Under the pieces are notes generated by a model. It saw nothing but the letters and a program-made list of their open reading frames with translations, was not told the DNA's origin and ran no database searches. From assembly GCA_015064395.1 (NCBI GenBank), contig SVSH01000003.1, positions 46,328-110,327 on the forward strand: 64,000 nt of DNA. The letters run 5' to 3'. Made by a program: the position numbers and the translations under genes. Below, piece by piece: positions 1 to 64,000 of this stretch. The stretch's first letter is position 1. Each line of letters starts with the position of its first letter. The DNA comes from Oscillospiraceae bacterium (lineage in GTDB: Bacteria; Bacillota; Clostridia; Oscillospirales; CAG-272).

Positions 1-440
1 CTCCGGACATGGCCGGCGAGTCATTAAACACACTGATGATAGTCAGAACAGAATATTTTTGGCCGCCAAGCTCGACCACGTCATTTACCACACTAACACC
101 GATTCCCTCAAGCTCACCTTGGTTGTCCGAGGTCATAGCCTTGAGCTCTTCTTCGGTGTAATATTCGGCGTACATATCTCCCGTCGCTTCGACATAGGCC
201 TTCAGGACGGCAGTAACCAGCGTTTCTCGATCCAGATCCAAGACCGAGAGCTGCTCGAAGAAATAATCGATCAGATCAAGCTCAGGGAACGTCGAATCGG
301 ACGAGGAGTTATTGTTACCGAGGTTTCCCAACCCGCCATTATTCCCCATCAAGGCAAGTAAGCCGCAGGAGGACAGGCTGAGTGTCAGGACAAGAGCCAA
401 CAGGAGCAACGAAAATTGGAGTATCTTTTTGCGAAACATG
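1..440 (-). CDS. S41-family C-terminal processing (tail-specific) peptidase, N-terminal part; the gene continues past the window edge. Lipoprotein-type signal peptide
   Basis: Absent from the ORF track because there is no stop in the window. Manual minus-strand translation from ATG at 440 gives MFRKKILQFSLLLLALVLTLSLSSCG (lipobox LSSC), then ...DMYAEYYTEEELKAMTSDNQGELEGIGVSV...VFNDSPAMSG. This matches the Ctp-type GIG and PDZ-entry pattern. It displaces plus-strand ORF 59..361. Confidence 0.6.
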
Positions 441-593
441 ATTTACCTCTTTAATAATTGGGCTTCTGAAAAGGAATGACTACGCGGTCATTGTTAAAGT
501 GCCACATAAGATTCGTGCGGCAATAGCGGCAATCGACCGGCGCAATCGGTGCTGATGCCGCGGTTACGCCGGTGATGCTATTCAGTCAGAAAT

Positions 594-1679
594 TCAGAAT
601 TTAGAGGTCTTGGAGTCGAGATACTTCTTAACCATCAAGGCGACCTTGAAGGTGATGGCGTGTTCAAACTCACGCAGATCCAGGCCGGTCAGCTTGCGGA
701 TCTTTTCCAGGCGGTAAACCAGCGTATTGCGGTGAACGAACAGCTTACGAGAGGTCTCGGAAACGTTGAGGTTGTTCTCAAAGAAGCACTGGATGGTCAT
801 GAGCGTCTCACGGTCGAGCGACTCGAGGCTTCCCTTCTTGAAGACCTCCTGCAGGAACATCTCACACAGCGTCGTGGGCAGCTGATAGATCAGACGGCCG
901 ATGCCGAGATTTTCGTAATTGATGATATTCTTTTCGGTCTCGAATACCTTACCGACTTCCAGTGCGATCTGTGCTTCCTTATAGGCGCGGGCCAGATCCT
1001 TAATGTTATCAACGATGGTAGAGATACCGATCGAAACCTTGGTGTAAAATTCAGTGCTCAGGGTGTCCGCGATGTTGATCGCGATCTTTTCGATCTCCTT
1101 GGTGTCGGTGCCGGGCTTAATGTCCTTAACAAGAACGATGTCGCGCTCGCCTGCGCTGATGACGTAGTCGCGGGACTTGTCCGGGAACATATTCTGCAGC
1201 ATCTCAAAGGGCATCATATCCGTCTTGCCAAAGAACTTGATCAAAAAGACGATGCGCAGCTCCTCGGTATTGAAATGCAGCTCCTTGCTCTTGATATAAA
1301 TATCACTGGGAAGGATATTGTCCAGGATGATGTTTTTAATGAAAGAGCCCTTATCGTACTTTTCATCGTAGAGATTCTTGATATTGCTCAGCGAGATCGC
1401 CAGCAGCTTAGAGGTCTTGTCGGCGGTTTTGTCCTCGCCCTCGACAAAGACGATGTACTCAGGCTTCACATTTCCGCCGATGGGACGGTAGGTATAGCCA
1501 TTGTTGACCACAACGTCGGTGGTATATGCCAGCTCGTCGCGAACGCCCTGACGAATCTCACCAATCTTGACCAACTCGGAGCAAGAGATGATGACTCCGT
1601 TTTCGTCGATAATACCGATGACACGGTCAACCGCGTCCTTCATTTGGTGAATGACGCCTTGGAACAATCTGTTAGACAT
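594..1679 (-). CDS. PucR/CdaR-family transcriptional regulator with C-terminal PucR HTH
   Basis: 361 aa. The C-terminus ...NLNVSETSRKLFVHRNTLVYRLEKIRKLTGLDLREFE is the PucR-type HTH signature. ATG start with AAAGGGA SD. Confidence 0.75.
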   Translation of the reverse strand: MSNRLFQGVIHQMKDAVDRVIGIIDENGVIISCSELVKIGEIRQGVRDELAYTTDVVVNNGYTYRPIGGNVKPEYIVFVEGEDKTADKTSKLLAISLSNIKNLYDEKYDKGSFIKNIILDNILPSDIYIKSKELHFNTEELRIVFLIKFFGKTDMMPFEMLQNMFPDKSRDYVISAGERDIVLVKDIKPGTDTKEIEKIAINIADTLSTEFYTKVSIGISTIVDNIKDLARAYKEAQIALEVGKVFETEKNIINYENLGIGRLIYQLPTTLCEMFLQEVFKKGSLESLDRETLMTIQCFFENNLNVSETSRKLFVHRNTLVYRLEKIRKLTGLDLREFEHAITFKVALMVKKYLDSKTSKF

Positions 1680-1840
1680 AAATTTTCCCTTTCTGATGCA
1701 CTGATTTTGGAACGGTTTGTATATACTATCCTATATCATACACTATTTTTTGTGATTTTTCAATAGGGTTTTTGATTTTTTTTATAATTTTTTTCATTTT
1801 TTTTTGTTTATTTTATTGCAAACGCCTATGTGCACATTGA

Positions 1841-2596
1841 CTACAACTCAAATTCATACACCAATGCGCTCAAAACAAAACAGGAGGCCGTTTCCGTTCT
1901 GAGAATACGTGGTCCCAGGCCTGCAAGGCTTACACCCTTCTCCGTTGCCTTGTGCACCTCCGTCGCCGAGAAGCCACCTTCACTGCCAATGACAATGGAA
2001 ATGGAGGGGGGGCGATCTCGGGAAAGCGTCGGTAACTTGGCGTGAATCAGGGATTTGAGCGGAAGCGTCTCCTCACCTTCGTAGCAGAACAGGCAAAGAT
2101 CCGCCCGGCACGCCAGGTCAAGCATAGCATCAAAGGAAACGGTTTGCTGAACTGTAGGAAGAATGCCCCGCCCACACTGCTTCGCGGCCTCGCTTGCGAT
2201 GCGGAGGCGGCGCTCAGTCTTTCTCTCCTCGGCGTCCTGTTTGACGCGAACCACACAATGCTCGCTTTCAAACGGCACGATATGGCACACACCGCATTCG
2301 ACCGCCTTTTGTATGATCGTATCCATTTTATCCCCTTTGGGCAACGCCTGGTACAGCGTGATGGATATCGGAGGCTCCGTCTTCATAGGGGTTGCGCCCA
2401 CAATACGGGCGGTAACGACGCGGTCGTCCTCGAAGTGAACGAGCTCACAGTCATATTCCATATTTCCCATATCACACACCGTGATATGCTCGCCCGCTGC
2501 CATACGAAGCGATCGTGCAATATGATGGGCGTCGATGCCCTCAATGGTCACAAGGTCATCGGAGATTTGATGTTTTGCAACAAAAAAGCGCGGCAA
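1841..2596 (-). CDS. rsmE: 16S rRNA (uracil1498-N3)-methyltransferase RsmE
   Basis: PRFFV N-terminus, PUA-like domain and SPOUT C-terminus (IVIGSEGGFS...LGPRILRTETA). Start moved to TTG at 2596 (GGAAGGAG SD, 6-7 nt spacer), giving the canonical MPRFFV. The ORF-track ATG at 2638 is the alternative. Confidence 0.85.
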   Translation of the reverse strand: MPRFFVAKHQISDDLVTIEGIDAHHIARSLRMAAGEHITVCDMGNMEYDCELVHFEDDRVVTARIVGATPMKTEPPISITLYQALPKGDKMDTIIQKAVECGVCHIVPFESEHCVVRVKQDAEERKTERRLRIASEAAKQCGRGILPTVQQTVSFDAMLDLACRADLCLFCYEGEETLPLKSLIHAKLPTLSRDRPPSISIVIGSEGGFSATEVHKATEKGVSLAGLGPRILRTETASCFVLSALVYEFEL

Positions 2597-2841
2597 CGTG
2601 CTCACTCCTTCCGCGATCGATCTGATACTGTTTGACATTTTTCGGCATTTTGCCTTTTATCGGATTTGATTATACAACACTTTATCCAATTTGTCAAATG
2701 TTTTTTTGTACTTTTTGCTCTAAATTCAAACATTATTTACAAAATTGTCAATCGCGACACCATTATGACGAGCAAAATCAACGATGCAACATATACAAAA
2801 AGCACGCACATACAAAGACGTGCGCGCTTTTCTGTATAAAA

Positions 2842-3528
2842 TCATGCCATCATTCTTCGCTTCAGGGGTGGAATACGAAGCACGAGCAAGGCGATGATCG
2901 GTGTGATGATCATCTCCGGGATCATATAGCAGCCGTTATAGACAACGGAATACAGCAGTGCCAGCGAATTGCCGCTGAAGGTATTAAGCACCCACCGGCT
3001 GACCGCCAACTGGCCGATGGCATCGCCAAAGAACCATTCCGCCCAAGCGCCGTAGAAGATGGCGCCCGAGACAATGTGGCATACGTATCTTAACGTCAGC
3101 GCCAGGATGCTTCCCAGCACCAAGGCTTTGATCGGAGACATTTTTTTGCGGAAGATGCCGCCAAATCCCAGCACGGTATACGCCAGAATGTAGTCGATCA
3201 GGCAAATGGTAATGGCGATCGCTATGCTTCCCATATACGAATCACTATCGGGCGTGAACAGACCGACCACGGTGGAGTGCCCCAGCAACATCTGTATGAG
3301 CGAATAGACAAAGCCGGTTAGAAGCCCCCAGCGTGTACCGTAGAGATAGGCGATGAGAATAATAGGAAGCATGCCTGCGATGGTGATGCCACCGCCAAAG
3401 GGAAAGTTGAAGGGGGGGACGGGGATAAGCGAGCAGACGAAGGAGATGACCGTTGCCAGTGCGATCATCATGCCCGACTCGGTCAGTCTGCGGACGCGAG
3501 CGGACAGGTTGGGTTGTGTGTTTTGCAT
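2842..3528 (-). CDS. thiT: Energy-coupling-factor transporter S component ThiT (thiamine)
   Basis: Polytopic membrane protein directly downstream of a TPP riboswitch. Start set at ATG 3528 (MQNTQP...) behind GGAGGT SD. The ORF-track start at 3555 lies inside the attenuator hairpin. Confidence 0.8.
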   Translation of the reverse strand: MQNTQPNLSARVRRLTESGMMIALATVISFVCSLIPVPPFNFPFGGGITIAGMLPIILIAYLYGTRWGLLTGFVYSLIQMLLGHSTVVGLFTPDSDSYMGSIAIAITICLIDYILAYTVLGFGGIFRKKMSPIKALVLGSILALTLRYVCHIVSGAIFYGAWAEWFFGDAIGQLAVSRWVLNTFSGNSLALLYSVVYNGCYMIPEMIITPIIALLVLRIPPLKRRMMA

Positions 3529-3540
3529 AGTTACCTCCAA

Positions 3541-3571
3541 AAAATTAAACCGCACGAAAACTCCGTGCGGT
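3541..3571 (-). terminator. Intrinsic terminator (attenuator) forming the expression platform of the TPP riboswitch
   Basis: Minus strand reads ACCGCACGGAGTTTTCGTGCGGTTTAATTTTTT. It sits between the aptamer and the thiT SD. Confidence 0.75.
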
Positions 3572-3595
3572 AAATTCCTTGGATGTTATCCATCT

Positions 3596-3700
3596 GTGAT
3601 GGTACACTGAAAAAATCTCCCTACGCCGGCATTATCCGTATCAGGTTAAGGGTTCAAGACTTGCATCTTATCTCAGCCGATTGCTCAGCACCCCTGTTTT
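3596..3700 (-). promoter_or_regulatory. TPP (THI-box) riboswitch aptamer
   Basis: Minus strand reads GGGGTGCTGAGCAATCGGCTGAGATAAGATGCAAGTCTTGAACCCTTAACCTGATACGGATAATGCCGGCGTAGGGA. It contains the conserved CUGAGA and ACCUGAU-GGAUAAUGCC-GCG elements. Confidence 0.9.
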
Positions 3701-3722
3701 TATGCGGTTTTGATGTGACCCT

Positions 3723-3751
3723 ATTATACCGCTTCCCTCCCTCGTTGTCAA
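3723..3751 (-). promoter_or_regulatory. Sigma-A-type promoter for the riboswitch-thiT transcript
   Basis: Minus strand TTGACA (3751..3746), 17 nt spacer, TATAAT (3728..3723). Confidence 0.65.
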
Positions 3752-3787
3752 GTGGTAAAAAAATTTTTTATTTTTATTCGAGATACC

Positions 3788-3816
3788 TTGACAGGCGAGG
3801 TACTTTGTGTTACAAT
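3788..3816 (+). promoter_or_regulatory. Sigma-A-type promoter for the padR operon
   Basis: TTGACA 3788..3793, 17 nt spacer ending in TGT (extended -10), TACAAT 3811..3816. Confidence 0.65.
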
Positions 3817-3848
3817 GGATATGCAATCCACAAGAAAGGAGTTCTGAT

Positions 3849-4190
3849 ATGTCTATCACAGCCGATTTGATTCGCGGACACACAGATGCCATCATACTAG
3901 CGCATCTGTTAGAACGCGATAGCTACGGATACGAGATCAACAAGGCTATTTTAGAGCAGACGGAGCATCGCTACGAGCTCAAGGAAGCCACTCTGTATAC
4001 CGCCTTCCGCCGCTTGGAGGACGCCGGGTACATTGCTTCCTACTGGGGCAACGAAACCGTCGGTGCACGCAGAAAATACTACACCCTCACCCAAGCGGGG
4101 AGATCTGCTTTTGAAGAACAACAAACCGCTTGGAAAAACGCCAGGGACATGATTAATAAACTAATGAAGACGGAGGAACATCTGATATGA
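3849..4190 (+). CDS. PadR-family transcriptional regulator
   Basis: ...AIILAHLLERDSYGYEINKAI...EATLYTAFRRLEDAGYIASYW...RRKYYTLTQAGR is the PadR winged-helix signature. Start at ATG 3849 behind AAGGAG. Confidence 0.85.
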   Translation: MSITADLIRGHTDAIILAHLLERDSYGYEINKAILEQTEHRYELKEATLYTAFRRLEDAGYIASYWGNETVGARRKYYTLTQAGRSAFEEQQTAWKNARDMINKLMKTEEHLI

Positions 4191-4861
4191 GTGAAGTTTC
4201 CATGGAATCGCGCATTCACGCGCATATTGATAGTCTTTTTTCCGGCATCGCTCCCGATGCCCGTGTCAGCGAGGTCAAAATGGAGCTGTACATGAACACG
4301 GTCGATCGTTATCACGACTTGCTGACCGAAGGAAAAACGCCGGAAGATGCCTTCCGCGGTGCGACCGAGCGTATCGGCGACGTGCAGGAGATCCTGGCGT
4401 CGGTCGGTGTTCCCGTAGCGCCTCAAAAGCAAGTGAACTCTGACAAAAAGAAAAACAACCCAAAGGGTAAAACTCGCAAAAAGATCTTGCGAAATCAGGG
4501 CTGTCACATCATCACTATGCTGATGCTATGCCTTTACTTCATCCTCAGCTTCGCCACCTCCGCCTGGCACATCACCTGGCTCATCTTTTTGATCCTTCCC
4601 GCCATGGAGAACGTATACTGTGCCATCATCGACATCGTATATGCCAAAGCGCCCGATACCCCGTACGTAGCCGACCCGGAGACCAAAAAGCTGCACAATA
4701 ATCTCAGCGGCGCGATCTGGCTGATCGTTTTGATCGTCTATTTCATCGTCAGCTTTACCTTCTCCCATTGGCACCTGACCTGGCTGATCTTCCTCTTAGG
4801 ATCGGCCGCGCAGAGTCTGATGTTCATCCTTTTGACGCTCTTGACAAGAAAGGAGAAATGA
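4187..4861 (+). CDS. Membrane protein with an N-terminal soluble 'permease prefix'/DUF1700-like domain and four TM helices that form an internal duplication
   Basis: ATGA overlap with the padR stop. Two repeated helix pairs: ...YFILSFATSAWHITWLIFLILPA... and ...YFIVSFTFSHWHLTWLIFLLGSA... Confidence 0.6.
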   Translation: MSEVSMESRIHAHIDSLFSGIAPDARVSEVKMELYMNTVDRYHDLLTEGKTPEDAFRGATERIGDVQEILASVGVPVAPQKQVNSDKKKNNPKGKTRKKILRNQGCHIITMLMLCLYFILSFATSAWHITWLIFLILPAMENVYCAIIDIVYAKAPDTPYVADPETKKLHNNLSGAIWLIVLIVYFIVSFTFSHWHLTWLIFLLGSAAQSLMFILLTLLTRKEK

Positions 4862-4862
4862 T

Positions 4863-5801
4863 ATGAGAAGAAACGCCATTGTTCGTCTATGTATCTGGTC
4901 GGTCATCGCCGTCTCGCTCATCGGCTTACTGGCTACCTGGTTCATCAACAACACCAATATTTTTCAATCGGGAGGTACTTCATTTATGTCCATTGGCCTA
5001 TCGTCATACCGCTATAAAAACGCTGACCGCTATACCGCCGGTAATGCTGAATTTTCCGATCAGGTAACCTCACTGGATATCGACTGGATCAGCGGAAGCG
5101 TTACCGTCCTTTCCTATGACGGCGACACGGTACGAATCCGCGAGGATGGGGATATTATCGATCCCGATTATCAGGTTCATTGGTTTTTGGGAGGTGGTAA
5201 GCTACACATCAAATATACTGCCAGCAAATTTTTCTTCCGCACCCCACAGAACAAAAACCTGACCGTGGAAATTCCGAGTGGCATGGCTCGCTATCTTTCG
5301 TCGGTGGAGATTGATGTCGTTTCTGCCTCTGTTGAACTGCGCGAAATCAAAACAAACGAATTGAAGCTTGAAAGCGTTAGCGGCGGCATCAACCTCGAAA
5401 AAATCGCCGCAAACTCTTTGAACCTGGATACCGTCAGCGGCGCCATTACAGCGACCAATCTGAACGTACCTCTGATCGACGTAGATACGGTCAGCGGAGA
5501 GATATCTCTTTCAGGCCAGATCGGACAGGGCTCGGTCGATACCACCTCCGGCGACGTCACGCTAAGTAGCAATTTTCCGTTCGAAGCTCTCGATCTTGAA
5601 ACCGTCAGTGGGGATGTTACCCTGATCTGCCCCCTAAATGCTCTAAATGACGGCTGTCGCATCGTCTTTGAGTCGGTCAGCGGAGATATCGAATCCGAAC
5701 TTCCCCTCAAGAAAAACGGTAACAATTACACCTTCGGCTCGGGAAAGTTCATATATAACTTTGACGGTGTCAGCGGCGATCTCTTTATCAAGCAGCCCTG
5801 A
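4863..5801 (+). CDS. DUF4097-family (LiaG-like, putative beta-helical) membrane-anchored protein
   Basis: N-terminal TM helix followed by repeated (D/E)TVSG(D/A)I(T/S)L units. AGGAG SD 7 nt upstream. Confidence 0.7.
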   Translation: MRRNAIVRLCIWSVIAVSLIGLLATWFINNTNIFQSGGTSFMSIGLSSYRYKNADRYTAGNAEFSDQVTSLDIDWISGSVTVLSYDGDTVRIREDGDIIDPDYQVHWFLGGGKLHIKYTASKFFFRTPQNKNLTVEIPSGMARYLSSVEIDVVSASVELREIKTNELKLESVSGGINLEKIAANSLNLDTVSGAITATNLNVPLIDVDTVSGEISLSGQIGQGSVDTTSGDVTLSSNFPFEALDLETVSGDVTLICPLNALNDGCRIVFESVSGDIESELPLKKNGNNYTFGSGKFIYNFDGVSGDLFIKQP

Positions 5802-5805
5802 TGCT

Positions 5806-5845
5806 AACAGAAATGGCCCTGCCTCACGGCAGGGCCATTTCTGTT
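5806..5845. terminator. Bidirectional hairpin between the convergent DUF4097 gene and comEC
   Basis: AACAGAAATGGCCCTGCC-TCAC-GGCAGGGCCATTTCTGTT. It overlaps the comEC stop. Confidence 0.6.
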
Positions 5846-8220
5846 GGTTCGTCTCCCAAAATGAGACGGGCGTGCCGCAGGACCACACTCATGTCGGGCG
5901 ATGGTTCGATAGCGGCCGACACGTTGCCGTTTGCAAACAGTACAAGCTCGGGCAGATTTGACCATTCGGTCAAGGAGTAGGTGGATTTGATCACGGGGCC
6001 GTGGCAGGCGAACAAAAGTGCGTCAGCGGAAGAAAGAGACGAAAATACGTCATCCGAAAGCTCCGATTCCCAGGACGATGCCCCCAGCCACACCAAGGAG
6101 CCAACTTCCCCGTCTTTCTTTCCGTATTGCCACGTCATGGACACGGTAGGATGAGTCGAGCGCTTTAACATAGAAAAATACAGCCGGTCAAGAGACAGCG
6201 ATGGTGTCACGTCAGCGCCCTTTGTCGGCAGATAATAGCGCACCTCGACTCGCCTCTCCTTGGCAAGTGCGGCAATGGCACGGAGATTGCCCTCGTCCTT
6301 GATCGCTTTTTGCTGATCGGTATGAGGCATGGTCAAGGGCAACCATATGGTGCGCACACGGATGTTACCCAAAAGCTTATATACGGTAGATATGTGGCGG
6401 TTGTGATAATGCGTGAGCACGAGGGATTCGATCTCCGTGGTACCTTCGGGAAGGCGCTCGGATAGAAACTCACGATAAACAGTGTAACTACCGTCCGTAA
6501 CGTCACATACCACCGTTCCCTCCTCGCCAAACAAGCAAAGGAGCTCGTTACTTTTGTTTGACACATAGCTTGCCTGCCAAGTGCCGGCAGACTGCCAGCG
6601 GCTCACGCAAATACAGACAACGAATACTGCTATCCACGCGCCCATAACGCCAAAGAAGCGTTTGGGATGCTTCCAACGGGGCAAGAGAAAGAACAAAAGT
6701 AAAATAACCAGTGCGAAAAGTAAAGCGCTCACAAAAGAATAGCGCAACGAGATGACAGCGCCCCTGATATCACTCAGTCGCTGTGCAAGATGAAGCATCG
6801 TTGATGCAACGGCGTGTAATATCTCTGCGATGCCTGCCGAAAGAAACGCTAAAAATGAGCTCGCACCTCCCAAATAAGACAGCGGAAAATAACACAGTCC
6901 CAGGGCAAGTATGATGGCGGTCAGAGGCGTCAGTGCCAAATTGGATATAGGAGACAAAAGTGAGGTTTCCCCAAAGATGAGTGCCATAGGAAGCAGAAGG
7001 AAAAACAAAACGACACAAGAGATCAAAAGCGGCTCCAACAAGTAACGCCAGAGTGCACGGATGAGGGGTGGTAATTGGGACGCTTCCTTTTGCTTATCCC
7101 GGCGAAGCAGAGCGGGAATGACTGCGATCAACACAAAGGTGGCCATAACACTCAACCAAAGGCCGGCATCGTAAACGGCCCCGGGATCGACCGTCAATGT
7201 GACACCCAGAAATAGAGATAGTGACGTCAACGAGTCATGAGGGCAACCACGCAAGCGGGAGAGATACAGACAAAGGAGCATGACCGTCGCGCGGAGCAAG
7301 GAGATGCTAAAGCCGGTCAATGCTGAAAAGCCAATCGCAACCAAGGACAACAGAACCATGCGGACATAAAACGGACAGCGGAAAAAGGACAATATTGATG
7401 AAAGGATCAAAACAATGAGAGACAAATGAAGGCCGCTGAGCGCAAGCAAATGAGACGCCCCCGCACGGCGAAAATCAAGCGTGGTCGTATTCGACAGCTC
7501 GCTTTTCGTCCCTAACAACAGAGCAGACACAAGCCTTCCCTCTTCACCACCCACTTCAAACGCGATACGGTCAGAGAGACGATATTGTAATCGGGAAAGC
7601 CATTGTGTCAATACAAAGGTTCCGCGCTGTAGGCTTTCGTAGTCGGCCGGGTCTTGCACATATCCGACAAGAGTATAGCCCTCTGCCTGCAACCGTCGGC
7701 GGACGGAGGCTTCCTCCGGCGCATCGGTCACGGTGTAGATGGTCATCTTAGCACAAAAGAGGTCGCCGATACCAGCGTCGTACTCACCGGACAAATTGAC
7801 GTAAGTTTTGGCGGTGTTCTTTTGTATGCCGTGAGCATCAGGCAGATCAATATGAGCGCCGACGCAACTTAAATAATTGCTGTAATACTCCTCGGAAACG
7901 ATCTTACCCGTTACAGTGACAGGTTGATCTTCATGCTCAGAAGCGAAGTTCTGTGCCGGACGAATCTCCCGATATTCATGGAGGGTAGCAGAGGCTGTTC
8001 CGATAAACAAAGCCAAGGACAAAAAGAAGAGATAAAACAGGCGGTATTTCCACGGACGAAACAGAAAGGCGGCAACGAGCAACGAAAGGCTCACTGCAAG
8101 CGATACACCCATTCCGATCATCAGCTCGGTCATATTAAGTGCATAGCAAACATAGATTGCCGCCACGATGCTAAGCAACCAGCAAAATGAAGCCAAAGGC
8201 CGCGCCCGTCCGATCCCCAT
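5824..8220 (-). CDS. comEC: DNA internalization-related competence protein ComEC/Rec2 (competence domain plus metallo-beta-lactamase domain)
   Basis: 798 aa. Polytopic core with ...FRRAGASHLLALSGLHLSLIV... and a C-terminal ...VLTHYHNRHI... MBL motif. Confidence 0.85.
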   Translation of the reverse strand: MGIGRARPLASFCWLLSIVAAIYVCYALNMTELMIGMGVSLAVSLSLLVAAFLFRPWKYRLFYLFFLSLALFIGTASATLHEYREIRPAQNFASEHEDQPVTVTGKIVSEEYYSNYLSCVGAHIDLPDAHGIQKNTAKTYVNLSGEYDAGIGDLFCAKMTIYTVTDAPEEASVRRRLQAEGYTLVGYVQDPADYESLQRGTFVLTQWLSRLQYRLSDRIAFEVGGEEGRLVSALLLGTKSELSNTTTLDFRRAGASHLLALSGLHLSLIVLILSSILSFFRCPFYVRMVLLSLVAIGFSALTGFSISLLRATVMLLCLYLSRLRGCPHDSLTSLSLFLGVTLTVDPGAVYDAGLWLSVMATFVLIAVIPALLRRDKQKEASQLPPLIRALWRYLLEPLLISCVVLFFLLLPMALIFGETSLLSPISNLALTPLTAIILALGLCYFPLSYLGGASSFLAFLSAGIAEILHAVASTMLHLAQRLSDIRGAVISLRYSFVSALLFALVILLLFFLLPRWKHPKRFFGVMGAWIAVFVVCICVSRWQSAGTWQASYVSNKSNELLCLFGEEGTVVCDVTDGSYTVYREFLSERLPEGTTEIESLVLTHYHNRHISTVYKLLGNIRVRTIWLPLTMPHTDQQKAIKDEGNLRAIAALAKERRVEVRYYLPTKGADVTPSLSLDRLYFSMLKRSTHPTVSMTWQYGKKDGEVGSLVWLGASSWESELSDDVFSSLSSADALLFACHGPVIKSTYSLTEWSNLPELVLFANGNVSAAIEPSPDMSVVLRHARLILGDEPTEMALP

Positions 8221-8332
8221 AACGTTCTCCTTTCGTCGATTTTTTATATCATATCATAGAGGTGTTGAAAAATCAAGTATTGTGTCGATTTCTGTATATC
8301 ATCGATAGGAGAAAATATTTTTTCGTTTGCTA

Positions 8333-8361
8333 TTGACTTTTTTGCCTATTCTCGGTATAAT
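8333..8361 (+). promoter_or_regulatory. Sigma-A-type promoter for tRNA(CAU)
   Basis: TTGACT 8333..8338, 17 nt spacer, TATAAT 8356..8361. Confidence 0.65.
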
Positions 8362-8388
8362 GGTTAGGCGTTCCAACGGATCGCTCAC

Positions 8389-8465
8389 GGGCCATTAGCT
8401 CAGTTGGTTAGAGCCACCGGCTCATAACCGGTCGGTCCGGGGTTCGAGCCCCTGATGGCCCACCA
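8389..8465 (+). tRNA. tRNA with anticodon CAU (Met, or Ile2 if lysidine-modified); CCA encoded
   Basis: Manual cloverleaf: acceptor GGGCCAT/ATGGCCC, D stem GCTC/GAGC, anticodon stem ACCGG/CCGGT with loop CTCATAA, T arm CGGGG-TTCGAGC-CCCTG. The body resembles Ile-type tRNAs, so Met versus Ile2 cannot be settled by eye. Confidence 0.9.
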
Positions 8466-8470
8466 AAAAA

Positions 8471-8507
8471 GGCAATATCCGAACACCGTTTGGATATTGC
8501 CTTTTTT
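8471..8507 (+). terminator. Intrinsic terminator after tRNA(CAU)
   Basis: GGCAATATCC...GGATATTGCC followed by TTTTTT. Confidence 0.8.
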
Positions 8508-8616
8508 CGATGAACGAGAAAGGCTCGAGCCCCGCAATAAGCAAAATGTAGATTTTGCTTATTGCATTGCGTGCGAGCACACCACGTTTTCAAATTTTGA
8601 TACACTATACCGCACG

Positions 8617-8647
8617 CAGGGGTTCGAGTTCCCCTGATGGCCCACCA
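8617..8647 (+). repeat. Duplicated 3' portion (T arm plus acceptor 3' strand plus CCA) of the upstream tRNA(CAU)
   Basis: CAGGGGTTCGAGTTCCCCTGATGGCCCACCA against tRNA 8439..8465 GGGGTTCGAGCCCCTGATGGCCCACCA. Identical except for a 2-nt TT insertion in the T loop. No 5' half is present. Confidence 0.85.
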
Positions 8648-8652
8648 AAAAA

Positions 8653-8685
8653 GAAAAGACCGCCATAGCGGTCTTTTCTTTTTTG
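8653..8685 (+). terminator. Second intrinsic terminator, directly after the tRNA 3' fragment
   Basis: GAAAAGACCGC-CATA-GCGGTCTTTTC followed by TTTTTT. Confidence 0.75.
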
Positions 8686-8836
8686 TGCCCTTTCGGGACG
8701 AGATCCTGCGCTCGTGCGATAGCGCGGGGGCGATTTTCTTTCATTTTTTTGTCAAAAAATTTAAGCATACTACTTCCAAAATGAAGCAATCTGTGGTATA
8801 CTGTATCCAATCACATAAAGAAAGGATGTAACCTTT

Positions 8837-11659
8837 ATGGAATTATCTACAAGATTAAGGGCACTGGAAGGCTGTAGCCGCTCCAATGCGTATGCAGATC
8901 GCATTTTCTCCGAATTGCTGTATCTGTATCATCTGAACCGAGCCCGCAACCTTGGCTGGGACGACAAGCTGGATCGCGCCATGGCCTATCTTCAGGATTG
9001 TCTCCGTGACAACGGTGCTATTATCCGAGAGGATTGCGAAAACGTGGAAACCGCACTGGCCGATCTTTCGGCAGAAGCAAAGTCCATTACCGTTCATTGC
9101 GTTGCGCACGCACACATCGATATGAACTACCAGTGGGGCTATCAGGAGACCGTCTCCATCACGACCGAGACCTTCCGTACCATGCTGGACTTGATGAAGG
9201 AATACCCCGATTTTACATATTCGCAGTCCCAGGCTTCCGTGTATGAGATCGTACAAAAATACGATCCCGCACAGCTGGAGGAGATCAAGCAGCGTGTCAA
9301 AGAGGGCCGTTGGGAGCTGGCCGCTGCCTCCTGGGTCGAGTGTGATAAAAACATGCCCAACGGCGAGTCGCTCTGCCGTCACATCTCCTACACCAAAAAG
9401 TATCTGTCCGAGCTGTTTGACATTGACCCCGATACGCTGTGCGTCGATTATGAGCCCGACACCTTCGGCCACGCAGCAACTGTTCCCGAAATTCTGCAAA
9501 ACGGCGGCGTCGATTATTACTACCACTGCCGTGGCTGTAATCCCCGCGGTCCGTATCGCTGGAAGTCTCCCTCGGGTAAAGAGGTCATCGCTTACAGCGA
9601 TCCCAGCTGGTATCAGTGCGGCGTTGACTACCGCGCCTTTGCTTACTATCCGCAGATCGGCGCGACCTTTGGCGACGGCACGATGGATCAGTTCCTCAAG
9701 GTTTACGGCGTCGGCGACCACGGCGGCGGTCCTACCCGTGTCGACCTTGAAAAGATCACCGATATGATGACCTGGCCGCTGTTCCCCACCCTTAAGTTCA
9801 GCCGCTATGACACCTACTTTAAGTATCTGGAGTCTGTACGTGAGACCTTGCCCGTTCACGAGGGTGAGATCAACTTTGTCTTTGCCGGCTGCTACACCTC
9901 GCAAAGTCGTATCAAGATGGCCAACCGCAAGGCAGAGACCCGCCTGTACGACGCCGAAATGCTGGCGGCACAGACCGCTGCTCTGACCGGCAAAATGCCT
10001 CAGATCGACTTTACCAAGGCCTGGACCAACACCCTGTTCAATCAGTTCCACGACATTCTGCCCGGCTCCTGCGTCGTTGACACCCGTGAGGATGCCATGG
10101 GCCGCTTCCAGGAGACCATTGGCTATACCAATTCGGCCTCCATTGAGGCACTGCGCGGACTGTCCGATGCCATCGATACGGCAGATATTCCTTATGATGA
10201 TAATCCCATGGTTCGAACCGAGGGCTGCGGCGCCGGCTTCCTCAACAACAAGGATCACTCCTTTGCCATCGCCGTCGCCGAGCGCGGACATGGCAGCGTC
10301 CGCATTCTTCACCTGGTCAATACCACGGCTTATGAGCGTGACGAAACGACCACTGTGATCTTGTGGGACTACCCTGCCGAGATCGGCAATATCGAGGCGC
10401 ACACCGCCGATGGAACTCCCGTTCCGATCCAGGTGCTGGACAACGGCAAACGCCACTTCCACAACGCATATGCAACACTTCTGATGCGCGTCAAGGTGCC
10501 TGCTTTTGGCTATCAGACCGTCATCCTCAAGCAAAAGGAGTGCGTCAATCCGGCTGTTTTCAATCTGCCTCCCATCAATGGTCGCCGCCAGGATACCTTC
10601 GGTGACCAAAACATGGTGCTGGAAAACGAATACATTCGCGCCGAGTTTGATTCTCAGACCTGCACGATGGTCTCGCTGATCGACAAGGAGAGCAACACCG
10701 AGCTGTTGCCTGCAGGCGATCGTAGTTGCGGCCAGTTCCGTCTGGTACACGAAAATCCCCGCTTCGGTCACAGCGCTTGGACGCGCGGTCCGGCACAAAT
10801 GACCGAAATTCTGAATGAGCAAAACCGAGTTCACGTATCCGCCTACGCGCGCGGACCGCTCTCTCATTGGTTTACCTATCAAATGCCCTTTGGCACTCGG
10901 TCGAACATGTCGGTCACCGTTCGCCTCAACGCCGGCAGCCGCTTGATTGATTTCGAGATGAACATCAACTGGCTGGAAACGGGAAACAACGACGACCAGG
11001 TCCTGCTGACGCTCAGCACCCCGACCGCTTATTCCATCGGCGCTTACCGCTATGAGATCGCAAACGGCGTCATCGTGCGCGAGGCATTTGCCAACGACGT
11101 TCCTTCGATCGGACGCATGGAGCTGCTGCCTGCCGAGGGCGGGCACGCCGCTTATCTCCAGCTCATGTCGGACACCAAGTACGGCTTCCAGGGCTGGAAC
11201 GGCCGTGGTGAATTGTCCCTGCTCCACGCCTCCTACTATCCCGACCTGTATCCCGAAATGGCCGCACATCACATCCACGCTGCCATCGCCGTAGTCAGAA
11301 ACGGCGAGGAAGCACAAAAGTTGGGCGATTGCTACGACCATGAGCTCATCCCCGTATCGGGCAAGCCGCACAAGGGCACGCTTCCCTTGACGGGATCTAT
11401 GTTCAAGGTCGGCGATATCAAGGGCATCAGCCCCTGTGCTATTTTGGTTAATCAGGACGGCTCTCTCACCCTGCGCTTCTACAACCGCACGGATGAAATG
11501 AAGGTAACCGGACTTACCTTCCCGTCCAAGATCGCCTCGGCCGCTTACGTGGATCTGAACGGCAACGTGACAGCCCCCGCCCTGATGGAGGACGAGAACG
11601 CCGTGACGCTCAGCGTTGACGCTTACGCGACCCAGACCCTCAAGATCACGCTTCAGTAA
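8837..11659 (+). CDS. Glycoside hydrolase family 38 alpha-mannosidase; no signal peptide, so presumably cytoplasmic
   Basis: 940 aa. N-terminal GH38 catalytic signature ...VHCVAHAHIDMNYQWGYQET..., ...GVGDHGGGPT..., ...FNQFHDILPGS... Confidence 0.85.
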   Translation: MELSTRLRALEGCSRSNAYADRIFSELLYLYHLNRARNLGWDDKLDRAMAYLQDCLRDNGAIIREDCENVETALADLSAEAKSITVHCVAHAHIDMNYQWGYQETVSITTETFRTMLDLMKEYPDFTYSQSQASVYEIVQKYDPAQLEEIKQRVKEGRWELAAASWVECDKNMPNGESLCRHISYTKKYLSELFDIDPDTLCVDYEPDTFGHAATVPEILQNGGVDYYYHCRGCNPRGPYRWKSPSGKEVIAYSDPSWYQCGVDYRAFAYYPQIGATFGDGTMDQFLKVYGVGDHGGGPTRVDLEKITDMMTWPLFPTLKFSRYDTYFKYLESVRETLPVHEGEINFVFAGCYTSQSRIKMANRKAETRLYDAEMLAAQTAALTGKMPQIDFTKAWTNTLFNQFHDILPGSCVVDTREDAMGRFQETIGYTNSASIEALRGLSDAIDTADIPYDDNPMVRTEGCGAGFLNNKDHSFAIAVAERGHGSVRILHLVNTTAYERDETTTVILWDYPAEIGNIEAHTADGTPVPIQVLDNGKRHFHNAYATLLMRVKVPAFGYQTVILKQKECVNPAVFNLPPINGRRQDTFGDQNMVLENEYIRAEFDSQTCTMVSLIDKESNTELLPAGDRSCGQFRLVHENPRFGHSAWTRGPAQMTEILNEQNRVHVSAYARGPLSHWFTYQMPFGTRSNMSVTVRLNAGSRLIDFEMNINWLETGNNDDQVLLTLSTPTAYSIGAYRYEIANGVIVREAFANDVPSIGRMELLPAEGGHAAYLQLMSDTKYGFQGWNGRGELSLLHASYYPDLYPEMAAHHIHAAIAVVRNGEEAQKLGDCYDHELIPVSGKPHKGTLPLTGSMFKVGDIKGISPCAILVNQDGSLTLRFYNRTDEMKVTGLTFPSKIASAAYVDLNGNVTAPALMEDENAVTLSVDAYATQTLKITLQ

Positions 11660-11682
11660 ATATTTCCCCTTCAGACCCCCAT

Positions 11683-11717
11683 CCCCGCCGCCAAGTCAAC
11701 AAGCCTTCGCGGCGGGG
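11683..11717 (+). terminator. Hairpin terminator after the GH38 gene
   Basis: CCCCGCCGC...GCGGCGGGG with a weak T tract (TAATTTC). Confidence 0.5.
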
Positions 11718-11748
11718 TAATTTCATATCAAACAAAGGAGTTCATACT

Positions 11749-12576
11749 ATGGAATTTTCGGTTAACCATCCGATTCTGTTCGTCATGGTCGGCTTCATCA
11801 TCGCCGCCGTGCTGGCGCAATCGGCGTTCTTTCTGATCAAAGCCTGGCGCCGCGGCAAAGAGCTTGGCATGGACAAGAAAAAGCTGCGCAAGGTCGCCAC
11901 GACCGCCTCTGTCTTTACCATCGCGCCCGCCGTTGCCATCGTAATCAGCGTCTTGGCTCTTTCTAAAAAATTGGGTCTTGCACTTCCCTGGCTCCGCTTG
12001 AGTGTCGTTGGCTCGCTGTCCTATGAGGCCATCGCCGCCGAAAACACCTCGAATGCCATGGGGCTGATCGGCAGTGCTTCGCCCAACGCCTCGCAATTTG
12101 TTACCATTATCCTGGTCATGACCCTCTCAATCATGGTTGGTATTTGGCTCGTGCCCGTTGTCTGCAAAAAGCTGCAGAGTGGCATGGTTTCGCTGGAAAA
12201 GCGAGACAAAAAATGGGCTGACCTATTCTCCTCCTCTATGTTCATCGGCATGATCGCCGCCTTTGTCGGCTTCGTCTTCTGCGACGTTTCCCGTCTGTGG
12301 TCAGCCAATGCAGACGGCCTTGCCGAGGTCGTTAAAAAGGTGACCGAAAACGGCGAAAAGGTAGAAAAGACCTATTATTATAAGACCACGTCAGGGCTTG
12401 TTCCCGTGTGCGTCATGGCTGTTTCTGCCGTTGTCATGATCATCCTTGGCCTGCTTTCCAAGAAAAATAAAAAAGCCGCTTGGCTTGCGGATTACGCACT
12501 TCCCATCAGTCTGCTGATTGGCATGGCCAGTGCTATTCCCTTTGTTGCCTTGTTCGGCGGGGAGGTAAAAGTATGA
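11749..12576 (+). CDS. DUF5058-family integral membrane protein
   Basis: 275 aa, multi-TM. The N-terminus MEFSVNHPILFVMVGFIIAAVLAQSAFFLIKAWRRGKELG and ...LPWLRLSVVGSLSYE... match my recollection of DUF5058. AAGGAG SD. Confidence 0.6.
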   Translation: MEFSVNHPILFVMVGFIIAAVLAQSAFFLIKAWRRGKELGMDKKKLRKVATTASVFTIAPAVAIVISVLALSKKLGLALPWLRLSVVGSLSYEAIAAENTSNAMGLIGSASPNASQFVTIILVMTLSIMVGIWLVPVVCKKLQSGMVSLEKRDKKWADLFSSSMFIGMIAAFVGFVFCDVSRLWSANADGLAEVVKKVTENGEKVEKTYYYKTTSGLVPVCVMAVSAVVMIILGLLSKKNKKAAWLADYALPISLLIGMASAIPFVALFGGEVKV

Positions 12577-13238
12577 AACAGAATATGACGTATATGGACA
12601 AGGTTCATAAATGGGGTACGACCTGGAATCTTTCTATGATGGTTCTCCTGCTCGCCTTCCCCGTTGTCGTCGCCTTGCTGTTCAACGCCATGCCCGATTG
12701 GCAGGGGCTTTTGATGGGCCTGCTCGCCACCGCTCCTATGTACTGGGCAGTCGGCGTGGTTGAGACCTTCACTTATATACCCATGCTGGGCGCCGGCGGC
12801 TCGTATCTGTCCTTTGTCACGGGTAACATCTCCAATTTGAAGATGCCCTGCGCACTGAACGCTCTGGAGCAGGCCGAGGTCAAGGCCAGTTCGGAGGAGG
12901 GCGAGGTCGTATCGACCATTGCCATTGCCATCTCCAGCATCGTAACAACGATCATTATTATTCTGGGCGTTCTCCTGATCGTCCCGCTCACGCCTGTGTT
13001 GGAAAATCCCATTCTGACCCCCGCCTTTGACCAGATGATCCCCGCCCTGTTTGGCGGCCTTGGCGTAGCATTTGTTTCCCGTAACTGGAAGATCGCCATC
13101 GCTCCCGTTACTCTGATGCTCATTCTGTTCATCACGATTCCCGCGCTCAACGCCGGAACGGTTGGTATTATGGTTCCCGTCAGCGTACTGTTCACGGTCG
13201 GTATCAGCCGTCTGATGTACAAAAAAGGAATGCTGTAA
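12573..13238 (+). CDS. Integral membrane protein of unknown function, translationally coupled to the DUF5058 gene
   Basis: ATGA overlap with the upstream stop and GGAGG SD. Start at ATG 12573 (MKQNMTYMDK...). The ORF-track N-terminal extension from 12480 overlaps the previous gene. Confidence 0.6.
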   Translation: MKQNMTYMDKVHKWGTTWNLSMMVLLLAFPVVVALLFNAMPDWQGLLMGLLATAPMYWAVGVVETFTYIPMLGAGGSYLSFVTGNISNLKMPCALNALEQAEVKASSEEGEVVSTIAIAISSIVTTIIIILGVLLIVPLTPVLENPILTPAFDQMIPALFGGLGVAFVSRNWKIAIAPVTLMLILFITIPALNAGTVGIMVPVSVLFTVGISRLMYKKGML

Positions 13239-13250
13239 GGAGTATTGATT

Positions 13251-14699
13251 ATGTGGATCCTATGGACAATACTCGCGGCACTTGGTGTGCTTATCTTGAT
13301 CGTTTTGATCCGAACCCTTCTGTTCACCCCGAAAAAGCCCTTCTTTGATGATATGGAAGGTGTCGATGCCCCTGTGGAATTCGACACGGATGACGCCGTC
13401 GCGGCCTTGCAGCAGCTGCTTCGCTGCAAGACGATCTCTTATTTTGATCGTTCATTGGAGGACGAAGCTGAATTTGACAAGCTGATCGACCTTCTGCCCT
13501 CTCTCTATCCCGAAGTTTATCGTGTCTGTTCACTTGAGCGACTGCCCGATCGTGCACTGCTGTTCCGTTGGGCGGGAAAAGAGCATGACACACCTGCTGT
13601 CATGATGGCACACTACGACGTCGTTCCCGTCGAGGAGTCAAACTGGCAAAAGCCGCCGTTTGACGGTATCCTCGAGGATGGCGTGCTTTGGGGGCGCGGC
13701 GCGTTGGATACTAAGATCACCTTCTCCAGCGTTCTCTTTGCCGCAAACACCCTGATCAAGCAAGGATTTACACCCGCGCAGGATATGTATTTTGCCTTTT
13801 CGGGCGGGGAGGAGATCAATGGTGACGGTGCGCTTCACATCGTCAATTATTTCAAAGAAAAAGGCATCACACCTGCACTCGTTTTGGATGAAGGCGGTGC
13901 CGTCGTTGAAAACGTCTTCCCCGGCGTCAGAGTCCCCTGCGCCATGATCGGCATTGCGGAAAAGGGCATGATGAACGTCACGCTGTCGGTCGAGTCGAAC
14001 GGTGGACACGCCTCGGCTCCCAAGCCTCACACGCCCATCGGGCAGCTTTCCTCGGCCTGCTGTGCCATGGAAAACAAGCCCTTTCCCTTCCATCTGACCC
14101 CTCCGGTTGCCTCGCTATTTGATACGCTTGGAAGAAACTCCACCTTTGTCTATCGCATGATCTTCTCCAATCTTTGGCTCTTCAAGGGTATCCTGGACAT
14201 GATCTGCAAGAAAAGCGGCGGCGAGATGAATGCCCTGGTCAGAACGACAGTCGCTTTCACCCAGGCAAGTGGAAGCTCTGCCCCCAACGTCATTCCGCCC
14301 AGCGCCTCTATGACGGCCAATCTGCGACTCAACCCCATGGATACGGTGGAGAGTGCAACCGAATATATCCGTCAGACGATCAAAGATGATTCGATTACCA
14401 TCACCGTTAAAAACGGAACCAACCCCAGCCCTATCTCCAAGATCGACTGTGATGGTTGGAATAAGATCGCATCCTCTGTCGCCACCACCTGGCAAGGCTG
14501 TATCGTTTCTCCGTACCTGATGGTCCAGTGCTCGGATAGCCGCCATTACGGTGCCATTTCCGATCGCGTCTATCGCTTCTCTGCCATGGATCTGACAAGC
14601 GAGGAACGCAAGAGCATCCACGGTCATAACGAGCGCATCCGCGTCGATTGCGTGGCGCGCGCGACCGAGTTTTATATCCGTCTGATGCGGCAGTGTTAA
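13251..14699 (+). CDS. M20/M25/M40-family metallopeptidase with an N-terminal membrane anchor
   Basis: ...VMMAHYDVVPV..., ...WGRGALDTK..., ...FSGGEEI..., ...LDEGG... are M20 metal-ligand motifs. Start at ATG 13251, 8 nt after AAGGAG. The ORF-track start at 13245 is TTG. Confidence 0.8.
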   Translation: MWILWTILAALGVLILIVLIRTLLFTPKKPFFDDMEGVDAPVEFDTDDAVAALQQLLRCKTISYFDRSLEDEAEFDKLIDLLPSLYPEVYRVCSLERLPDRALLFRWAGKEHDTPAVMMAHYDVVPVEESNWQKPPFDGILEDGVLWGRGALDTKITFSSVLFAANTLIKQGFTPAQDMYFAFSGGEEINGDGALHIVNYFKEKGITPALVLDEGGAVVENVFPGVRVPCAMIGIAEKGMMNVTLSVESNGGHASAPKPHTPIGQLSSACCAMENKPFPFHLTPPVASLFDTLGRNSTFVYRMIFSNLWLFKGILDMICKKSGGEMNALVRTTVAFTQASGSSAPNVIPPSASMTANLRLNPMDTVESATEYIRQTIKDDSITITVKNGTNPSPISKIDCDGWNKIASSVATTWQGCIVSPYLMVQCSDSRHYGAISDRVYRFSAMDLTSEERKSIHGHNERIRVDCVARATEFYIRLMRQC

Positions 14700-14709
14700 A
14701 ATTGACACA

Positions 14710-14746
14710 AAAACCGTTACGAAGCTTTGGCTTCGTAACGGTTTTT
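14710..14746. terminator. Bidirectional terminator between convergent genes
   Basis: AAAACCGTTACGAAGC-TTTG-GCTTCGTAACGGTTTT. Confidence 0.8.
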
Positions 14747-14754
14747 CCTTATAT

Positions 14755-15414
14755 TCACGCCTCGTGGTTATAATCAAAGCCGCAATGCTTCAAAAATTCG
14801 CGTGCAATGAGCATCGCGCCGATCTGATTGGGATGCACTCTGTCCCATGCGATAAAGGTGGAATGCTGATGGGCAAAATAGCGGTCAAACATAGCCTGCG
14901 TGTCGATGAATACACAGCCGTGCTTTTCTGCCAGTCTCTTGCAAATCGCGCCGTACTCATCCATACGGGCTCTCATGGTATCGGCAGGGTTTGGCTCCAT
15001 GTAGTAAGGAGTCATCAGGAAAATGCCCTTGACGCGTCCCTTGAGCGACTGGATCATGCTCTCGACGTTTTGCTCGTACTGCGCAGGTGTTACGGCACGA
15101 TCGGGCATAGCGGGCGTGTCAAACTGGCGCCACACGTCGTTGATACCGACCATAATGCTGACCCAGTCGGGATTGAGGTTCAGAACGTCGCGCTCCCAGC
15201 GGTTGAGCAGGTCTCGGCTGGTGTTGCCGCCGACGCCGGAGTTGGTGACGCGAATGTTGTATTCAGGATAGATGGACATAAGCAGGTTCTCAACCATGCG
15301 GACGTAGCCAAAGCCCAAGGCATCAAACAAGCCCTCGCCAACAGGGTTCTGGCTTCTCATCTCGGTCACGGAGTCGCCTGCGAACACAATGCGGTCGTAT
15401 TTGTCAAAAATCAT
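14755..15414 (-). CDS. SGNH/GDSL-family hydrolase
   Basis: Blocks I-V are present: IVFAGDSVTE, GVGGNTS, IMVGINDV, DRVHPN. Confidence 0.8.
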   Translation of the reverse strand: MIFDKYDRIVFAGDSVTEMRSQNPVGEGLFDALGFGYVRMVENLLMSIYPEYNIRVTNSGVGGNTSRDLLNRWERDVLNLNPDWVSIMVGINDVWRQFDTPAMPDRAVTPAQYEQNVESMIQSLKGRVKGIFLMTPYYMEPNPADTMRARMDEYGAICKRLAEKHGCVFIDTQAMFDRYFAHQHSTFIAWDRVHPNQIGAMLIAREFLKHCGFDYNHEA

Positions 15415-15430
15415 CGTTTTACCCTTCCTT

Positions 15431-16267
15431 TCATTTGCTCGGTGCGATCAGCACCATCTCGTCTTGTCTGCCGGCCTCATGATGGCACATCTCGCCACCC
15501 AAGACCATATCGCTGTCGGGGGTTATGTAGGCCGTTGTGACGCTTCCGTCGTCGCAGAAGCGAAGCTCGCGCCATCCCCAGCGGCTGTTTTCAATATCGC
15601 GGGAATAGGAGAACTGCCCGTCACGGATGAGGCACTTGTGACCGCAGTCTTCGCCAAGGTCGGTGATGTCGGAACGGTGGGTATGCCCGGCAAACAAGCA
15701 GATGATACGCTCCTCCGTTTTTAACAGCTCGCAAAATTCCTGCGGTTCCTTTTCCATGTTGAAGTCATGGGCGCACAAAAACACCTTGGTATCGGGATAG
15801 GCCGCCATTTGCTCGCGGATATAGGAAATGTCCGAGGGGGTGTAGGTGCCGTCGCTGTTGTCCGTCGGGTCAAGGTCGCCACCGAAATTATCAAGAATAA
15901 CAAACAGATAATCACCATACGGAACGGTCATGCGGCGCTCGTGGCCGGTGATGCGCTTCCAGTTTTCATTGCCGTATTGCTCGTGATTGCCTGCAATCAT
16001 GTGCTTGGGACAGGGCGGCAGGTGAGGATAGACGTCCGCCATGAATTTTTCGGTATAGGACACGCCGCGATTAAGCACCGAACCATAGGGTGGAAACACC
16101 CAAAAATCTAATGAATAATCGCCTAGCATAAGTAGCATATCAAAGGGCTCTTTCTCATATTCTGCGTTCAAATCACGGATCAGTCTTGCCATGCGATCCT
16201 CGCTGGTAACCTCGTACCAAACGGGCTCGCAATAATGCAGATCCGAGGTGATCATAATTCTTGACAT
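15431..16267 (-). CDS. Metallophosphoesterase (calcineurin-like)
   Basis: ITSDLHY, LGDY, GNHE and GHTH motifs. Start placed at ATG 16267, 7 nt after AAGGAGA. The ATG at 16273 is the alternative. Confidence 0.8.
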   Translation of the reverse strand: MSRIMITSDLHYCEPVWYEVTSEDRMARLIRDLNAEYEKEPFDMLLMLGDYSLDFWVFPPYGSVLNRGVSYTEKFMADVYPHLPPCPKHMIAGNHEQYGNENWKRITGHERRMTVPYGDYLFVILDNFGGDLDPTDNSDGTYTPSDISYIREQMAAYPDTKVFLCAHDFNMEKEPQEFCELLKTEERIICLFAGHTHRSDITDLGEDCGHKCLIRDGQFSYSRDIENSRWGWRELRFCDDGSVTTAYITPDSDMVLGGEMCHHEAGRQDEMVLIAPSK

Positions 16268-16396
16268 AAGCATTCTCCTTGCGTTGTCTTGTTGATGTCA
16301 TTTTAACACTTTTTGTCCGGTTTGTCTACCCTTTTTGATCTTTTTGACAGGTAAAAAAAGAATAAAAAAATTGCTGAAAAATATTTGAAAAAGGTA

Positions 16397-16425
16397 TTGA
16401 CAAATCCCGTTGCATTTGGTATAAT
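16397..16425 (+). promoter_or_regulatory. Sigma-A-type promoter for tRNA-Tyr
   Basis: TTGACA 16397..16402, 17 nt spacer ending in TGG (extended -10), TATAAT 16420..16425. Confidence 0.7.
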
Positions 16426-16447
16426 ACATAGCGTTGTGAACCAACAT

Positions 16448-16532
16448 GGGAGCGTTCCCGAGCGGCCAAAGGGGGCAGACTGTAAATCTGTTGTCACTGA
16501 CTTCGGTGGTCCGAATCCACCCGCTCCCACCA
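16448..16532 (+). tRNA. tRNA-Tyr (GUA), class II with long variable arm; CCA encoded
   Basis: Acceptor GGGAGCG/CGCTCCC, anticodon loop CTGTAAA, long variable arm, T arm GGTGG-TCCGAAT-CCACC. Confidence 0.9.
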
Positions 16533-16540
16533 ATACAAAA

Positions 16541-16564
16541 GACCACCCATCGGGTGGTCTTTTC
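16541..16564 (+). terminator. Intrinsic terminator after tRNA-Tyr
   Basis: GACCACCC-ATC-GGGTGGTC followed by TTTTCT. Confidence 0.75.
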
Positions 16565-16841
16565 TATTGGTGGAGTAGGTCGGACGAGGCTGCCGAACGC
16601 AAGTTTGCCGTTTTCGGCGCAAGCCGAAATGGCGGTGTTCAGCCGCCAAGGCAAAGCTTGTGCGCGAACGCCAGTGAGCGCGGTGGTCCGAATCCCGGCG
16701 GCGAATATCATAACATCGACTTTATTACTTCTGTTCCACCGCCCCCAATATTCCGTTTCGGCGCGAAACGGAATATTGCCATACGATGCAAACCGCCCCC
16801 ACCGCAATAGCGGTGCCTTTAATATAGTGTGTGAGGTAGTT

Positions 16842-17300
16842 ATGATGAATAATAAAATTGTAAAACTGACCGACCGACCAGAAATGAAGGAGTCAATGGC
16901 CACGTGGTTCCACCAAAAATGGGGCATTCCGCGCGAGGCTTATCAAGATAGCATGGATACCTGTCTTGAGAGCAAAGGTGCCGTCCCTGCCTGGTACGTC
17001 GCCATGCAAGACGACCGAATCATCGGCGGTGTCGGCGTTATCGAAAACGATTTTCACGACCGTCCCGATCTTGCGCCCAACGTATGTGCCCTGTTCGTCG
17101 AGCCTGATGCCCGTGGGCAAGGAATGGCAGGCAAACTGCTGGACTTCGTTTGCAATGATATGAAGGAGGCGGGCATGAAGCAGTTGTACCTTGTGACCGA
17201 CCACACTTCGTTTTATGAGCGATATGGTTGGGAATTTGTCTGCATGGTTCAAGGCAACGGCGAGTCTCAAAAAAGCAGAATGTACGTTCGAAATTTATGA
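16842..17300 (+). CDS. GNAT-family N-acetyltransferase
   Basis: ...LFVEPDARGQGMAGKLLDF... is the acetyl-CoA binding motif A. Start at ATG 16842. The ORF-track extension from 16446 runs through the tRNA-Tyr gene and is spurious. Confidence 0.8.
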   Translation: MMNNKIVKLTDRPEMKESMATWFHQKWGIPREAYQDSMDTCLESKGAVPAWYVAMQDDRIIGGVGVIENDFHDRPDLAPNVCALFVEPDARGQGMAGKLLDFVCNDMKEAGMKQLYLVTDHTSFYERYGWEFVCMVQGNGESQKSRMYVRNL

Positions 17301-17316
17301 TCATCAAGGAGGTTAC

Positions 17317-17826
17317 ATGAATCGCGTCATCATCATCGGCGGAAACGGCAGTGGAAAATCCACCTTTGCCAGGCAGTTGGCTGCTATGACGAAGCTTCCT
17401 CTTGTCCATCTGGACAGACTGCTATGGCACGGTCATTGGCAAACCCGCTCACGTGAAGAATTTGATACCCTGTTGCAAGCAGAACTGGAAAAGGACACCT
17501 GGATCATCGACGGCAACTATAATCGCACCATCCCTTATCGCCTCTCCTATTGCGACACCGTGTTTTATTTCGATTTTTCCACGCTGCGCTGTCTTTGGGG
17601 CGTGACGTGGCGGGTGCTGACCAATCTCGGACGCGTGCGCGACGACATGGGTGGAGATTGTCGCGAGAGATTTGATCTCTCCTTTTACAAAAGCATTCTT
17701 GGCTTCAACAAGGCGCACAGAGAGCGCTATCACTCGCTTCTGGAGCAAGCCGCACAGGATGGAACGACGGTCGTGATCTTTCACAATCGTCGCCAAGTCA
17801 AGCGGTATTTGAATACGTTACGATAA
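17317..17826 (+). CDS. P-loop NTPase, adenylate-kinase-like 'DNA topology modulation' (FlaR-type) family
   Basis: MNRVIIIGGNGSGKSTFARQL is a Walker A motif. AAGGAGG SD, ATG 17317. Confidence 0.7.
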   Translation: MNRVIIIGGNGSGKSTFARQLAAMTKLPLVHLDRLLWHGHWQTRSREEFDTLLQAELEKDTWIIDGNYNRTIPYRLSYCDTVFYFDFSTLRCLWGVTWRVLTNLGRVRDDMGGDCRERFDLSFYKSILGFNKAHRERYHSLLEQAAQDGTTVVIFHNRRQVKRYLNTLR

Positions 17827-17829
17827 CAT

Positions 17830-17861
17830 AAAAGCAAGGTACGTAAGCGCACCTTGCTTTT
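17830..17861. terminator. Bidirectional terminator between convergent genes
   Basis: AAAAGCAAGGT-ACGTAAGCGC-ACCTTGCTTTT. Confidence 0.7.
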
Positions 17862-17865
17862 GTAT

Positions 17866-20430
17866 TTATTTCGCGTCGTACCAGTTTTCTCCCACGGCCA
17901 CGCTGACATCCAGCGGAACGCAGAGAGAGACGGCGTTTTCCATTTCCTCACGGAGCAGTGCCAATGCTTCATCGCGGCAGTCGGCGGCGGCTTCGATGAG
18001 TAACTCGTCATGCACCTGAAGGATGAGCTTGGCGTCCATGCCGCTTTCTTTTAAGCGACGGTGAACGGCGATCATGGCCAGTTTGATGATATCGGCGGCC
18101 GAACCCTGGATGGGGCTATTCATGGCCACGCGCTCACCAAAGTGCTGTACCATCTTATTGGACGAGGAAAGCTCGGGGATATAGCGGCGACGACCCAGCA
18201 TGGTCGTGACGTACCCTTGCTCGGCGGCGCTCTTTTTGATGTCGTGCAGATACGCGTCGATCTTAGGATAGGAGGACAGATAGTTGTCGATATATTCCTT
18301 GGCCTGTTTGCGGGTAATGTGCAGATCCTCGGCAAGAGAAAAATCTCCCATACCGTAAAGAATGCCGAAATTGACCGCCTTGGATCGCTTGCGCATCTCA
18401 ATCGTGACGTCCTCAGGCGCGACACCGAACACCTTGGACGCAGTGGAGGTATGAATATCCTGTCCCTCGCGGAAGGCACGGCACATGTTTTCGTCCTCGG
18501 TCAGTGCGGCCAAAAGGCGTAATTCGATCTGGGAATAGTCGGCATCGATCAGGACGTATCCCGGTTTGCTTGGAATAAAGAAACGGCGCAGTTCCCTGCC
18601 AAGTTCTGTGCGAATGGGGATATTTTGCAGATTGGGCTCTGCCGAGGAAAGACGTCCCGTGGCCGTACCCGTCTGCTTGAAGGTGGTATGAACCTGGCCG
18701 TCCTCATCCACAACACGCAACAGGCCATCGACATAGGTGCTCTTAAGCTTAGTCACCTGGCGGTAATCCAGGATATCCTCGATGATCGGATGATAGGGGC
18801 GCAGCTTTTCCAAAACCTCTGCGCTGGTGGAATAGCCCGTTTTGGTTTTTTTAGGGGCAGGCAGACGGAGACCGTCCTCGCCGAACAGCACCTCACCCAG
18901 CTGCTTGGGGGAATTGAGATTGAACTGCTTGCCGACGTAGGTGAACACGCGGCTCTCCAACTCAGCGGCCACCGTATCCAGCTGTTCACCATACGCACGG
19001 ATGCCCTCGCAGTTGAGACGGAAGCCTTCCCGCTCCATATCGGTCAACACCGCGCAAAGCGGCATTTCAATATCATAAAGAACGTGGCTCTGCTCGCTCT
19101 CCTCTACCTTTTGTACCAACGCAGGATACAGGCGATAGGCAGTTTGTGCCATGCAGGTCTGTTCCGTGAGCACCTCGCCAAGATATGCCAGTGCAAGGCG
19201 GGGCGCATCGTATGCACCGTCTCCTGCGTTGATGACGTAGGCCGCCAGCATGGTATCAAAGGCGCAATTTCTGAAATGCACGCCATGCCTGTCCAGAGCG
19301 TGGTAGAGGGCCTTGGCATCGTGGCAGATGACTTTCTCACATCGAGCCAGAAAGTCGCTCAAAAAGGCTTTATCGGGCTCCTCAAGGCCATCCATGGGGA
19401 GAGAGGCATGGGTTTGTCCGTCGTAAAAGGCAATTCCCTCTCCGCCATATGCCATACCAAACGACTCCGTCAAAGAAAACAGGCTCGGAAGCTCCTTCGC
19501 CGTCACAATCTTGGACGGTTGGGTCGGCTTCTCTTCTGCCTCCACTCCTTTGGTGGCATCCGCCTCGGTCAAGCCCATGCGTTTGATATGCGCGGAAAAC
19601 TCCAAGCGAGTAAAGAGGGCGAGAGCCATAGGACGGTCAACGCCGTCAGTTTGGTATGCGGCAAGTGTTTCGTCCAGGGGGACTTCCCGACAGATGCGGG
19701 CCAGCTTTTGGGAAAGATACGCGCTGTCTCGTCCCGCCTCCAGCTTGGAGCGGACCGACGGCGTCAGCTTTGCCGTGGGGAGTGCCTCGTACACGCCGTC
19801 GAGGGAGCCGTAGTCGGCGATCAGCTTAAGCGCCGTCTTTTCGCCAATGCCCGGTACGCCGGGAATATGGTCAGACGCATCGCCCATCAACGCCTTAACG
19901 TCGACATACTGGTCCGGCCTGACACCATATTTCTCAAAAAACACCGTTTCAGTGTAATCAATGGTATCGTTATTGGTGGCCAGGAGAACGTGGACACAGG
20001 GGTCGATCAGCTGCAAGGCGTCTCTGTCTCCCGTGACCAGGTAACACGGCATATGCTGTCTTGCGGCATGTGTGGCGATGGTACCGAGTATATCATCCGC
20101 CTCATAGCCTTCCATTTCCAAGACGTGAAAGCCAAGGGCACGGGCGCACTGCTTGGCAAGATCAAACTGGGCAAGCAGCTCTTCCGGCGTTGGGCGGCGG
20201 CCTGCCTTATATTCGTCATACATCTTATGGCGGAAGGTGGGGGCCTTGAGGTCAAAGGCAATCACCGCATATTCGGGCGAAAGTGCCTCGAAATGACGGC
20301 TGATGATGTTGATCATTCCGTATATGGCATTGGTCGGCTGGCCGTCGCGGGTAGACAGCGCACGGATGCCGTAAAAGGCACGGTTGAGTATACTGTTTCC
20401 GTCAACGACAAGGACTGTTTTTTCATTCAT
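17866..20430 (-). CDS. polA: DNA polymerase I
   Basis: 854 aa. N-terminal 5'-3' exonuclease (VVDGNSILNRAFYG...) and C-terminal family A polymerase motifs (...DYSQIELRLLA..., ...RRSKAVNFGILYG..., ...QVHDELL...). Confidence 0.95.
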   Translation of the reverse strand: MNEKTVLVVDGNSILNRAFYGIRALSTRDGQPTNAIYGMINIISRHFEALSPEYAVIAFDLKAPTFRHKMYDEYKAGRRPTPEELLAQFDLAKQCARALGFHVLEMEGYEADDILGTIATHAARQHMPCYLVTGDRDALQLIDPCVHVLLATNNDTIDYTETVFFEKYGVRPDQYVDVKALMGDASDHIPGVPGIGEKTALKLIADYGSLDGVYEALPTAKLTPSVRSKLEAGRDSAYLSQKLARICREVPLDETLAAYQTDGVDRPMALALFTRLEFSAHIKRMGLTEADATKGVEAEEKPTQPSKIVTAKELPSLFSLTESFGMAYGGEGIAFYDGQTHASLPMDGLEEPDKAFLSDFLARCEKVICHDAKALYHALDRHGVHFRNCAFDTMLAAYVINAGDGAYDAPRLALAYLGEVLTEQTCMAQTAYRLYPALVQKVEESEQSHVLYDIEMPLCAVLTDMEREGFRLNCEGIRAYGEQLDTVAAELESRVFTYVGKQFNLNSPKQLGEVLFGEDGLRLPAPKKTKTGYSTSAEVLEKLRPYHPIIEDILDYRQVTKLKSTYVDGLLRVVDEDGQVHTTFKQTGTATGRLSSAEPNLQNIPIRTELGRELRRFFIPSKPGYVLIDADYSQIELRLLAALTEDENMCRAFREGQDIHTSTASKVFGVAPEDVTIEMRKRSKAVNFGILYGMGDFSLAEDLHITRKQAKEYIDNYLSSYPKIDAYLHDIKKSAAEQGYVTTMLGRRRYIPELSSSNKMVQHFGERVAMNSPIQGSAADIIKLAMIAVHRRLKESGMDAKLILQVHDELLIEAAADCRDEALALLREEMENAVSLCVPLDVSVAVGENWYDAK

Positions 20431-20486
20431 TTATGGCACCGCTTTCCGACAAAAGCCCTACAAGGCTCTCGTCCCATATTGCTATT

Positions 20487-20516
20487 AGTATACCATTCTT
20501 TGGCTCATTTTGTCAA
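20487..20516 (-). promoter_or_regulatory. Candidate sigma-A promoter for polA
   Basis: Minus strand TTGACA (20516..20511), 18 nt spacer, TATACT (20492..20487). Confidence 0.45.
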
Positions 20517-20599
20517 GGGCTAGTCAGAATGGCAAAGCAAAAGCGGAGACCTACGGTGTACACAATGAGCGGTACAAACCGAAATCTCCGCTTGTTTGG

Positions 20600-20791
20600 T
20601 TATTCGAAATCCTCGTCCGAGTCGTCCTCGACCGGAACGCAATCAAAATCATCCTTGCCTGCGCCGCACAAGGGACACGTCCAATCGGGTGCAATGTCCT
20701 CAAAGTCGGTTCCGGCTTCAATGTCGTTTTCTGCGTCGCCCCGGCGGGGATCATATTCGTACCCGCACAACTGACAAATATGTTTCACCAT
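20600..20791 (-). CDS. Rubredoxin with an acidic C-terminal tail
   Basis: CQLCGY...CPLCG are the two CxxC pairs. Start at ATG 20791, 7 nt after GAGGAG. Confidence 0.85.
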   Translation of the reverse strand: MVKHICQLCGYEYDPRRGDAENDIEAGTDFEDIAPDWTCPLCGAGKDDFDCVPVEDDSDEDFE

Positions 20792-20980
20792 GATCATTCT
20801 CCTCGTTGCGTGATGGGAACATTATAATACTGACCCTGCCGGATGTCAACCTCCAATCGCAAAAAAATTCGCTGTTTTTTTCGTCATTTTTCTCGGCAGA
20901 TTTGTCACTATATACAACGCATCATCTCCGTCAAAGCAAGCGTTCTATCATCGCAAGATACGACATATAATGAAAAGAAA

Positions 20981-22585
20981 ATGGATGAATGGGAGGCGGT
21001 CTTCATACAGCAAAAGCGTCGTTTTATGATGCAGGGATTGCTTCTGAGCGGTGTTTCCCTGCTTTTGCGAAGCGTTGGTGTTCTGTCGCAAATGATCATC
21101 GCTTCCCGCGTGGGAGCAGAAGCGCTTGGGGTGTCCTCTTTGATCGGGGGTGTGGGCGGCTTTGCCGTGACGCTTGCCATGTCGGGGATTCAGCTGGGCT
21201 GTACCCGGCTTTGCGCGCAAGGATTGGGACGCCGGGACTCTGTCTTTGTCCATAGGTCTCTTCGTTGCAGTATCACGCACGCTCTTTTTTTCGGTCTTTT
21301 GTCAGCCACCATGCTCCTTCTCTTCGCGCCCACGATCGCTCAGCATTGGATCCGTGACGCACGCACCGTCCTCCCTTTGCGCATTTTGGGCATTTCTCTT
21401 CCCTTTATTGCACTGTCCGCCTGCCTGTCCGGCTACTTTGTTGCCGTCAGACGGGTGTACAAAAGCGCTTCGGTGCAGTTGCCTGAGGAAGTCATTCGCA
21501 TTGCGCTGACGCTGCTTTTATTGGATCGCTTGTCAGGACGAGGATTGGAAGGAGCTCTGCTGGCACTGGCCTTGAGCGCCACGTTGGCTGACGTATTCTC
21601 GGGCGTTGCTCTGACGATCCTTTATCTGTTCGACCGAAGCAAGCATTTCCCGAGCATGTCCCACAGCGCTTGCTCGATGTCATACGCGGAAATCGCGCGG
21701 AAACTGCTGGGCATCACCCTGCCGGTTGCCATAGCGGCCTACGCCCGCTCCGGGCTGATCACGTTGCAGCACACCTTCATTCCCATAGGTCTTGAACGCC
21801 ACGGTCACACCTCGAGCACCGCACTTGCGGCTTACGGCCAGGTGCAAAGCATGGCTCTTCCGGTTCTTTTGTTCCCCTGCGCCCTTCTTGGAGCCTTTGC
21901 CGGCTTACTCATTCCTGAGGTGACGGAGGCACACGTGCGCGGTGAGGACAGCAATATCCGCAGTATGACGCATACCGTTTTTCGCTGGACGCTTCTCTAC
22001 GCCATCGGTGCGTCGGGGCTGATGATCGCCTTCTCGCATGAGCTCGGCATGGCGCTCTACGACAGCCGCGAGGCGGCGGTCTACATTCGCCTGCTTGCCC
22101 CTCTTGTCCCCGTCATGTACATGGACAGCGCCACGGATGCCATTCTGAAGGGGCTGGGCGAGCAGGTGTATTCCATGAAGGTCAACATCATCGACGCCGC
22201 CGCGTCGCTCGCTCTTGTATGGTTACTGACGCCGACGCTTGGTATTATGGGCTACATCATCGCTATATACGCCACCGAAATCCTCAACGCCGCCTTGAGC
22301 ATCGTGCGTCTCCTCAACCGAACCGATCTGCGCCCCGCCGTTATTTCCCTGGTAATCAAGCCGCTCCTCTCGATCGTAGGGGCTACCAGTATCACCAGAT
22401 TGATCTTTGCGCTCTGCCCGGTAGCCTTGACCCCCATCACGCAAACGGCACAGCTTGTGTTTCTCTTTTTGATGGCCCTGTTTTTATATGCCGTCCTGCT
22501 GCACGTGTTCGGCGCATTGAGAAAACGGGATACTCGCTGGATTGGGAGCTTTTTTATCAAAAACAATGACAGCCGCACACCGTAA
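20981..22585 (+). CDS. MOP-superfamily flippase (polysaccharide biosynthesis / SpoVB-MurJ-like)
   Basis: About 14 TM helices and the typical N-terminus ...LLLRSVGVLSQMIIASRVGAEALG... The start is uncertain: I chose ATG 20981, while the ORF track begins at 20843. Confidence 0.65.
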   Translation: MDEWEAVFIQQKRRFMMQGLLLSGVSLLLRSVGVLSQMIIASRVGAEALGVSSLIGGVGGFAVTLAMSGIQLGCTRLCAQGLGRRDSVFVHRSLRCSITHALFFGLLSATMLLLFAPTIAQHWIRDARTVLPLRILGISLPFIALSACLSGYFVAVRRVYKSASVQLPEEVIRIALTLLLLDRLSGRGLEGALLALALSATLADVFSGVALTILYLFDRSKHFPSMSHSACSMSYAEIARKLLGITLPVAIAAYARSGLITLQHTFIPIGLERHGHTSSTALAAYGQVQSMALPVLLFPCALLGAFAGLLIPEVTEAHVRGEDSNIRSMTHTVFRWTLLYAIGASGLMIAFSHELGMALYDSREAAVYIRLLAPLVPVMYMDSATDAILKGLGEQVYSMKVNIIDAAASLALVWLLTPTLGIMGYIIAIYATEILNAALSIVRLLNRTDLRPAVISLVIKPLLSIVGATSITRLIFALCPVALTPITQTAQLVFLFLMALFLYAVLLHVFGALRKRDTRWIGSFFIKNNDSRTP

Positions 22586-22599
22586 TGACGTGCGGCTGT
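22569..22599. terminator. Hairpin between convergent genes
   Basis: ACAGCCGCAC-ACCGTAATGAC-GTGCGGCTGT. It overlaps the flippase stop. Confidence 0.55.
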
Positions 22600-22610
22600 T
22601 CGTTATAAAA

Positions 22611-23531
22611 TTAAGGCTTTATAGTTTGGCTTCCGCCCCACTCCACGACGGTAAAGCCGTGGCGGTCGAAGCCATGGAAGGTCTGGGGCTCGATAGCCAC
22701 CGCTGTGTCAGTGGCATAGTAAGCCATAAAGACACGGAGCAGACTGTCGGGGGCAGGCGTAATGTCAAGAGACACCCCTTCGGTGTATGTGGTGGTTTGG
22801 AAGGAAATGACGCTATAGGCGTTCTCCTGCATCAGGGGCAGCCAATAGACGATGAACTCGTTGGCTTCACGGGCTGTAAGTCCCTGTGCCGCCAGCGCCC
22901 ATTCAAGGAATTGGGCCGTGTCCTCTCCGCGCACGCAAAAGCCCTTTGAGAAATCCCAATCGGCTTGCTGAAGGCCCTCCCAGTAGAGCGCGTAATACTC
23001 CTTGCCGTCGGGAAAAACAAGTGTGCCGTCGGGGTAAGCCGTGAAATTCTGCCAACCGTGCTCGCCGTGGGCGGGATAGGTGCAGGTCAATTCCCCATTC
23101 AAGGTCACCTTGACCGAGCAGAGGGTGGGTGATTCAGGGTAGAGATAGATGATTGGCTTAGCATCCGGCGCATACGCAAATACCTTATCGGCATAAATTC
23201 TTACATTTTTCCACTTGTTGTAAGGGCGCTGGGCCTTGGAAAACTTGACTCCTACGAAATCTCCCACGCACCACTCATCCGCATCGTCAGTAATGACGTA
23301 TACGGTCTCACCCCAGGCATCTGCGTCTCTGGAATAAAGTTTCAGATCCAACACGCCCGATTCAAGCACTTCGACAACCTCACCAGCATTAATATACTCA
23401 TATTCATCCGGTTCCATGGTTATCGTTTCCATTCGCCAATCGGGAATATACGAGAGCCCCGTTTTCTTTTGGCATCCAATCAATCCAAAGCAAAGCAAAA
23501 AGACAAGACATAAACAAATGATTTTTTTCAT
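22611..23531 (-). CDS. Lipoprotein of unknown function
   Basis: MKKIICLCLVFLLCFGLIGCQ (lipobox LIGC) and AAGGAG SD. I recognise no family. Confidence 0.6.
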   Translation of the reverse strand: MKKIICLCLVFLLCFGLIGCQKKTGLSYIPDWRMETITMEPDEYEYINAGEVVEVLESGVLDLKLYSRDADAWGETVYVITDDADEWCVGDFVGVKFSKAQRPYNKWKNVRIYADKVFAYAPDAKPIIYLYPESPTLCSVKVTLNGELTCTYPAHGEHGWQNFTAYPDGTLVFPDGKEYYALYWEGLQQADWDFSKGFCVRGEDTAQFLEWALAAQGLTAREANEFIVYWLPLMQENAYSVISFQTTTYTEGVSLDITPAPDSLLRVFMAYYATDTAVAIEPQTFHGFDRHGFTVVEWGGSQTIKP

Positions 23532-23672
23532 AGAAAAGCTCCTTTCGGGTCATATCGTTGCAGTTCTCACTGATATAGACGTAAAAAAAGTCAAAATGTT
23601 CCCGTTTTTTCAAAATAATTGAAAAAATTGCATTTGGACGATAAGAAACGATAAGGAAAATAAATGTAGCTA

Positions 23673-24494
23673 TTATCTCATGAAGATCTCAGCCAGCTTG
23701 ATCTTGAAGGCGGCGGCCAATTCACGCAGCATGGGGCGCGTGATGGTCTGCAGCTTGCTGTGGGAGACCGAGCGCACCTTGACGGCGATCTCGGCGCTCT
23801 TCTCGATGGTATGGCACAGGCCAAACGCTTCGTCGAAGGTCGTGCCCGACACGAAAATGCCGTGGTGCGCCCAAACGACGGCGTTGTAGTCCTTCATTTT
23901 CTTGGAGGTTGCTACAGCGATCTCCTTCTGCCCCGGGACCATCCAAGGCAGAACGCCGATGCCGTCGGGGAAAATGACGGGACATTCCGTCATCATCTGC
24001 CAGAGCTCCTTGGTAAAGGCGGCGTCGTTGAGGGGGAGCAAGAAGGTCAGCGCGATGAGGTTGGCAGGGTGGCTGTGATAAATGACGCGATTCTTAGAAC
24101 CCGTCGTTCCCTTTTTGACGGCGTGGTTCATCAGGTGCGCCGGCAATTCACTTGTGGGACGGCCGCCGCTTTCAAAGCCCCAGAGAATGCGGAACTTCTC
24201 GCCCGTGGGATCGACCTCGATGATGCCGCAGGTGTTGACGGTATCGTCCTTGATATGACGGAAGAAGCAGCCCGTACCGCTGACGAGAAAATACTCGCCG
24301 GCAAGCTCGGGGACCTCCGTTCCGATGTCCATCCAGGGGCGGCTGGGGAAAAGATGTGCACGGACCTCTTCGATCTCCTCGGGCAGGATCCAATACGACA
24401 GATTACCGCCGTTGCGCTCGTGATATCCGTGATTGTAGCCATCGTTTGCCATCTCGACAAACTGACGGACGAATTTTGCCTGTAAAACTTCCAT
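23673..24494 (-). CDS. rhaD: Rhamnulose-1-phosphate aldolase (class II aldolase)
   Basis: Class II aldolase/adducin fold, last gene of the rhaB-rhaA-rhaD order. Start at ATG 24494 behind AAGGAG, which removes the overlap with rhaA. Confidence 0.8.
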   Translation of the reverse strand: MEVLQAKFVRQFVEMANDGYNHGYHERNGGNLSYWILPEEIEEVRAHLFPSRPWMDIGTEVPELAGEYFLVSGTGCFFRHIKDDTVNTCGIIEVDPTGEKFRILWGFESGGRPTSELPAHLMNHAVKKGTTGSKNRVIYHSHPANLIALTFLLPLNDAAFTKELWQMMTECPVIFPDGIGVLPWMVPGQKEIAVATSKKMKDYNAVVWAHHGIFVSGTTFDEAFGLCHTIEKSAEIAVKVRSVSHSKLQTITRPMLRELAAAFKIKLAEIFMR

Positions 24495-24513
24495 TGCTTT
24501 CCTACTCCTTGTC

Positions 24514-25761
24514 TCAACGTGCAAGCTGTACGTCTTGCTCATACTTCATAATGCGATCGAACCATTCGCCATCCTCGGGCACACCGGCGCGGCGGCAGAA
24601 CTCTGCCCAGACCTCGCCCGTGGGCAACGTCTTCCACTCCTCCTGGCGGACAAGCAGCTCGGTCATGCGGCCCGCGTTCTGCATCGCCTTCCAGGCATCG
24701 TGCGGCATCAGCATCGCCTCCAGCAGTGCCTTGCGGAAGTTACGTGCGCCGACGATCCACGCTGCGACACGGTTGATGCTGGCGTCAAAATAGTCCAGAG
24801 CAAGCGCAAAATCACCGACGCGGCCGCTGGCCACGATCTCCTTGGCGATCTCGCGGGTCTCGTCGTCAAGTCTGACCACGTGGTCGGAGTCCCAACGCAC
24901 GGCACGGGTAACGTGAAGGGCGACCTTTTCGTTAAACAAAAGCAGAGAGGATATCTTATCCGACACCATTTCGGTGGGATGATAGTGACCGTTGTCCATC
25001 AAGGGCATGATGCCCTTCTTGGCGGCATAGCTCAGGGTGAACTCGGCAGAGCCGACCGTGTAGGATTCAAGACCGATGCCAAACACCTTGGATTCCAGGC
25101 AAGGATAGACCAGCGTGCGGTCATACGGCTCGGCCAGCATTTCGTCCAGCGAGCGGGCAAAGCGCTCACGGGGGGCGATACGGTCGGCGGGAATGTCCTT
25201 ATAGCCGTCGGGGATCCAAATGTTCATGACACAGGGAATGCCCGTCTCGCGTGCAAAATATTCCGAAATACGAAGGCAGCACTTGCCGTGCTCCACCCAG
25301 AATTTGCGGATATCCTCGTCGGGCGAGGAGAGCGTGAACTCGCTGGCCTTGGGATGCGAGAAGAAGGTGGGGTTGAAGTCGATGCCCATGCCCCGTTCCT
25401 TGGCGAACGCGACCCAAGGAGCAAAATGCTTGGGCTCCAGTGCGTTGCGATCCGCGTATTCGCCCTTCTCAAAAATGGCGTAGCTGGCGTGCAGGTTGAG
25501 CTTGATGACGCCGCCGATGTTTTTGATGGCCACGTCCATATCAGCCATGAGCTGCTCGGGAGTCTTGGCCTTACCGGGATAGTTGCCCGTCGTCTGGATG
25601 CCGCCCGAAAGGGCCATATCCGAGTCAAAGCCGCCGACGTCATCGCCTTGCCAGCAATGCAGAGAGATGGGAATATTGCGAACGTTTTCGATCACCGCGT
25701 CGGTGTCGATACCAAGAGCGGCGAATTTTTCTTTTGCATAAGTATAAGCATCAAAAGCCAT
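24514..25761 (-). CDS. rhaA: L-rhamnose isomerase
   Basis: 415 aa. N-terminus ...IPISLHCWQGDDVGGF... is typical of RhaA. Confidence 0.9.
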   Translation of the reverse strand: MAFDAYTYAKEKFAALGIDTDAVIENVRNIPISLHCWQGDDVGGFDSDMALSGGIQTTGNYPGKAKTPEQLMADMDVAIKNIGGVIKLNLHASYAIFEKGEYADRNALEPKHFAPWVAFAKERGMGIDFNPTFFSHPKASEFTLSSPDEDIRKFWVEHGKCCLRISEYFARETGIPCVMNIWIPDGYKDIPADRIAPRERFARSLDEMLAEPYDRTLVYPCLESKVFGIGLESYTVGSAEFTLSYAAKKGIMPLMDNGHYHPTEMVSDKISSLLLFNEKVALHVTRAVRWDSDHVVRLDDETREIAKEIVASGRVGDFALALDYFDASINRVAAWIVGARNFRKALLEAMLMPHDAWKAMQNAGRMTELLVRQEEWKTLPTGEVWAEFCRRAGVPEDGEWFDRIMKYEQDVQLAR

Positions 25762-25776
25762 GTTAATATCCTCACT

Positions 25777-27183
25777 TTATATCGTTACGATGGTTTGTTT
25801 GACGTCAAAGGAACGGGCGACGGTATCTCTTGCCTCTCTCCGATCGGAGAAGATGCCCGTGGCTAGCATCTGACAGAGCAGATTGCCCGTTGCCGTGGCC
25901 TCCACCACGCCGGTGTAGACCTGGCGACCGCTGATCTTGGCGGTCAGCTCGTTCAGATAGGTATCCTGACTTCCGCCGCCGATGATGTAGAGTGCCCCGA
26001 GCTCTCGTCCCGTGCGAGCCTCCAATTCATCCAGCGTATCTCGGTAAGCCTCGGCCAGGCTGTAATAGATAACAGCCAAAACCTCACAAAGCTCCATGTT
26101 CGGCTTGCCGCAAGCGGTCTTAACCGCCTCTATCATACTCTCCGGTGCCAAAAAGGCATCATCGTTGACGTTCACGCGGCAATCGGGCTCGCCATACGCC
26201 CTTGCTATGGCAGACAACGCTCCAAAGCCGTAGCGTCCGTCCAACTCACGGCGGACCGATTGGATCATCCAAAGGCCCATAATGTTTTTGAGGTAGCGGT
26301 AACGCATATCATAGCCGCCCTCGTTGGTAAAGTTGGAGCGGCGAGAGTTCTCGTCGTTGGCAGGCTCGGTGCGTTCCACGCCCATGAGCGACCAGGTGCC
26401 TGAGCTGAGATAGGCGGCATCCTCGCGTTCGGTGGGGAGCGCCAACACGGCAGAGGCGGTATCGTGAGAGGGCGGCAGGATGACCTGCAGGTCAAAGCCG
26501 ATCTGTTGCACGATCTCCGGCTTCAAGCCGCCAAGGATCGTACCGGGACGAGAGATGGCCGGGAAAATATCAGAAGGATATCCCAGCTTTTGTAACAGTT
26601 CCCTATCCCAATCTCCTGTCTTAACATCCACAAGAGCGGTCGTGGAGGCGTCGGTATATTCCACGGCGCGCTGTCCCGTCAGGCAGTAATTGAGATAATC
26701 GGGGACCATCAAAAAGGTCTTGGCACGCGCGAGCTCGTCCGGCTTTTGCAATTTGTGTGCCATCAACTGATAAACCGTATTGAAGGACAGCTTTTGAATG
26801 CCCGTGCGGCGGTACAGCTCCTCATCGGGCACCAGGCGGCGGACCTCTTCATCCATGCCGACGGTGCGATCGTCGCGATAAGCCGTCAGAGCGCCGATCA
26901 GCTCCCCTTTTTCATCCAACAGGGCGTAATCCACGCCCCAGGTATCAATGGCCATATAGGAAGGAATTTTGCCCTTGTCGCGGCAGGCTGCAAGCCCTGC
27001 GATCAGATGGTGATACAGCGCCTCGCCGTCCCAACACAGCGAACCGTTCTTGGGAGATGCACCGTTGGGAAAACGGTAGATCTCCTCCAGGCAAAGCTTA
27101 TCGTTCTCCATCCAGCCAAGCATATGCCGACCGCTGGACGCGCCGATATCCACGGCAAGATAATACGTCTTTTGTTCTGCCAT
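25777..27183 (-). CDS. rhaB: Rhamnulokinase (FGGY family)
   Basis: YYLAVDIGASSGRHMLG is the FGGY N-terminal motif. Start at ATG 27183 behind AGGAGG. Confidence 0.85.
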   Translation of the reverse strand: MAEQKTYYLAVDIGASSGRHMLGWMENDKLCLEEIYRFPNGASPKNGSLCWDGEALYHHLIAGLAACRDKGKIPSYMAIDTWGVDYALLDEKGELIGALTAYRDDRTVGMDEEVRRLVPDEELYRRTGIQKLSFNTVYQLMAHKLQKPDELARAKTFLMVPDYLNYCLTGQRAVEYTDASTTALVDVKTGDWDRELLQKLGYPSDIFPAISRPGTILGGLKPEIVQQIGFDLQVILPPSHDTASAVLALPTEREDAAYLSSGTWSLMGVERTEPANDENSRRSNFTNEGGYDMRYRYLKNIMGLWMIQSVRRELDGRYGFGALSAIARAYGEPDCRVNVNDDAFLAPESMIEAVKTACGKPNMELCEVLAVIYYSLAEAYRDTLDELEARTGRELGALYIIGGGSQDTYLNELTAKISGRQVYTGVVEATATGNLLCQMLATGIFSDRREARDTVARSFDVKQTIVTI

Positions 27184-27258
27184 AAGGACCTCCTGTAAGG
27201 CAAAATTACGCAGATATATGATAGCACATTTCCTCATAGGCGTCAAGGGTTATGCGAC

Positions 27259-27296
27259 AAAAAAAGAGGAACATATCTTTGGGATATGCTCCTCTT
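27259..27296 (-). terminator. Intrinsic terminator ending the long minus-strand array, after smpB
   Basis: Minus strand AGAGGAGCATATC-CCAAA-GATATGTTCCTCT followed by TTTTTTT. Confidence 0.8.
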
Positions 27297-27299
27297 GAT

Positions 27300-27773
27300 T
27301 CAATCCGTATATTGCTTGCTTTTCATTTGTCTGTCGATGTCGCGGCTGGCCTGCTTTTCGGCAGCGGCATCGCGCTTGTCGTACAGCTTTTTGCCCCGAC
27401 AAAGTCCCACCTGGACCTTGACGTTGGATCCCTTGAAATACAGCTGAAGCGGCACCAAGGTATAGCCCTTTTGGGCTACCAGGCCAAACAGCTTAAGGAT
27501 CTCGCGCTTGTGCATCAGCAGTTTTCTGGGACGCAGAGGGTCTCGGTTGAAGATATTGCCGTGCTCATAGGGGCTGACGTGCATCTGACGCACGAACAAT
27601 TCGCCGTTGTCGATGGAACAGTACGAATCCTTGAGATTGACGTTGCCCGCCCGCAGGCTCTTGACCTCGGTGCCAAACAGTTCGATCCCGGCCTCGTACG
27701 TTTCCTCGACAAAATATTCATGCCACGCTTTTTTGTTTTGCGCGATGATCTTACCGGTTGCTTTTTTCTCCAT
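27300..27773 (-). CDS. smpB: SsrA-binding protein SmpB
   Basis: ...[32 protein letters not shown]...LLMHKREI... Start at ATG 27773. Confidence 0.95.
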
Positions 27774-27783
27774 CACCCGCACC

Positions 27784-28113
27784 TCACTTCTGCCCCGAGG
27801 CTGACTGATCAGAATAGATGATCGTGTCATCCGGGAAAACAAGGTTGAACTTCTCACGGGCGATACGAACAATATCCTCGTAATCGATCGAGCCGTTGCT
27901 GTAATGGTTCATTTTATCGATCTGAGCCTGATATTGCTCCTTTTGATTTTCCAGATCCTTCTTTTGCTCGTTAAGCCTCGTATATTCCAGCATACGCGAC
28001 GCAAACACAGCGACCGAGATCACCAAAATCAGCAAAAGAAAGCAGCGAAGTCCCAAGCTAAGACTTGCATTTCTTTTGCGTACAGGCACGCTGCCGTTAT
28101 TGTTCTCATCCAT
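27784..28113 (-). CDS. divIC: Septum formation initiator family protein (DivIC/FtsB)
   Basis: Single TM helix plus a coiled coil and ...[16 protein letters not shown]... Position after yabP-yabQ matches Bacillus. Confidence 0.8.
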
Positions 28114-28172
28114 GGGAGTTCCCTCCTTTCTTCATCCTTTATCATTGCCAAGGCAAGCCTTGGATTATCTTC

Positions 28173-28865
28173 TTATTTATATTTTCGTCCTGACACAAAG
28201 CCGTGTCGGATCTCCCCTGTTTGTCGGATCCGTTCCGCTAATGTAGGCGGAGGGACAGGGGCTTGCGGCCTTGGTTTGAAAATACGTGACAAAATAGTTA
28301 ACGCACGGTTTACAAACGCCGCCCACCCTCTGCGGCACATCAAAATGATACGCCTTGCTAAAGGGGCAATCAGTGACCACAGCCAAAGCGACACGCGGCG
28401 TACGGGATACGTTACGATAACCACCGTCCAGCACACAACAGCCCACAGCACCGCTCGTATGAGCAGGAGCAACGGTCCCAACAGGCGCCTTGCCGTACAT
28501 CGGTATAGTCCAAATCCGATCAGACTCGCCGCCACCGCGCTCAGCCGGAACTGTCCATCGTTGGTATAATACAGCAATACGATCATCACAACGGCGAACA
28601 ACAGGCAGAAGCCAACGTCGGAGAAAACCAGTGATACTACCTCACATATAGCCTTGGCCTTTCCCGTTTTTTGGGGATCGGTCAAGCGACGTCCTTTGCC
28701 GTGCGGCATAGGGATCCTTCCTATCCATCGTTTAACCCAAGGTACGGCACTTAGGCTGTGACCGCGACATAGGCACTGCATCAGGTCGTAAAGGACGCCC
28801 AGTAAAAAGCCGCATATCAGAGAGCAGCCCAGCATAAAGGCCAATGCCTTTTGCGATACCTCCAC
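28173..28865 (-). CDS. yabQ: Spore cortex biosynthesis protein YabQ-like membrane protein
   Basis: Multi-TM protein immediately after yabP. N-terminus ...FMLGCSLICGFLLGVLYDL... The ORF-track start is GTG at 28865, so the start is uncertain. Confidence 0.65.
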   Translation of the reverse strand: MEVSQKALAFMLGCSLICGFLLGVLYDLMQCLCRGHSLSAVPWVKRWIGRIPMPHGKGRRLTDPQKTGKAKAICEVVSLVFSDVGFCLLFAVVMIVLLYYTNDGQFRLSAVAASLIGFGLYRCTARRLLGPLLLLIRAVLWAVVCWTVVIVTYPVRRVSLWLWSLIAPLARRIILMCRRGWAAFVNRALTILSRIFKPRPQAPVPPPTLAERIRQTGEIRHGFVSGRKYK

Positions 28866-28867
28866 GG

Positions 28868-29158
28868 TCAGTGAAACAGTTTTCCAAACAAGCCGCGCGA
28901 GGGCGCTGTCGGCTCGGAATCCTGGTAGTAAATACTGTCAATATGCCCGTCGACCGTTACCGTGCCTTCCTTAACGTCCAGCACGTTCACGCGCAACTCG
29001 GAGCCCTCAATGTTCATATTCCCACTGGTGGTCGCCAGCGAAACGTTATTTTCATCGAAGCTGAGCACCTCGGTCATGCCGTGGATCTGCACGTGGGCTC
29101 TTTCTTTGACAACAAAGCCATGCTCCGACTGTATTCCTTCTCGCCTATTTTCACTCAT
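28868..29158 (-). CDS. yabP: Sporulation protein YabP
   Basis: 96 aa. ...ERAHVQIHGMTEVLSFDENNVSLATTSGNMNIEGSELRVNVLDV... GGGAGGG SD. Confidence 0.85.
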   Translation of the reverse strand: MSENRREGIQSEHGFVVKERAHVQIHGMTEVLSFDENNVSLATTSGNMNIEGSELRVNVLDVKEGTVTVDGHIDSIYYQDSEPTAPSRGLFGKLFH

Positions 29159-29209
29159 AATAACCCTCCCGCATACATTCTGATGAAATATATGCGGGAG
29201 CAGTTTCTG

Positions 29210-29452
29210 TTATTCCACGACCTCGTAAAGTTCGGTCGCGCCGGCTTTGGTTACGTGCTCCTGCACGCAAATGACCCGGATTTTCAGAGTACGCTGACCA
29301 AAGGTGATCTCGAGCACATCCCCTACCTTGACATCATACGACGCCTTGGCAGGACGGCCATTGACCGATACGTGAGCGTTGTCACAGGCCTCATTGGCCA
29401 CGGTACGGCGTTTGATGACACGGGACACCTTCAGAAATTTGTCCAATCTCAT
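29210..29452 (-). CDS. yabO: S4-domain RNA-binding protein (YabO/Hsp15-like)
   Basis: MRLDKFLKVSRVIKRRTVANEA... is an S4 domain. Confidence 0.8.
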   Translation of the reverse strand: MRLDKFLKVSRVIKRRTVANEACDNAHVSVNGRPAKASYDVKVGDVLEITFGQRTLKIRVICVQEHVTKAGATELYEVVE

Positions 29453-29490
29453 GGAACAATCAATCCATCGTCAGATGGAGGCGGGACAAC

Positions 29491-29763
29491 TCAGTTGAGC
29501 TGATCCTTCAGAGCCTTGCTGGCGCTGAATGCGGGGTGCTTGCTTGCGGGAACCTCGATGGTCTCGCCGGTCTTGGGGTTACGGCCGGTTCTTGCACCGC
29601 GAGCCTTAACCTCGAAGGTACCAAAGCCAACCAGCTGAACCTTTTCGCCGTTCTTCAGTGCCTCAGCGATGGTCTCGGTAACAGCGTTGACAGCAACCTC
29701 TGCGTCCTTCTTCTTCATACCGCCCTTAGCGGCTACTGCTTCGATCAGTTGAGATTTGTTCAT
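29491..29763 (-). CDS. hup: HU-family DNA-binding protein
   Basis: MNKSQLIEAVA...GFGTFEVKARGARTGRNPKTGE... Start at ATG 29763. Confidence 0.95.
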   Translation of the reverse strand: MNKSQLIEAVAAKGGMKKKDAEVAVNAVTETIAEALKNGEKVQLVGFGTFEVKARGARTGRNPKTGETIEVPASKHPAFSASKALKDQLN

Positions 29764-29935
29764 TTTTTTGCATCCTTTCATATATTGAAAAAAGTATCAT
29801 GCTTCACAGCTCACTTTTTCTTAAGTATATCATATTTTTTCCATGTTTTCAAGGGTTTTTTCGTTTTTTTCTTTTACTTTTCAAAGAATTTTTTGCGTTT
29901 TTTGACCATATTTCCGCCTGTCGGGAATTTGCACA

Positions 29936-30655
29936 TTATTTTACGCTTTTGATCAAGCGATCGGTATGGGCACTCAAGCACTCCTCGGCATCCAAATCCA
30001 GTCGTCTGGCCAGCGTCGTCAGGCCGAAAAGAGCTTGCCCCAGCATCTTTGACTGTGCCTCTTTTTCGGTCATAGCACCCAGCGCTTCCACCTGCTCTTT
30101 CAAGGTGTCAATCAGCGCATACGTGTCGCTATCGGCATCGATTGCCGCCTTCTTACTGACCTTTTGGGCGCGCATCAAAGCAGGCAGGATGTTTGGAATA
30201 GCCTCCAGCTGGTCGGACAGCGATACGCGCTGTTTTTCTTCGGTTTTAATGACCTCCCAGTTGGCCAGCACCTGCTCGGAGGTATCTGCCTTGACCTGCC
30301 CGAAAACGTGAGGATGACGGTGGATCATTTTGACGCATTCGTCATTGGCGACGTCATCAACGTTGAACCGTCCCGCATCCTTTTCGATATCTGCGTGGAA
30401 CACGATCTGCAACAGAACGTCGCCAAGCTCTTCCCGCAGCAGAACCGGATCGTCACGGTCGATGGCCTCGACGACCTCGTAGCACTCCTCGATCATTCCT
30501 TTGCGAATGGAGTGATGGTCCTGCTCGATATCCCATGGGCATCCTCCCTCGCCACGCAGGATGGTAACGATATCACAAAGATCGGAAAAACAATAGTTCT
30601 TTTGAGAAAGCAGGCGTGCGATCGTTTCGTCACGCCAAGATGCGTACTGGTTCAT
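29936..30655 (-). CDS. mazG: MazG-family nucleoside triphosphate pyrophosphohydrolase
   Basis: Tandem MazG repeats (...EECYEVVEAID..., ...LGDVLLQIVFHA...). AAGGAG SD. Confidence 0.85.
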   Translation of the reverse strand: MNQYASWRDETIARLLSQKNYCFSDLCDIVTILRGEGGCPWDIEQDHHSIRKGMIEECYEVVEAIDRDDPVLLREELGDVLLQIVFHADIEKDAGRFNVDDVANDECVKMIHRHPHVFGQVKADTSEQVLANWEVIKTEEKQRVSLSDQLEAIPNILPALMRAQKVSKKAAIDADSDTYALIDTLKEQVEALGAMTEKEAQSKMLGQALFGLTTLARRLDLDAEECLSAHTDRLIKSVK

Positions 30656-30712
30656 GTGTTGACTCCTTTTTTATGTACTTCCTTATTTTTGAGAGACGAT
30701 GACAGCATCGTC

Positions 30713-32401
30713 TCAGCGTTGCGTTGCGTGTAAGAGCGCCGTCAGACGTTTGGCGATCCCTTGGGGTAGCATGGAAAGCTCCTGCTCTCCGATCAAGCCA
30801 AATCGGATGCCGAGAACGGCAAAGAGGGCGACTGTCAAGGGAACGGCGGCCAAGAACAATCCGATCTCAGAGTATCCCGCCCGTCCGAGCAAGGCATAAA
30901 CGACGGCAGGCAGGCCGACCGATACCAAGGAAATCAAAAGCGGCCGCACAAGAGAGGCGCGAAGCGAGCCCAGGACGTCGGTGTGTTTGGCGATCATGAC
31001 GAGGTTGATACCCACGATCACCGAATCGCACAAAAATGTGCTGATGGGGGCGCCATAAATATTCAGCGCCGGGAGGCCGATGAGCAGATAAGCGCCGATC
31101 AACTTGACCAGCGAACCGATCAGCATGGATACGATGGGAATGGTGACGTGCCCGTAGGCTTGTAAGATCGCATTCGTCACGGTGATCAGGCTGGAAAAGA
31201 AAATAGACAGTGACAAGATGGACAGCAAGGGATAAGCCGCTTGCACAGCGCTGATCTCGCCCCGAAACAAAAGAGACAGGATGGTCCGACTGTAAATGGC
31301 CACCGCCAGCGTTGCCGGCAGAGCCAAAAGGGCCGTCAAGCGAACCGCGCTTTGCGCCGTCGTCCTTTGTGATACGCGATCCCCCGCTTCGATCGCCGAG
31401 GAAAGCGTCGGCACGAGTGCCAGAGCCACCGAAGTGATCAGCGACGGGATGAGATTAAAAATAGGGACAGCCATGGTGGTATAGCCGCCGTAAAGGGCGT
31501 TTGCCCCGGCGGTATCGTAGCCAACGTCCTGCAAGCGACGCAGGATCATGGTCATATCAAACAGGCGAGTCAGACACAAAACGGAGGAGCTGATGGTCAT
31601 TGGAACGGCTAAAGACAGCAGGCGTCGCATCGAGCGTTTCCCCGCTCCGATCGTTTTTTTCTCCAACGCAACCTCTCGCCAGGCAGGCGCATAGCGGCGT
31701 CGGTGCAGGATCAGATAAAAGACGGAGATTGCCACGCCGATACCCAGTCCCAGCATCGCCCAGGCGGCAATATGGGGGGCACTCATGCCGCGCCGCCAGG
31801 CAAACACAGCAAATCCAAGGCCCAAGATCAGCTTACCCAACGCCTCAATGATCTGCGAAATGGCCGTGGGCAGCATATCCTGATGCCCCTGAAAGTATCC
31901 TCGATACGCGCCGGACAGACAAGAGAAAAAGAGGGTCGGAGCAACTGCCGCCAAGGCGTAGGCGGTGTCGGGACTGCCGATCATACGGGCAATGGCGGGC
32001 GCACCCAACAAAAGCAGGGCCGTCCCCAGTGTGCCAAGCGTTAAAAACAGCCCCAGCGTCATGCGCTCGATGCGCCGGATGCTATTCGCATCTCCTGCCG
32101 CCCGCGCTTCGGCAATCAACATGGAGGAAGCGAGCGGAAGCCCCGACGTGGTAATGACGCACAGCGTCCCATACCACTCGTACGCCGCATTGAAATAGCC
32201 CATGCCCTCGCTGCCCAGATAGTGCAGCATGGGAATTTTATAAAACAGGCCGATCAGCTTGACCAGTACGGTCGAAAGCGTCAGAACCATCACGCCCGAG
32301 AGAAAGACCTTCCCCGCCGCCGACGGCTGTTCGACGCGATCAGCACAGGGCGGCGTTGCGGCATTGGGGCGATTTGATTTGGTTCTGACGCTTACTTTCA
32401 T
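30713..32401 (-). CDS. MOP-superfamily flippase (YabM/SpoVB/MurJ-like polysaccharide biosynthesis protein)
   Basis: 562 aa, polytopic. Its position upstream of mazG-yabO-yabP-yabQ-divIC mirrors Bacillus yabM. Confidence 0.7.
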   Translation of the reverse strand: MKVSVRTKSNRPNAATPPCADRVEQPSAAGKVFLSGVMVLTLSTVLVKLIGLFYKIPMLHYLGSEGMGYFNAAYEWYGTLCVITTSGLPLASSMLIAEARAAGDANSIRRIERMTLGLFLTLGTLGTALLLLGAPAIARMIGSPDTAYALAAVAPTLFFSCLSGAYRGYFQGHQDMLPTAISQIIEALGKLILGLGFAVFAWRRGMSAPHIAAWAMLGLGIGVAISVFYLILHRRRYAPAWREVALEKKTIGAGKRSMRRLLSLAVPMTISSSVLCLTRLFDMTMILRRLQDVGYDTAGANALYGGYTTMAVPIFNLIPSLITSVALALVPTLSSAIEAGDRVSQRTTAQSAVRLTALLALPATLAVAIYSRTILSLLFRGEISAVQAAYPLLSILSLSIFFSSLITVTNAILQAYGHVTIPIVSMLIGSLVKLIGAYLLIGLPALNIYGAPISTFLCDSVIVGINLVMIAKHTDVLGSLRASLVRPLLISLVSVGLPAVVYALLGRAGYSEIGLFLAAVPLTVALFAVLGIRFGLIGEQELSMLPQGIAKRLTALLHATQR

Positions 32402-32432
32402 TCCTTACCTGACTCCTTTAACGGTTGGTACT

Positions 32433-33734
32433 TCAATCGAAGTAATGTCGAATGATCTGTCTTGCTTCGAAGCGCAGGCATTCGATATCAATCGAAGTAT
32501 ACTCGCCGTTTTCAAAAAGTATACGTCCGTCGCACATGGTAAGTAATACATTGGAGGTATTGGCACTGTATGCGAGCGTCGTGGCAAGGTCATAGCTGGG
32601 AATATTATTGATGGCCGCGAGGTCGATCATGATCAGATCGGCCTTGGCGCCAACCTCGAGCAGTCCGCAATCCTCTCTTCCCTGCGCGATCGCGCCGTTG
32701 CGGGTAGCGATCACGGGAAGCTCACCGGCGCGGATGTTTTCGGGGTCGCGGTGGACACCTTTATGCAGAATGGCGGCCGTTTGGAGCTCGCGCAGAATGC
32801 TCAACTGGTTATTAGAAGCCACGCCGTCCGTTCCAAAAGTAACGTTAAGCCCGGCATCCAGCATATCGCGCAGACGCATGACGCCACTGCCCAATTTCAG
32901 GTTGCTGACGGGGTTATGGACGGGCGTGACGCCCTTTTCTTTCAAAATGGCAATATCCTCGTCGGTGACGTATACGCAATGCGCCGCCGTCGTGGGAATG
33001 TCGAACACGCCAAGGGAGGCAAAGTAGGCCGCCGGTGTCATGCCGTGGCGCTCAATGCACTGCTCGTGCTCTGCCTGTGTTTCGGACAGGTGAAGCTGCA
33101 TGCCAAGACCGTGCTCCTTGGCGTATTCGGCAACGTAACGGCAACAAGCGTCGACGTTGGAATACTCCGCGTGCAACGACATATCCACCTTCAGTCTTCC
33201 CTCGCCCGCGCCGTGGTATTGCTCGACCAGGCGGACGGACTCGGCAAATCTCTCGTCGGCATCCTTTGTGATGTTCGGGTCAAAGGAGACGATGCTGCGG
33301 GAGATGTTGGCCTTCATGCCGGCCTCCAGCACGGCCTCTGCCGTAGCGTCCTGGAAGAAGTACATATCGCTGAAGGAAACGACACCGTTACGTATCATTT
33401 CGGCAATGGCAAGCTTGGCTCCGTAATAGACGCGACGGAAATTGAGCCGCTCCTCTGCCGGCAATATTTTTTCATCCAGCCAGCGGCGAAGCGGAAGATC
33501 CTCACCATAGCCGCGGAACAGCGTCATAGAAGCATGGCAATGCGCGTTATAAAAGGCGGGCATGAGCAGGTTTTCCTTGCAATCAATGACACGGTCAAAG
33601 GTGTCTTCTATTTCGTTGACCCCTACGTACGTGATCTTATCGTCGGTAACAACAACAAAAGCAGTATCCTCCGGGCGTGCCCCCTCGGGCATCATTTCAG
33701 GCAGGAGTCGAGCATTCTTAAACAAAATTTTCAT
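32433..33734 (-). CDS. mtaD: Amidohydrolase; 5-methylthioadenosine/S-adenosylhomocysteine deaminase-like
   Basis: ...FYNAHCHASMTLFRGYGEDLPLRRWL..., ...HLSET..., ...GTDG... are the metal-ligand pattern of MtaD-type deaminases. ATG 33734 preferred over the TTG at 33740. Confidence 0.75.
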   Translation of the reverse strand: MKILFKNARLLPEMMPEGARPEDTAFVVVTDDKITYVGVNEIEDTFDRVIDCKENLLMPAFYNAHCHASMTLFRGYGEDLPLRRWLDEKILPAEERLNFRRVYYGAKLAIAEMIRNGVVSFSDMYFFQDATAEAVLEAGMKANISRSIVSFDPNITKDADERFAESVRLVEQYHGAGEGRLKVDMSLHAEYSNVDACCRYVAEYAKEHGLGMQLHLSETQAEHEQCIERHGMTPAAYFASLGVFDIPTTAAHCVYVTDEDIAILKEKGVTPVHNPVSNLKLGSGVMRLRDMLDAGLNVTFGTDGVASNNQLSILRELQTAAILHKGVHRDPENIRAGELPVIATRNGAIAQGREDCGLLEVGAKADLIMIDLAAINNIPSYDLATTLAYSANTSNVLLTMCDGRILFENGEYTSIDIECLRFEARQIIRHYFD

Positions 33735-33771
33735 TTTCAAAGTCCCCTTTCATCAGGTCGCGCAGCCTGCG

Positions 33772-34707
33772 TTAGGCAATGGGCACGAATTCCCGATACA
33801 GTGCGTGCTGCGGCAACCATGCAGCCGACAGCGGTTGCACATTTTTTATATGATGGAGAATGGCATCGCCTGCTTTGCGATACACACTCGACAAAGGAAT
33901 TTGAGACAGGATCAGATCCAGGTGAGGTCGAAGCATGCCGAGCTCATAGCCCATGAGCGAATCCAGGTGTTCGTCGCAGGAATCGACGTAAGGAAAAATG
34001 TTTTTCTCCTCATTTTGTCTTACGCTGTCCCACAAAAACAAGGTAAAGGACGCTTCCGAAGAACGGAAATGATAATCCCGCACCAATCGTCTGAGCAGAC
34101 GTATATCATTGGGCGTGTAGGTTACGCCGCCTACGCAAAGTGATCTTGTCGGTTGAATGAAAATACTGCGGTAACTATATTGATGCAGCAAGGCGCTGAT
34201 CTCGGGATATACGACTTGAATGCCCTCCAGGAGGAAAATATCCTCGGGATCGGGCGCGACCAGATCGACAAAGCCCTCTCTTGTTCCGGCACCTATATTG
34301 AACCTTGGCATACGGGTGCGTCCCTTGTGCATCAGTTCGTCAAGACAAGCGCAAAACAGCGGGAAATCCAGGGCGTCGATGGAGTCAAAATCCAGCTTTT
34401 TGGCCGCTTCGGGATCGTTCATGGCATGACGCCCCGTGCCGTGCGGTTGCTCGCGGAAAAAGTCGTCCACCGAGATCAGATGCACGCGCCGTCCGGCAGC
34501 CTCAAGTTGTCGGATGAGCAAGGATGCCGCCGTTGTTTTGCCGGCGCAGGTGGGTCCGGAAAGACCGATGAGCCGCAGCTCGGGATGATCGATCAGTCCC
34601 CGGCACACGTCAATGACCTGCTCCTCAAACGAATGCTCGCAGGCGGCGATATATGCTTTTGCGTCTTGTTCCGTCTCAAAAACGGAAGGGGCACGGTATA
34701 TGTTCAA
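33772..34707 (-). CDS. Uridine kinase/phosphoribulokinase-family P-loop kinase; substrate unknown
   Basis: GLSGPTCAGKTT is a Walker A motif. TTG start 6 nt after AAGGAGG. Confidence 0.6.
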   Translation of the reverse strand: MNIYRAPSVFETEQDAKAYIAACEHSFEEQVIDVCRGLIDHPELRLIGLSGPTCAGKTTAASLLIRQLEAAGRRVHLISVDDFFREQPHGTGRHAMNDPEAAKKLDFDSIDALDFPLFCACLDELMHKGRTRMPRFNIGAGTREGFVDLVAPDPEDIFLLEGIQVVYPEISALLHQYSYRSIFIQPTRSLCVGGVTYTPNDIRLLRRLVRDYHFRSSEASFTLFLWDSVRQNEEKNIFPYVDSCDEHLDSLMGYELGMLRPHLDLILSQIPLSSVYRKAGDAILHHIKNVQPLSAAWLPQHALYREFVPIA

Positions 34708-34718
34708 AAGGCTCCTCC

Positions 34719-36209
34719 TTATCCGAGGAGACCACGCTCCTCATAGAATTTTTCGATAAACGCGATCTTGTCGTCATTGCCTTGATCGCGCAGGTATTCG
34801 AAGGGATATTTGTGATTGAAATAGCGGTCGATCAAGGGAGATTTGCCCGAATCGGGGCGGTAATCCACCACCTTGGTAACGGCACCCGCGCCTGCGGCAA
34901 AGATGGAGTGATATTCTTCCATCATATAGATGTTGTATCTTCCCTCCATGCCGGGGTGCGCAAAGCCGACGTTTTCAAAATTGCCTACCGTGTTCTTTTG
35001 GCGATACATATAATACGGGACGTAGCCACGCTTGGGGGCGCGGATCTGGGTATAGTCCACGCACTTACCGGCGTCGCCGCCGTGGCGGGAGTAAACGTCG
35101 CTTTGGTGGACGATGTCCGCCGCCTTCTTGACGCAAAAGGTATGTACGGTGATATTTTCGGGATTGAGATCCAGTATTTTATCAAAGGAACGGGCAAAGG
35201 TGGTAAAATTGTCACCCGGCAGACCTGCGATCAGGTCGGTATTGATACATTGTATGCCGGCATCCCGGGCGATGTCATAGGCGCGCAGAAAATCCTTGGC
35301 TGTGTGCTCGCGGCCGATTCTTTTGAGAACGTCATCGCACAGCGTCTGCGGATTGACGCTGACACGGCTGATGCCGTACTCGCGGGCCACGGCAAATTTT
35401 TCTGCCGTAATGGTGTCCGGGCGTCCTGACTCCAGCGTATATTCCTCCAGTGAGGAGACGTCACAGCCCTCTGCTACCGTAGACAGAAGCAGTCTGAGCT
35501 GGTCGGGTGTCAGAATGGTAGGTGTGCCGCCGCCGATATAGATTGTCTTAAGATTGAGCCCCAGCCGGCGGATCTCGGCGAGCAAGCGGCGCACGTCCTC
35601 GACCAACACCGTCAAGTAATCGGGAATGAGCGACAAAAGGCGCTTGGAGGTATAGGAAACAAAGGAGCAATAGGCACAGCGCGAGGGGCAAAACGGAATG
35701 GAGATATACATACTACAGTCTCGCTTGTCCGGCGTACCGATCAGAGCGCGTTCACAAAGCGCGACCTCGGTAGCAAGTGCCGCTTTTTTAGGGATAGCAA
35801 AATAGTCCTTCACCAGAATATCCCGCACCTCATCGGGCGTCTTGCCCTTGGAAAGCCAGTCCATAGCCATTTTAGCAGGACGGACTCCGGTGATGATCCC
35901 CCAAGAGGGGCGATAGCCGAGCAGCTTGCCACCTGCGGTGATCACAGCAGCACCCACCGCAAGCTTGGCCGTTTTCTCCTTCGTTGCATCGGGCGAATAC
36001 GGAGTAAACTGCTCACCGGACGCACTCTTTCCGTCGGCGGTCATAATAGCAAACGCATGACAACCATCCTCCCGTTCCGTCACACGCACAAACAAAGAGG
36101 GCTCGCCCTCCTCCTGCGCCTGGCGCTTGAAATTGGTGCCGGGAAAAAAGATCATGCACAGCATTTGCACGTAATATGCATTGATATTCCCTTCAATTTG
36201 AACTTTCAT
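34719..36209 (-). CDS. hemZ: Radical SAM coproporphyrinogen dehydrogenase HemZ-like
   Basis: ...SIPFCPSRCAYCSF... is the CxxxCxxC motif, with an HemN-like body. Start at ATG 36209; the TTG at 36224 is the alternative. Confidence 0.75.
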   Translation of the reverse strand: MKVQIEGNINAYYVQMLCMIFFPGTNFKRQAQEEGEPSLFVRVTEREDGCHAFAIMTADGKSASGEQFTPYSPDATKEKTAKLAVGAAVITAGGKLLGYRPSWGIITGVRPAKMAMDWLSKGKTPDEVRDILVKDYFAIPKKAALATEVALCERALIGTPDKRDCSMYISIPFCPSRCAYCSFVSYTSKRLLSLIPDYLTVLVEDVRRLLAEIRRLGLNLKTIYIGGGTPTILTPDQLRLLLSTVAEGCDVSSLEEYTLESGRPDTITAEKFAVAREYGISRVSVNPQTLCDDVLKRIGREHTAKDFLRAYDIARDAGIQCINTDLIAGLPGDNFTTFARSFDKILDLNPENITVHTFCVKKAADIVHQSDVYSRHGGDAGKCVDYTQIRAPKRGYVPYYMYRQKNTVGNFENVGFAHPGMEGRYNIYMMEEYHSIFAAGAGAVTKVVDYRPDSGKSPLIDRYFNHKYPFEYLRDQGNDDKIAFIEKFYEERGLLG

Positions 36210-36258
36210 GGGAATACGTACCAACCTTTCCTTGCGAAATCAGTCAAAACAAAATCCG

Positions 36259-36711
36259 TTATTTTTTATAGTCTGCCGAGTTCATCACGATGGTGACAGG
36301 GCCGTCGTTGATGATGGTGACCTCCATATCCGCGCCAAACTCGCCCGACTCGACCGGAATATTTTCTGCACGAACCATATCAATGAACTTCTCATACAGC
36401 TCCTTGGCGTGGGCGGGCGAGCCGGCGCCGATAAAGCTGGGGCGGTTACCATGCGAGGTATCGGCCAGAAGCGTGAACTGGGAAACGATCAGCATACTGC
36501 CCCCAATATCGCGGATCGAGAGATTCATTTTATCGTTTTCATCGGTAAAAATGCGAAGCTTGACCAGCTTTTGGCAAAGAGCACGAGCCTCCGCCTCGTC
36601 GTCGTTGGCGGCGACACCCAGCAGCACCATCAGTCCCTTGCCGCACGAGCCGATGACGTTGCCGTCAACTGCTACCTGCGCCCGACTGACGCGTTGAACT
36701 ACAGCGATCAT
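36259..36711 (-). CDS. dtd: D-aminoacyl-tRNA deacylase
   Basis: MIAVVQRVSRAQV...SQFTLLADT...GNRPSF... Confidence 0.95.
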   Translation of the reverse strand: MIAVVQRVSRAQVAVDGNVIGSCGKGLMVLLGVAANDDEAEARALCQKLVKLRIFTDENDKMNLSIRDIGGSMLIVSQFTLLADTSHGNRPSFIGAGSPAHAKELYEKFIDMVRAENIPVESGEFGADMEVTIINDGPVTIVMNSADYKK

Positions 36712-36731
36712 AATATTGTTCTCCTTACACG

Positions 36732-38972
36732 TTAAGTGGCAAATCCGCGCACAACCTCGATGACACCGTCAAGGCCCTTCAGGCGCGAGACGATGGACGT
36801 ATAGTGCTCGGTATTCTTACAGCTGACCTTCATAGAATGCAGGGCGGTACCGTCCGAACGGGAGGTACAGTTGACCTGCAGGATAGACACCTTCATCTCG
36901 GCCAGTGCTGTGGTGACGGCCGCCAGCATGCCGATGCGGTTTTCGGTATGGACCTGCAGATGCGCCTCATACAGATCCTTGCCTGCCGTATTGGCGCCGC
37001 GTTCCCAATCGGCCGTGATCCAGCGGCCCTCGTTCTCTGCCCGATCCAACCCCTGCTGAACGTTGGGGCAGTCGCGCTTGTGGACGGAAACGCCGTATCC
37101 TTTGGTAATAAAGCCGATAATGCTATCCCCCGGCAGAGGGTTACAGCACTTGGCGAATTTGACCTGACATCCGCTTTCGCCGTCGATAATGATACCGCTG
37201 TTGGAGCGGAGATTTTTGGGCTTATTGGCGGCCACGTTTTCATTGGTGGCCTTTGCATGCGCCTCGTTATCCAAGGGCTCCACAACCTCACGGGCGCGGT
37301 AGGTGCGCACGTACTCGTCATGCAGCTTGATGGCAATCTTGGAGACAGAAACACCGCCGTAGCCCAGCGTGTTATACAGATCGTCGGCAGTTGCGTAGCC
37401 CATTTTCTTAGCAACGGCATTGACCACCTCGCCGATCTCGGACTCGCTCAGTGCCTTGGCGTATTTCTTCATTTCGCCGTCGATCATGCTCTTGCCGGCC
37501 GCCACGTTCTCCACCCGTGTTTCCTTTTTGAACCACTGGCGGATCTTATTTCTGGCCTCACTGGTGCGAACGATGTTGAGCCAGTCGCGGCTGGGGCCCT
37601 TACTGTTAGAAGCAGTGATGATCTCGACGATCTCGCCGTTGGCGGGCGAGCGGTCGATGGGCACGATCATACCGTTGATCTTGGCGCCGATCATCTTATT
37701 ACCGACAGCCGAGTGGATCGAGTAGGCAAAGTCGATGACAGTCGCGCCCTGCGGAAGGGCGATAACGTCTCCCTTGGGAGTAAAGACGAAAACCTCGTCC
37801 TGGAAAATATCCGTTTTGAGAGCGTGCAAAAATTCGTCTGGGTCGCGGGTGCCGTCCTCGGTCTCGATCAGACGTGCGATCCACTCCAGCTTTTTGTTCA
37901 TTTCCTCGCGCGAGGATGCGCCCGACTTATACTTCCAGTGCGCCGCCATACCGTATTCGGCAAACTGATGCATCTCCCAGGTACGGATCTGCACCTCAAA
38001 GGGGATGCCGTCCTGTCCGATAACGGTGGTGTGAAGCGAGCGGTACATATTGGGCTTTGGGGTTGAAATATAGTCCTTAAAGCGACCGGGGATGGATTTG
38101 AACATCTCGTGGATGTAACCCAACACCGAATAACACTCCGCTTCGTTTTCCACGATCACGCGGAGCGCATAAAAGTCGTAAATTTCATCAAAGCTCTTAT
38201 TTTGATTGTACATTTTTCGGTACACCGAATAGACCGACTTGATACGTCCTTCCAGTTCAAAGTGGATGTGGTTTTCCTTGAGACGGTCCTCGACCAAGCG
38301 GCGAATGTTTTCAATAAATCCAACGTTCTGACCGTATTTCTTTTCAATGTCGGTCTTGACCTCGGTATATCCGATCGGATCGAGGTAGGAAAGGCTGAGA
38401 TTTTCCAATTCCAGCTTAAGCTTATGGATACCCAGGCGGTGAGCCAGGGGGGCGTACACCTGCATGGTCTCAAGGGCCGTCAACCGGCGCTTATTATCCG
38501 GTTTGGCATCCAAGGTGCGCATATTGTGCAAGCGGTCGCACAGCTTGATGAAGATGACACGGACGTCATGCGACATGGCCAGCAGCATCTTGCGCAGGTT
38601 TTCGATATGTGCTTCCTCTTTATCGTCCACCTGAAGCATCACGATCTTGGTCAGACCGTCAACGAGGAGTGCCACGTCCTTGCCAAACTTCTTTTCGATC
38701 TCCTTGAGGTTGGTCTTTTCTGCACAATCCTCTACCGTGTCGTGAAGGAGTGCCGCACAAATGGAATCGGTATCCAATTCAAGGCCACCGACGATTTCAG
38801 CGACGGCGATAGGATGAGAGATATACGCTTCTCCACTGGCGCGGCGCTGCCCCTCGTGCAAGGCATTGGCATATTCAAACGCGCGCTTGATTTTTTCTAT
38901 ATCGTAATTTTTGCCCGTTGCCGCCAGCATGACGAGCAATCGGGATATATCCGTATGGATCGGACTGGCCAT
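36732..38972 (-). CDS. rel: Bifunctional (p)ppGpp synthetase/hydrolase, RelA/SpoT homolog
   Basis: HD domain (...HPIAVAEI...LLHDTVED...), synthetase domain (...YRSLHTTV...), and TGS and ACT C-terminal domains. Start set at ATG 38972 to avoid overlap with the recJ 3' end. The ORF-track start at 39074 is the alternative. Confidence 0.9.
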   Translation of the reverse strand: MASPIHTDISRLLVMLAATGKNYDIEKIKRAFEYANALHEGQRRASGEAYISHPIAVAEIVGGLELDTDSICAALLHDTVEDCAEKTNLKEIEKKFGKDVALLVDGLTKIVMLQVDDKEEAHIENLRKMLLAMSHDVRVIFIKLCDRLHNMRTLDAKPDNKRRLTALETMQVYAPLAHRLGIHKLKLELENLSLSYLDPIGYTEVKTDIEKKYGQNVGFIENIRRLVEDRLKENHIHFELEGRIKSVYSVYRKMYNQNKSFDEIYDFYALRVIVENEAECYSVLGYIHEMFKSIPGRFKDYISTPKPNMYRSLHTTVIGQDGIPFEVQIRTWEMHQFAEYGMAAHWKYKSGASSREEMNKKLEWIARLIETEDGTRDPDEFLHALKTDIFQDEVFVFTPKGDVIALPQGATVIDFAYSIHSAVGNKMIGAKINGMIVPIDRSPANGEIVEIITASNSKGPSRDWLNIVRTSEARNKIRQWFKKETRVENVAAGKSMIDGEMKKYAKALSESEIGEVVNAVAKKMGYATADDLYNTLGYGGVSVSKIAIKLHDEYVRTYRAREVVEPLDNEAHAKATNENVAANKPKNLRSNSGIIIDGESGCQVKFAKCCNPLPGDSIIGFITKGYGVSVHKRDCPNVQQGLDRAENEGRWITADWERGANTAGKDLYEAHLQVHTENRIGMLAAVTTALAEMKVSILQVNCTSRSDGTALHSMKVSCKNTEHYTSIVSRLKGLDGVIEVVRGFAT

Positions 38973-39013
38973 AAAAGCACCTGCCTTCGTGTCACCGCAA
39001 TCATATACGCGGC

Positions 39014-41260
39014 TTATTTTTTCCGACACTGACTGCGAAGCTTTTTCAAGATCGACGATTTGTCGATCGGGCATTTGGTCGGATTAAAATAAATATCGAA
39101 AATGTAGTAGCCCTCCTCGGGCTCCTGTATGCCGCAGATCTGCAGCTCCTGGAGCACGCGGAGAATGAATTTCAGTTTAATGTAATTCAGGCGTCCGGGA
39201 GCCTCAGACTCAATGGCCATCAGAAGGCCGCGGTCGGAATAGGAGGTATTTCCCTGCCGGAATTCTCGGCGCAAAAAGGTATAAACAAGCGCAAAATCAT
39301 CGCGGTCGGGGATATAGATCTCCTCGCCCTCCTCCAGCAAGGCACCCGCGCGGATCTGCTCGTAGCGTTCCCGGATACGGCTCTGCTCACGCTGGGAGGA
39401 CTCACTCTCACAGATATCCTGCACGATCATCTGCAGGCTTCTCTCACCCTGAAATTCGTTGATATTCAACTGAAACAGAACGTCCACACGCTCTCCGGCC
39501 GTCAGATGAAGCATGGCCGGCGACATACCAAAATAAACGGCGTAGATGGACAGTCCGTCTTTTTCCAAAAGCAGCTTGGTATGCTTGCCGCCTCCCATGG
39601 CGATGATGCGGCACAGCGTCATATCCCGGGCAATAAACTGCGGGACGGGGTTAGCGACACCAAACGGCTCCATGCGCTCCAGCTCCTCACACAGGCGCAT
39701 GGTCATATCCTTGGAGGTAAGCTCGCACTCGGCATAAAGCTGCACCGCCGGAGGTTCATCCCCCAGCTGTGCACGCGCCACCTCGTTGATGCGGCGGCGG
39801 AAGCGTTCAATATTTCCGCGGGTAATGGACATACCCGCCGCTAACTCGTGACCGCCGAATTTGAGCAGTAGGTCCTCGCACGCCATCAGGGATTCTACTA
39901 GGTTCATGCCCTTGACGCTACGTCCCGAGCCCTTACCGATATCGTCGGAGGTAGGCATACCGTCCTTGACGGAACCGTCAAAGGAAATGAGGATAGAAGG
40001 AAGCCCGTATCGTTCGGTCACGCGGGAGGATACGATTCCCACGATGCCCTGCGGCCAATGGTCACCGTCCAGCACGATGATGCGATCGTTTTCAAAATCG
40101 ACCGTCTGCTCGATCATTTCATACGCCTGCTCGGCGACTCTGTTTTCCTCCACCTGGCGGCGCACGTTGATCTCACAAAGCTCCTGTGCCAGTGCCTCGG
40201 CTGTCTCATCCGTATCCGCCAGCAACAACTCTACCGCCTTGGATGCCGTGCTGATGCGCCCCGCCGCATTGATACGAGGGGCCAGGCCAAAGCCAACAAA
40301 GCCGGAATTGATGCGCTTTTTGCGCTGTTGTACCCGTTCCTCCGGCGTCAGGGGCACCGGGAAACCGCCGCGCATACGGGTATTGGGCAGCGCCGCGTCG
40401 ATCAGCGCGGACAGCCCGCGACGACGGGTGTTAGCGATCATATGAAGGCCGTAGGAAACGATGATGCGGTTTTCATCCACGATGGGCATGACGTCGGCAA
40501 TGGTGCCCAGCGCCACCAAATCGGCATATTCGGAGCAGATGCGATGCGCGCCCTCGATCAGTGCTATGCCTTTTTCGCGGCACAGCGTCATTTCATAGGC
40601 GCAAAGCAATTTGAAAACGACACCGACACCGGCCAGCTCCTTGAAGGGATAGTCGCAATCGGGGCGATGGGGGTTGACCACGGCACAAGCCTCGGGCAAC
40701 TCCGCATGGCATTCGTGGTGGTCGGTGATGACCATATCCACGCCCAGCTCCGCCGCGTGCTTGACCTCCTCGATGGCGGTAATACCCGTATCCACTGTGA
40801 TGATCAGGTTGACCCCTCTCTCCTGCGCCAGCATATCAATGGCGCTTGTGGTCAGGCCGTAGCCGTCACGGATACGGCTGGGGATATAATACCCAACGTC
40901 AGCCCCCTGCCGGGACAAAAACAGATACAGCACACTAACGGCTGTAACACCGTCTACGTCGTAGTCGCCGTAAATGGCGATGCGCTCGTGATTATCGACG
41001 GCGCGGCGAATACGCGCCACGGCACGGTCGACATCACGGAGCAAAAAAGGATCGTGCATCTTCTCTGCGCTCTGCTCAAGAAACGCCCGCGCCCCTACGG
41101 AGTCGGCACATCCGCGATTATATAGCACCTTGGCCGCCTGCTTTGTCAGACCAAGGGAATCTGCAATTTCCTGTACGGCAGCCTCGGCGGCATCATCCGC
41201 GACGTAAAGCTGCGTCCAGACCTTGTTTCGTTTGATCTTACGTTCCATTCCAATCCTCAT
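39014..41260 (-). CDS. recJ: Single-stranded-DNA-specific exonuclease RecJ
   Basis: DHH motifs (...IYGDYDVDGVT..., ...ITVDTG..., ...VITDHH...) and DHHA1 (...GGHELAAG...). Confidence 0.9.
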   Translation of the reverse strand: MRIGMERKIKRNKVWTQLYVADDAAEAAVQEIADSLGLTKQAAKVLYNRGCADSVGARAFLEQSAEKMHDPFLLRDVDRAVARIRRAVDNHERIAIYGDYDVDGVTAVSVLYLFLSRQGADVGYYIPSRIRDGYGLTTSAIDMLAQERGVNLIITVDTGITAIEEVKHAAELGVDMVITDHHECHAELPEACAVVNPHRPDCDYPFKELAGVGVVFKLLCAYEMTLCREKGIALIEGAHRICSEYADLVALGTIADVMPIVDENRIIVSYGLHMIANTRRRGLSALIDAALPNTRMRGGFPVPLTPEERVQQRKKRINSGFVGFGLAPRINAAGRISTASKAVELLLADTDETAEALAQELCEINVRRQVEENRVAEQAYEMIEQTVDFENDRIIVLDGDHWPQGIVGIVSSRVTERYGLPSILISFDGSVKDGMPTSDDIGKGSGRSVKGMNLVESLMACEDLLLKFGGHELAAGMSITRGNIERFRRRINEVARAQLGDEPPAVQLYAECELTSKDMTMRLCEELERMEPFGVANPVPQFIARDMTLCRIIAMGGGKHTKLLLEKDGLSIYAVYFGMSPAMLHLTAGERVDVLFQLNINEFQGERSLQMIVQDICESESSQREQSRIRERYEQIRAGALLEEGEEIYIPDRDDFALVYTFLRREFRQGNTSYSDRGLLMAIESEAPGRLNYIKLKFILRVLQELQICGIQEPEEGYYIFDIYFNPTKCPIDKSSILKKLRSQCRKK

Positions 41261-41305
41261 TCAATATCTGAAAGACCGATGGACGACGCCGTCGGTCATT
41301 ACTTG

Positions 41306-42949
41306 TTATTCTACGGGAGCATACCGCGCCATGATGGCCTGCGCGACGTGCACACCGTCAACTGCCGCGCTGGTAATACCGCCGGCATAACCGGCTCCCT
41401 CGCCGCAGGGATAGATGCGGTCATGGCCTATGGCCGTTGCCGCTTCATTTCTCAAAATACGCACCGGCGCCGAGGTTCTCGTCTCGGGCGCAGACAAGAT
41501 CGCATCCGGGCAGGCAAAGCCGCGGATCTTACGGTCAAAAACGCCCAGACCGTAGCGCAGCCCCTGCGTCACGTAATCGGGCAACACACGGGACAGGTCA
41601 CATACGCGGACGTTTACGCCACCGCGATAGGTCGGCTGAATGCGACTCGGCTCATGCACCAAAACGCCGTTCATAAAGTCCCCCAGTGTTTGAACAGGGG
41701 CGCTATAATCACTGCCGCCCGCCAAAAAGGCCGCCTGCTCGATGCTACGCTGATAAGCGATGGCTCCAAGGGCCGGGCTTCCCTCCACCGTCTCGTAATC
41801 CTTGGGACTGACCGAGACGGCAACGGCACAGTTGGCGTTCTCACCGTCGCGGGCATGATTGCTCATGCCATTGACGACAACGCCCCCCTCCTCGGAGGCT
41901 GCCGCCACGACCTGACCGCCGGGACACATACAAAAAGTATATACGCCGCGCTCGCCCCGCGTGTCAGAGAGGGCGTATTCGGCAGGACCGAGAGCAGGAT
42001 GCCCCGCAAGGTCCCCATAGAGTGCGCGGTCAATATCCGCCTGTCGGTGTTCAATACGAACGCCGATCGACATGGGCTTGGGCTCGATGGCAAATTGGTG
42101 GGAAATCAGCATACGGTAGGTGTCACGGGCGCTGTGGCCAAGTGCTAAAACTACGGCACCACAGGCAAAATCTCCCCGGTTGGTCTTAGCCGTCAGTGTG
42201 CCGTCGGCGTGCTCCTCTATGTCGGTAAGACGGGTACGATAATGCACCTCGCCACCGCACTGCCCGATGCGCCCGAGCATACGATCCACCACGTCGCGCA
42301 AAATATCCGTGCCGATATGCGGCTTTGCCCGGGTCAAGATCTCGTCGGGCGCGCCAAAGTCGTGCAAACGGGAGAGGACGTAGCCGCAACGGGCGTCGCT
42401 GATACGGGTGACCAGCTTTCCGTCCGAAAAGGTGCCGGCACCGCCTGCGCCAAATTGAATATTACTGTCCGTATCCAAAAGCCCCTCGACATGGAAACGG
42501 TCCACCGCCCGGACGCGGTCGGCAACGCAGTCACCACGGTCGATGAGGATGGGAGCATAGCCGTTTTCCGCCAACAAAAGGGCGCAAAAAAGACCGGCCG
42601 GCCCCATGCCGACCACGAGAGGTCTTTGCGTCATCGGCTCGCTCCCGTGAGTGATGTCCAAGCTCTCCACCGAAGCAATTCTGACGTTGGGGATGCTTGA
42701 CAAGCGCGCACACAGCTTGTCCGAGATCGGCTCGGTTGCGTGCGCCAAAACCGTGCAGACCAAGCGAATGGCGTCTTGCTTACGGGCATCCACGGATCTC
42801 TTATACAGACGAAAATCAAGTGAGGACAGATCGATCCCTTGTCGCTTGATCGTTTTGCGGGCCTGCTCCAGGATGTGCGCTTCAGACGCATCGGGCGGCA
42901 CGCGAATGCCGCCGATGAGAATATTGACCTCTTGGCTCATGGCAAACAC
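41306..42949 (-). CDS. FAD-dependent protein (COG2509-type NAD(FAD)-utilizing dehydrogenase)
   Basis: ...PLVVGMGPAGLFCALLLAENG... is a dinucleotide-binding motif. The ORF-track start is GTG at 42949; ATG 42940 is the alternative. Confidence 0.7.
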   Translation of the reverse strand: MFAMSQEVNILIGGIRVPPDASEAHILEQARKTIKRQGIDLSSLDFRLYKRSVDARKQDAIRLVCTVLAHATEPISDKLCARLSSIPNVRIASVESLDITHGSEPMTQRPLVVGMGPAGLFCALLLAENGYAPILIDRGDCVADRVRAVDRFHVEGLLDTDSNIQFGAGGAGTFSDGKLVTRISDARCGYVLSRLHDFGAPDEILTRAKPHIGTDILRDVVDRMLGRIGQCGGEVHYRTRLTDIEEHADGTLTAKTNRGDFACGAVVLALGHSARDTYRMLISHQFAIEPKPMSIGVRIEHRQADIDRALYGDLAGHPALGPAEYALSDTRGERGVYTFCMCPGGQVVAAASEEGGVVVNGMSNHARDGENANCAVAVSVSPKDYETVEGSPALGAIAYQRSIEQAAFLAGGSDYSAPVQTLGDFMNGVLVHEPSRIQPTYRGGVNVRVCDLSRVLPDYVTQGLRYGLGVFDRKIRGFACPDAILSAPETRTSAPVRILRNEAATAIGHDRIYPCGEGAGYAGGITSAAVDGVHVAQAIMARYAPVE

Positions 42950-42976
42950 CTGCCTCCTTTAGGTAGTAATCAAAAA

Positions 42977-43204
42977 TCAGATCTGCACCGTTATATCGCA
43001 GACGCCAGCCTCTTGTGTGGGCTGCTGGTCGTCCTGCTGCGAGGATTTGAGGGCGTCAACGTTGCTGATCAGCAGCCAAAACAGGAATGCCAACACGACA
43101 CTCAAAATCTTCAGATGCCAATGTCCGTTGCGCCTTTTGCCGTGGATCTCGACGGTATCACCGCTCTGTCCACCGTACACACGCTTAAAGCTGGTGTTTT
43201 TCAT
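42977..43204 (-). CDS. Small membrane protein; apparent CdaR/YbbR remnant with the N-terminal TM anchor only
   Basis: 75 aa with a strong AAGGAGG SD 6 nt upstream. Sits in the cdaR position immediately after cdaA. ...HLKILSVVLAFLFWLLISNV... resembles the CdaR N-terminal helix. No YbbR repeat domains follow. Confidence 0.55.
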   Translation of the reverse strand: MKNTSFKRVYGGQSGDTVEIHGKRRNGHWHLKILSVVLAFLFWLLISNVDALKSSQQDDQQPTQEAGVCDITVQI

Positions 43205-43214
43205 GTGTGCCTCC

Positions 43215-44108
43215 TTATTTCTGTTTTTTGCCGGGACGCTTGTTCTGACGGCGATTATCTTCTTCGGTGCTACCGGTCAAAAGCAAGAACAAGTCGTCCT
43301 TAAGAGTACCTGAATTGTACCCGCGCTTGAGAATACCGTTATTGGCAATGGAGATCGTTCCGGTCTCCTCGCTGACCACGATGACGACGGCATCGCTCTG
43401 TTCGCTGATACCGACTGCCGCGCGGTGTCTCGTTCCCAGCTCCTTGGGGATCTCAGCGCTCTTGGAGGACGGAAGAATGCATCCCGCCGCGCAGATCTTA
43501 CCGTTGCGGACGATGACGGCCCCGTCGTGCAAGGGGGAGCGGTTGAAGAACAGGTTGCCAAACAGCTCGCAAGACATCTGCGCATCCAGCTCGATGCCCG
43601 TTTTGATATAGTCACCGAGCTTGGTGTTTCGCTCTACAACGATCAGAGCGCCGCTCTTCTCCTTGGAAAGCTCGCACGCCGCCTCAGACAGAACGCCGAT
43701 GGTTGCGGTAATATCCGCCACCGATTGGGCGGGCGTACCGAAGTGTCTGAGCTGCAGGATGGCACCGCCGATCTTTTCCAGTGCATCGCGAAGCTCGCGC
43801 TGGAAAATAACGATAATAAACACCGCATACATGCTGAAAAACGCATGGAGTACGGAATACAGTGCCCGCATCTCCAGCGCCCAGGTGATGAGATAGAACA
43901 CGCCCAGTGCCGCAAAGCCGACAAGCAACGTCCAGGCACGGCGGTCACGCACAAAGCGAAGCACGTAATACAAAATAACGGCAAGCAAGAGAATATCGAC
44001 GACATCGATCCAATCGATGCTTTTGATGGGGGAAAGTATGTAATTGGAGAAAAACTCACTCATTCCTTGAATAAATGCAGAAGCAACAGTCATGGCGCCG
44101 GCCACCAT
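43215..44108 (-). CDS. cdaA: Diadenylate cyclase CdaA (membrane-anchored DisA_N/DAC domain)
   Basis: Three N-terminal TM helices and a DAC domain (...GALIVVERNT..., ...PLHDGAVIV..., ...GTRHRAAVGISEQSDAVVIVVSEETG...). The start is uncertain among M1, M6 and M16. Confidence 0.9.
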   Translation of the reverse strand: MVAGAMTVASAFIQGMSEFFSNYILSPIKSIDWIDVVDILLLAVILYYVLRFVRDRRAWTLLVGFAALGVFYLITWALEMRALYSVLHAFFSMYAVFIIVIFQRELRDALEKIGGAILQLRHFGTPAQSVADITATIGVLSEAACELSKEKSGALIVVERNTKLGDYIKTGIELDAQMSCELFGNLFFNRSPLHDGAVIVRNGKICAAGCILPSSKSAEIPKELGTRHRAAVGISEQSDAVVIVVSEETGTISIANNGILKRGYNSGTLKDDLFLLLTGSTEEDNRRQNKRPGKKQK

Positions 44109-44281
44109 CCTTTTCTCAAAATTTTATATAAAAATCGTTATACAAATGCAAGTTTTCGCGGCAAATAGACTCTGCCGCGCGATTTAAGACCCATTTTGGG
44201 CACAATTATTATTTATTATATCATACCGATATCGTTTTTTCAACTTATTTTTCAAAAATTCTCTGCATTTTTTCAAAGCAC

Positions 44282-44313
44282 AAAAAAAGAAAGCCCCGAC
44301 CGCAGTCGGAGCT
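44282..44313 (-). terminator. Intrinsic terminator after argF
   Basis: Minus strand GCTCCGAC-TGC-GGTCGGGGC followed by TTTCTTTTTTT. Confidence 0.7.
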
Positions 44314-44327
44314 CTCTCTGTCACTCA

Positions 44328-45329
44328 TCAAAATTGATCGCAAAGCGTAGCGGCCATGACAGCCTTGATGGTGTGCATTCTGTTCTCTGCTTCATCAAAA
44401 ACGATAGAGGCGGCGCTCTCGAAAACCTCGTCCGTGACCTCCATACAGTCAAGACCGAATTTGTCGAAAATTTCCTTTCCCGTTGTCGTCTTCAAGTCGT
44501 GGAAGGCGGGCAGACAGTGCATGAAGCGGCACTGCTCTCCGGCGTTTTGCATCAGCGCCGAAGTAACGCGGTACGGCATCAGATCGGCAATTCTTTCCTT
44601 CCAAACCTCGGCCGGCTCGCCCATGGAGACCCACACGTCGGTATAGATCACGTGCGCGCCCGAGGTTGCCGCGATCGGGTCGGAAATGAACTCCAAGATC
44701 GCACCGGTTTCAGCTGCAATTTTTTGGCACTCTGCCACCAGATCTGCATTGGGAAAATACTTCTCGGGAGCGCAGGCCACGAAGTGCATGCCCATTTTGG
44801 CACAGCCGACCATGAGCGAGTTTCCCATGTTGTAACGGGCGTCTCCCATGTAGACGAGTTTAATGCCGTTCAGAGAGCCAAACTGTTCCTTAATGGTCAA
44901 AAAGTCAGCCAATATCTGGGTAGGATGGAATTCGTTGGTCAGTCCGTTCCACACGGGAACGCCGGCATATTTTGCCAGCTCCTCCACGATGTCCTGACCA
45001 AAGCCGCGGTATTCGATGCCGTCGAACATACGCCCCAGCACGCGAGCCGTATCGGCAATGCTCTCCTTCTTTCCGATCTGCGATCCGGTCGGGTCAAGGT
45101 AGACGGGATGCATGCCAAGATCTGCCCCCGCCACCTCAAAGGCACAACGGGTACGGGTGCTGGTCTTCTCAAAGATCAGCGCAATATTCTTGCCCTCGCA
45201 ATAGCGGTGCGGGACTCCGTTTTTCTTTTTATCCTTCAAGTCAGCCGCCAGGTCGATCAGATCGGAGATCTGCGCCGGCGTAAGGTCCAACAGCTTCAAA
45301 AAGTGCTGTCCTTTCAGTCCGATTCCCAT
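44328..45329 (-). CDS. argF: Ornithine carbamoyltransferase
   Basis: ...[11 protein letters not shown]..., ...HPTQ..., ...HCLPA... motifs. Confidence 0.9.
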
Positions 45330-45362
45330 GTATATCCTCCAAAATTATGTTGATTGATTTTA

Positions 45363-46748
45363 TCAATATATTACGATTGCAATTTTTTCTTTGACGTAGG
45401 CGATCTGTGCCATAACGGACTCGGGAGACGTGCCGCCCTCTGAGATGCGCTTGGCCACACAGGTGGCAAGATCGATCTCCGAGAAGACGTCCTCCTCGAT
45501 CAGATCACTGCATTCGCGGTATTCCTCCAGGGTCAGCGACTCCAGCACCTTGCCCTCGGCGATACACTTGGCAACCAGCTGCCCTGCGATCTTATAGGCC
45601 GTACGGAACGGCATACCCTTCTTGACCAGGTAGTCTGCCAGATCTGTGGCGTTGATAAAGCCCTTTTGCGCCGCTTGCTTCATGTTATCCGCAAGCACGG
45701 TCATGGTAGCCAGCATGGGGGTCAAGACCTGCAGGCACTGCACAACGGTATCCACAGCGTCAAAGACGCTCTCCTTGTCTTCCTGCATATCCTTATTATA
45801 AGCCAGCGGCAGCCCTTTGAGCGTAGTCAAAAGTGCGATCAGGTCGCCATAGACGCGTCCCGTTTTGCCGCGGATCAGCTCGGCCATATCCGAGTTTTTC
45901 TTTTGCGGCATGATGGACGAGCCCGTCGTGTAAGCATCGGACAGCTCGACAAATTTGAATTCCCAGCTCGACCACAGAATGATCTCCTCGGACAAGCGAG
46001 AGAGATGCATCATCAAAATGGAGCAAAAGCTCATAAACTCGGCGCAGAAATCACGGTCGGACACGCCGTCAAGGCTGTTGCGGCTGATGTCGTCAAAGCC
46101 CAGCTTCTTGGCCTCAAACCAGCGATCGGTATCATAAGTCGTACCCGCCAAGGCGCAGCAGCCGATGGGCGAGACGTTCATACGCCCCACGGTATCCTTC
46201 AAGCGATCCACGTCGCGAAGGAGCATCATGGCATAGGCCATCAGATGATGGCCAAAGGTGATGGGCTGTGCCCGCTGCAGGTGGGTATATCCCGGCATAA
46301 TGGTGCTCTTGTGCTGTTCGGCCTGATCGACGATCACCTCCAGCAATTCGCGCAGTTGGGCAAGAATGCCCTCGGAGGCACCGCGGAGATACATACGCAG
46401 GTCGAGCGCGACCTGATCGTTGCGGCTTCTGGCCGTATGCAGCTTCTTGCCCACGTCACCCAGGCGCTCGGTCAGCACCTGCTCGACAAACATATGGATG
46501 TCCTCGCAATTCATGTCGATCGCCAAGGTGCCATTGTCCAAATCATTGAGAATGCCCTCAAGACCGGCGATCAGCGTATCCGCATCCTCTTTGCCAATGA
46601 TATTTTTTGCGGCCAGCATAGCGGCGTGCGCCATCGAGCCCGTAATATCCTCTCGGTACATACGGGAGTCAAAATGAATGGAGGAATTGAAATCATCGGC
46701 CATGCGATCCGTCTCGCCGGTCGTTCTTCCCGCCCACATTTTTGCCAT
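45363..46748 (-). CDS. argH: Argininosuccinate lyase
   Basis: MWAGR... N-terminus and the fumarate-lyase signature ...GSSIMPQKKN... Confidence 0.95.
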   Translation of the reverse strand: MAKMWAGRTTGETDRMADDFNSSIHFDSRMYREDITGSMAHAAMLAAKNIIGKEDADTLIAGLEGILNDLDNGTLAIDMNCEDIHMFVEQVLTERLGDVGKKLHTARSRNDQVALDLRMYLRGASEGILAQLRELLEVIVDQAEQHKSTIMPGYTHLQRAQPITFGHHLMAYAMMLLRDVDRLKDTVGRMNVSPIGCCALAGTTYDTDRWFEAKKLGFDDISRNSLDGVSDRDFCAEFMSFCSILMMHLSRLSEEIILWSSWEFKFVELSDAYTTGSSIMPQKKNSDMAELIRGKTGRVYGDLIALLTTLKGLPLAYNKDMQEDKESVFDAVDTVVQCLQVLTPMLATMTVLADNMKQAAQKGFINATDLADYLVKKGMPFRTAYKIAGQLVAKCIAEGKVLESLTLEEYRECSDLIEEDVFSEIDLATCVAKRISEGGTSPESVMAQIAYVKEKIAIVIY

Positions 46749-46821
46749 AGTAATCTCCTTTCGCCAAAAAGCCCGTCCCTCGCTCTTGGGCGCGGGACGG
46801 CTTTTTAGTTGTATCTGCTAA

Positions 46822-48054
46822 TTAGTTGTTCTTGCTTGCGTTCTTGGCATCAACGATAGCCTGAACCTTGATGGGCAGACCGTACAGGTTGATAAAGCCT
46901 GCGCTGTCCTTCTGGTCGTAGTCAGACTCGCCAAAGGTAGCGATCTCCTCGCTGTACAGCGAATAGTCGCTCCACACGCCGGCATTGATCATGTTGCCCT
47001 TGTACAGCTTGAGTCTAACCTTACCCGTGACCTTCTCCTGCGTCTTATCGACGAAGGCGGCAAGAGCCTCGCGCAAAGGCGTGAACCACTGGCCGTTGTA
47101 GACCAGCTCGGCATAGGTGATGGCCAGCTTCTGCTTTTCGTGCAGCGTCATCTTGTCAAGGCAGATGCTCTCAAGCACCGAGTGTGCCTTGTATAGGATG
47201 GTTCCGCCGGGGGTCTCATAAACGCCGCGGCACTTCATGCCGACGAGTCTGTTCTCGACGATATCGAGAAGACCGATACCGTTCTTACCGCCCAGCTCGT
47301 TGAGCTTGAGAATGATGTCCTTGGCACTCATCTTCTCGCCGTCAAGGGCTACGGGAACGCCCTGAACGAAGTCCAGTTCAATATAAGTGGGAACGTCGGG
47401 CGCCTGCAGAGGAGACACGCCCATTTCCAGGAAGCCGGGCTTCTCGTACAAGGGCTCGTTGCCGGTATTCTCCAGATCCAGGCCCTCGTGGGACAGGTGC
47501 CACAGATTCTTATCCTTGGAATAGTTGGTCTCACGGTTGATCTTCAGCGGAATGTTGTGTGCCTCGGCATAGTCGATCTCTTCCTCACGAGACTTGATAT
47601 CCCACTCTCTCCAGGGAGCGATGATGGGCATATCGGGGCAGAAATGCTTGAGGGTCAATTCAAAGCGAACCTGGTCATTACCCTTACCGGTACAGCCGTG
47701 GCAGATGGCGTCAGCGCCCTCCTTGATGGCGATCTCAGCCAGACCCTTGGCGATGCAAGGACGGGCGTGAGAGGTGCCCAGCAAATACTCCTCGTAGATG
47801 GCGCCGGCCTTCATACAAGGAATGATGTACTCATTCACGTACTCCTCGGTCAGATCGACAACGTACAGCTTGGATGCGCCCGTCTTGAGTGCCTTTTCCT
47901 CCAGGCCCTCGAGCTCATCCGCCTGACCGACGTTACCCGAAACAGCGATGACTTCACAGTTATTATAATTCTCCTTGAGCCACGGAATGATGATGGACGT
48001 GTCCAAACCTCCCGAGTACGCAAGCACTACTTTTTTGATGTTTTCTTTATTCAT
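46822..48054 (-). CDS. argG: Argininosuccinate synthase
   Basis: ...[13 protein letters not shown]... Start at ATG 48054, 7 nt after GGAGGT. Confidence 0.95.
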
Positions 48055-48277
48055 GATCATACCTCCGGAATAAAAATCCATTTGTTTTGATTTCAACGAC
48101 CACAATTATACACGCTCCCGCACGGTTTGTCAATAGGGTCTTTGAATATTTTTTCCATTTTTCTCATTATTGTATTAATTTTTTTCTTCAATTAGACATA
48201 TTTATTCATGTTCTCTGAATAAAATTCAATTTTAATGAAATTTATGCCGAAATGCGTAAAAAAGCGGCCCAAAACTC

Positions 48278-48306
48278 TTGACATTATAATTAAGATGTGG
48301 TATAAT
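48278..48306 (+). promoter_or_regulatory. Sigma-A-type promoter for the T-box operon
   Basis: TTGACA 48278..48283, 17 nt spacer ending in TGG (extended -10), TATAAT 48301..48306. Confidence 0.75.
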
Positions 48307-48319
48307 AGCGCATATTTCA

Positions 48320-48587
48320 AATACTGTGAAGGAATTACGTTCTGTCATTGCGCGGCGCAGAGAGTTGATGGGTGGTGCGAATCAACACGGCGTGGCAGTT
48401 CGGTCTCGTTCCTGAGTAGAGCTTCCCAACCCTTGGCAGTAAGAAGCTCCGGAGGCCCCGTTATCATGGCTGACGGCTTGTATGAGCCGAACAAAGAGAC
48501 CGTCTCAATGACGGTAATGCGGGTGGTACCGCGGCATATGATGTCGTCCCGGAGGCAGATTGTATATCTGCGTCGGGGCATTTTTTA
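48320..48587 (+). promoter_or_regulatory. T-box leader (tRNA-sensing transcription attenuator), probable Leu (CUC) specifier
   Basis: Elements seen:
- T-box motif AATGCGGGTGGTACCGCGG at 48516..48534
- F-box CCGTTA at 48458..48463
- Stem I AG-bulge AGAGAG at 48359..48364
- distal loop GGGTGGTGCGA at 48370..48380, closed by TTGAT/ATCAA
- base helix GGAA (48331..34) / UUCC (48409..12)
- terminator hairpin plus CATTTTTT at 48547..48586
The specifier CUC at 48405..48407 comes from my manual fold and is an inference. Confidence 0.85.
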
Positions 48588-48609
48588 TATTTGCAAGGAG
48601 GATACACCA

Positions 48610-50016
48610 ATGAAACGAATTCTGATTACTGACACGACACTCAGCACCCAAAGCACGGCGGCCATGAGCTTCCGCGAAAAGCTGGAGATCGCAAAGCTAC
48701 TGGACGGCATGAAGGTAGACTGCATCGACTTTGGTGCGATCAAAAACAGTAAGACCGATCCCCTCCTCATTTCGACCATTGCTCCCCTGCTCTCGCACAG
48801 CACGCTGTGCATTTCGGTAGGGCTGAACGCCGAGGAAGTAACCCTTGCGGCCAGCGCCCTGGGCTCTGTCAAGGGGGGGCGAATTGCCGTTTGCGCTCCC
48901 GTGTCCACCGTAGGCATGGAATATACCTGCCACAAAAAGCCCGCCGCCATGCTGGAGGCCATTGAGAGTCAGATCCGTCTTTGCCGCGATTGTGTGGAAA
49001 CGGTCGAATTTTGCGCCATGGACGCTACCCGCAGCGAGCCTGAATTTTTGACAAGCGCTTTTGCCGCGGCAGTCAACGCAGGTGCTACCCATATTACGCT
49101 GTGCGATCACGCCGGACGCATGCTTCCCGATGAGGCCGCCGACTTTGTGACCAAGGTGCTCTCACAGCTTCCTGCGCGAGAGAAGCTGACCGTATCGGTG
49201 TCCTTCCCCAATACCATCGATCTGTCTGTCGCTTGCGCCGTGGCCTCCCTCAGAGCAGGTGCTGACGGCGTCAAAACAGCCGTTGGCAGCAGCGATTGCT
49301 CCAACGTCTATCCCCTGTCCGAGATTTTGCGCGAGCGGGGTGAGGCATGCGGCCTGTGCTGTGCGCTGAATACCACGGAATTGCGCCGCTCTATCCGCAA
49401 GATCGAAACCATCGCAAGTCCCACAGTCGTGGCCGCCGGTGCCGCAACAACGGGCGTCAGTATAGAGAGCGAGGCCATCTCGCTGGACAAAAACGACGAT
49501 TGCGTATCCGTTGCCCGCGCTGTCCGCAAGCTGGGCTACGATCTCAATCCCGAGGACGAGGCACACGTGTACGAGGCCTTTGTGCGCGTCGCATCGAAAA
49601 AGACGGTCAATGCCCGCGAGCTGGAGGCCATCATTGCCAGCACGGCCCTGCAGGTCCCCCCCACCTATCAGCTGGTCAACTATTTGACCAACAGCGGAAA
49701 CGTCATCAGCTCCTCCGCTCATATCACCCTGAAAAAGAACGGTCAGATGTTGGAGGGCATTACGATTGGCGACGGCCCCATTGATGCCGCGTTTATGGCC
49801 ATCGAGCAGATCGTGGGACATCATTACGACCTGGACGACTTCCAGATCCAGTCGGTCACCCAGGGGCACGAGGCCATGGGTAACGCCCTGGTGCGACTGC
49901 GCAATGGCGGCAAGATCTATTCGGGTAACGGTATCTCGACCGACATCATCGGTGCCAGCATTCGCGCTTACCTGAATGCACTCAATAAAATCGTATATGA
50001 GGAGGCAACCGAATGA
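48610..50016 (+). CDS. LeuA/CimA-like (DRE-TIM metallolyase fold plus LeuA_dimer regulatory domain) protein with substituted catalytic residues; likely a non-catalytic paralog
   Basis: 468 aa from ATG 48610 behind AAGGAGG. Overall collinear with 2-isopropylmalate synthase, but:
- DTTLSTQS replaces DTTLRDGEQ
- CAMDATRSE replaces the EDA motif
- VSVSFPNTIDLSVA (49201..) replaces the HxHxDxG metal site
The C-terminal LeuA_dimer-like domain is retained. Confidence 0.75.
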   Translation: MKRILITDTTLSTQSTAAMSFREKLEIAKLLDGMKVDCIDFGAIKNSKTDPLLISTIAPLLSHSTLCISVGLNAEEVTLAASALGSVKGGRIAVCAPVSTVGMEYTCHKKPAAMLEAIESQIRLCRDCVETVEFCAMDATRSEPEFLTSAFAAAVNAGATHITLCDHAGRMLPDEAADFVTKVLSQLPAREKLTVSVSFPNTIDLSVACAVASLRAGADGVKTAVGSSDCSNVYPLSEILRERGEACGLCCALNTTELRRSIRKIETIASPTVVAAGAATTGVSIESEAISLDKNDDCVSVARAVRKLGYDLNPEDEAHVYEAFVRVASKKTVNARELEAIIASTALQVPPTYQLVNYLTNSGNVISSSAHITLKKNGQMLEGITIGDGPIDAAFMAIEQIVGHHYDLDDFQIQSVTQGHEAMGNALVRLRNGGKIYSGNGISTDIIGASIRAYLNALNKIVYEEATE

Positions 50017-52508
50017 AACTCTCCTTTTCGACCAAGGGCTGGCAGAGCCTTGGCTGGCAGCGCCTGTATGAGCTGGCGCGCGACGTTAAGCTCTGCGGCA
50101 TGGAAATACACGACCCCTTTGATCCTGTGATGAGCGAGCGGGTACTGGACACCCAAAACGTTCCCGTATCCCGCCGTCAGCTCCAGGAAGCGGGGCTGCG
50201 CATCGCTTGCGTGGATCTCCCCGTTGACCTTGCTGACCCAGATGGCGATTTTCTCTCCAAGCTGGACGTGGCCATCACCGCCGCCGTCAATATGCGTACC
50301 GCACACATTCGCATTCACACGCTGGCAAAGACCGAGGACGGCACCGTTCCCGAGGCGATGATGAAGCTTTTGTCGGAATGTCTATTCCGGGCTGAACGCG
50401 CCCAGGTAACGCTGCTACTGGAAACGGCGGGAATGTTCTCGGACACCAACCTGCTCAAAAACACGCTGGACACCTTTGCCAGCGACCATCTGGCCGCTCT
50501 TTGGGATATGCACAACACCTTCTTCGGTGCCAAGGAGGCGCCTCAGAAGACCATCGAAAATCTTGGCGCATACGTCCGTCACGTTCACATCAAGGATGCC
50601 GTTCCCACGGCAAACGGAGGACATCTGTACTGTCTGATCGGCAACGGTGAATTGCCGGCGGAGGATATGATGCGCGCGCTTCGTTCCGTCAACTACGACG
50701 GCTTCGTTTCTCTGGAATGGAGCCCCGACTGGTTGCCCGACATCGACGATCCCGAGATCATTTTCTCTCACTTTGTTCACGTCATGAGCCGCTTTGACCC
50801 CACCGCCCGCAAGCGCAGCACGCTGTACGCCAATGCGACGGGAACGGGCGTTTTCCCTTGGAAAAAGGACACACTGCTCGATCTTACCTTCCCCCAGGTG
50901 CTTGACCGCATCGTGGAGGAGTTTCCCGATCAGTACGCCTTCCGCTACACGACGCTGGACTATACCCGCACCTACGCCGAATTCCGTGACGACGTGGACG
51001 ATTTTGCCCGCGTACTGGTGTCGATGGGCGTTCGCGCAGGACACAAGGTCACCGTTTGGCTGACCAATCTTCCCCAGTGGTACATCGCCTTTTGGGCGAC
51101 CACCAAGATTGGGGCGGTGCTGGTCACCATGAATACCGCTTATAAGATCCACGAGGCGGAATATCTGCTTCGTCAGTCTGACACGCACACCCTCATTATG
51201 ATCGAGAACTACCGCGACTCCGACTACAAGGGCATCATGCAGGAGCTTTGTCCCGAATTGAAAACCACCAAGCCGGGACAGTCGCTTCACGCCAAGCGTC
51301 TTCCCTTCCTTCGCAACATTATCACGGTCGGCTTCCGCATGGAGGGATGCCTGACCTGGGAGGAGTCCCTGACCCGCAAAAATCTCGTTCCCGCCGAGGA
51401 GATCCACCGCATGGCGCTGGCCGTCGACAAAAACGACGTTTGCAATATGCAGTACACCTCGGGCACGACGGGATTTCCCAAGGGCGTTATGCTGACTCAC
51501 TACAACGTCGTCAACAACGGCAAATACATCGGTGACCATATGGATCTGTCTACGGCTGACCGCATGATGATCCAGGTGCCCATGTTCCACTGCTTCGGTA
51601 TGGTGCTGTCCATGACGGCCTCTATGACGCACGGCGCGACCATGTGTCCGCTTCCCTATTTCTCGCCCAAGTCGGCACTGGCCTGCATCAATCAGGAAAA
51701 GATCACGACCTTCAACGGCGTTCCCACCATGTTCATCGCCATGATGCAGCATGCTGATTTTGCCAAGACCGATTTTTCTCACATCCGCACGGGTATCATG
51801 GCAGGCGCTAACTGTCCGGCTGACTTGATGAGGAAGGCGACCGAGGTCATGAACATGAAGCAGATCGTCAGCGTGTACGGACAGACCGAGGCATCGCCGG
51901 GATGCACGATGAGCTCCTTTACCGATCCCCTGGACGTCCGTACCGACACGGTCGGCTCGGCCTTTGCCAACGTCGAATGTAAGATCGTCGATCCCGAGAC
52001 GGGCGAGGAGTGCCCGGTCGGTGTCAACGGTGAGTTTGTCGCCCGCGGCTACAACATCATGAAGGGCTACTACAAGATGCCCGCCGCGACAGCCGCGGCC
52101 ATCGACGCCGACGGCTGGCTGCACACGGGAGATCTTGCCGCCAAGGATGAAAACGGCAACTATCGCATCACGGGACGCCTGAAGGACATGATCATCCGGG
52201 GCGGTGAGAACCTGTATCCCAAGGAGATCGAGGAGTTCTTCTACACCCATCCCAAGGTGCGTGACGTTCAGGTCATCGGCGTTCCCGATGAGCGTTACGG
52301 CGAGGAGGCCATGGCCTGCATCATTCTCAAGGCGGGCATGGAGGCCACCATCGACGAGCTGCGCGACTATGCCAACGCGCACATGGCGCGCCACAAGGTG
52401 CCCCGTTATATTGAATTTGTCAGCGAGTTTCCCATGAACGCCGCCGGCAAGATCTTAAAATACAAAATGCGCGAGTCAGCCATCGAACGGCTCGGACTCA
52501 AAAAATAA
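50013..52508 (+). CDS. Fusion protein: N-terminal xylose-isomerase-like TIM barrel (AP_endonuc_2 family, about 270 aa) plus C-terminal AMP-forming acyl-CoA ligase (about 550 aa)
   Basis: ATGA overlap with the upstream stop. The N-terminal part has ...HIRIHT..., ...LLLET..., ...HVHIKD..., ...VSLEW..., the TIM-barrel metal pattern. The C-terminal part has YTSGTTGFPKGV (around 51450..51485), ...GYGQTE-like VYGQTEAS..., ...TGDLA... and ...GGENLYPKEIE... Confidence 0.8.
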   Translation: MKLSFSTKGWQSLGWQRLYELARDVKLCGMEIHDPFDPVMSERVLDTQNVPVSRRQLQEAGLRIACVDLPVDLADPDGDFLSKLDVAITAAVNMRTAHIRIHTLAKTEDGTVPEAMMKLLSECLFRAERAQVTLLLETAGMFSDTNLLKNTLDTFASDHLAALWDMHNTFFGAKEAPQKTIENLGAYVRHVHIKDAVPTANGGHLYCLIGNGELPAEDMMRALRSVNYDGFVSLEWSPDWLPDIDDPEIIFSHFVHVMSRFDPTARKRSTLYANATGTGVFPWKKDTLLDLTFPQVLDRIVEEFPDQYAFRYTTLDYTRTYAEFRDDVDDFARVLVSMGVRAGHKVTVWLTNLPQWYIAFWATTKIGAVLVTMNTAYKIHEAEYLLRQSDTHTLIMIENYRDSDYKGIMQELCPELKTTKPGQSLHAKRLPFLRNIITVGFRMEGCLTWEESLTRKNLVPAEEIHRMALAVDKNDVCNMQYTSGTTGFPKGVMLTHYNVVNNGKYIGDHMDLSTADRMMIQVPMFHCFGMVLSMTASMTHGATMCPLPYFSPKSALACINQEKITTFNGVPTMFIAMMQHADFAKTDFSHIRTGIMAGANCPADLMRKATEVMNMKQIVSVYGQTEASPGCTMSSFTDPLDVRTDTVGSAFANVECKIVDPETGEECPVGVNGEFVARGYNIMKGYYKMPAATAAAIDADGWLHTGDLAAKDENGNYRITGRLKDMIIRGGENLYPKEIEEFFYTHPKVRDVQVIGVPDERYGEEAMACIILKAGMEATIDELRDYANAHMARHKVPRYIEFVSEFPMNAAGKILKYKMRESAIERLGLKK

Positions 52509-52533
52509 ACACCTGCGACAGGAGGATACTGTT

Positions 52534-53607
52534 ATGAATATCAGAATTGAAAAAACAAGCACGCCCGCACAAAAGCCTGACCAAAAAAAGTTGGGCTTTG
52601 GCAAATACTTTACCGATCATATGTTCCTGATGGACTACTCGCCTGCCGAAGGCTGGCATGACGCTCGCATCGTGCCCTTTGGCAACCTGACCCTTCACCC
52701 CGCCGCTACCGTCTTCCATTACGGTGCGGAGGTGTTCGAGGGCATGAAGGCCTACCGCCGCGCGGACGGTCAGGTCCAGCTGTTCCGTCCCATGGAAAAC
52801 GTCAAGAGACTCAATTCCTCGGCAGAGCGTCTTTGCTTGCCTCAAATCGATGAGCAGGATGCCTTAGAGGCCATCATGAAGTTCGTAGAGGTCGAGCAGG
52901 ACTGGGTTCCCTCCGAGCCCGGCACGTCGCTCTATCTGCGTCCCTTCCTCTTTGGATCGGATGAGCAGCTGGGACTTCACACCATTCAGAACGCGCTGTT
53001 TATCATCATCGCCTCTCCCGTTGGCAGCTACTACGCCGCCGGCATCAACCCCGTCAAGATCATGATCGAGACCGAGGACGTCCGCGCCGTCAAGGGCGGT
53101 ACGGGCTACACCAAGTGCGGCGGCAACTATGCGGCGAGCAACCGTGCGGCCGCTCGCGCCGAGCAAAAGGGTTATTCCCAGGTGCTTTGGCTGGACGGTG
53201 TTCACCGCAAGTATATTGAGGAAGTAGGCGCAATGAACGTTATGTTCCGCATTGGCGACGAGATCGTCACCCCTGAGCTCTCAGGCTCCATTCTGCCCGG
53301 AATCACCCGCAAATCCTGTCTGGACGTTCTTCGCAAGGAAGGGTACAAAGTAACTGAACGCAAGATCAGCGTGGATGAGCTGGTCGAATCGATGAAGAAC
53401 GGCACCCTTAAGGAAGCCTGGGGCTGTGGCACGGCCGCCGTCGTGTCCCCCATCGGTGAGCTGGCTTATGGCGATATGAAGTACACGGTCAACAATTTTG
53501 AGATCGGTGAGATCACGCATCATTTGTACGACACGCTGACCGGCATCCAATGGGGCAATATCCCCGACACCTACGGCTGGACGGTCGAAATTCCCGCCAA
53601 CAAATAA
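52534..53607 (+). CDS. ilvE: Branched-chain amino acid aminotransferase (class IV, long form)
   Basis: 357 aa. ...FGKYFTDHMF..., ...HYGAEVFEGMKAYR..., ...GGTGYTKCGGNYAAS... AGGAGG SD. Confidence 0.9.
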   Translation: MNIRIEKTSTPAQKPDQKKLGFGKYFTDHMFLMDYSPAEGWHDARIVPFGNLTLHPAATVFHYGAEVFEGMKAYRRADGQVQLFRPMENVKRLNSSAERLCLPQIDEQDALEAIMKFVEVEQDWVPSEPGTSLYLRPFLFGSDEQLGLHTIQNALFIIIASPVGSYYAAGINPVKIMIETEDVRAVKGGTGYTKCGGNYAASNRAAARAEQKGYSQVLWLDGVHRKYIEEVGAMNVMFRIGDEIVTPELSGSILPGITRKSCLDVLRKEGYKVTERKISVDELVESMKNGTLKEAWGCGTAAVVSPIGELAYGDMKYTVNNFEIGEITHHLYDTLTGIQWGNIPDTYGWTVEIPANK

Positions 53608-53616
53608 GGAGTTATC

Positions 53617-56600
53617 ATGTCTGAACGTAACCAATTTTCCATGGCGACCATGGACGGCAACGAAGCTGCCGCCTACGTTGCCTATGCCTTTACCGAGGTC
53701 GCAGCCATCTATCCCATCACACCCTCCTCTCCCATGGCGGGCAAAACGGATGCCTGGAGCGCGCACGGCAAAAAAAATCTGTTCGGTCAGAGCGTCAGCC
53801 TGATTGAGATGCAGTCCGAGGCCGGTGCCGTCGCAGCGGTGCACGGTGCGCTTGAGACGGGTGCGCTTTCCACCACCTTTACCTCGTCGCAGGGGCTGAT
53901 GCTGATGATCCCCGTCATGCACCGCATCGCGGGTGAACGACTCCCCGGTGTGCTTCACGTGGCGTCCCGTACCGTCGGCACCCACGCGCTGTCCATTTTC
54001 GGCGATCACAGCGACGTCATGAACTGCCGTCAGACCGGATTTGCCATGCTGTCTACCGGAAGTGTACAGGAGATCATGGACCTTGCTCCCGTGGCCCATC
54101 TGGCCGCGATCAAGGGACGCATTCCCTTCCTTCACTTCTTTGACGGTTTCCGCACCTCGCACGAGATCAACAAGATCGAGACCATTCCGCACAAGGAGAT
54201 GGGCAAGCTGCTCGACCGCGACGCGCTGGATGCCTTCCGCGCCCAGGCGCTCAATCCCGAGCATCCCAGACTTCGTGCCACCGTGCAAAACGGCGACATA
54301 TACTTCCAGGTGCGCGAGGCCAACAACGGCTTTTACGATGCCCTTCCCGGTATCGTCGAGGATTACATGACAAGGATCGGCGAGCTGACGGGGCGCAAGT
54401 ACCATCTGTTCGATTATTACGGTGACGAGGATGCCACAGACGTGGTCGTTGCCATGGGATCGGTCAGCGGCACCGTCCGTGAGGCTGTAGACGCTCTGCG
54501 CGCCAAGGGTCGCAAGGTGGGCTTTTTGCAGGTTCATCTGTTCCGCCCCTTCTCCCAAGATCATTTTCTCAATGCCCTCCCTGCCGGCGTGCGTCGCATC
54601 GCAGTACTGGATCGTTGCAAAGAGATGGGGGCTTTGGGCGAACCCCTTTATCAGGACGTTTGCACCGTGTTCTCGGGACGCGCGGACGTCAAGGTAGTAG
54701 GCGGTCGCTACGGTCTTTCCTCCAAGGACACCGATCCTTCCCAAATCGTTGCCGTGTTTGACAATCTTGCATCTGACGAGCCGAAAAATTCGTTCAGCAT
54801 CGGCATCGTTGACGACGTGACCTTCCGCTCGTTGCCCGCGGGAGTAGCCGTGGCCGAGAAGCCCGGCACCATCTCCTGCAAATTCTGGGGTCTGGGCTCT
54901 GACGGCACGGTGGGTGCCAACAAAAACACGGTCGAGATCATCAACGATCACACAGATAACTACGCCCAGGCTTATTTTGAATACGACGCGAAAAAGTCGT
55001 TTGGCGTGACCAAATCGCACCTGCGCGTCTCTCCTTCGCCCATCACCTCCTCCTACTACGTCAAGCAGGCGGACCTCGTTGCTTGCCATCACCAAAGCTA
55101 CATAGGCAAATACGATATGGTGGGTGAGCTCAAGATGGGCGGCACACTGCTGCTCAACTGCACCTGGAGTGCCCAAGAGCTCTCTGAAAAGCTGCCCGCC
55201 GACGTGCGCCGCGTGCTGGCGCAAAAGAAGGCCAAGCTTTACATCATCAACGCCACGGAAATCGCGTCCCGACTGGGGCTTGGCTCGCACACCAATACGG
55301 TGCTTCAGGCGGCATTCTTCCACATCTCCTCCATTCTGGATGAGGATACGGCCATCGGCTACATGAAGGACGCGGTGCGCAAGACCTACTTTGCCAAGGG
55401 CGACGCCGTCGTGGAACGCAACATCGACGCTATTGATGCAGGTGTTGCGGGCGTTCACAAGGTCGACGTTCCCGCCGATTGGGCGAACGCGGACGATCTT
55501 GCCGTTTCCACGGATGAGGGCAAGCCTGCCGTCGTTCGCAACATTCTCGAGCCCATCAACGCACAAAAGGGTGACGATCTGCCCGTCAGCGCCTTCCGCG
55601 GCTACGAGGACGGCACCATTGACGTCGGTCTTACCGCCTATGAAAAGCGCAACATCGCCGCCAAGGTTCCCGCCTGGAACAGCACGGCCTGCCTGCAGTG
55701 CAACCGTTGCTCACTTGTCTGCCCCCATGCGGCCATCCGTCCGTATTTACTGACGGATGATGAACTGGCGAATGCGCCCGAGGGGCTTGTCGCTGTTCCC
55801 GCCAAGGGAGGCGCCGCTCGCGGCTATCATTACACGCTGCAGATCAGCACGGCCGACTGCACCGGCTGCGGCAGCTGTGTTGCCTCCTGTCCTGCTAAGC
55901 CGCAGGCGATCGAAATGGTGAGCAACACCTTCCCCATCAACTCCCCTGCTTGGAGCTACACGCTGGGACTTGACGACAAGGCCGATCTGTTTGATCGCTA
56001 TACCGTCAAGGGCTCGCAATTCTGCCGCCCCTTGCTTGAGTTCTCTGCCGCCTGTGCCGGCTGTGGAGAGACGCCCTACGCCAAGCTGTTGACGCAGCTG
56101 TTCGGTGACCGCGTCTATTGGGCCAATGCGACGGGCTGCTCGCAGGCCTGGGGCTCACCTATGCCTGGCATCCCCTACACGACCAACAAAAAAGGACACG
56201 GCCCTGCCTGGTCCAACTCGCTGTTTGAAAACAACGCCGAGTTCAGCCTTGGCATGTTCCTATCCGTTCGCCAGCAAAGAGAGGCGCAAAAGATGCGCGT
56301 CGAGCAGCTCGCCGCCATCGCCGATGCCGACGTGCAAGCAAGTGCGCGTGCATGGTTGGAGAGATATGATGATTATGACGCTTCTCCCGCGCTGACCGAC
56401 GCTCTGTGTGCCGCATTGGAGCAGGCTCGCCCCTCTATGGCTGACGAGCAGGCGGTCTTAACCGACGATATTCTGCGCTACCGCGACCAGCTGACCAAGA
56501 AGTGCTTCTGGATGTTCGGCGGTGACGGCTGGGCGTATGACATTGGCTTTGGCGGTCTTGATCACGTGGTGGCCGGCGGCGAGGACGTCAATATGTTTAT

Positions 56601-57126
56601 CGTCGACACCGAGGTGTATTCCAACACGGGCGGTCAGTCCTCCAAGGCGACCCCCATCGGTGCTGTCGCACAGTTTGCCAATTCGGGCAAAAAGACGCTC
56701 AAGAAGGATCTGGGCGCGATGCTCATGACCTACGGTAACGTTTACGTCGCGCAGGTCGCTATGGGCGCCGATCCCAATCAACTCATGAAAGCGCTGAAGG
56801 AAGCCGCCTCTTATCCCGGTCCGTCCGTCATCATCGCCTACACCCCTTGCGTATCGCACGGCATCAAGGGCGGCATGAGCGGTGTTCAGGCTGAGATGAA
56901 GCGCGCTGTCAATGCCGGCTACTGGCATCTTTACCGCTACGATCCCCGTGCTGAAAAGCCCTTCACCCTCGACAGTGGCGAGGCAACCATGTCCTACCGC
57001 GACTTCCTGGACGGTGAGGTGCGCTACAGCGCGCTCGTCCGCACCTTCCCCGACGAGGCCAAGGCCTTGTTCGAGCAAGGCGAGGACGCGGCGAAGCGGA
57101 AGTATGAGAATTATAAGAAGATGTAA
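53617..57126 (+). CDS. nifJ: Pyruvate:ferredoxin (flavodoxin) oxidoreductase, single-polypeptide NifJ/PFOR type
   Basis: 1169 aa. It has the domain I-VII order and two 4Fe-4S ferredoxin motifs (CLQCNRCSLVCPHAA, CTGCGSCVASCP). The TPP-binding region is ...GGDGWAYDIGFGGLDHV... It starts 9 nt after the ilvE stop. Confidence 0.92.
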   Translation: MSERNQFSMATMDGNEAAAYVAYAFTEVAAIYPITPSSPMAGKTDAWSAHGKKNLFGQSVSLIEMQSEAGAVAAVHGALETGALSTTFTSSQGLMLMIPVMHRIAGERLPGVLHVASRTVGTHALSIFGDHSDVMNCRQTGFAMLSTGSVQEIMDLAPVAHLAAIKGRIPFLHFFDGFRTSHEINKIETIPHKEMGKLLDRDALDAFRAQALNPEHPRLRATVQNGDIYFQVREANNGFYDALPGIVEDYMTRIGELTGRKYHLFDYYGDEDATDVVVAMGSVSGTVREAVDALRAKGRKVGFLQVHLFRPFSQDHFLNALPAGVRRIAVLDRCKEMGALGEPLYQDVCTVFSGRADVKVVGGRYGLSSKDTDPSQIVAVFDNLASDEPKNSFSIGIVDDVTFRSLPAGVAVAEKPGTISCKFWGLGSDGTVGANKNTVEIINDHTDNYAQAYFEYDAKKSFGVTKSHLRVSPSPITSSYYVKQADLVACHHQSYIGKYDMVGELKMGGTLLLNCTWSAQELSEKLPADVRRVLAQKKAKLYIINATEIASRLGLGSHTNTVLQAAFFHISSILDEDTAIGYMKDAVRKTYFAKGDAVVERNIDAIDAGVAGVHKVDVPADWANADDLAVSTDEGKPAVVRNILEPINAQKGDDLPVSAFRGYEDGTIDVGLTAYEKRNIAAKVPAWNSTACLQCNRCSLVCPHAAIRPYLLTDDELANAPEGLVAVPAKGGAARGYHYTLQISTADCTGCGSCVASCPAKPQAIEMVSNTFPINSPAWSYTLGLDDKADLFDRYTVKGSQFCRPLLEFSAACAGCGETPYAKLLTQLFGDRVYWANATGCSQAWGSPMPGIPYTTNKKGHGPAWSNSLFENNAEFSLGMFLSVRQQREAQKMRVEQLAAIADADVQASARAWLERYDDYDASPALTDALCAALEQARPSMADEQAVLTDDILRYRDQLTKKCFWMFGGDGWAYDIGFGGLDHVVAGGEDVNMFIVDTEVYSNTGGQSSKATPIGAVAQFANSGKKTLKKDLGAMLMTYGNVYVAQVAMGADPNQLMKALKEAASYPGPSVIIAYTPCVSHGIKGGMSGVQAEMKRAVNAGYWHLYRYDPRAEKPFTLDSGEATMSYRDFLDGEVRYSALVRTFPDEAKALFEQGEDAAKRKYENYKKM

Positions 57127-57130
57127 CGCA

Positions 57131-57164
57131 AAAGGTCCGAAGCGATTGCTTCGGACCTCTTTTA
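57131..57164 (+). terminator. Intrinsic terminator ending the T-box operon
   Basis: AGGTCCGAAGC-GATT-GCTTCGGACCT followed by CTTTT. Confidence 0.8.
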
Positions 57165-57178
57165 TATGGATTTACATC

Positions 57179-58351
57179 TTAAATTTCATCATTTTTTCTC
57201 CTGATTATCAATGCCTTTATTCGCTCACAAAGCGTTTCAAACTCCGGATGGTTATGAAGTGACGCAAATCTTTTGTCTTTGAGAGTTTCCAAATAATCGC
57301 TGGGGTAAATCAAGTAGCATGAACCCATATTTTGAATTTCCATGTCCATACATATCAGACGCTCCTTTGCCCCGTCGGGATCGTTATATCTGTCATCATA
57401 CTGCTCTTTGGCGCGCCATTCTATTCCATCAAGGAAACGACACGATGTGGGCAAAAGCACCTCATCTGTGATCTTCATCGTTTCCTCAAGCAATTCTACC
57501 GCTTTTGTTATTTTCATCATTGCTTCTTTGATTTCACCATTTGCTAACAAGCGAGCAGCGGATTTAAATCCAAGCTCTAGTCTGTCAGCCACCCACATAT
57601 CAGGCCGGTCATCTGTTGCATCACAGCGTATCAGAGCAAGCATATTCTCCATAAACTCATCAGCTGCATTTTGAATTTCGCAACTTGCCTCCCAGTTATG
57701 AAGATACAGTGAGCACAGAAGCGTACGGAATGCATCATATAATTGAAATCTTCTCTCCGGTTCAAATCGTTCAGCGTCCTTTAATTTCCAATACCGGTCA
57801 AAGAGCAAAGCACGTCTGGAGCAATCACTGGCTGTAGTATATTTTTTGAGAAAATCATCCAAATTCTCTTCATCCTCAATATTTGCCATTGTTCTAATGA
57901 CGCGCGAAGACATAGGATGCCGACTAAAATATGCTTCCGCTAACAAACGTACCTCGGGAAGTATCTTAGGGTCGCGGAAGGCGCGGTTGTTTCCTTCAAC
58001 CCACGGCCGCCATGCAGAGTCGCTATTCAGATAATTTCTGCGTATGTCACGAAGGAGCGTTACAATTCTTTCAGCGTCATAATCACGCTTCATACATTCG
58101 CGGCGAAGCTCATCGAACGTTTCCACCGCGCGTTTTTCTTTCTCAATCTGCGGCATACCGAGAAGCTCGTCTACCGTGACAGAAAGAAGTTCGGAAATGG
58201 CAGGTATGAGTTCAAGATCAGGATAGGTCGTGCCGTTTTCCCAACGGCTGACAGATTGATATGATACGCCTAAACGATCGGCAAGAGCCTCTTGTGTCAG
58301 ATCGTTTTTCTTTCTAAAATTGCGTATATTTTCACCAATAGTAAGTTTCAT
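57179..58351 (-). CDS. XRE-family HTH regulator with a large (about 320 aa) helical C-terminal domain of unknown function
   Basis: MKLTIGENIRNFRKKNDLTQEALADRLGVSYQSVSRWENG is a Cro/C1 HTH. Start taken at the internal ATG (MKLT...) behind GGGAGG; the coordinate comes from codon arithmetic on the ORF-track entry. The gene is visibly AT-richer than its flanks. Confidence 0.75.
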   Translation of the reverse strand: MKLTIGENIRNFRKKNDLTQEALADRLGVSYQSVSRWENGTTYPDLELIPAISELLSVTVDELLGMPQIEKEKRAVETFDELRRECMKRDYDAERIVTLLRDIRRNYLNSDSAWRPWVEGNNRAFRDPKILPEVRLLAEAYFSRHPMSSRVIRTMANIEDEENLDDFLKKYTTASDCSRRALLFDRYWKLKDAERFEPERRFQLYDAFRTLLCSLYLHNWEASCEIQNAADEFMENMLALIRCDATDDRPDMWVADRLELGFKSAARLLANGEIKEAMMKITKAVELLEETMKITDEVLLPTSCRFLDGIEWRAKEQYDDRYNDPDGAKERLICMDMEIQNMGSCYLIYPSDYLETLKDKRFASLHNHPEFETLCERIKALIIRRKNDEI

Positions 58352-58534
58352 ATTTTCCTCCCATGTATTTCTTCCTTGCAAAGAGTTATTTCTGTCGACA
58401 TCCATATTATAATTCGAAAATATCAAAAAATCAATAACTCATTTTGAGAGAATTATTCTCACTTTCCGAGAGATCGTTGGGATAAAACAGCCCCCAACAA
58501 GTAAATTCTCATTGGAGGCCATCTTTGCTTAATT

Positions 58535-59380
58535 TCACCCTTCCGTCTTGGACAGCCAATCGGCGACGACGAAGTCCTGCAGCTTACGCAGGGTGTCGGG
58601 GTCTTTACCCCCGACGCTCTCACCGTCCAGTTCCCTTGCGGACAGGCACAAGGAACCTGCGCTGGAGACGATGATCTCGTCCGCATCGCGCAGCTCCCGC
58701 ATGGTGAAGATGCGCTCCTCGACGGGAATGCCAAGCGTTTTACTTGCCTCGATCAGGTGCGCTCTGCCAACACCGGGCAGGATATACTCGTCAGCGGGAG
58801 GGGTGATAAACACACCGTTCTTCAGAATAGACACGTTGGAGTGGGAGCACTCGGTGACGCGGTCGCCGCGGTGCATGACCGTTTCATCCACGCCGGCCCG
58901 GGCCGCCATCTCGGCAGTCAGCACGCTGGGCAGGAGGTTGAGGGTCTTCATGTTACAATACAGGTATCTTCTGTCCTCGGCAGACACCAAGCGGATGGGC
59001 GTATATACCGGCTTGATGGGCATATGGCGCAACATGATCATGAGATTGGATTTCTGCTCTCCCTCGGGAAAGCTGTGGTCGCGCAAAGCACTTCCGCGCG
59101 TGGCCTGCCAATAGACAAACTGCTCGCCGTCATCCACACGGCGAACCAGCTCGCGTAACAGCGCGCTCAATTCTTCCGCGGGCATGGGCTCGGCGATCTC
59201 CAGGCGCGCCAGGTTGGTATAAAACCTTGCAATATGCTCATCGAGCGCATAGATGATATGATTTCTCGTATAAGCGGCGTCGTAAATGCCGTCGCCAAAG
59301 TAAAGGCCGCGGTCGGTCATGGGGACCTTCATGTCCTCAATCAGACCGATCTCGCCGTTATAGTATCCTAAATTACGCAT
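58535..59380 (-). CDS. Class IV aminotransferase, D-amino-acid transaminase-like
   Basis: 281 aa. ...RGLYFGDGIYDA..., ...CNMKTLNLLPSVL... (catalytic Lys context), ...ECSHSNV..., ...ILPGVGR... Confidence 0.7.
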   Translation of the reverse strand: MRNLGYYNGEIGLIEDMKVPMTDRGLYFGDGIYDAAYTRNHIIYALDEHIARFYTNLARLEIAEPMPAEELSALLRELVRRVDDGEQFVYWQATRGSALRDHSFPEGEQKSNLMIMLRHMPIKPVYTPIRLVSAEDRRYLYCNMKTLNLLPSVLTAEMAARAGVDETVMHRGDRVTECSHSNVSILKNGVFITPPADEYILPGVGRAHLIEASKTLGIPVEERIFTMRELRDADEIIVSSAGSLCLSARELDGESVGGKDPDTLRKLQDFVVADWLSKTEG

Positions 59381-59501
59381 ATATATGTATCTCCTCTGGT
59401 TTGGTAAAGGATTTCGTACTCTTTACTATTATATCACAAAACAACGCTACTTGCAACACGTTCTTACAATTATTCCTTGAAAAAAGTTTTCGACTTTATT
59501 A

Positions 59502-59530
59502 TTTACACAGCCCGGTTTCTGTGATATAAT
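59502..59530 (+). promoter_or_regulatory. Sigma-A-type promoter for the LRR lipoprotein gene
   Basis: TTTACA 59502..59507, 17 nt spacer ending in TGA (extended -10), TATAAT 59525..59530. Confidence 0.6.
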
Positions 59531-59562
59531 ACATTTATCACATATTTTCAGGAGAAAACAAT

Positions 59563-60672
59563 ATGAGAACGCTTCGAAACATTCTTTGCCTGTTGCTGTC
59601 GTTGCTGTTGGCAACGTCAATGCTCGTTGCCTGCTCGCCGTCCCAACCAAATGACAATACGGAAACGCCTTCTCCCGACGGTACGGCAAGCGACACACAG
59701 GGCCTTCAGTTCAAATTGATCAACGGCACTTACACCGTCACCGGCTATACAGGAACGATCTCGGACCTCACCGTTCCCGCCCAGCATCAAGGCGTGTCGG
59801 TTACCGCCATTGGAGGCACTGCCTTCAAGGACTCTCAGGCTTTGGTCAGTGTGTCCCTGCCCGCTACCATCGAGACCATCGGGCAGCAGGCATTTTATTC
59901 TTGCACCGCTCTGGAGAGCATCTCCCTTCCGGATGGACTGGTCAGCATTGGAGACAATGCGTTTGACGGGTGTACAAAACTGTCCGACGTTACCCTGCCC
60001 GACACGCTGACGAGCATCGGGAAATTCGCCTTTGCTTTTACCGGCCTTGTAAGCATTACCATTCCTGAATCCGTGGCGGAAATTGGAATAGGGGTCTTTT
60101 CGGCCTGCAAAAGGCTGGATACCATTCTGGTTGATTCGGACAACACCACGTATCATGCCAATGAAAACTGCCTGATCCACACAGAGGAAAAGCGATTGCT
60201 TGCCGTCAGCACCGAGTGCATCATTCCCGTGGATGCCGATGTAACGGCTATCGGCGACAACGTGTTTGCCTACCGCGACCAGCTGACATCCGTCATCATT
60301 CCGGATCAGATCACGCAGATCGGTCGCAATGCTTTTATGGGGTGCACGAATATCACCACCCTGACCATTCCCGATAGCGTAGTCGAGATCGGCGAGGGCG
60401 CGTTTTCGTTCTGCCATTCCCTCATCAGCTTAGAAATTCCTCATTCCGTGACGGAAATCAAGGACAGCACCTTCTCCTACTGCTCTTCCTTGTTCGAGGT
60501 TATTCTGCACAACACCATGACCGGCATTGGTGCACAAGCCTTCTCGGATTGCAAGGCACTGGCAAGTATTGTATTCTTGGGAACCGAAGGAGAATGGGAT
60601 CAAATTTCCTTGGGAGATGCCTGGGATGAGAACACCGGAGCATACGACCTCGATTTCAGACCCGAAGCCTAA
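59563..60672 (+). CDS. Surface lipoprotein with BspA-type leucine-rich repeats (LRR_5)
   Basis: Signal peptide with lipobox LVAC. Repeated units of the form ...L.S(I/V).(I/L)P.(S/T)(V/L).(E/S)IG..AF..C..L... Confidence 0.8.
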   Translation: MRTLRNILCLLLSLLLATSMLVACSPSQPNDNTETPSPDGTASDTQGLQFKLINGTYTVTGYTGTISDLTVPAQHQGVSVTAIGGTAFKDSQALVSVSLPATIETIGQQAFYSCTALESISLPDGLVSIGDNAFDGCTKLSDVTLPDTLTSIGKFAFAFTGLVSITIPESVAEIGIGVFSACKRLDTILVDSDNTTYHANENCLIHTEEKRLLAVSTECIIPVDADVTAIGDNVFAYRDQLTSVIIPDQITQIGRNAFMGCTNITTLTIPDSVVEIGEGAFSFCHSLISLEIPHSVTEIKDSTFSYCSSLFEVILHNTMTGIGAQAFSDCKALASIVFLGTEGEWDQISLGDAWDENTGAYDLDFRPEA

Positions 60673-60684
60673 TATCATCGACTC

Positions 60685-60719
60685 GCAGGAGATCTGCCCC
60701 CGCAGATCTCCTGCTTTTT
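60685..60719 (+). terminator. Intrinsic terminator after the LRR gene
   Basis: GCAGGAGATCTGC-CCCC-GCAGATCTCCTGC followed by TTTTT. Confidence 0.85.
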
Positions 60720-60874
60720 GATTGTTTTGGAAATAGTTGCGTTTCACATGAAATATTCCCCGCCTGTGTCAAAATATAGGCATAGCATTTTGCACAAAAT
60801 TGACAAAAGTACCTTTACATGGGGGGCGACGTGTGGTAAAATGACATGAGAATACATATCCTGGAGGTTTGTTT

Positions 60875-63800
60875 ATGTTCCCATCCCGCCCCCCGAAAAC
60901 AAAGATCTCTCTCCTGCGCTGTGTCCTGGTGCTACTGACACTGGTACTGGCACTCGGCGTGCTGTTTGCCTGCAAGCCGGGCACGCCCCCCGACCAACCC
61001 GATGATCCGCCTGACAACGGAGGCGATGAGGGCGACAAAACTCCGCCGGAGGAACCTTACGTTCCCAACACCGAGCCTCTCGTCCGCGAGGAAGGCATCC
61101 TGTATATTCAGACCTCCGGAACGTATCAATGTAATTCAGAAAATCAGGACTTGGCCTTTATCCACCTCTCGCGCGGTACGACGTTGGACTATTGCCGCTT
61201 CGCTGACGGCTACAACACCATCATGTACAAGTTCGACATCCACACCAAATATGAGCCGCTGTTGGAATTCACGATTGGTAACGACTACATGATCGAGATC
61301 TCCCCCGACGGCAAGGAATGGACGAAGGTCTTTAACTGGTTGGACGAAAACGACACCTGCCGCGACCGCAGCAACGAGTCTGTGTTTACCATCGATCCTT
61401 ACGAGTGGGAAGTCTATGACATCTGCTATCTCCGCTTCTCAGACCCCTCCAAGTCGGACGGCTGCGGCCCCTGCATTACCAAATTCACTTTTTCTTATTA
61501 CGAGGACAGCAAATTGGAAAGCTTGAATATTTTTAATCTGAACGAAAACATGTACGACATTTTGGACGATCTCAGCTACTCTACCCCTTCCGCTTCTGAG
61601 GTCGACACCTACGAGATCGCGTCTGATGGCGGTCTGATCTACAATCCCATCTCGCGCGAAAAAGTAGCTGAGCTGAGCAAATACAACAATGCCGACTGCT
61701 TCACCGGCTCCATCAAAAAGACGGTCAACGGCGTGGAATACACGCTGACCTATAAGATCCCCAAAAAGGCAACCGCATACGATGCCGTTCCGATCTGGTA
61801 TGAGGTGACCTCCTCCAAGAATTCCAGCGCCATCGTATACGTCAATGCGACCGCGTTTGAAGACGCAGAGCGCGAGGATGGCAAGCTGTATTACGATCTG
61901 ACTCTGCCCGGTACGGTCGACGTCACGTGGGACTACCTGGGCTACGTCGGTGGATCGGACAGACTGGGCAACCGCGCACAGGTCTCTACCAAATTTGAAA
62001 ACTACAAGCAGGGCGTGAAGTATCCGCAGTACGAGAGCACCGAGCTCATCCACTCCGGCGACGTCAAGTCCCATTCGATCCTTTGGTGGAAGTTCCGCTA
62101 TACCAACACGGGTAACACCGTGCTCGACGGCGACGGCAACGGCACCTTCTGCTTCGAGGGCCTCTTGTTCCGCAAGGAGAACGGCGTCTGGAAGCAGGTC
62201 GCCAAGATGGAGAACAATTACAACCGTATCATCGACGAGGTCTATCCCGGCGAGAGCGGCGAGATGTACTTCACCTTCCAGGATGCTTACAATCTGAAGG
62301 AGGGCGAATACAAGATCGTCATCAACGGTCTTGTACGCAACGAAACCACAGACCCTGAAAATTACTTTACCAAGATCTGGGGCGGCCACACCTACACCCA
62401 GTCCGAATTCACCTTTGAGATCACCAACAAAGGTAGCCAAAAGACCCCCGCAAACGTTGTCAAGACGATCACTGCCTCGCCCACCCGCAACCGCTGGCTG
62501 CACACCTACGAGGAGTTTATGACCAGCTTTGACAGCCTGCTTTCCGGTACCAAAACCACGGGAACCTCCGGAACGATGTATCTGCAGTGTGCTCCCTGGA
62601 CGGAGCAGGTCGTACTTCGCCTGATCGTTGGTAACGGTGACACCATGGAGGCTGTTTCCATTCCGATCGACATTGAAAGCGACTCCATCAAGATCAACTT
62701 CAACCCTGACAATGAAAACTACGTGGTGCTTGAGGACGGTACCCGCTTCCCTGCCATCACGGCGCAGTCCATGGCGGATATGCGCGGTAACGTACAGCTC
62801 GGTCCCGATGCCGCGTTCAATATCATTGACAATCTTCTGGCCATGAAGGAGATCGGTATCAATCTGATCAACACAACGGCTGCATTTGAATTCGATGCAT
62901 CTTTCGGCACCAACCGTGCCAATAACATTGATGCCTGCTGGTTCTCCTTGGACGTTGCCCGCGCGCTGGGACTCAAGCTGCAGGGCTGGATCACCTATCC
63001 CTACGAGTCCTCCAACTCGCTCAGTCAAGCCAACAAGCTGTTCGGAACCAATCTGGTCGAGGCCGGCTTCGGCTCTAAGGATCTGGCGACCGCTAACGGA
63101 ATGAATGCCGTTTGGCAATACCAACGCTGGGGCGACAACTACTGGATCGGCGGTGACAAGACCGTTGTTTTAGACGTTGAGGATACCCGTGGCTGGATGC
63201 GCGTGGACTTCAATGCCCGTTTCCGTATAGATGCCTCCTCCAAGCAATACTTCCGCTTCTTCTTGATGGATCTGTACGACAGTGATATTGACGTACTCAA
63301 CGATGACTGGGGCACAAGCTACTCTTCGTTCGACGAGATCGACCCCGAGGAAGGCACGTCGGATGACCACGGCTGGGCAAGCTACAAGAACGATAACATC
63401 GTCTTTGCCGAATGGAGCCGCCCGCTTGAGGTTTTGGATATGTTCCGCACCCTGGAGCGCGTCCAAGACTATCAGCGAGTACTTGAGGCAGCCAAGGAGA
63501 CGCTTCCCACGGCCAAGATCAGTTTGAGAACCGAGGGTGCAAACTGGCTGGCAACGGTGGATCCCGACTCCACGAACTCGCACTACCGCCACGTCTATTA
63601 CAGCCAGCGTCGCTGCGGTATCATCCCCGAGCTGATGGCAGAATCGGAGGTGCTGTACGCCGCTTCTGACTACACGACGCTTCCCTACACCCCCAGCGAG
63701 GTGGCTGATCTGACCCGCAAGAGCATCGAGAACGGTATCGTCCCCATGCTTCTGCCTCAGTTCAACCGTATGCGCGATATCGCCATCAACGACAAGTACG

Positions 63801-64000
63801 GTACTGATTACACCTACGAATACAATCTGGATGCCCGCGAGGCAACCAAGGGCGCGTATATCAGCACCATCTGCTCCCTGTTTGAATGGTTCCGTGCCAC
63901 CTACGAAAACGGCGGCGTGCCCGGCATTCTGTGGCAGGACTACCTGTGCGACGGTTACGCAACGGCAACCCAGCGCAAGGAGATCGCTTTCTTCACGCAG
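60875..64000 (+). CDS. Very large secreted lipoprotein (over 1041 aa; the gene runs off the window). The C-terminal part looks like a glycoside-hydrolase TIM barrel (GH42-like); the N-terminal ~600 aa are unassigned
   Basis: Absent from the ORF track because there is no stop before the window end. I translated 60875..64000 manually in frame and found no stop. GGAGG SD. MFPSRPPKTKISLLRCVLVLLTLVLALGVLFAC (lipobox LFAC), then a Pro/Asp-rich linker. ...LNDDWGTSYSSFDEIDPEE... resembles the GH42 beta-galactosidase region. The function call is low confidence. Confidence 0.7.
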   Translation, partial: MFPSRPPKTKISLLRCVLVLLTLVLALGVLFACKPGTPPDQPDDPPDNGGDEGDKTPPEEPYVPNTEPLVREEGILYIQTSGTYQCNSENQDLAFIHLSRGTTLDYCRFADGYNTIMYKFDIHTKYEPLLEFTIGNDYMIEISPDGKEWTKVFNWLDENDTCRDRSNESVFTIDPYEWEVYDICYLRFSDPSKSDGCGPCITKFTFSYYEDSKLESLNIFNLNENMYDILDDLSYSTPSASEVDTYEIASDGGLIYNPISREKVAELSKYNNADCFTGSIKKTVNGVEYTLTYKIPKKATAYDAVPIWYEVTSSKNSSAIVYVNATAFEDAEREDGKLYYDLTLPGTVDVTWDYLGYVGGSDRLGNRAQVSTKFENYKQGVKYPQYESTELIHSGDVKSHSILWWKFRYTNTGNTVLDGDGNGTFCFEGLLFRKENGVWKQVAKMENNYNRIIDEVYPGESGEMYFTFQDAYNLKEGEYKIVINGLVRNETTDPENYFTKIWGGHTYTQSEFTFEITNKGSQKTPANVVKTITASPTRNRWLHTYEEFMTSFDSLLSGTKTTGTSGTMYLQCAPWTEQVVLRLIVGNGDTMEAVSIPIDIESDSIKINFNPDNENYVVLEDGTRFPAITAQSMADMRGNVQLGPDAAFNIIDNLLAMKEIGINLINTTAAFEFDASFGTNRANNIDACWFSLDVARALGLKLQGWITYPYESSNSLSQANKLFGTNLVEAGFGSKDLATANGMNAVWQYQRWGDNYWIGGDKTVVLDVEDTRGWMRVDFNARFRIDASSKQYFRFFLMDLYDSDIDVLNDDWGTSYSSFDEIDPEEGTSDDHGWASYKNDNIVFAEWSRPLEVLDMFRTLERVQDYQRVLEAAKETLPTAKISLRTEGANWLATVDPDSTNSHYRHVYYSQRRCGIIPELMAESEVLYAASDYTTLPYTPSEVADLTRKSIENGIVPMLLPQFNRMRDIAINDKYGTDYTYEYNLDAREATKGAYISTICSLFEWFRATYENGGVPGILWQDYLCDGYATATQRKEIAFFTQ

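Follow-up and report, generated by a model that had tools for sequence, protein, structure and literature searches.

A leucine T-box operon with a degenerate LeuA paralog and a fused acyl-CoA ligase as a candidate for leucine synthesis from isovalerate

The window analysed here, a stretch of 64,000 nucleotides from an Oscillospiraceae bacterium, contains an operon of four genes that we hold, with reservations, to be a leucine-starvation salvage system making leucine from external isovalerate, with a dead LeuA as regulatory partner, and to be the leucine branch of a three-branch system. The strong support for this reading comes from comparative genomics and not from experiments: the substrate of the ligase, the reverse activity of the PFOR, the reaction direction and the label flow are all unproven, and there are no biochemical or expression data for any member. 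Carboxylation of isovalerate to leucine has been documented in rumen bacteria (Allison 1962, 1966, cited in PMC7356843). As cited there, the labelling work proposed the same chemistry (isovalerate activation, reductive carboxylation to 2-oxoisocaproate and transamination), and it concerns the same habitats and taxa as the loci described below (ruminococci, rumen Bacteroidia and gut Clostridia). As far as this secondary citation goes, that work was physiology without gene assignments, whereas the present analysis proposes particular genes under leucine control, among them two unexpected, non-catalytic-looking components. The operon would supply candidate genes for a pathway known since the labelling of the 1960s, and the same set of genes is found across hundreds of species from the gut and rumen.

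The transcription unit and its leader

The promoter (TTGACA and TATAAT separated by 17 nt) is the single consensus promoter that the initial annotation had placed ahead of the genes (Table 1). The leader that follows scored 94.7 bits with the Rfam T-box covariance model (gathering score 93; E = 1.7e-19), and the alignment to this model puts CUC, the leucine codon previously read from a manual fold, in the specifier position. The antiterminator folds with a bulge of 7 nt, and the bulge motif is UGGU (TGGTACCGCG at 48524), which fits a tRNA with discriminator A. It competes with the leader terminator, the two being mutually exclusive; the latter folds at -20.8 kcal/mol (z = -3.98), and none of 200 shuffles folded equally well. 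In T-boxes, uncharged tRNA stabilises the antiterminator, so that a shortage of the amino acid induces the genes downstream. The ilv-leu operon of B. subtilis has a Leu-specific T-box and shares with the window the leucine specifier, the UGGN bulge and the terminator/antiterminator switch, inducing leucine supply genes. However, unlike the Leu T-boxes that control leucine biosynthesis genes in Firmicutes, the one in the window controls no leuABCD but a motif-less LeuA-like gene, a ligase, IlvE and a PFOR.

Table 1. Features of the operon, in window coordinates
Feature	Position	Strand	Evidence or remark
Sigma-70 type promoter, TG-extended	48278..48306	+	12/12 match
T-box leader RNA, Stem I to antiterminator	48317..48554	+	Rfam RF00230, full-length model match
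Specifier codon CUC (Leu), then G at 48408	48405..48407	+	Covariance-model alignment
Conserved T-box sequence UGGUACCGCG	48524..48533	+	UGGU is the antiterminator bulge pairing with the tRNA 3' end
Leader intrinsic terminator hairpin, then U run to ~48590	48546..48579	+	Fold and shuffles
Gene 1, dead LeuA paralog, 468 aa	48610..50016	+	Pfam PF00682 and PF08502
Gene 2, fusion protein, 831 aa	50013..52508	+	Pfam PF01261, PF00501, PF13193
Gene 3, branched-chain amino-acid aminotransferase, IlvE type II	52534..53607	+	NCBIfam NF009897, TIGR01123
Gene 4, single-chain NifJ-type 2-oxoacid:ferredoxin oxidoreductase (PFOR), 1169 aa	53617..57126	+	TIGR02176
Operon-end intrinsic terminator, 11-bp stem and U run	57133..57158	+	-20.6 kcal/mol, z = -5.7

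The genes are packed exactly as first described, with a 4-nt overlap between genes 1 and 2 (50013/50016) and gaps of 25 nt (52508/52534) and 9 nt (53607/53617) at the next two junctions. Gene 1 starts at an ATG preceded by AAGGAGG, and the ribosome-binding sites upstream of genes 2, 3 and 4 are GAGGAGG, AGGAGG and AAGGAG, respectively. A start of gene 1 at 48235, where the open reading frame begins, was rejected because it lies upstream of the promoter. Past the leader, the only strong terminator on the + strand is the one at the end of the operon; the other two matches within it, at 50686 and 52385, have 5-bp stems and are as many as expected from shuffles, in agreement with the earlier claim that no hairpin terminator occurs before 57131..57164. 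Genes 1 to 4 are predicted to be one transcription unit, switched on when tRNA-Leu is uncharged; there are no expression data. No leuB, leuC or leuD was found in the operon, as also claimed, or in its annotated neighbours (36.7-60.7 kb only).

The encoded proteins

Gene 1 codes for a degenerate HMGL-like barrel (residues 8-225; PF00682, 1.9e-28, 100 bits) followed by a LeuA regulatory domain (LeuA_dimer, residues 333-461; PF08502, 1.7e-30). This is the layout of LeuA from N. meningitidis (3rmj), in which the barrel precedes an allosteric/dimerisation domain and to whose catalytic domain gene 1 is 31% identical over aligned residues 11-289. However, compared with LeuA, the metal ligands (Asp, His and His), the substrate Arg and GERAGN have been lost: the RDGEQ, HxH and GERAGN motifs of 3rmj are missing in gene 1 and 17 relatives (18/18 aligned members), and the residues found in place of all these are not conserved in the family. 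D138, R141 and E143 of the barrel are family-invariant and common to LeuA. All LeuA equivalog cutoffs are far from being reached (best score 268 bits, cutoff 532); the regulatory domain fits LeuA models and not citramalate synthase.

In gene 2, a xylose-isomerase-like TIM barrel (AP_endonuc_2, residues 1 to ~265) is fused to an AMP-forming acyl-CoA ligase (AMP-binding, residues 298-813). The ligase is PRK12583-like (677 bits, under the cutoff of 832), and its core motifs are near-invariant in 69 orthologs. Among PDB entries, it is closest to fatty-acyl, feruloyl and malonyl-CoA synthetases; by sequence, it is not near any enzyme with known short-chain specificity, which counts against the isovalerate reading. 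The TIM barrel (AF2 model, pLDDT 91) has only generic sugar isomerases/epimerases as structural neighbours, at 13-20% identity. Its metal tetrad (E137, D165, H192 and E235) is intact in the window and in 27/69 orthologs and lost in 42/69 with the same gene context, while E31, C66, W164, E175 and D195 are invariant in an alignment of 36 sequences.

Over the orthologs, identity to the window is 70% for the regulatory domain and 39% for the barrel of gene 1, and 75% for the ligase and 41% for the TIM barrel of gene 2; the rate of evolution of either barrel is about double that of the ligase and of the LeuA regulatory domain. This contrast between a conserved ligase and regulatory domain and two drifting barrels (~40%) is a new point of the present analysis, as is the frequent loss of metal ligands from the TIM barrel. 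Judging from the sequences, neither gene 1 nor the TIM barrel of gene 2 is likely to be an enzyme, their lack of catalysis being inferred, and conservation points to the LeuA regulatory domain as the part of gene 1 that functions. That gene 1 is a leucine-sensing or leucine-binding partner of the gene 2 ligase is inference only, with no data on either leucine binding or contact. HisZ, a dead histidyl-tRNA synthetase paralog, is the histidine-sensing regulatory subunit of the ATP phosphoribosyltransferase HisG. The analogy, without any homology, is that of a dead paralog of an enzyme that recognises the amino acid of the pathway, retained to work with the enzyme of the first committed step; however, unlike HisZ, gene 1 goes back to the enzyme that canonically opens the other leucine pathway, and neither its physical interaction nor its binding of leucine has been proven. 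The initial annotation had offered no role for the LeuA-like protein or the TIM barrel; the present data suggest that both barrels are non-catalytic.

Gene 3 scored 480.7 bits with NF009897 (cutoff 307) and 404.7 bits with TIGR01123, and gene 4 scored 1696.8 bits with TIGR02176 (cutoff 911) and 1447 bits against the Moorella PFOR (6cin). The gene content first proposed (dead LeuA-like protein, TIM barrel::ligase, IlvE and PFOR) is thus borne out by Pfam and NCBIfam matches and by the motif loss against 3rmj. Gene 4 retains the pyruvate-site residues of canonical PFORs (Thr31, Arg114 and Ile123), and therefore its sequence alone shows no sign of altered specificity and it may simply be an enzyme for pyruvate. 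PorA of Clostridium sporogenes and archaeal and bacterial VOR (2-oxoisovalerate:ferredoxin oxidoreductase) are, like gene 4, ferredoxin-dependent ThDP enzymes of the PFOR superfamily, and they interconvert branched-chain 2-oxoacids and acyl-CoAs. Both have been characterised in the oxidative direction, and gene 4 differs from them in being a single-chain NifJ type with canonical pyruvate-site residues.

Related loci and the isoleucine and valine branches

Across at least 590 species, most of them Clostridia of the gut and rumen, together with Bacteroidia, the genes for the dead LeuA and the fusion protein occur as a near-invariant pair. Conservation in related genomes, which the initial annotation had named as a check on its reading, was found both in the gene order (dead LeuA before fusion in 69/78 genome loci, usually with an intergenic gap of -4 nt) and in the Leu specifier, present in 60/60 of the leaders found upstream of the pair (CUC 52, CUG 8). 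The CUC/CUG variation is a synonymous switch, confirmed by covariance-model alignments, and the 4-bp helix just 3' of the specifier, below the specifier loop, covaries (e.g., GGAA/UUCC, GAAA/UUUC, GAUA/UAUC, GGAG/CUCC and GGCA/UGCC). Two loci without T-box have a leader peptide of 29 aa before the pair, rich in Leu codons (9 and 7, respectively), plus a terminator, in what looks like an independent, putative Leu-responsive device.

A VorB-type OFOR alpha (542.7 bits, cutoff 399) and IlvE were found in 33 loci, and VorB-type enzymes hold a position equivalent to that of gene 4 in most related loci. In many of them, VOR and IlvE are located upstream of the Leu T-box and not behind it, which counts against the explanation that we prefer. 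A NifJ-type PFOR lies directly behind the pair in the window, in L023, L038, L073 and L075 and in one Bacteroidaceae MAG, and relatives of gene 4 (59-70% identity) are directly 3' of the pair in 33/40 informative metagenome loci, i.e., those with enough upstream sequence, although these may include related strains and are not independent events. An Amidohydro_2 gene follows the fusion in 33 loci and is absent from the window and many other loci.

The pair loci also contain two MbcS-like ligases, each with its own T-box, for Ile (AUC) or Val (GUA/GUC), adjoining a VorB-type 2-oxoacid:ferredoxin oxidoreductase and IlvE. They have HTH-cupin N-termini, their best NCBIfam match is MbcS (445 against an equivalog cutoff of 850), and they form two clades matching the specifier (AUC 20, or 21 with one ambiguous call, and GUA/GUC 14). 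Such loci are predicted to combine three ligases with as many sensors of branched-chain amino acids and a single carboxylating enzyme. MbcS, the methylbutyryl-CoA synthetase of Staphylococcus aureus, converts exogenous branched short-chain acids to CoA esters (PMC10026030, PMC11167679), feeding fatty-acid synthesis, unlike the role proposed for gene 2. When purified, it acts on 2-methylbutyrate and isobutyrate, with hardly any activity on isovalerate (PMC10026030), which explains the different type of ligase in the Leu branch; gene 2 belongs to another family (PRK12583/FadD-like) and carries the N-terminal TIM barrel.

The proposed route and its alternatives

In the proposed mechanism, uncharged tRNA-Leu would read the CUC specifier and stabilise the antiterminator, a step based on the sequence and on established mechanism. 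The ligase domain of gene 2 would then convert isovalerate, ATP and CoA to isovaleryl-CoA, and the PFOR-type enzyme would carboxylate it with reduced ferredoxin to 2-oxoisocaproate, both steps being inferred; IlvE, assigned to its family but with an inferred substrate, would convert this to leucine. By inference only, gene 1, translationally coupled to the ligase, would let the end product control the first committed step through its conserved regulatory domain, with the two drifting barrels as a docking scaffold. In the wider system of gut and rumen anaerobes, the Ile, Val and Leu T-boxes would each control a separate acyl-CoA ligase, and the three branches would share a ferredoxin-dependent 2-oxoacid oxidoreductase and IlvE. 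The route from isovalerate through ligase, OFOR and IlvE had already been suggested in the initial annotation, and the related loci lend it strong, independent support (Leu specifiers, linkage to VorB/IlvE or PFOR, and the Ile and Val sister ligases).

A different leucine precursor, pre-processed by gene 1 and the TIM barrel as real enzymes, joined in other species by Amidohydro_2, is an unlikely but not negligible substitute for isovalerate in such a starvation operon. It would account for a Leu branch whose ligase is of another family and which has three additional barrel proteins or domains missing in the Ile and Val branches, and for the invariant residues of the TIM barrel; given its intact metal site in the window and the 33 loci with Amidohydro_2, extra chemistry on a different precursor is not excluded. 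However, the tetrad is gone from most orthologs in an unchanged gene context, Amidohydro_2 is far from universal, gene 1 is devoid of any LeuA catalytic motif, both barrels evolve fast, the neighbours of the TIM barrel are generic, and no other precursor fits the ligase-OFOR-IlvE sequence as simply as isovalerate. It is rather doubtful, too, that gene 4 is an ordinary pyruvate:ferredoxin oxidoreductase supplying reduced ferredoxin (and acetyl-CoA) while a VOR encoded elsewhere carboxylates isovaleryl-CoA. Reductive carboxylation requires low-potential electrons, the pyruvate site and the similarity to the Moorella enzyme are those of a PFOR, and the module is paired with a VorB-type OFOR in most species; but in many loci PFOR replaces VOR directly behind the pair with no VOR within the fetched stretch, a pattern typical of non-orthologous replacement. 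Moreover, in C. sporogenes, a PFOR-superfamily enzyme handles branched-chain 2-oxoacids and is required to form branched-chain acids (bioRxiv 401489).

We give little credit to the idea that gene 1 is not a regulator but still an enzyme with new, metal-independent chemistry, e.g., a variant condensation feeding a non-canonical isopropylmalate-like route: the retained barrel fold and the three invariant residues common to LeuA speak for it, but the ligands, the substrate Arg and GERAGN are missing with unconserved replacements, the operon has no leuBCD-like partners, and the barrel is far less conserved than the regulatory domain. Fermentation of leucine to isovalerate via IlvE and an oxidative PFOR is hardly credible, even if OFORs are reversible and PorA-type enzymes of C. 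sporogenes produce branched short-chain acids (bioRxiv 401489). T-boxes and Leu-rich leader peptides induce at leucine shortage, and an AMP-forming ligase drives the acid to acyl-CoA and conserves no energy in reverse; this combination of ligase and starvation induction argues for the synthesis direction. In catabolism, this step is left to phosphotransacylase/kinase, ADP-forming synthetases or CoA transferases.

The operon and its leucine leader

A consensus promoter and a T-box leader had been noted in the initial annotation ahead of four closely packed genes, and we found both of them (see table). The junctions between the genes, a 4-nt overlap followed by gaps of 25 and 9 nt, are the same as originally given, and no strong hairpin terminator interrupts the unit, the only strong forward-strand terminator of the operon region after the leader being the one that closes it. 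The remaining promoter- and terminator-like matches within the operon are weak, and their count is what shuffled sequences would lead one to expect.

Features of the operon and of its divergent upstream neighbors (feature, window positions, strand, evidence or remark)
sigma-70 promoter, TTGACA / 17 nt / TG-extended TATAAT	48278..48306	+	promoter scan; perfect match
T-box leader, Rfam RF00230	48317..48554	+	94.7 bits (gathering score 93), E = 1.7e-19, full-length match
Specifier codon CUC, followed by G	48405..48407	+	covariance-model alignment
Leader terminator	48546..48579	+	-20.8 kcal/mol, z = -4.0
Gene 1, dead LeuA paralog	48610..50016	+	strong ribosome-binding site
Gene 2, TIM barrel::acyl-CoA ligase	50013..52508	+	strong ribosome-binding site
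Gene 3, IlvE	52534..53607	+	strong ribosome-binding site
Gene 4, PFOR	53617..57126	+	strong ribosome-binding site
Operon-end terminator	57133..57158	+	-20.6 kcal/mol, z = -5.7
argG	46822..48105	-	divergent from operon
argH	45363..46748	-	divergent from operon

The CUC (Leu) codon that had been put in the specifier position by manual folding was placed there by the Rfam covariance model as well. The antiterminator bulge reads UGGUACC (UGGN type), the leader terminator shares the GUCGUCCCG strand with the antiterminator, and the competition between antiterminator and terminator that characterizes a T-box is satisfied in the foldings. When Stem I was folded alone by minimum free energy, the canonical shape was not recovered, and shuffled sequences folded as well as it did; the placement of the specifier relies on the covariance model and on covariation, not on Stem I folding. 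Judged from its sequence, the leader is a T-box with a leucine specifier, and its induction by uncharged tRNA is inferred.

Related loci carry the same signal. Of 84 loci, 60 have a T-box core motif 70-220 nt 5' of gene 1, and when these 60 leaders are aligned, the column homologous to the CUC of the window reads CTC (52) or CTG (8); since both are leucine codons, the identity of the amino acid has been kept through synonymous change. Rfam alignments place CUG or CUC likewise in several loci, the orthologous leaders score 96-119 bits with RF00230, and the 4-bp helix immediately 3' of the specifier codon covaries. Where no T-box stands directly upstream, gene 1 comes after IlvE or 2-oxoacid:ferredoxin oxidoreductase (OFOR) genes; in two related loci (L037 and L074), a CUC T-box precedes a longer unit that contains IlvE/OFOR genes and gene 1. 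Two T-box-less metagenome loci (L118, positions 622-711, and L122, positions 4526-4615) code, before the dead-LeuA gene, for a 29-aa leader peptide that contains 9 and 7 leucines, respectively, and the core NSLNLLTLGxLLG; a terminator hairpin comes next. The arrangement, a candidate attenuator, looks like classical leucine attenuation. Loci with TAnnTTTG promoters of the Bacteroidota type have no T-box, an absence that is expected for this phylum. A conserved leader of another kind was seen in four loci (L086, L087, L088, and L090) about 60 nt 5' of the dead-LeuA start (e.g., L086 4880-4948, ...GCCGCGATGGCCCGGCATGGTGCCGGGCAGGGATGGCGAACGTCGTAAGGAGACGCCC); it is situated between promoter and gene and has no T-box motif.

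On the upstream side of the operon in the window, a second perfect (12/12) promoter at 48105-48133 on the reverse strand is divergent from the operon promoter and reads into argG and argH. Downstream, on the opposite strand, there are an XRE-family HTH protein (57179-58426) and a second class IV aminotransferase (58535-59380; 281 aa, D-amino-acid/branched-chain type).

The LeuA-like protein and the TIM barrel::ligase fusion

Gene 1 codes for an HMGL-like barrel followed by a LeuA allosteric domain (Pfam). An active LeuA was rejected, since the scores fall far under every equivalog cutoff of NCBIfam (NF002086, the best, 268.5 bits against 532; TIGR00973, 222 against 598.7) and the catalytic and metal motifs RDGEQ, HxH(N)D, and GERAGN are gone. 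Aligned with LeuA of N. meningitidis (3rmj), the protein has DTTLSTQS for DTTLRDGEQ and SFPNT for HCHND, and GERAGN is deleted. The substitutes are not conserved among 17 relatives either, and the original description of the protein as dead LeuA-like is therefore correct. The allosteric/dimerization domain (PF08502) is complete (106.1 bits, E = 1.7e-30, profile positions 2-130 of 131), is near-invariant across the family, and matches NCBIfam models of LeuA, not those of citramalate synthase. Searched against PDB sequences, this C-terminal domain gave no match even at E = 1, and its leucine contacts remain unmapped.

The reading of gene 2 as a TIM barrel fused to an acyl-CoA ligase was borne out by its Pfam domains, a xylose-isomerase-like barrel (PF01261, 69.7 bits against a cutoff of 31.1) joined to an AMP-forming ligase (PF00501, 312 bits; PF13193, 66.8 bits), and by the ligase core motifs (TSGTTGxPKG, YGxTE, TGD, GRxKD, and the C-terminal Lys), which are all intact in the window and near-invariant in 69 orthologs. 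We found no close characterized relative of the ligase. AF2 modeled the barrel with confidence (pLDDT 91), and Foldseek aligned the model to family members with TM 0.65-0.73 at 13-20% identity; no function could be derived from them, the neighbors being only generic xylose-isomerase-like proteins. A homolog search with the TIM domain alone returned fragments of the same fusion and no stand-alone relative of known function, i.e., the domain was seen solely within this fusion.

The barrel of gene 2 has in the window a Glu-Asp-His-Glu set (E137, D165, H192, and E235), which we take to be a metal site from its spacing, by analogy with ketose 3-epimerases. Conserved residues of this barrel are E31, C66, D68, H190, H192, and D195. 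Both barrels could perform extra chemistry together with an Amidohydro_2 protein, the gene of which follows the fusion in 33 loci. However, the metal site is intact in only 27 of the 69 orthologs (frequent variants are E-N-H-V and K-D-H-E), and mean identity to the window over orthologs is 41% for the TIM barrel and 39% for the LeuA barrel, versus 75% for the ligase domain and 70% for the LeuA regulatory domain, so that this explanation is weakened, albeit not excluded. Considering this contrast, the loss of the barrel metal site in most orthologs, and the LeuA type of the regulatory domain, our hypothesis is that both barrels serve as scaffolds, leaving the function of gene 1 to its regulatory domain. 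The Amidohydro_2 protein itself (ca. 269 aa, with an HxH motif) is encoded directly 3' of the fusion in related locus L001 (13912-14718) and 32 others and does not occur in the window; in the PDB it matches best the uncharacterized BB4693 (3irs), and NCBIfam has no match for it.

With the barrels as scaffolds, gene 1 would sense leucine while attached to the enzyme of the first committed step in the proposed salvage route, both binding and control being inferred. Support for such a pseudoenzyme regulator is only indirect and comes from the strict pairing of the genes, their 4-nt overlap, and the conservation of the regulatory domain next to a barrel that drifts. The logic may be comparable to that of HisZ-HisG, where a dead paralog senses the end product and controls its partner enzyme. 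If true, this would add a new example in which a pathway is controlled by a dead paralog of the very enzyme that it functionally replaces.

Distribution of the pair and the Ile and Val branches

A genome scan with the family alignment found relatives of gene 1 in at least 590 species representatives. Among the matches listed, the hosts are nearly all uncultured gut or rumen Clostridia (Acutalibacteraceae, Oscillospiraceae, Lachnospiraceae, Ruminococcus, Faecousia, and Christensenellaceae), and a few Coriobacteriia and Synergistaceae carry the gene as well; Bacteroidia (Bacteroidaceae, Salinivirgaceae, and others) were added by a later search and context look-ups. The species of the window is not represented in the fetched genome and metagenome loci; among the matches listed, identity reaches 52% for dead LeuA in the genome scan and 70% for PFOR in the metagenome scan. 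Source annotations for family members include "hypothetical protein" and "2-isopropylmalate synthase" (a JGI name).

The survey of gene order in related genomes that had been suggested initially gave a positive answer. Of the 78 loci in which gene 1 was called, 69 have the fusion as the next gene (the remainder are contig ends or ORF-calling artifacts), and the pair stands directly ahead of PFOR in 33 of the 40 informative metagenome loci, those with at least 5.2 kb upstream (the loci are possibly partly redundant). Complete copies of the fusion have ca. 830-846 aa. With few exceptions, the loci have a spacing of -20 to +24 nt from gene 1 to the fusion, -4 being the commonest value. The pair, often with PFOR, was also observed in Bacteroidia loci L129, L134, L140, L151, L159 (upstream of dead-LeuA), L164, and L165, with TAnnTTTG-type promoters and no T-box.

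In 33 genome loci, the pair adjoins a larger module made of one or two HTH-cupin-ligase fusions, a P-loop protein, a four-subunit OFOR, and IlvE. The alpha subunit of this OFOR is of the VorB, branched-chain 2-oxoacid type (542.7 bits against 399), IlvE is type II, and the best family for the ligases is MbcS, the methylbutyryl-CoA synthetase of S. aureus (445 bits, under the equivalog cutoff). The T-boxes of the ligases have the specifiers AUC (Ile) in 20 cases (21 including one ambiguous), GUA/GUC (Val) in 14, and CUC in 1. A first, strict T-box regular expression missed the Ile and Val leaders, which were found with Rfam and a relaxed motif plus helix rule; examples of AUC and GUC were upheld by covariance-model alignments, and several others are below the Rfam gathering score and rest on the relaxed rule alone. 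A neighbor-joining tree divides the ligases into two clades, and every assigned Ile or Val case falls in the clade of its specifier. The partition of the T-boxes into Ile, Val, and Leu offers an internal control that is seldom available when the specificity of a ligase has to be assigned by sequence context alone.

MbcS activates 2-methylbutyrate and isobutyrate, isovalerate being a very poor substrate (PMC10026030); therefore, as far as substrates can be inferred, 2-methylbutyrate would be activated by the MbcS-like enzyme of the Ile branch and isobutyrate by that of the Val branch. The ligase of the Leu branch differs from this type, and by elimination and the symmetry of the three-branch system its substrate should be isovalerate, an inference that has no other basis than the Ile/Val/Leu T-box partition. 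The route originally proposed (isovalerate to isovaleryl-CoA by the ligase, to 2-oxoisocaproate by reductive carboxylation with the PFOR-type enzyme, and to leucine by IlvE) finds its strongest support in this context of three ligases and three sensors across loci, and it is still an inference.

MbcS-like ligases with HTH and cupin N termini behind their own Ile and Val T-boxes were seen in L014, L035, L053, and L083 (also in L001, L051, and L082), for example at 9412-9646 and 6828-7055 of L035, both on the reverse strand. The P-loop protein (222 aa, GHYGSGKT; L001 5196-5864 and 32 other loci) always comes before the VOR delta/alpha genes; it has no match in Pfam or NCBIfam and may act in the maturation of the OFOR or as its accessory factor. 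L027 has a THF riboswitch (7597-7697, forward strand, 74.6 bits) unrelated to the module.

The PFOR and the direction of the proposed route

The identities first given to genes 3 and 4 hold: gene 3 exceeds the cutoffs for type II IlvE (NF009897, 480.7 bits against 307; TIGR01123, 404.7 against 250), and gene 4 is a full-length NifJ-type PFOR (TIGR02176, 1696.8 bits against 911) with the complete domain set (POR_N, PFOR_II, POR, EKR, 2x[4Fe-4S], and TPP_C). Gene 4 scores 1447 bits with the Moorella PFOR and keeps Thr31, Arg114, and Ile123 of the pyruvate site (D. africanus numbering). These are the three residues that could be placed, and none differs from the pyruvate enzymes; branched-chain specificity is neither supported nor excluded. 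A PFOR of this type is found inside the operon in five genome loci (the window, L023, L038, L073, and L075; 66-73% mutual identity). The 80 metagenome loci were fetched by PFOR-specific peptides alone (59-70% identity), and five of them have IlvE between the pair and PFOR; a Bacteroidaceae MAG has the same order of pair and PFOR. Gene 4 looks by sequence like an ordinary PFOR, but its genomic behavior is not that of a housekeeping gene. Its location in the place that VOR holds elsewhere suggests a putative functional replacement. Branched-chain 2-oxoacids are plausible substrates, because a PFOR-superfamily enzyme is needed for the formation of branched-chain acids in C. sporogenes (bioRxiv 401489).

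The same enzymes could in principle serve leucine fermentation, a catabolic direction that we rejected. The starvation-type induction (by T-box or Leu leader peptide), the AMP-forming ligase, and the carboxylation of isovalerate to leucine demonstrated in rumen bacteria (Allison references in PMC7356843) argue for synthesis. Everything beyond the sequence features is comparative inference, and we offer only tentatively, as a possibility short of a probable one, that the operon belongs to a widespread Ile/Val/Leu regulon with which anaerobes of gut and rumen reconvert branched-chain fermentation acids to amino acids, and that in the Leu branch the LeuA-derived pseudoenzyme would sense leucine for an isovalerate-CoA ligase.

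Major fiber-degrading bacteria of the rumen use branched-chain fermentation acids as growth factors, and the human colon contains these acids in abundance; that they are converted to amino acids has been known from isotope labeling for sixty years. The biochemical route and the logic of the T-box are established, and what may be new is the assignment of genes to the route, together with the pseudoenzyme partner. Our full-text literature search found no gene-level description of the conversion, nor any account of this gene set, of dead LeuA paired with the TIM::ligase fusion, or of a T-box partition by Ile, Val, and Leu, although its coverage was incomplete and novelty is unproven. If the assignment holds, it would provide marker genes predicting dependence on isovalerate, isobutyrate, and 2-methylbutyrate in gut and rumen, targets for rumen nutrition and microbiome cross-feeding models, and a tractable example of a pseudoenzyme as allosteric sensor.

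Elsewhere in the window there is no tRNA-Leu gene; it codes for tRNA-Met (CAU; 8389-8465, forward strand) and tRNA-Tyr (GUA; 16448-16532, forward strand) and has a TPP riboswitch at 3601-3705 on the reverse strand (70.2 bits, gathering score 54.3).
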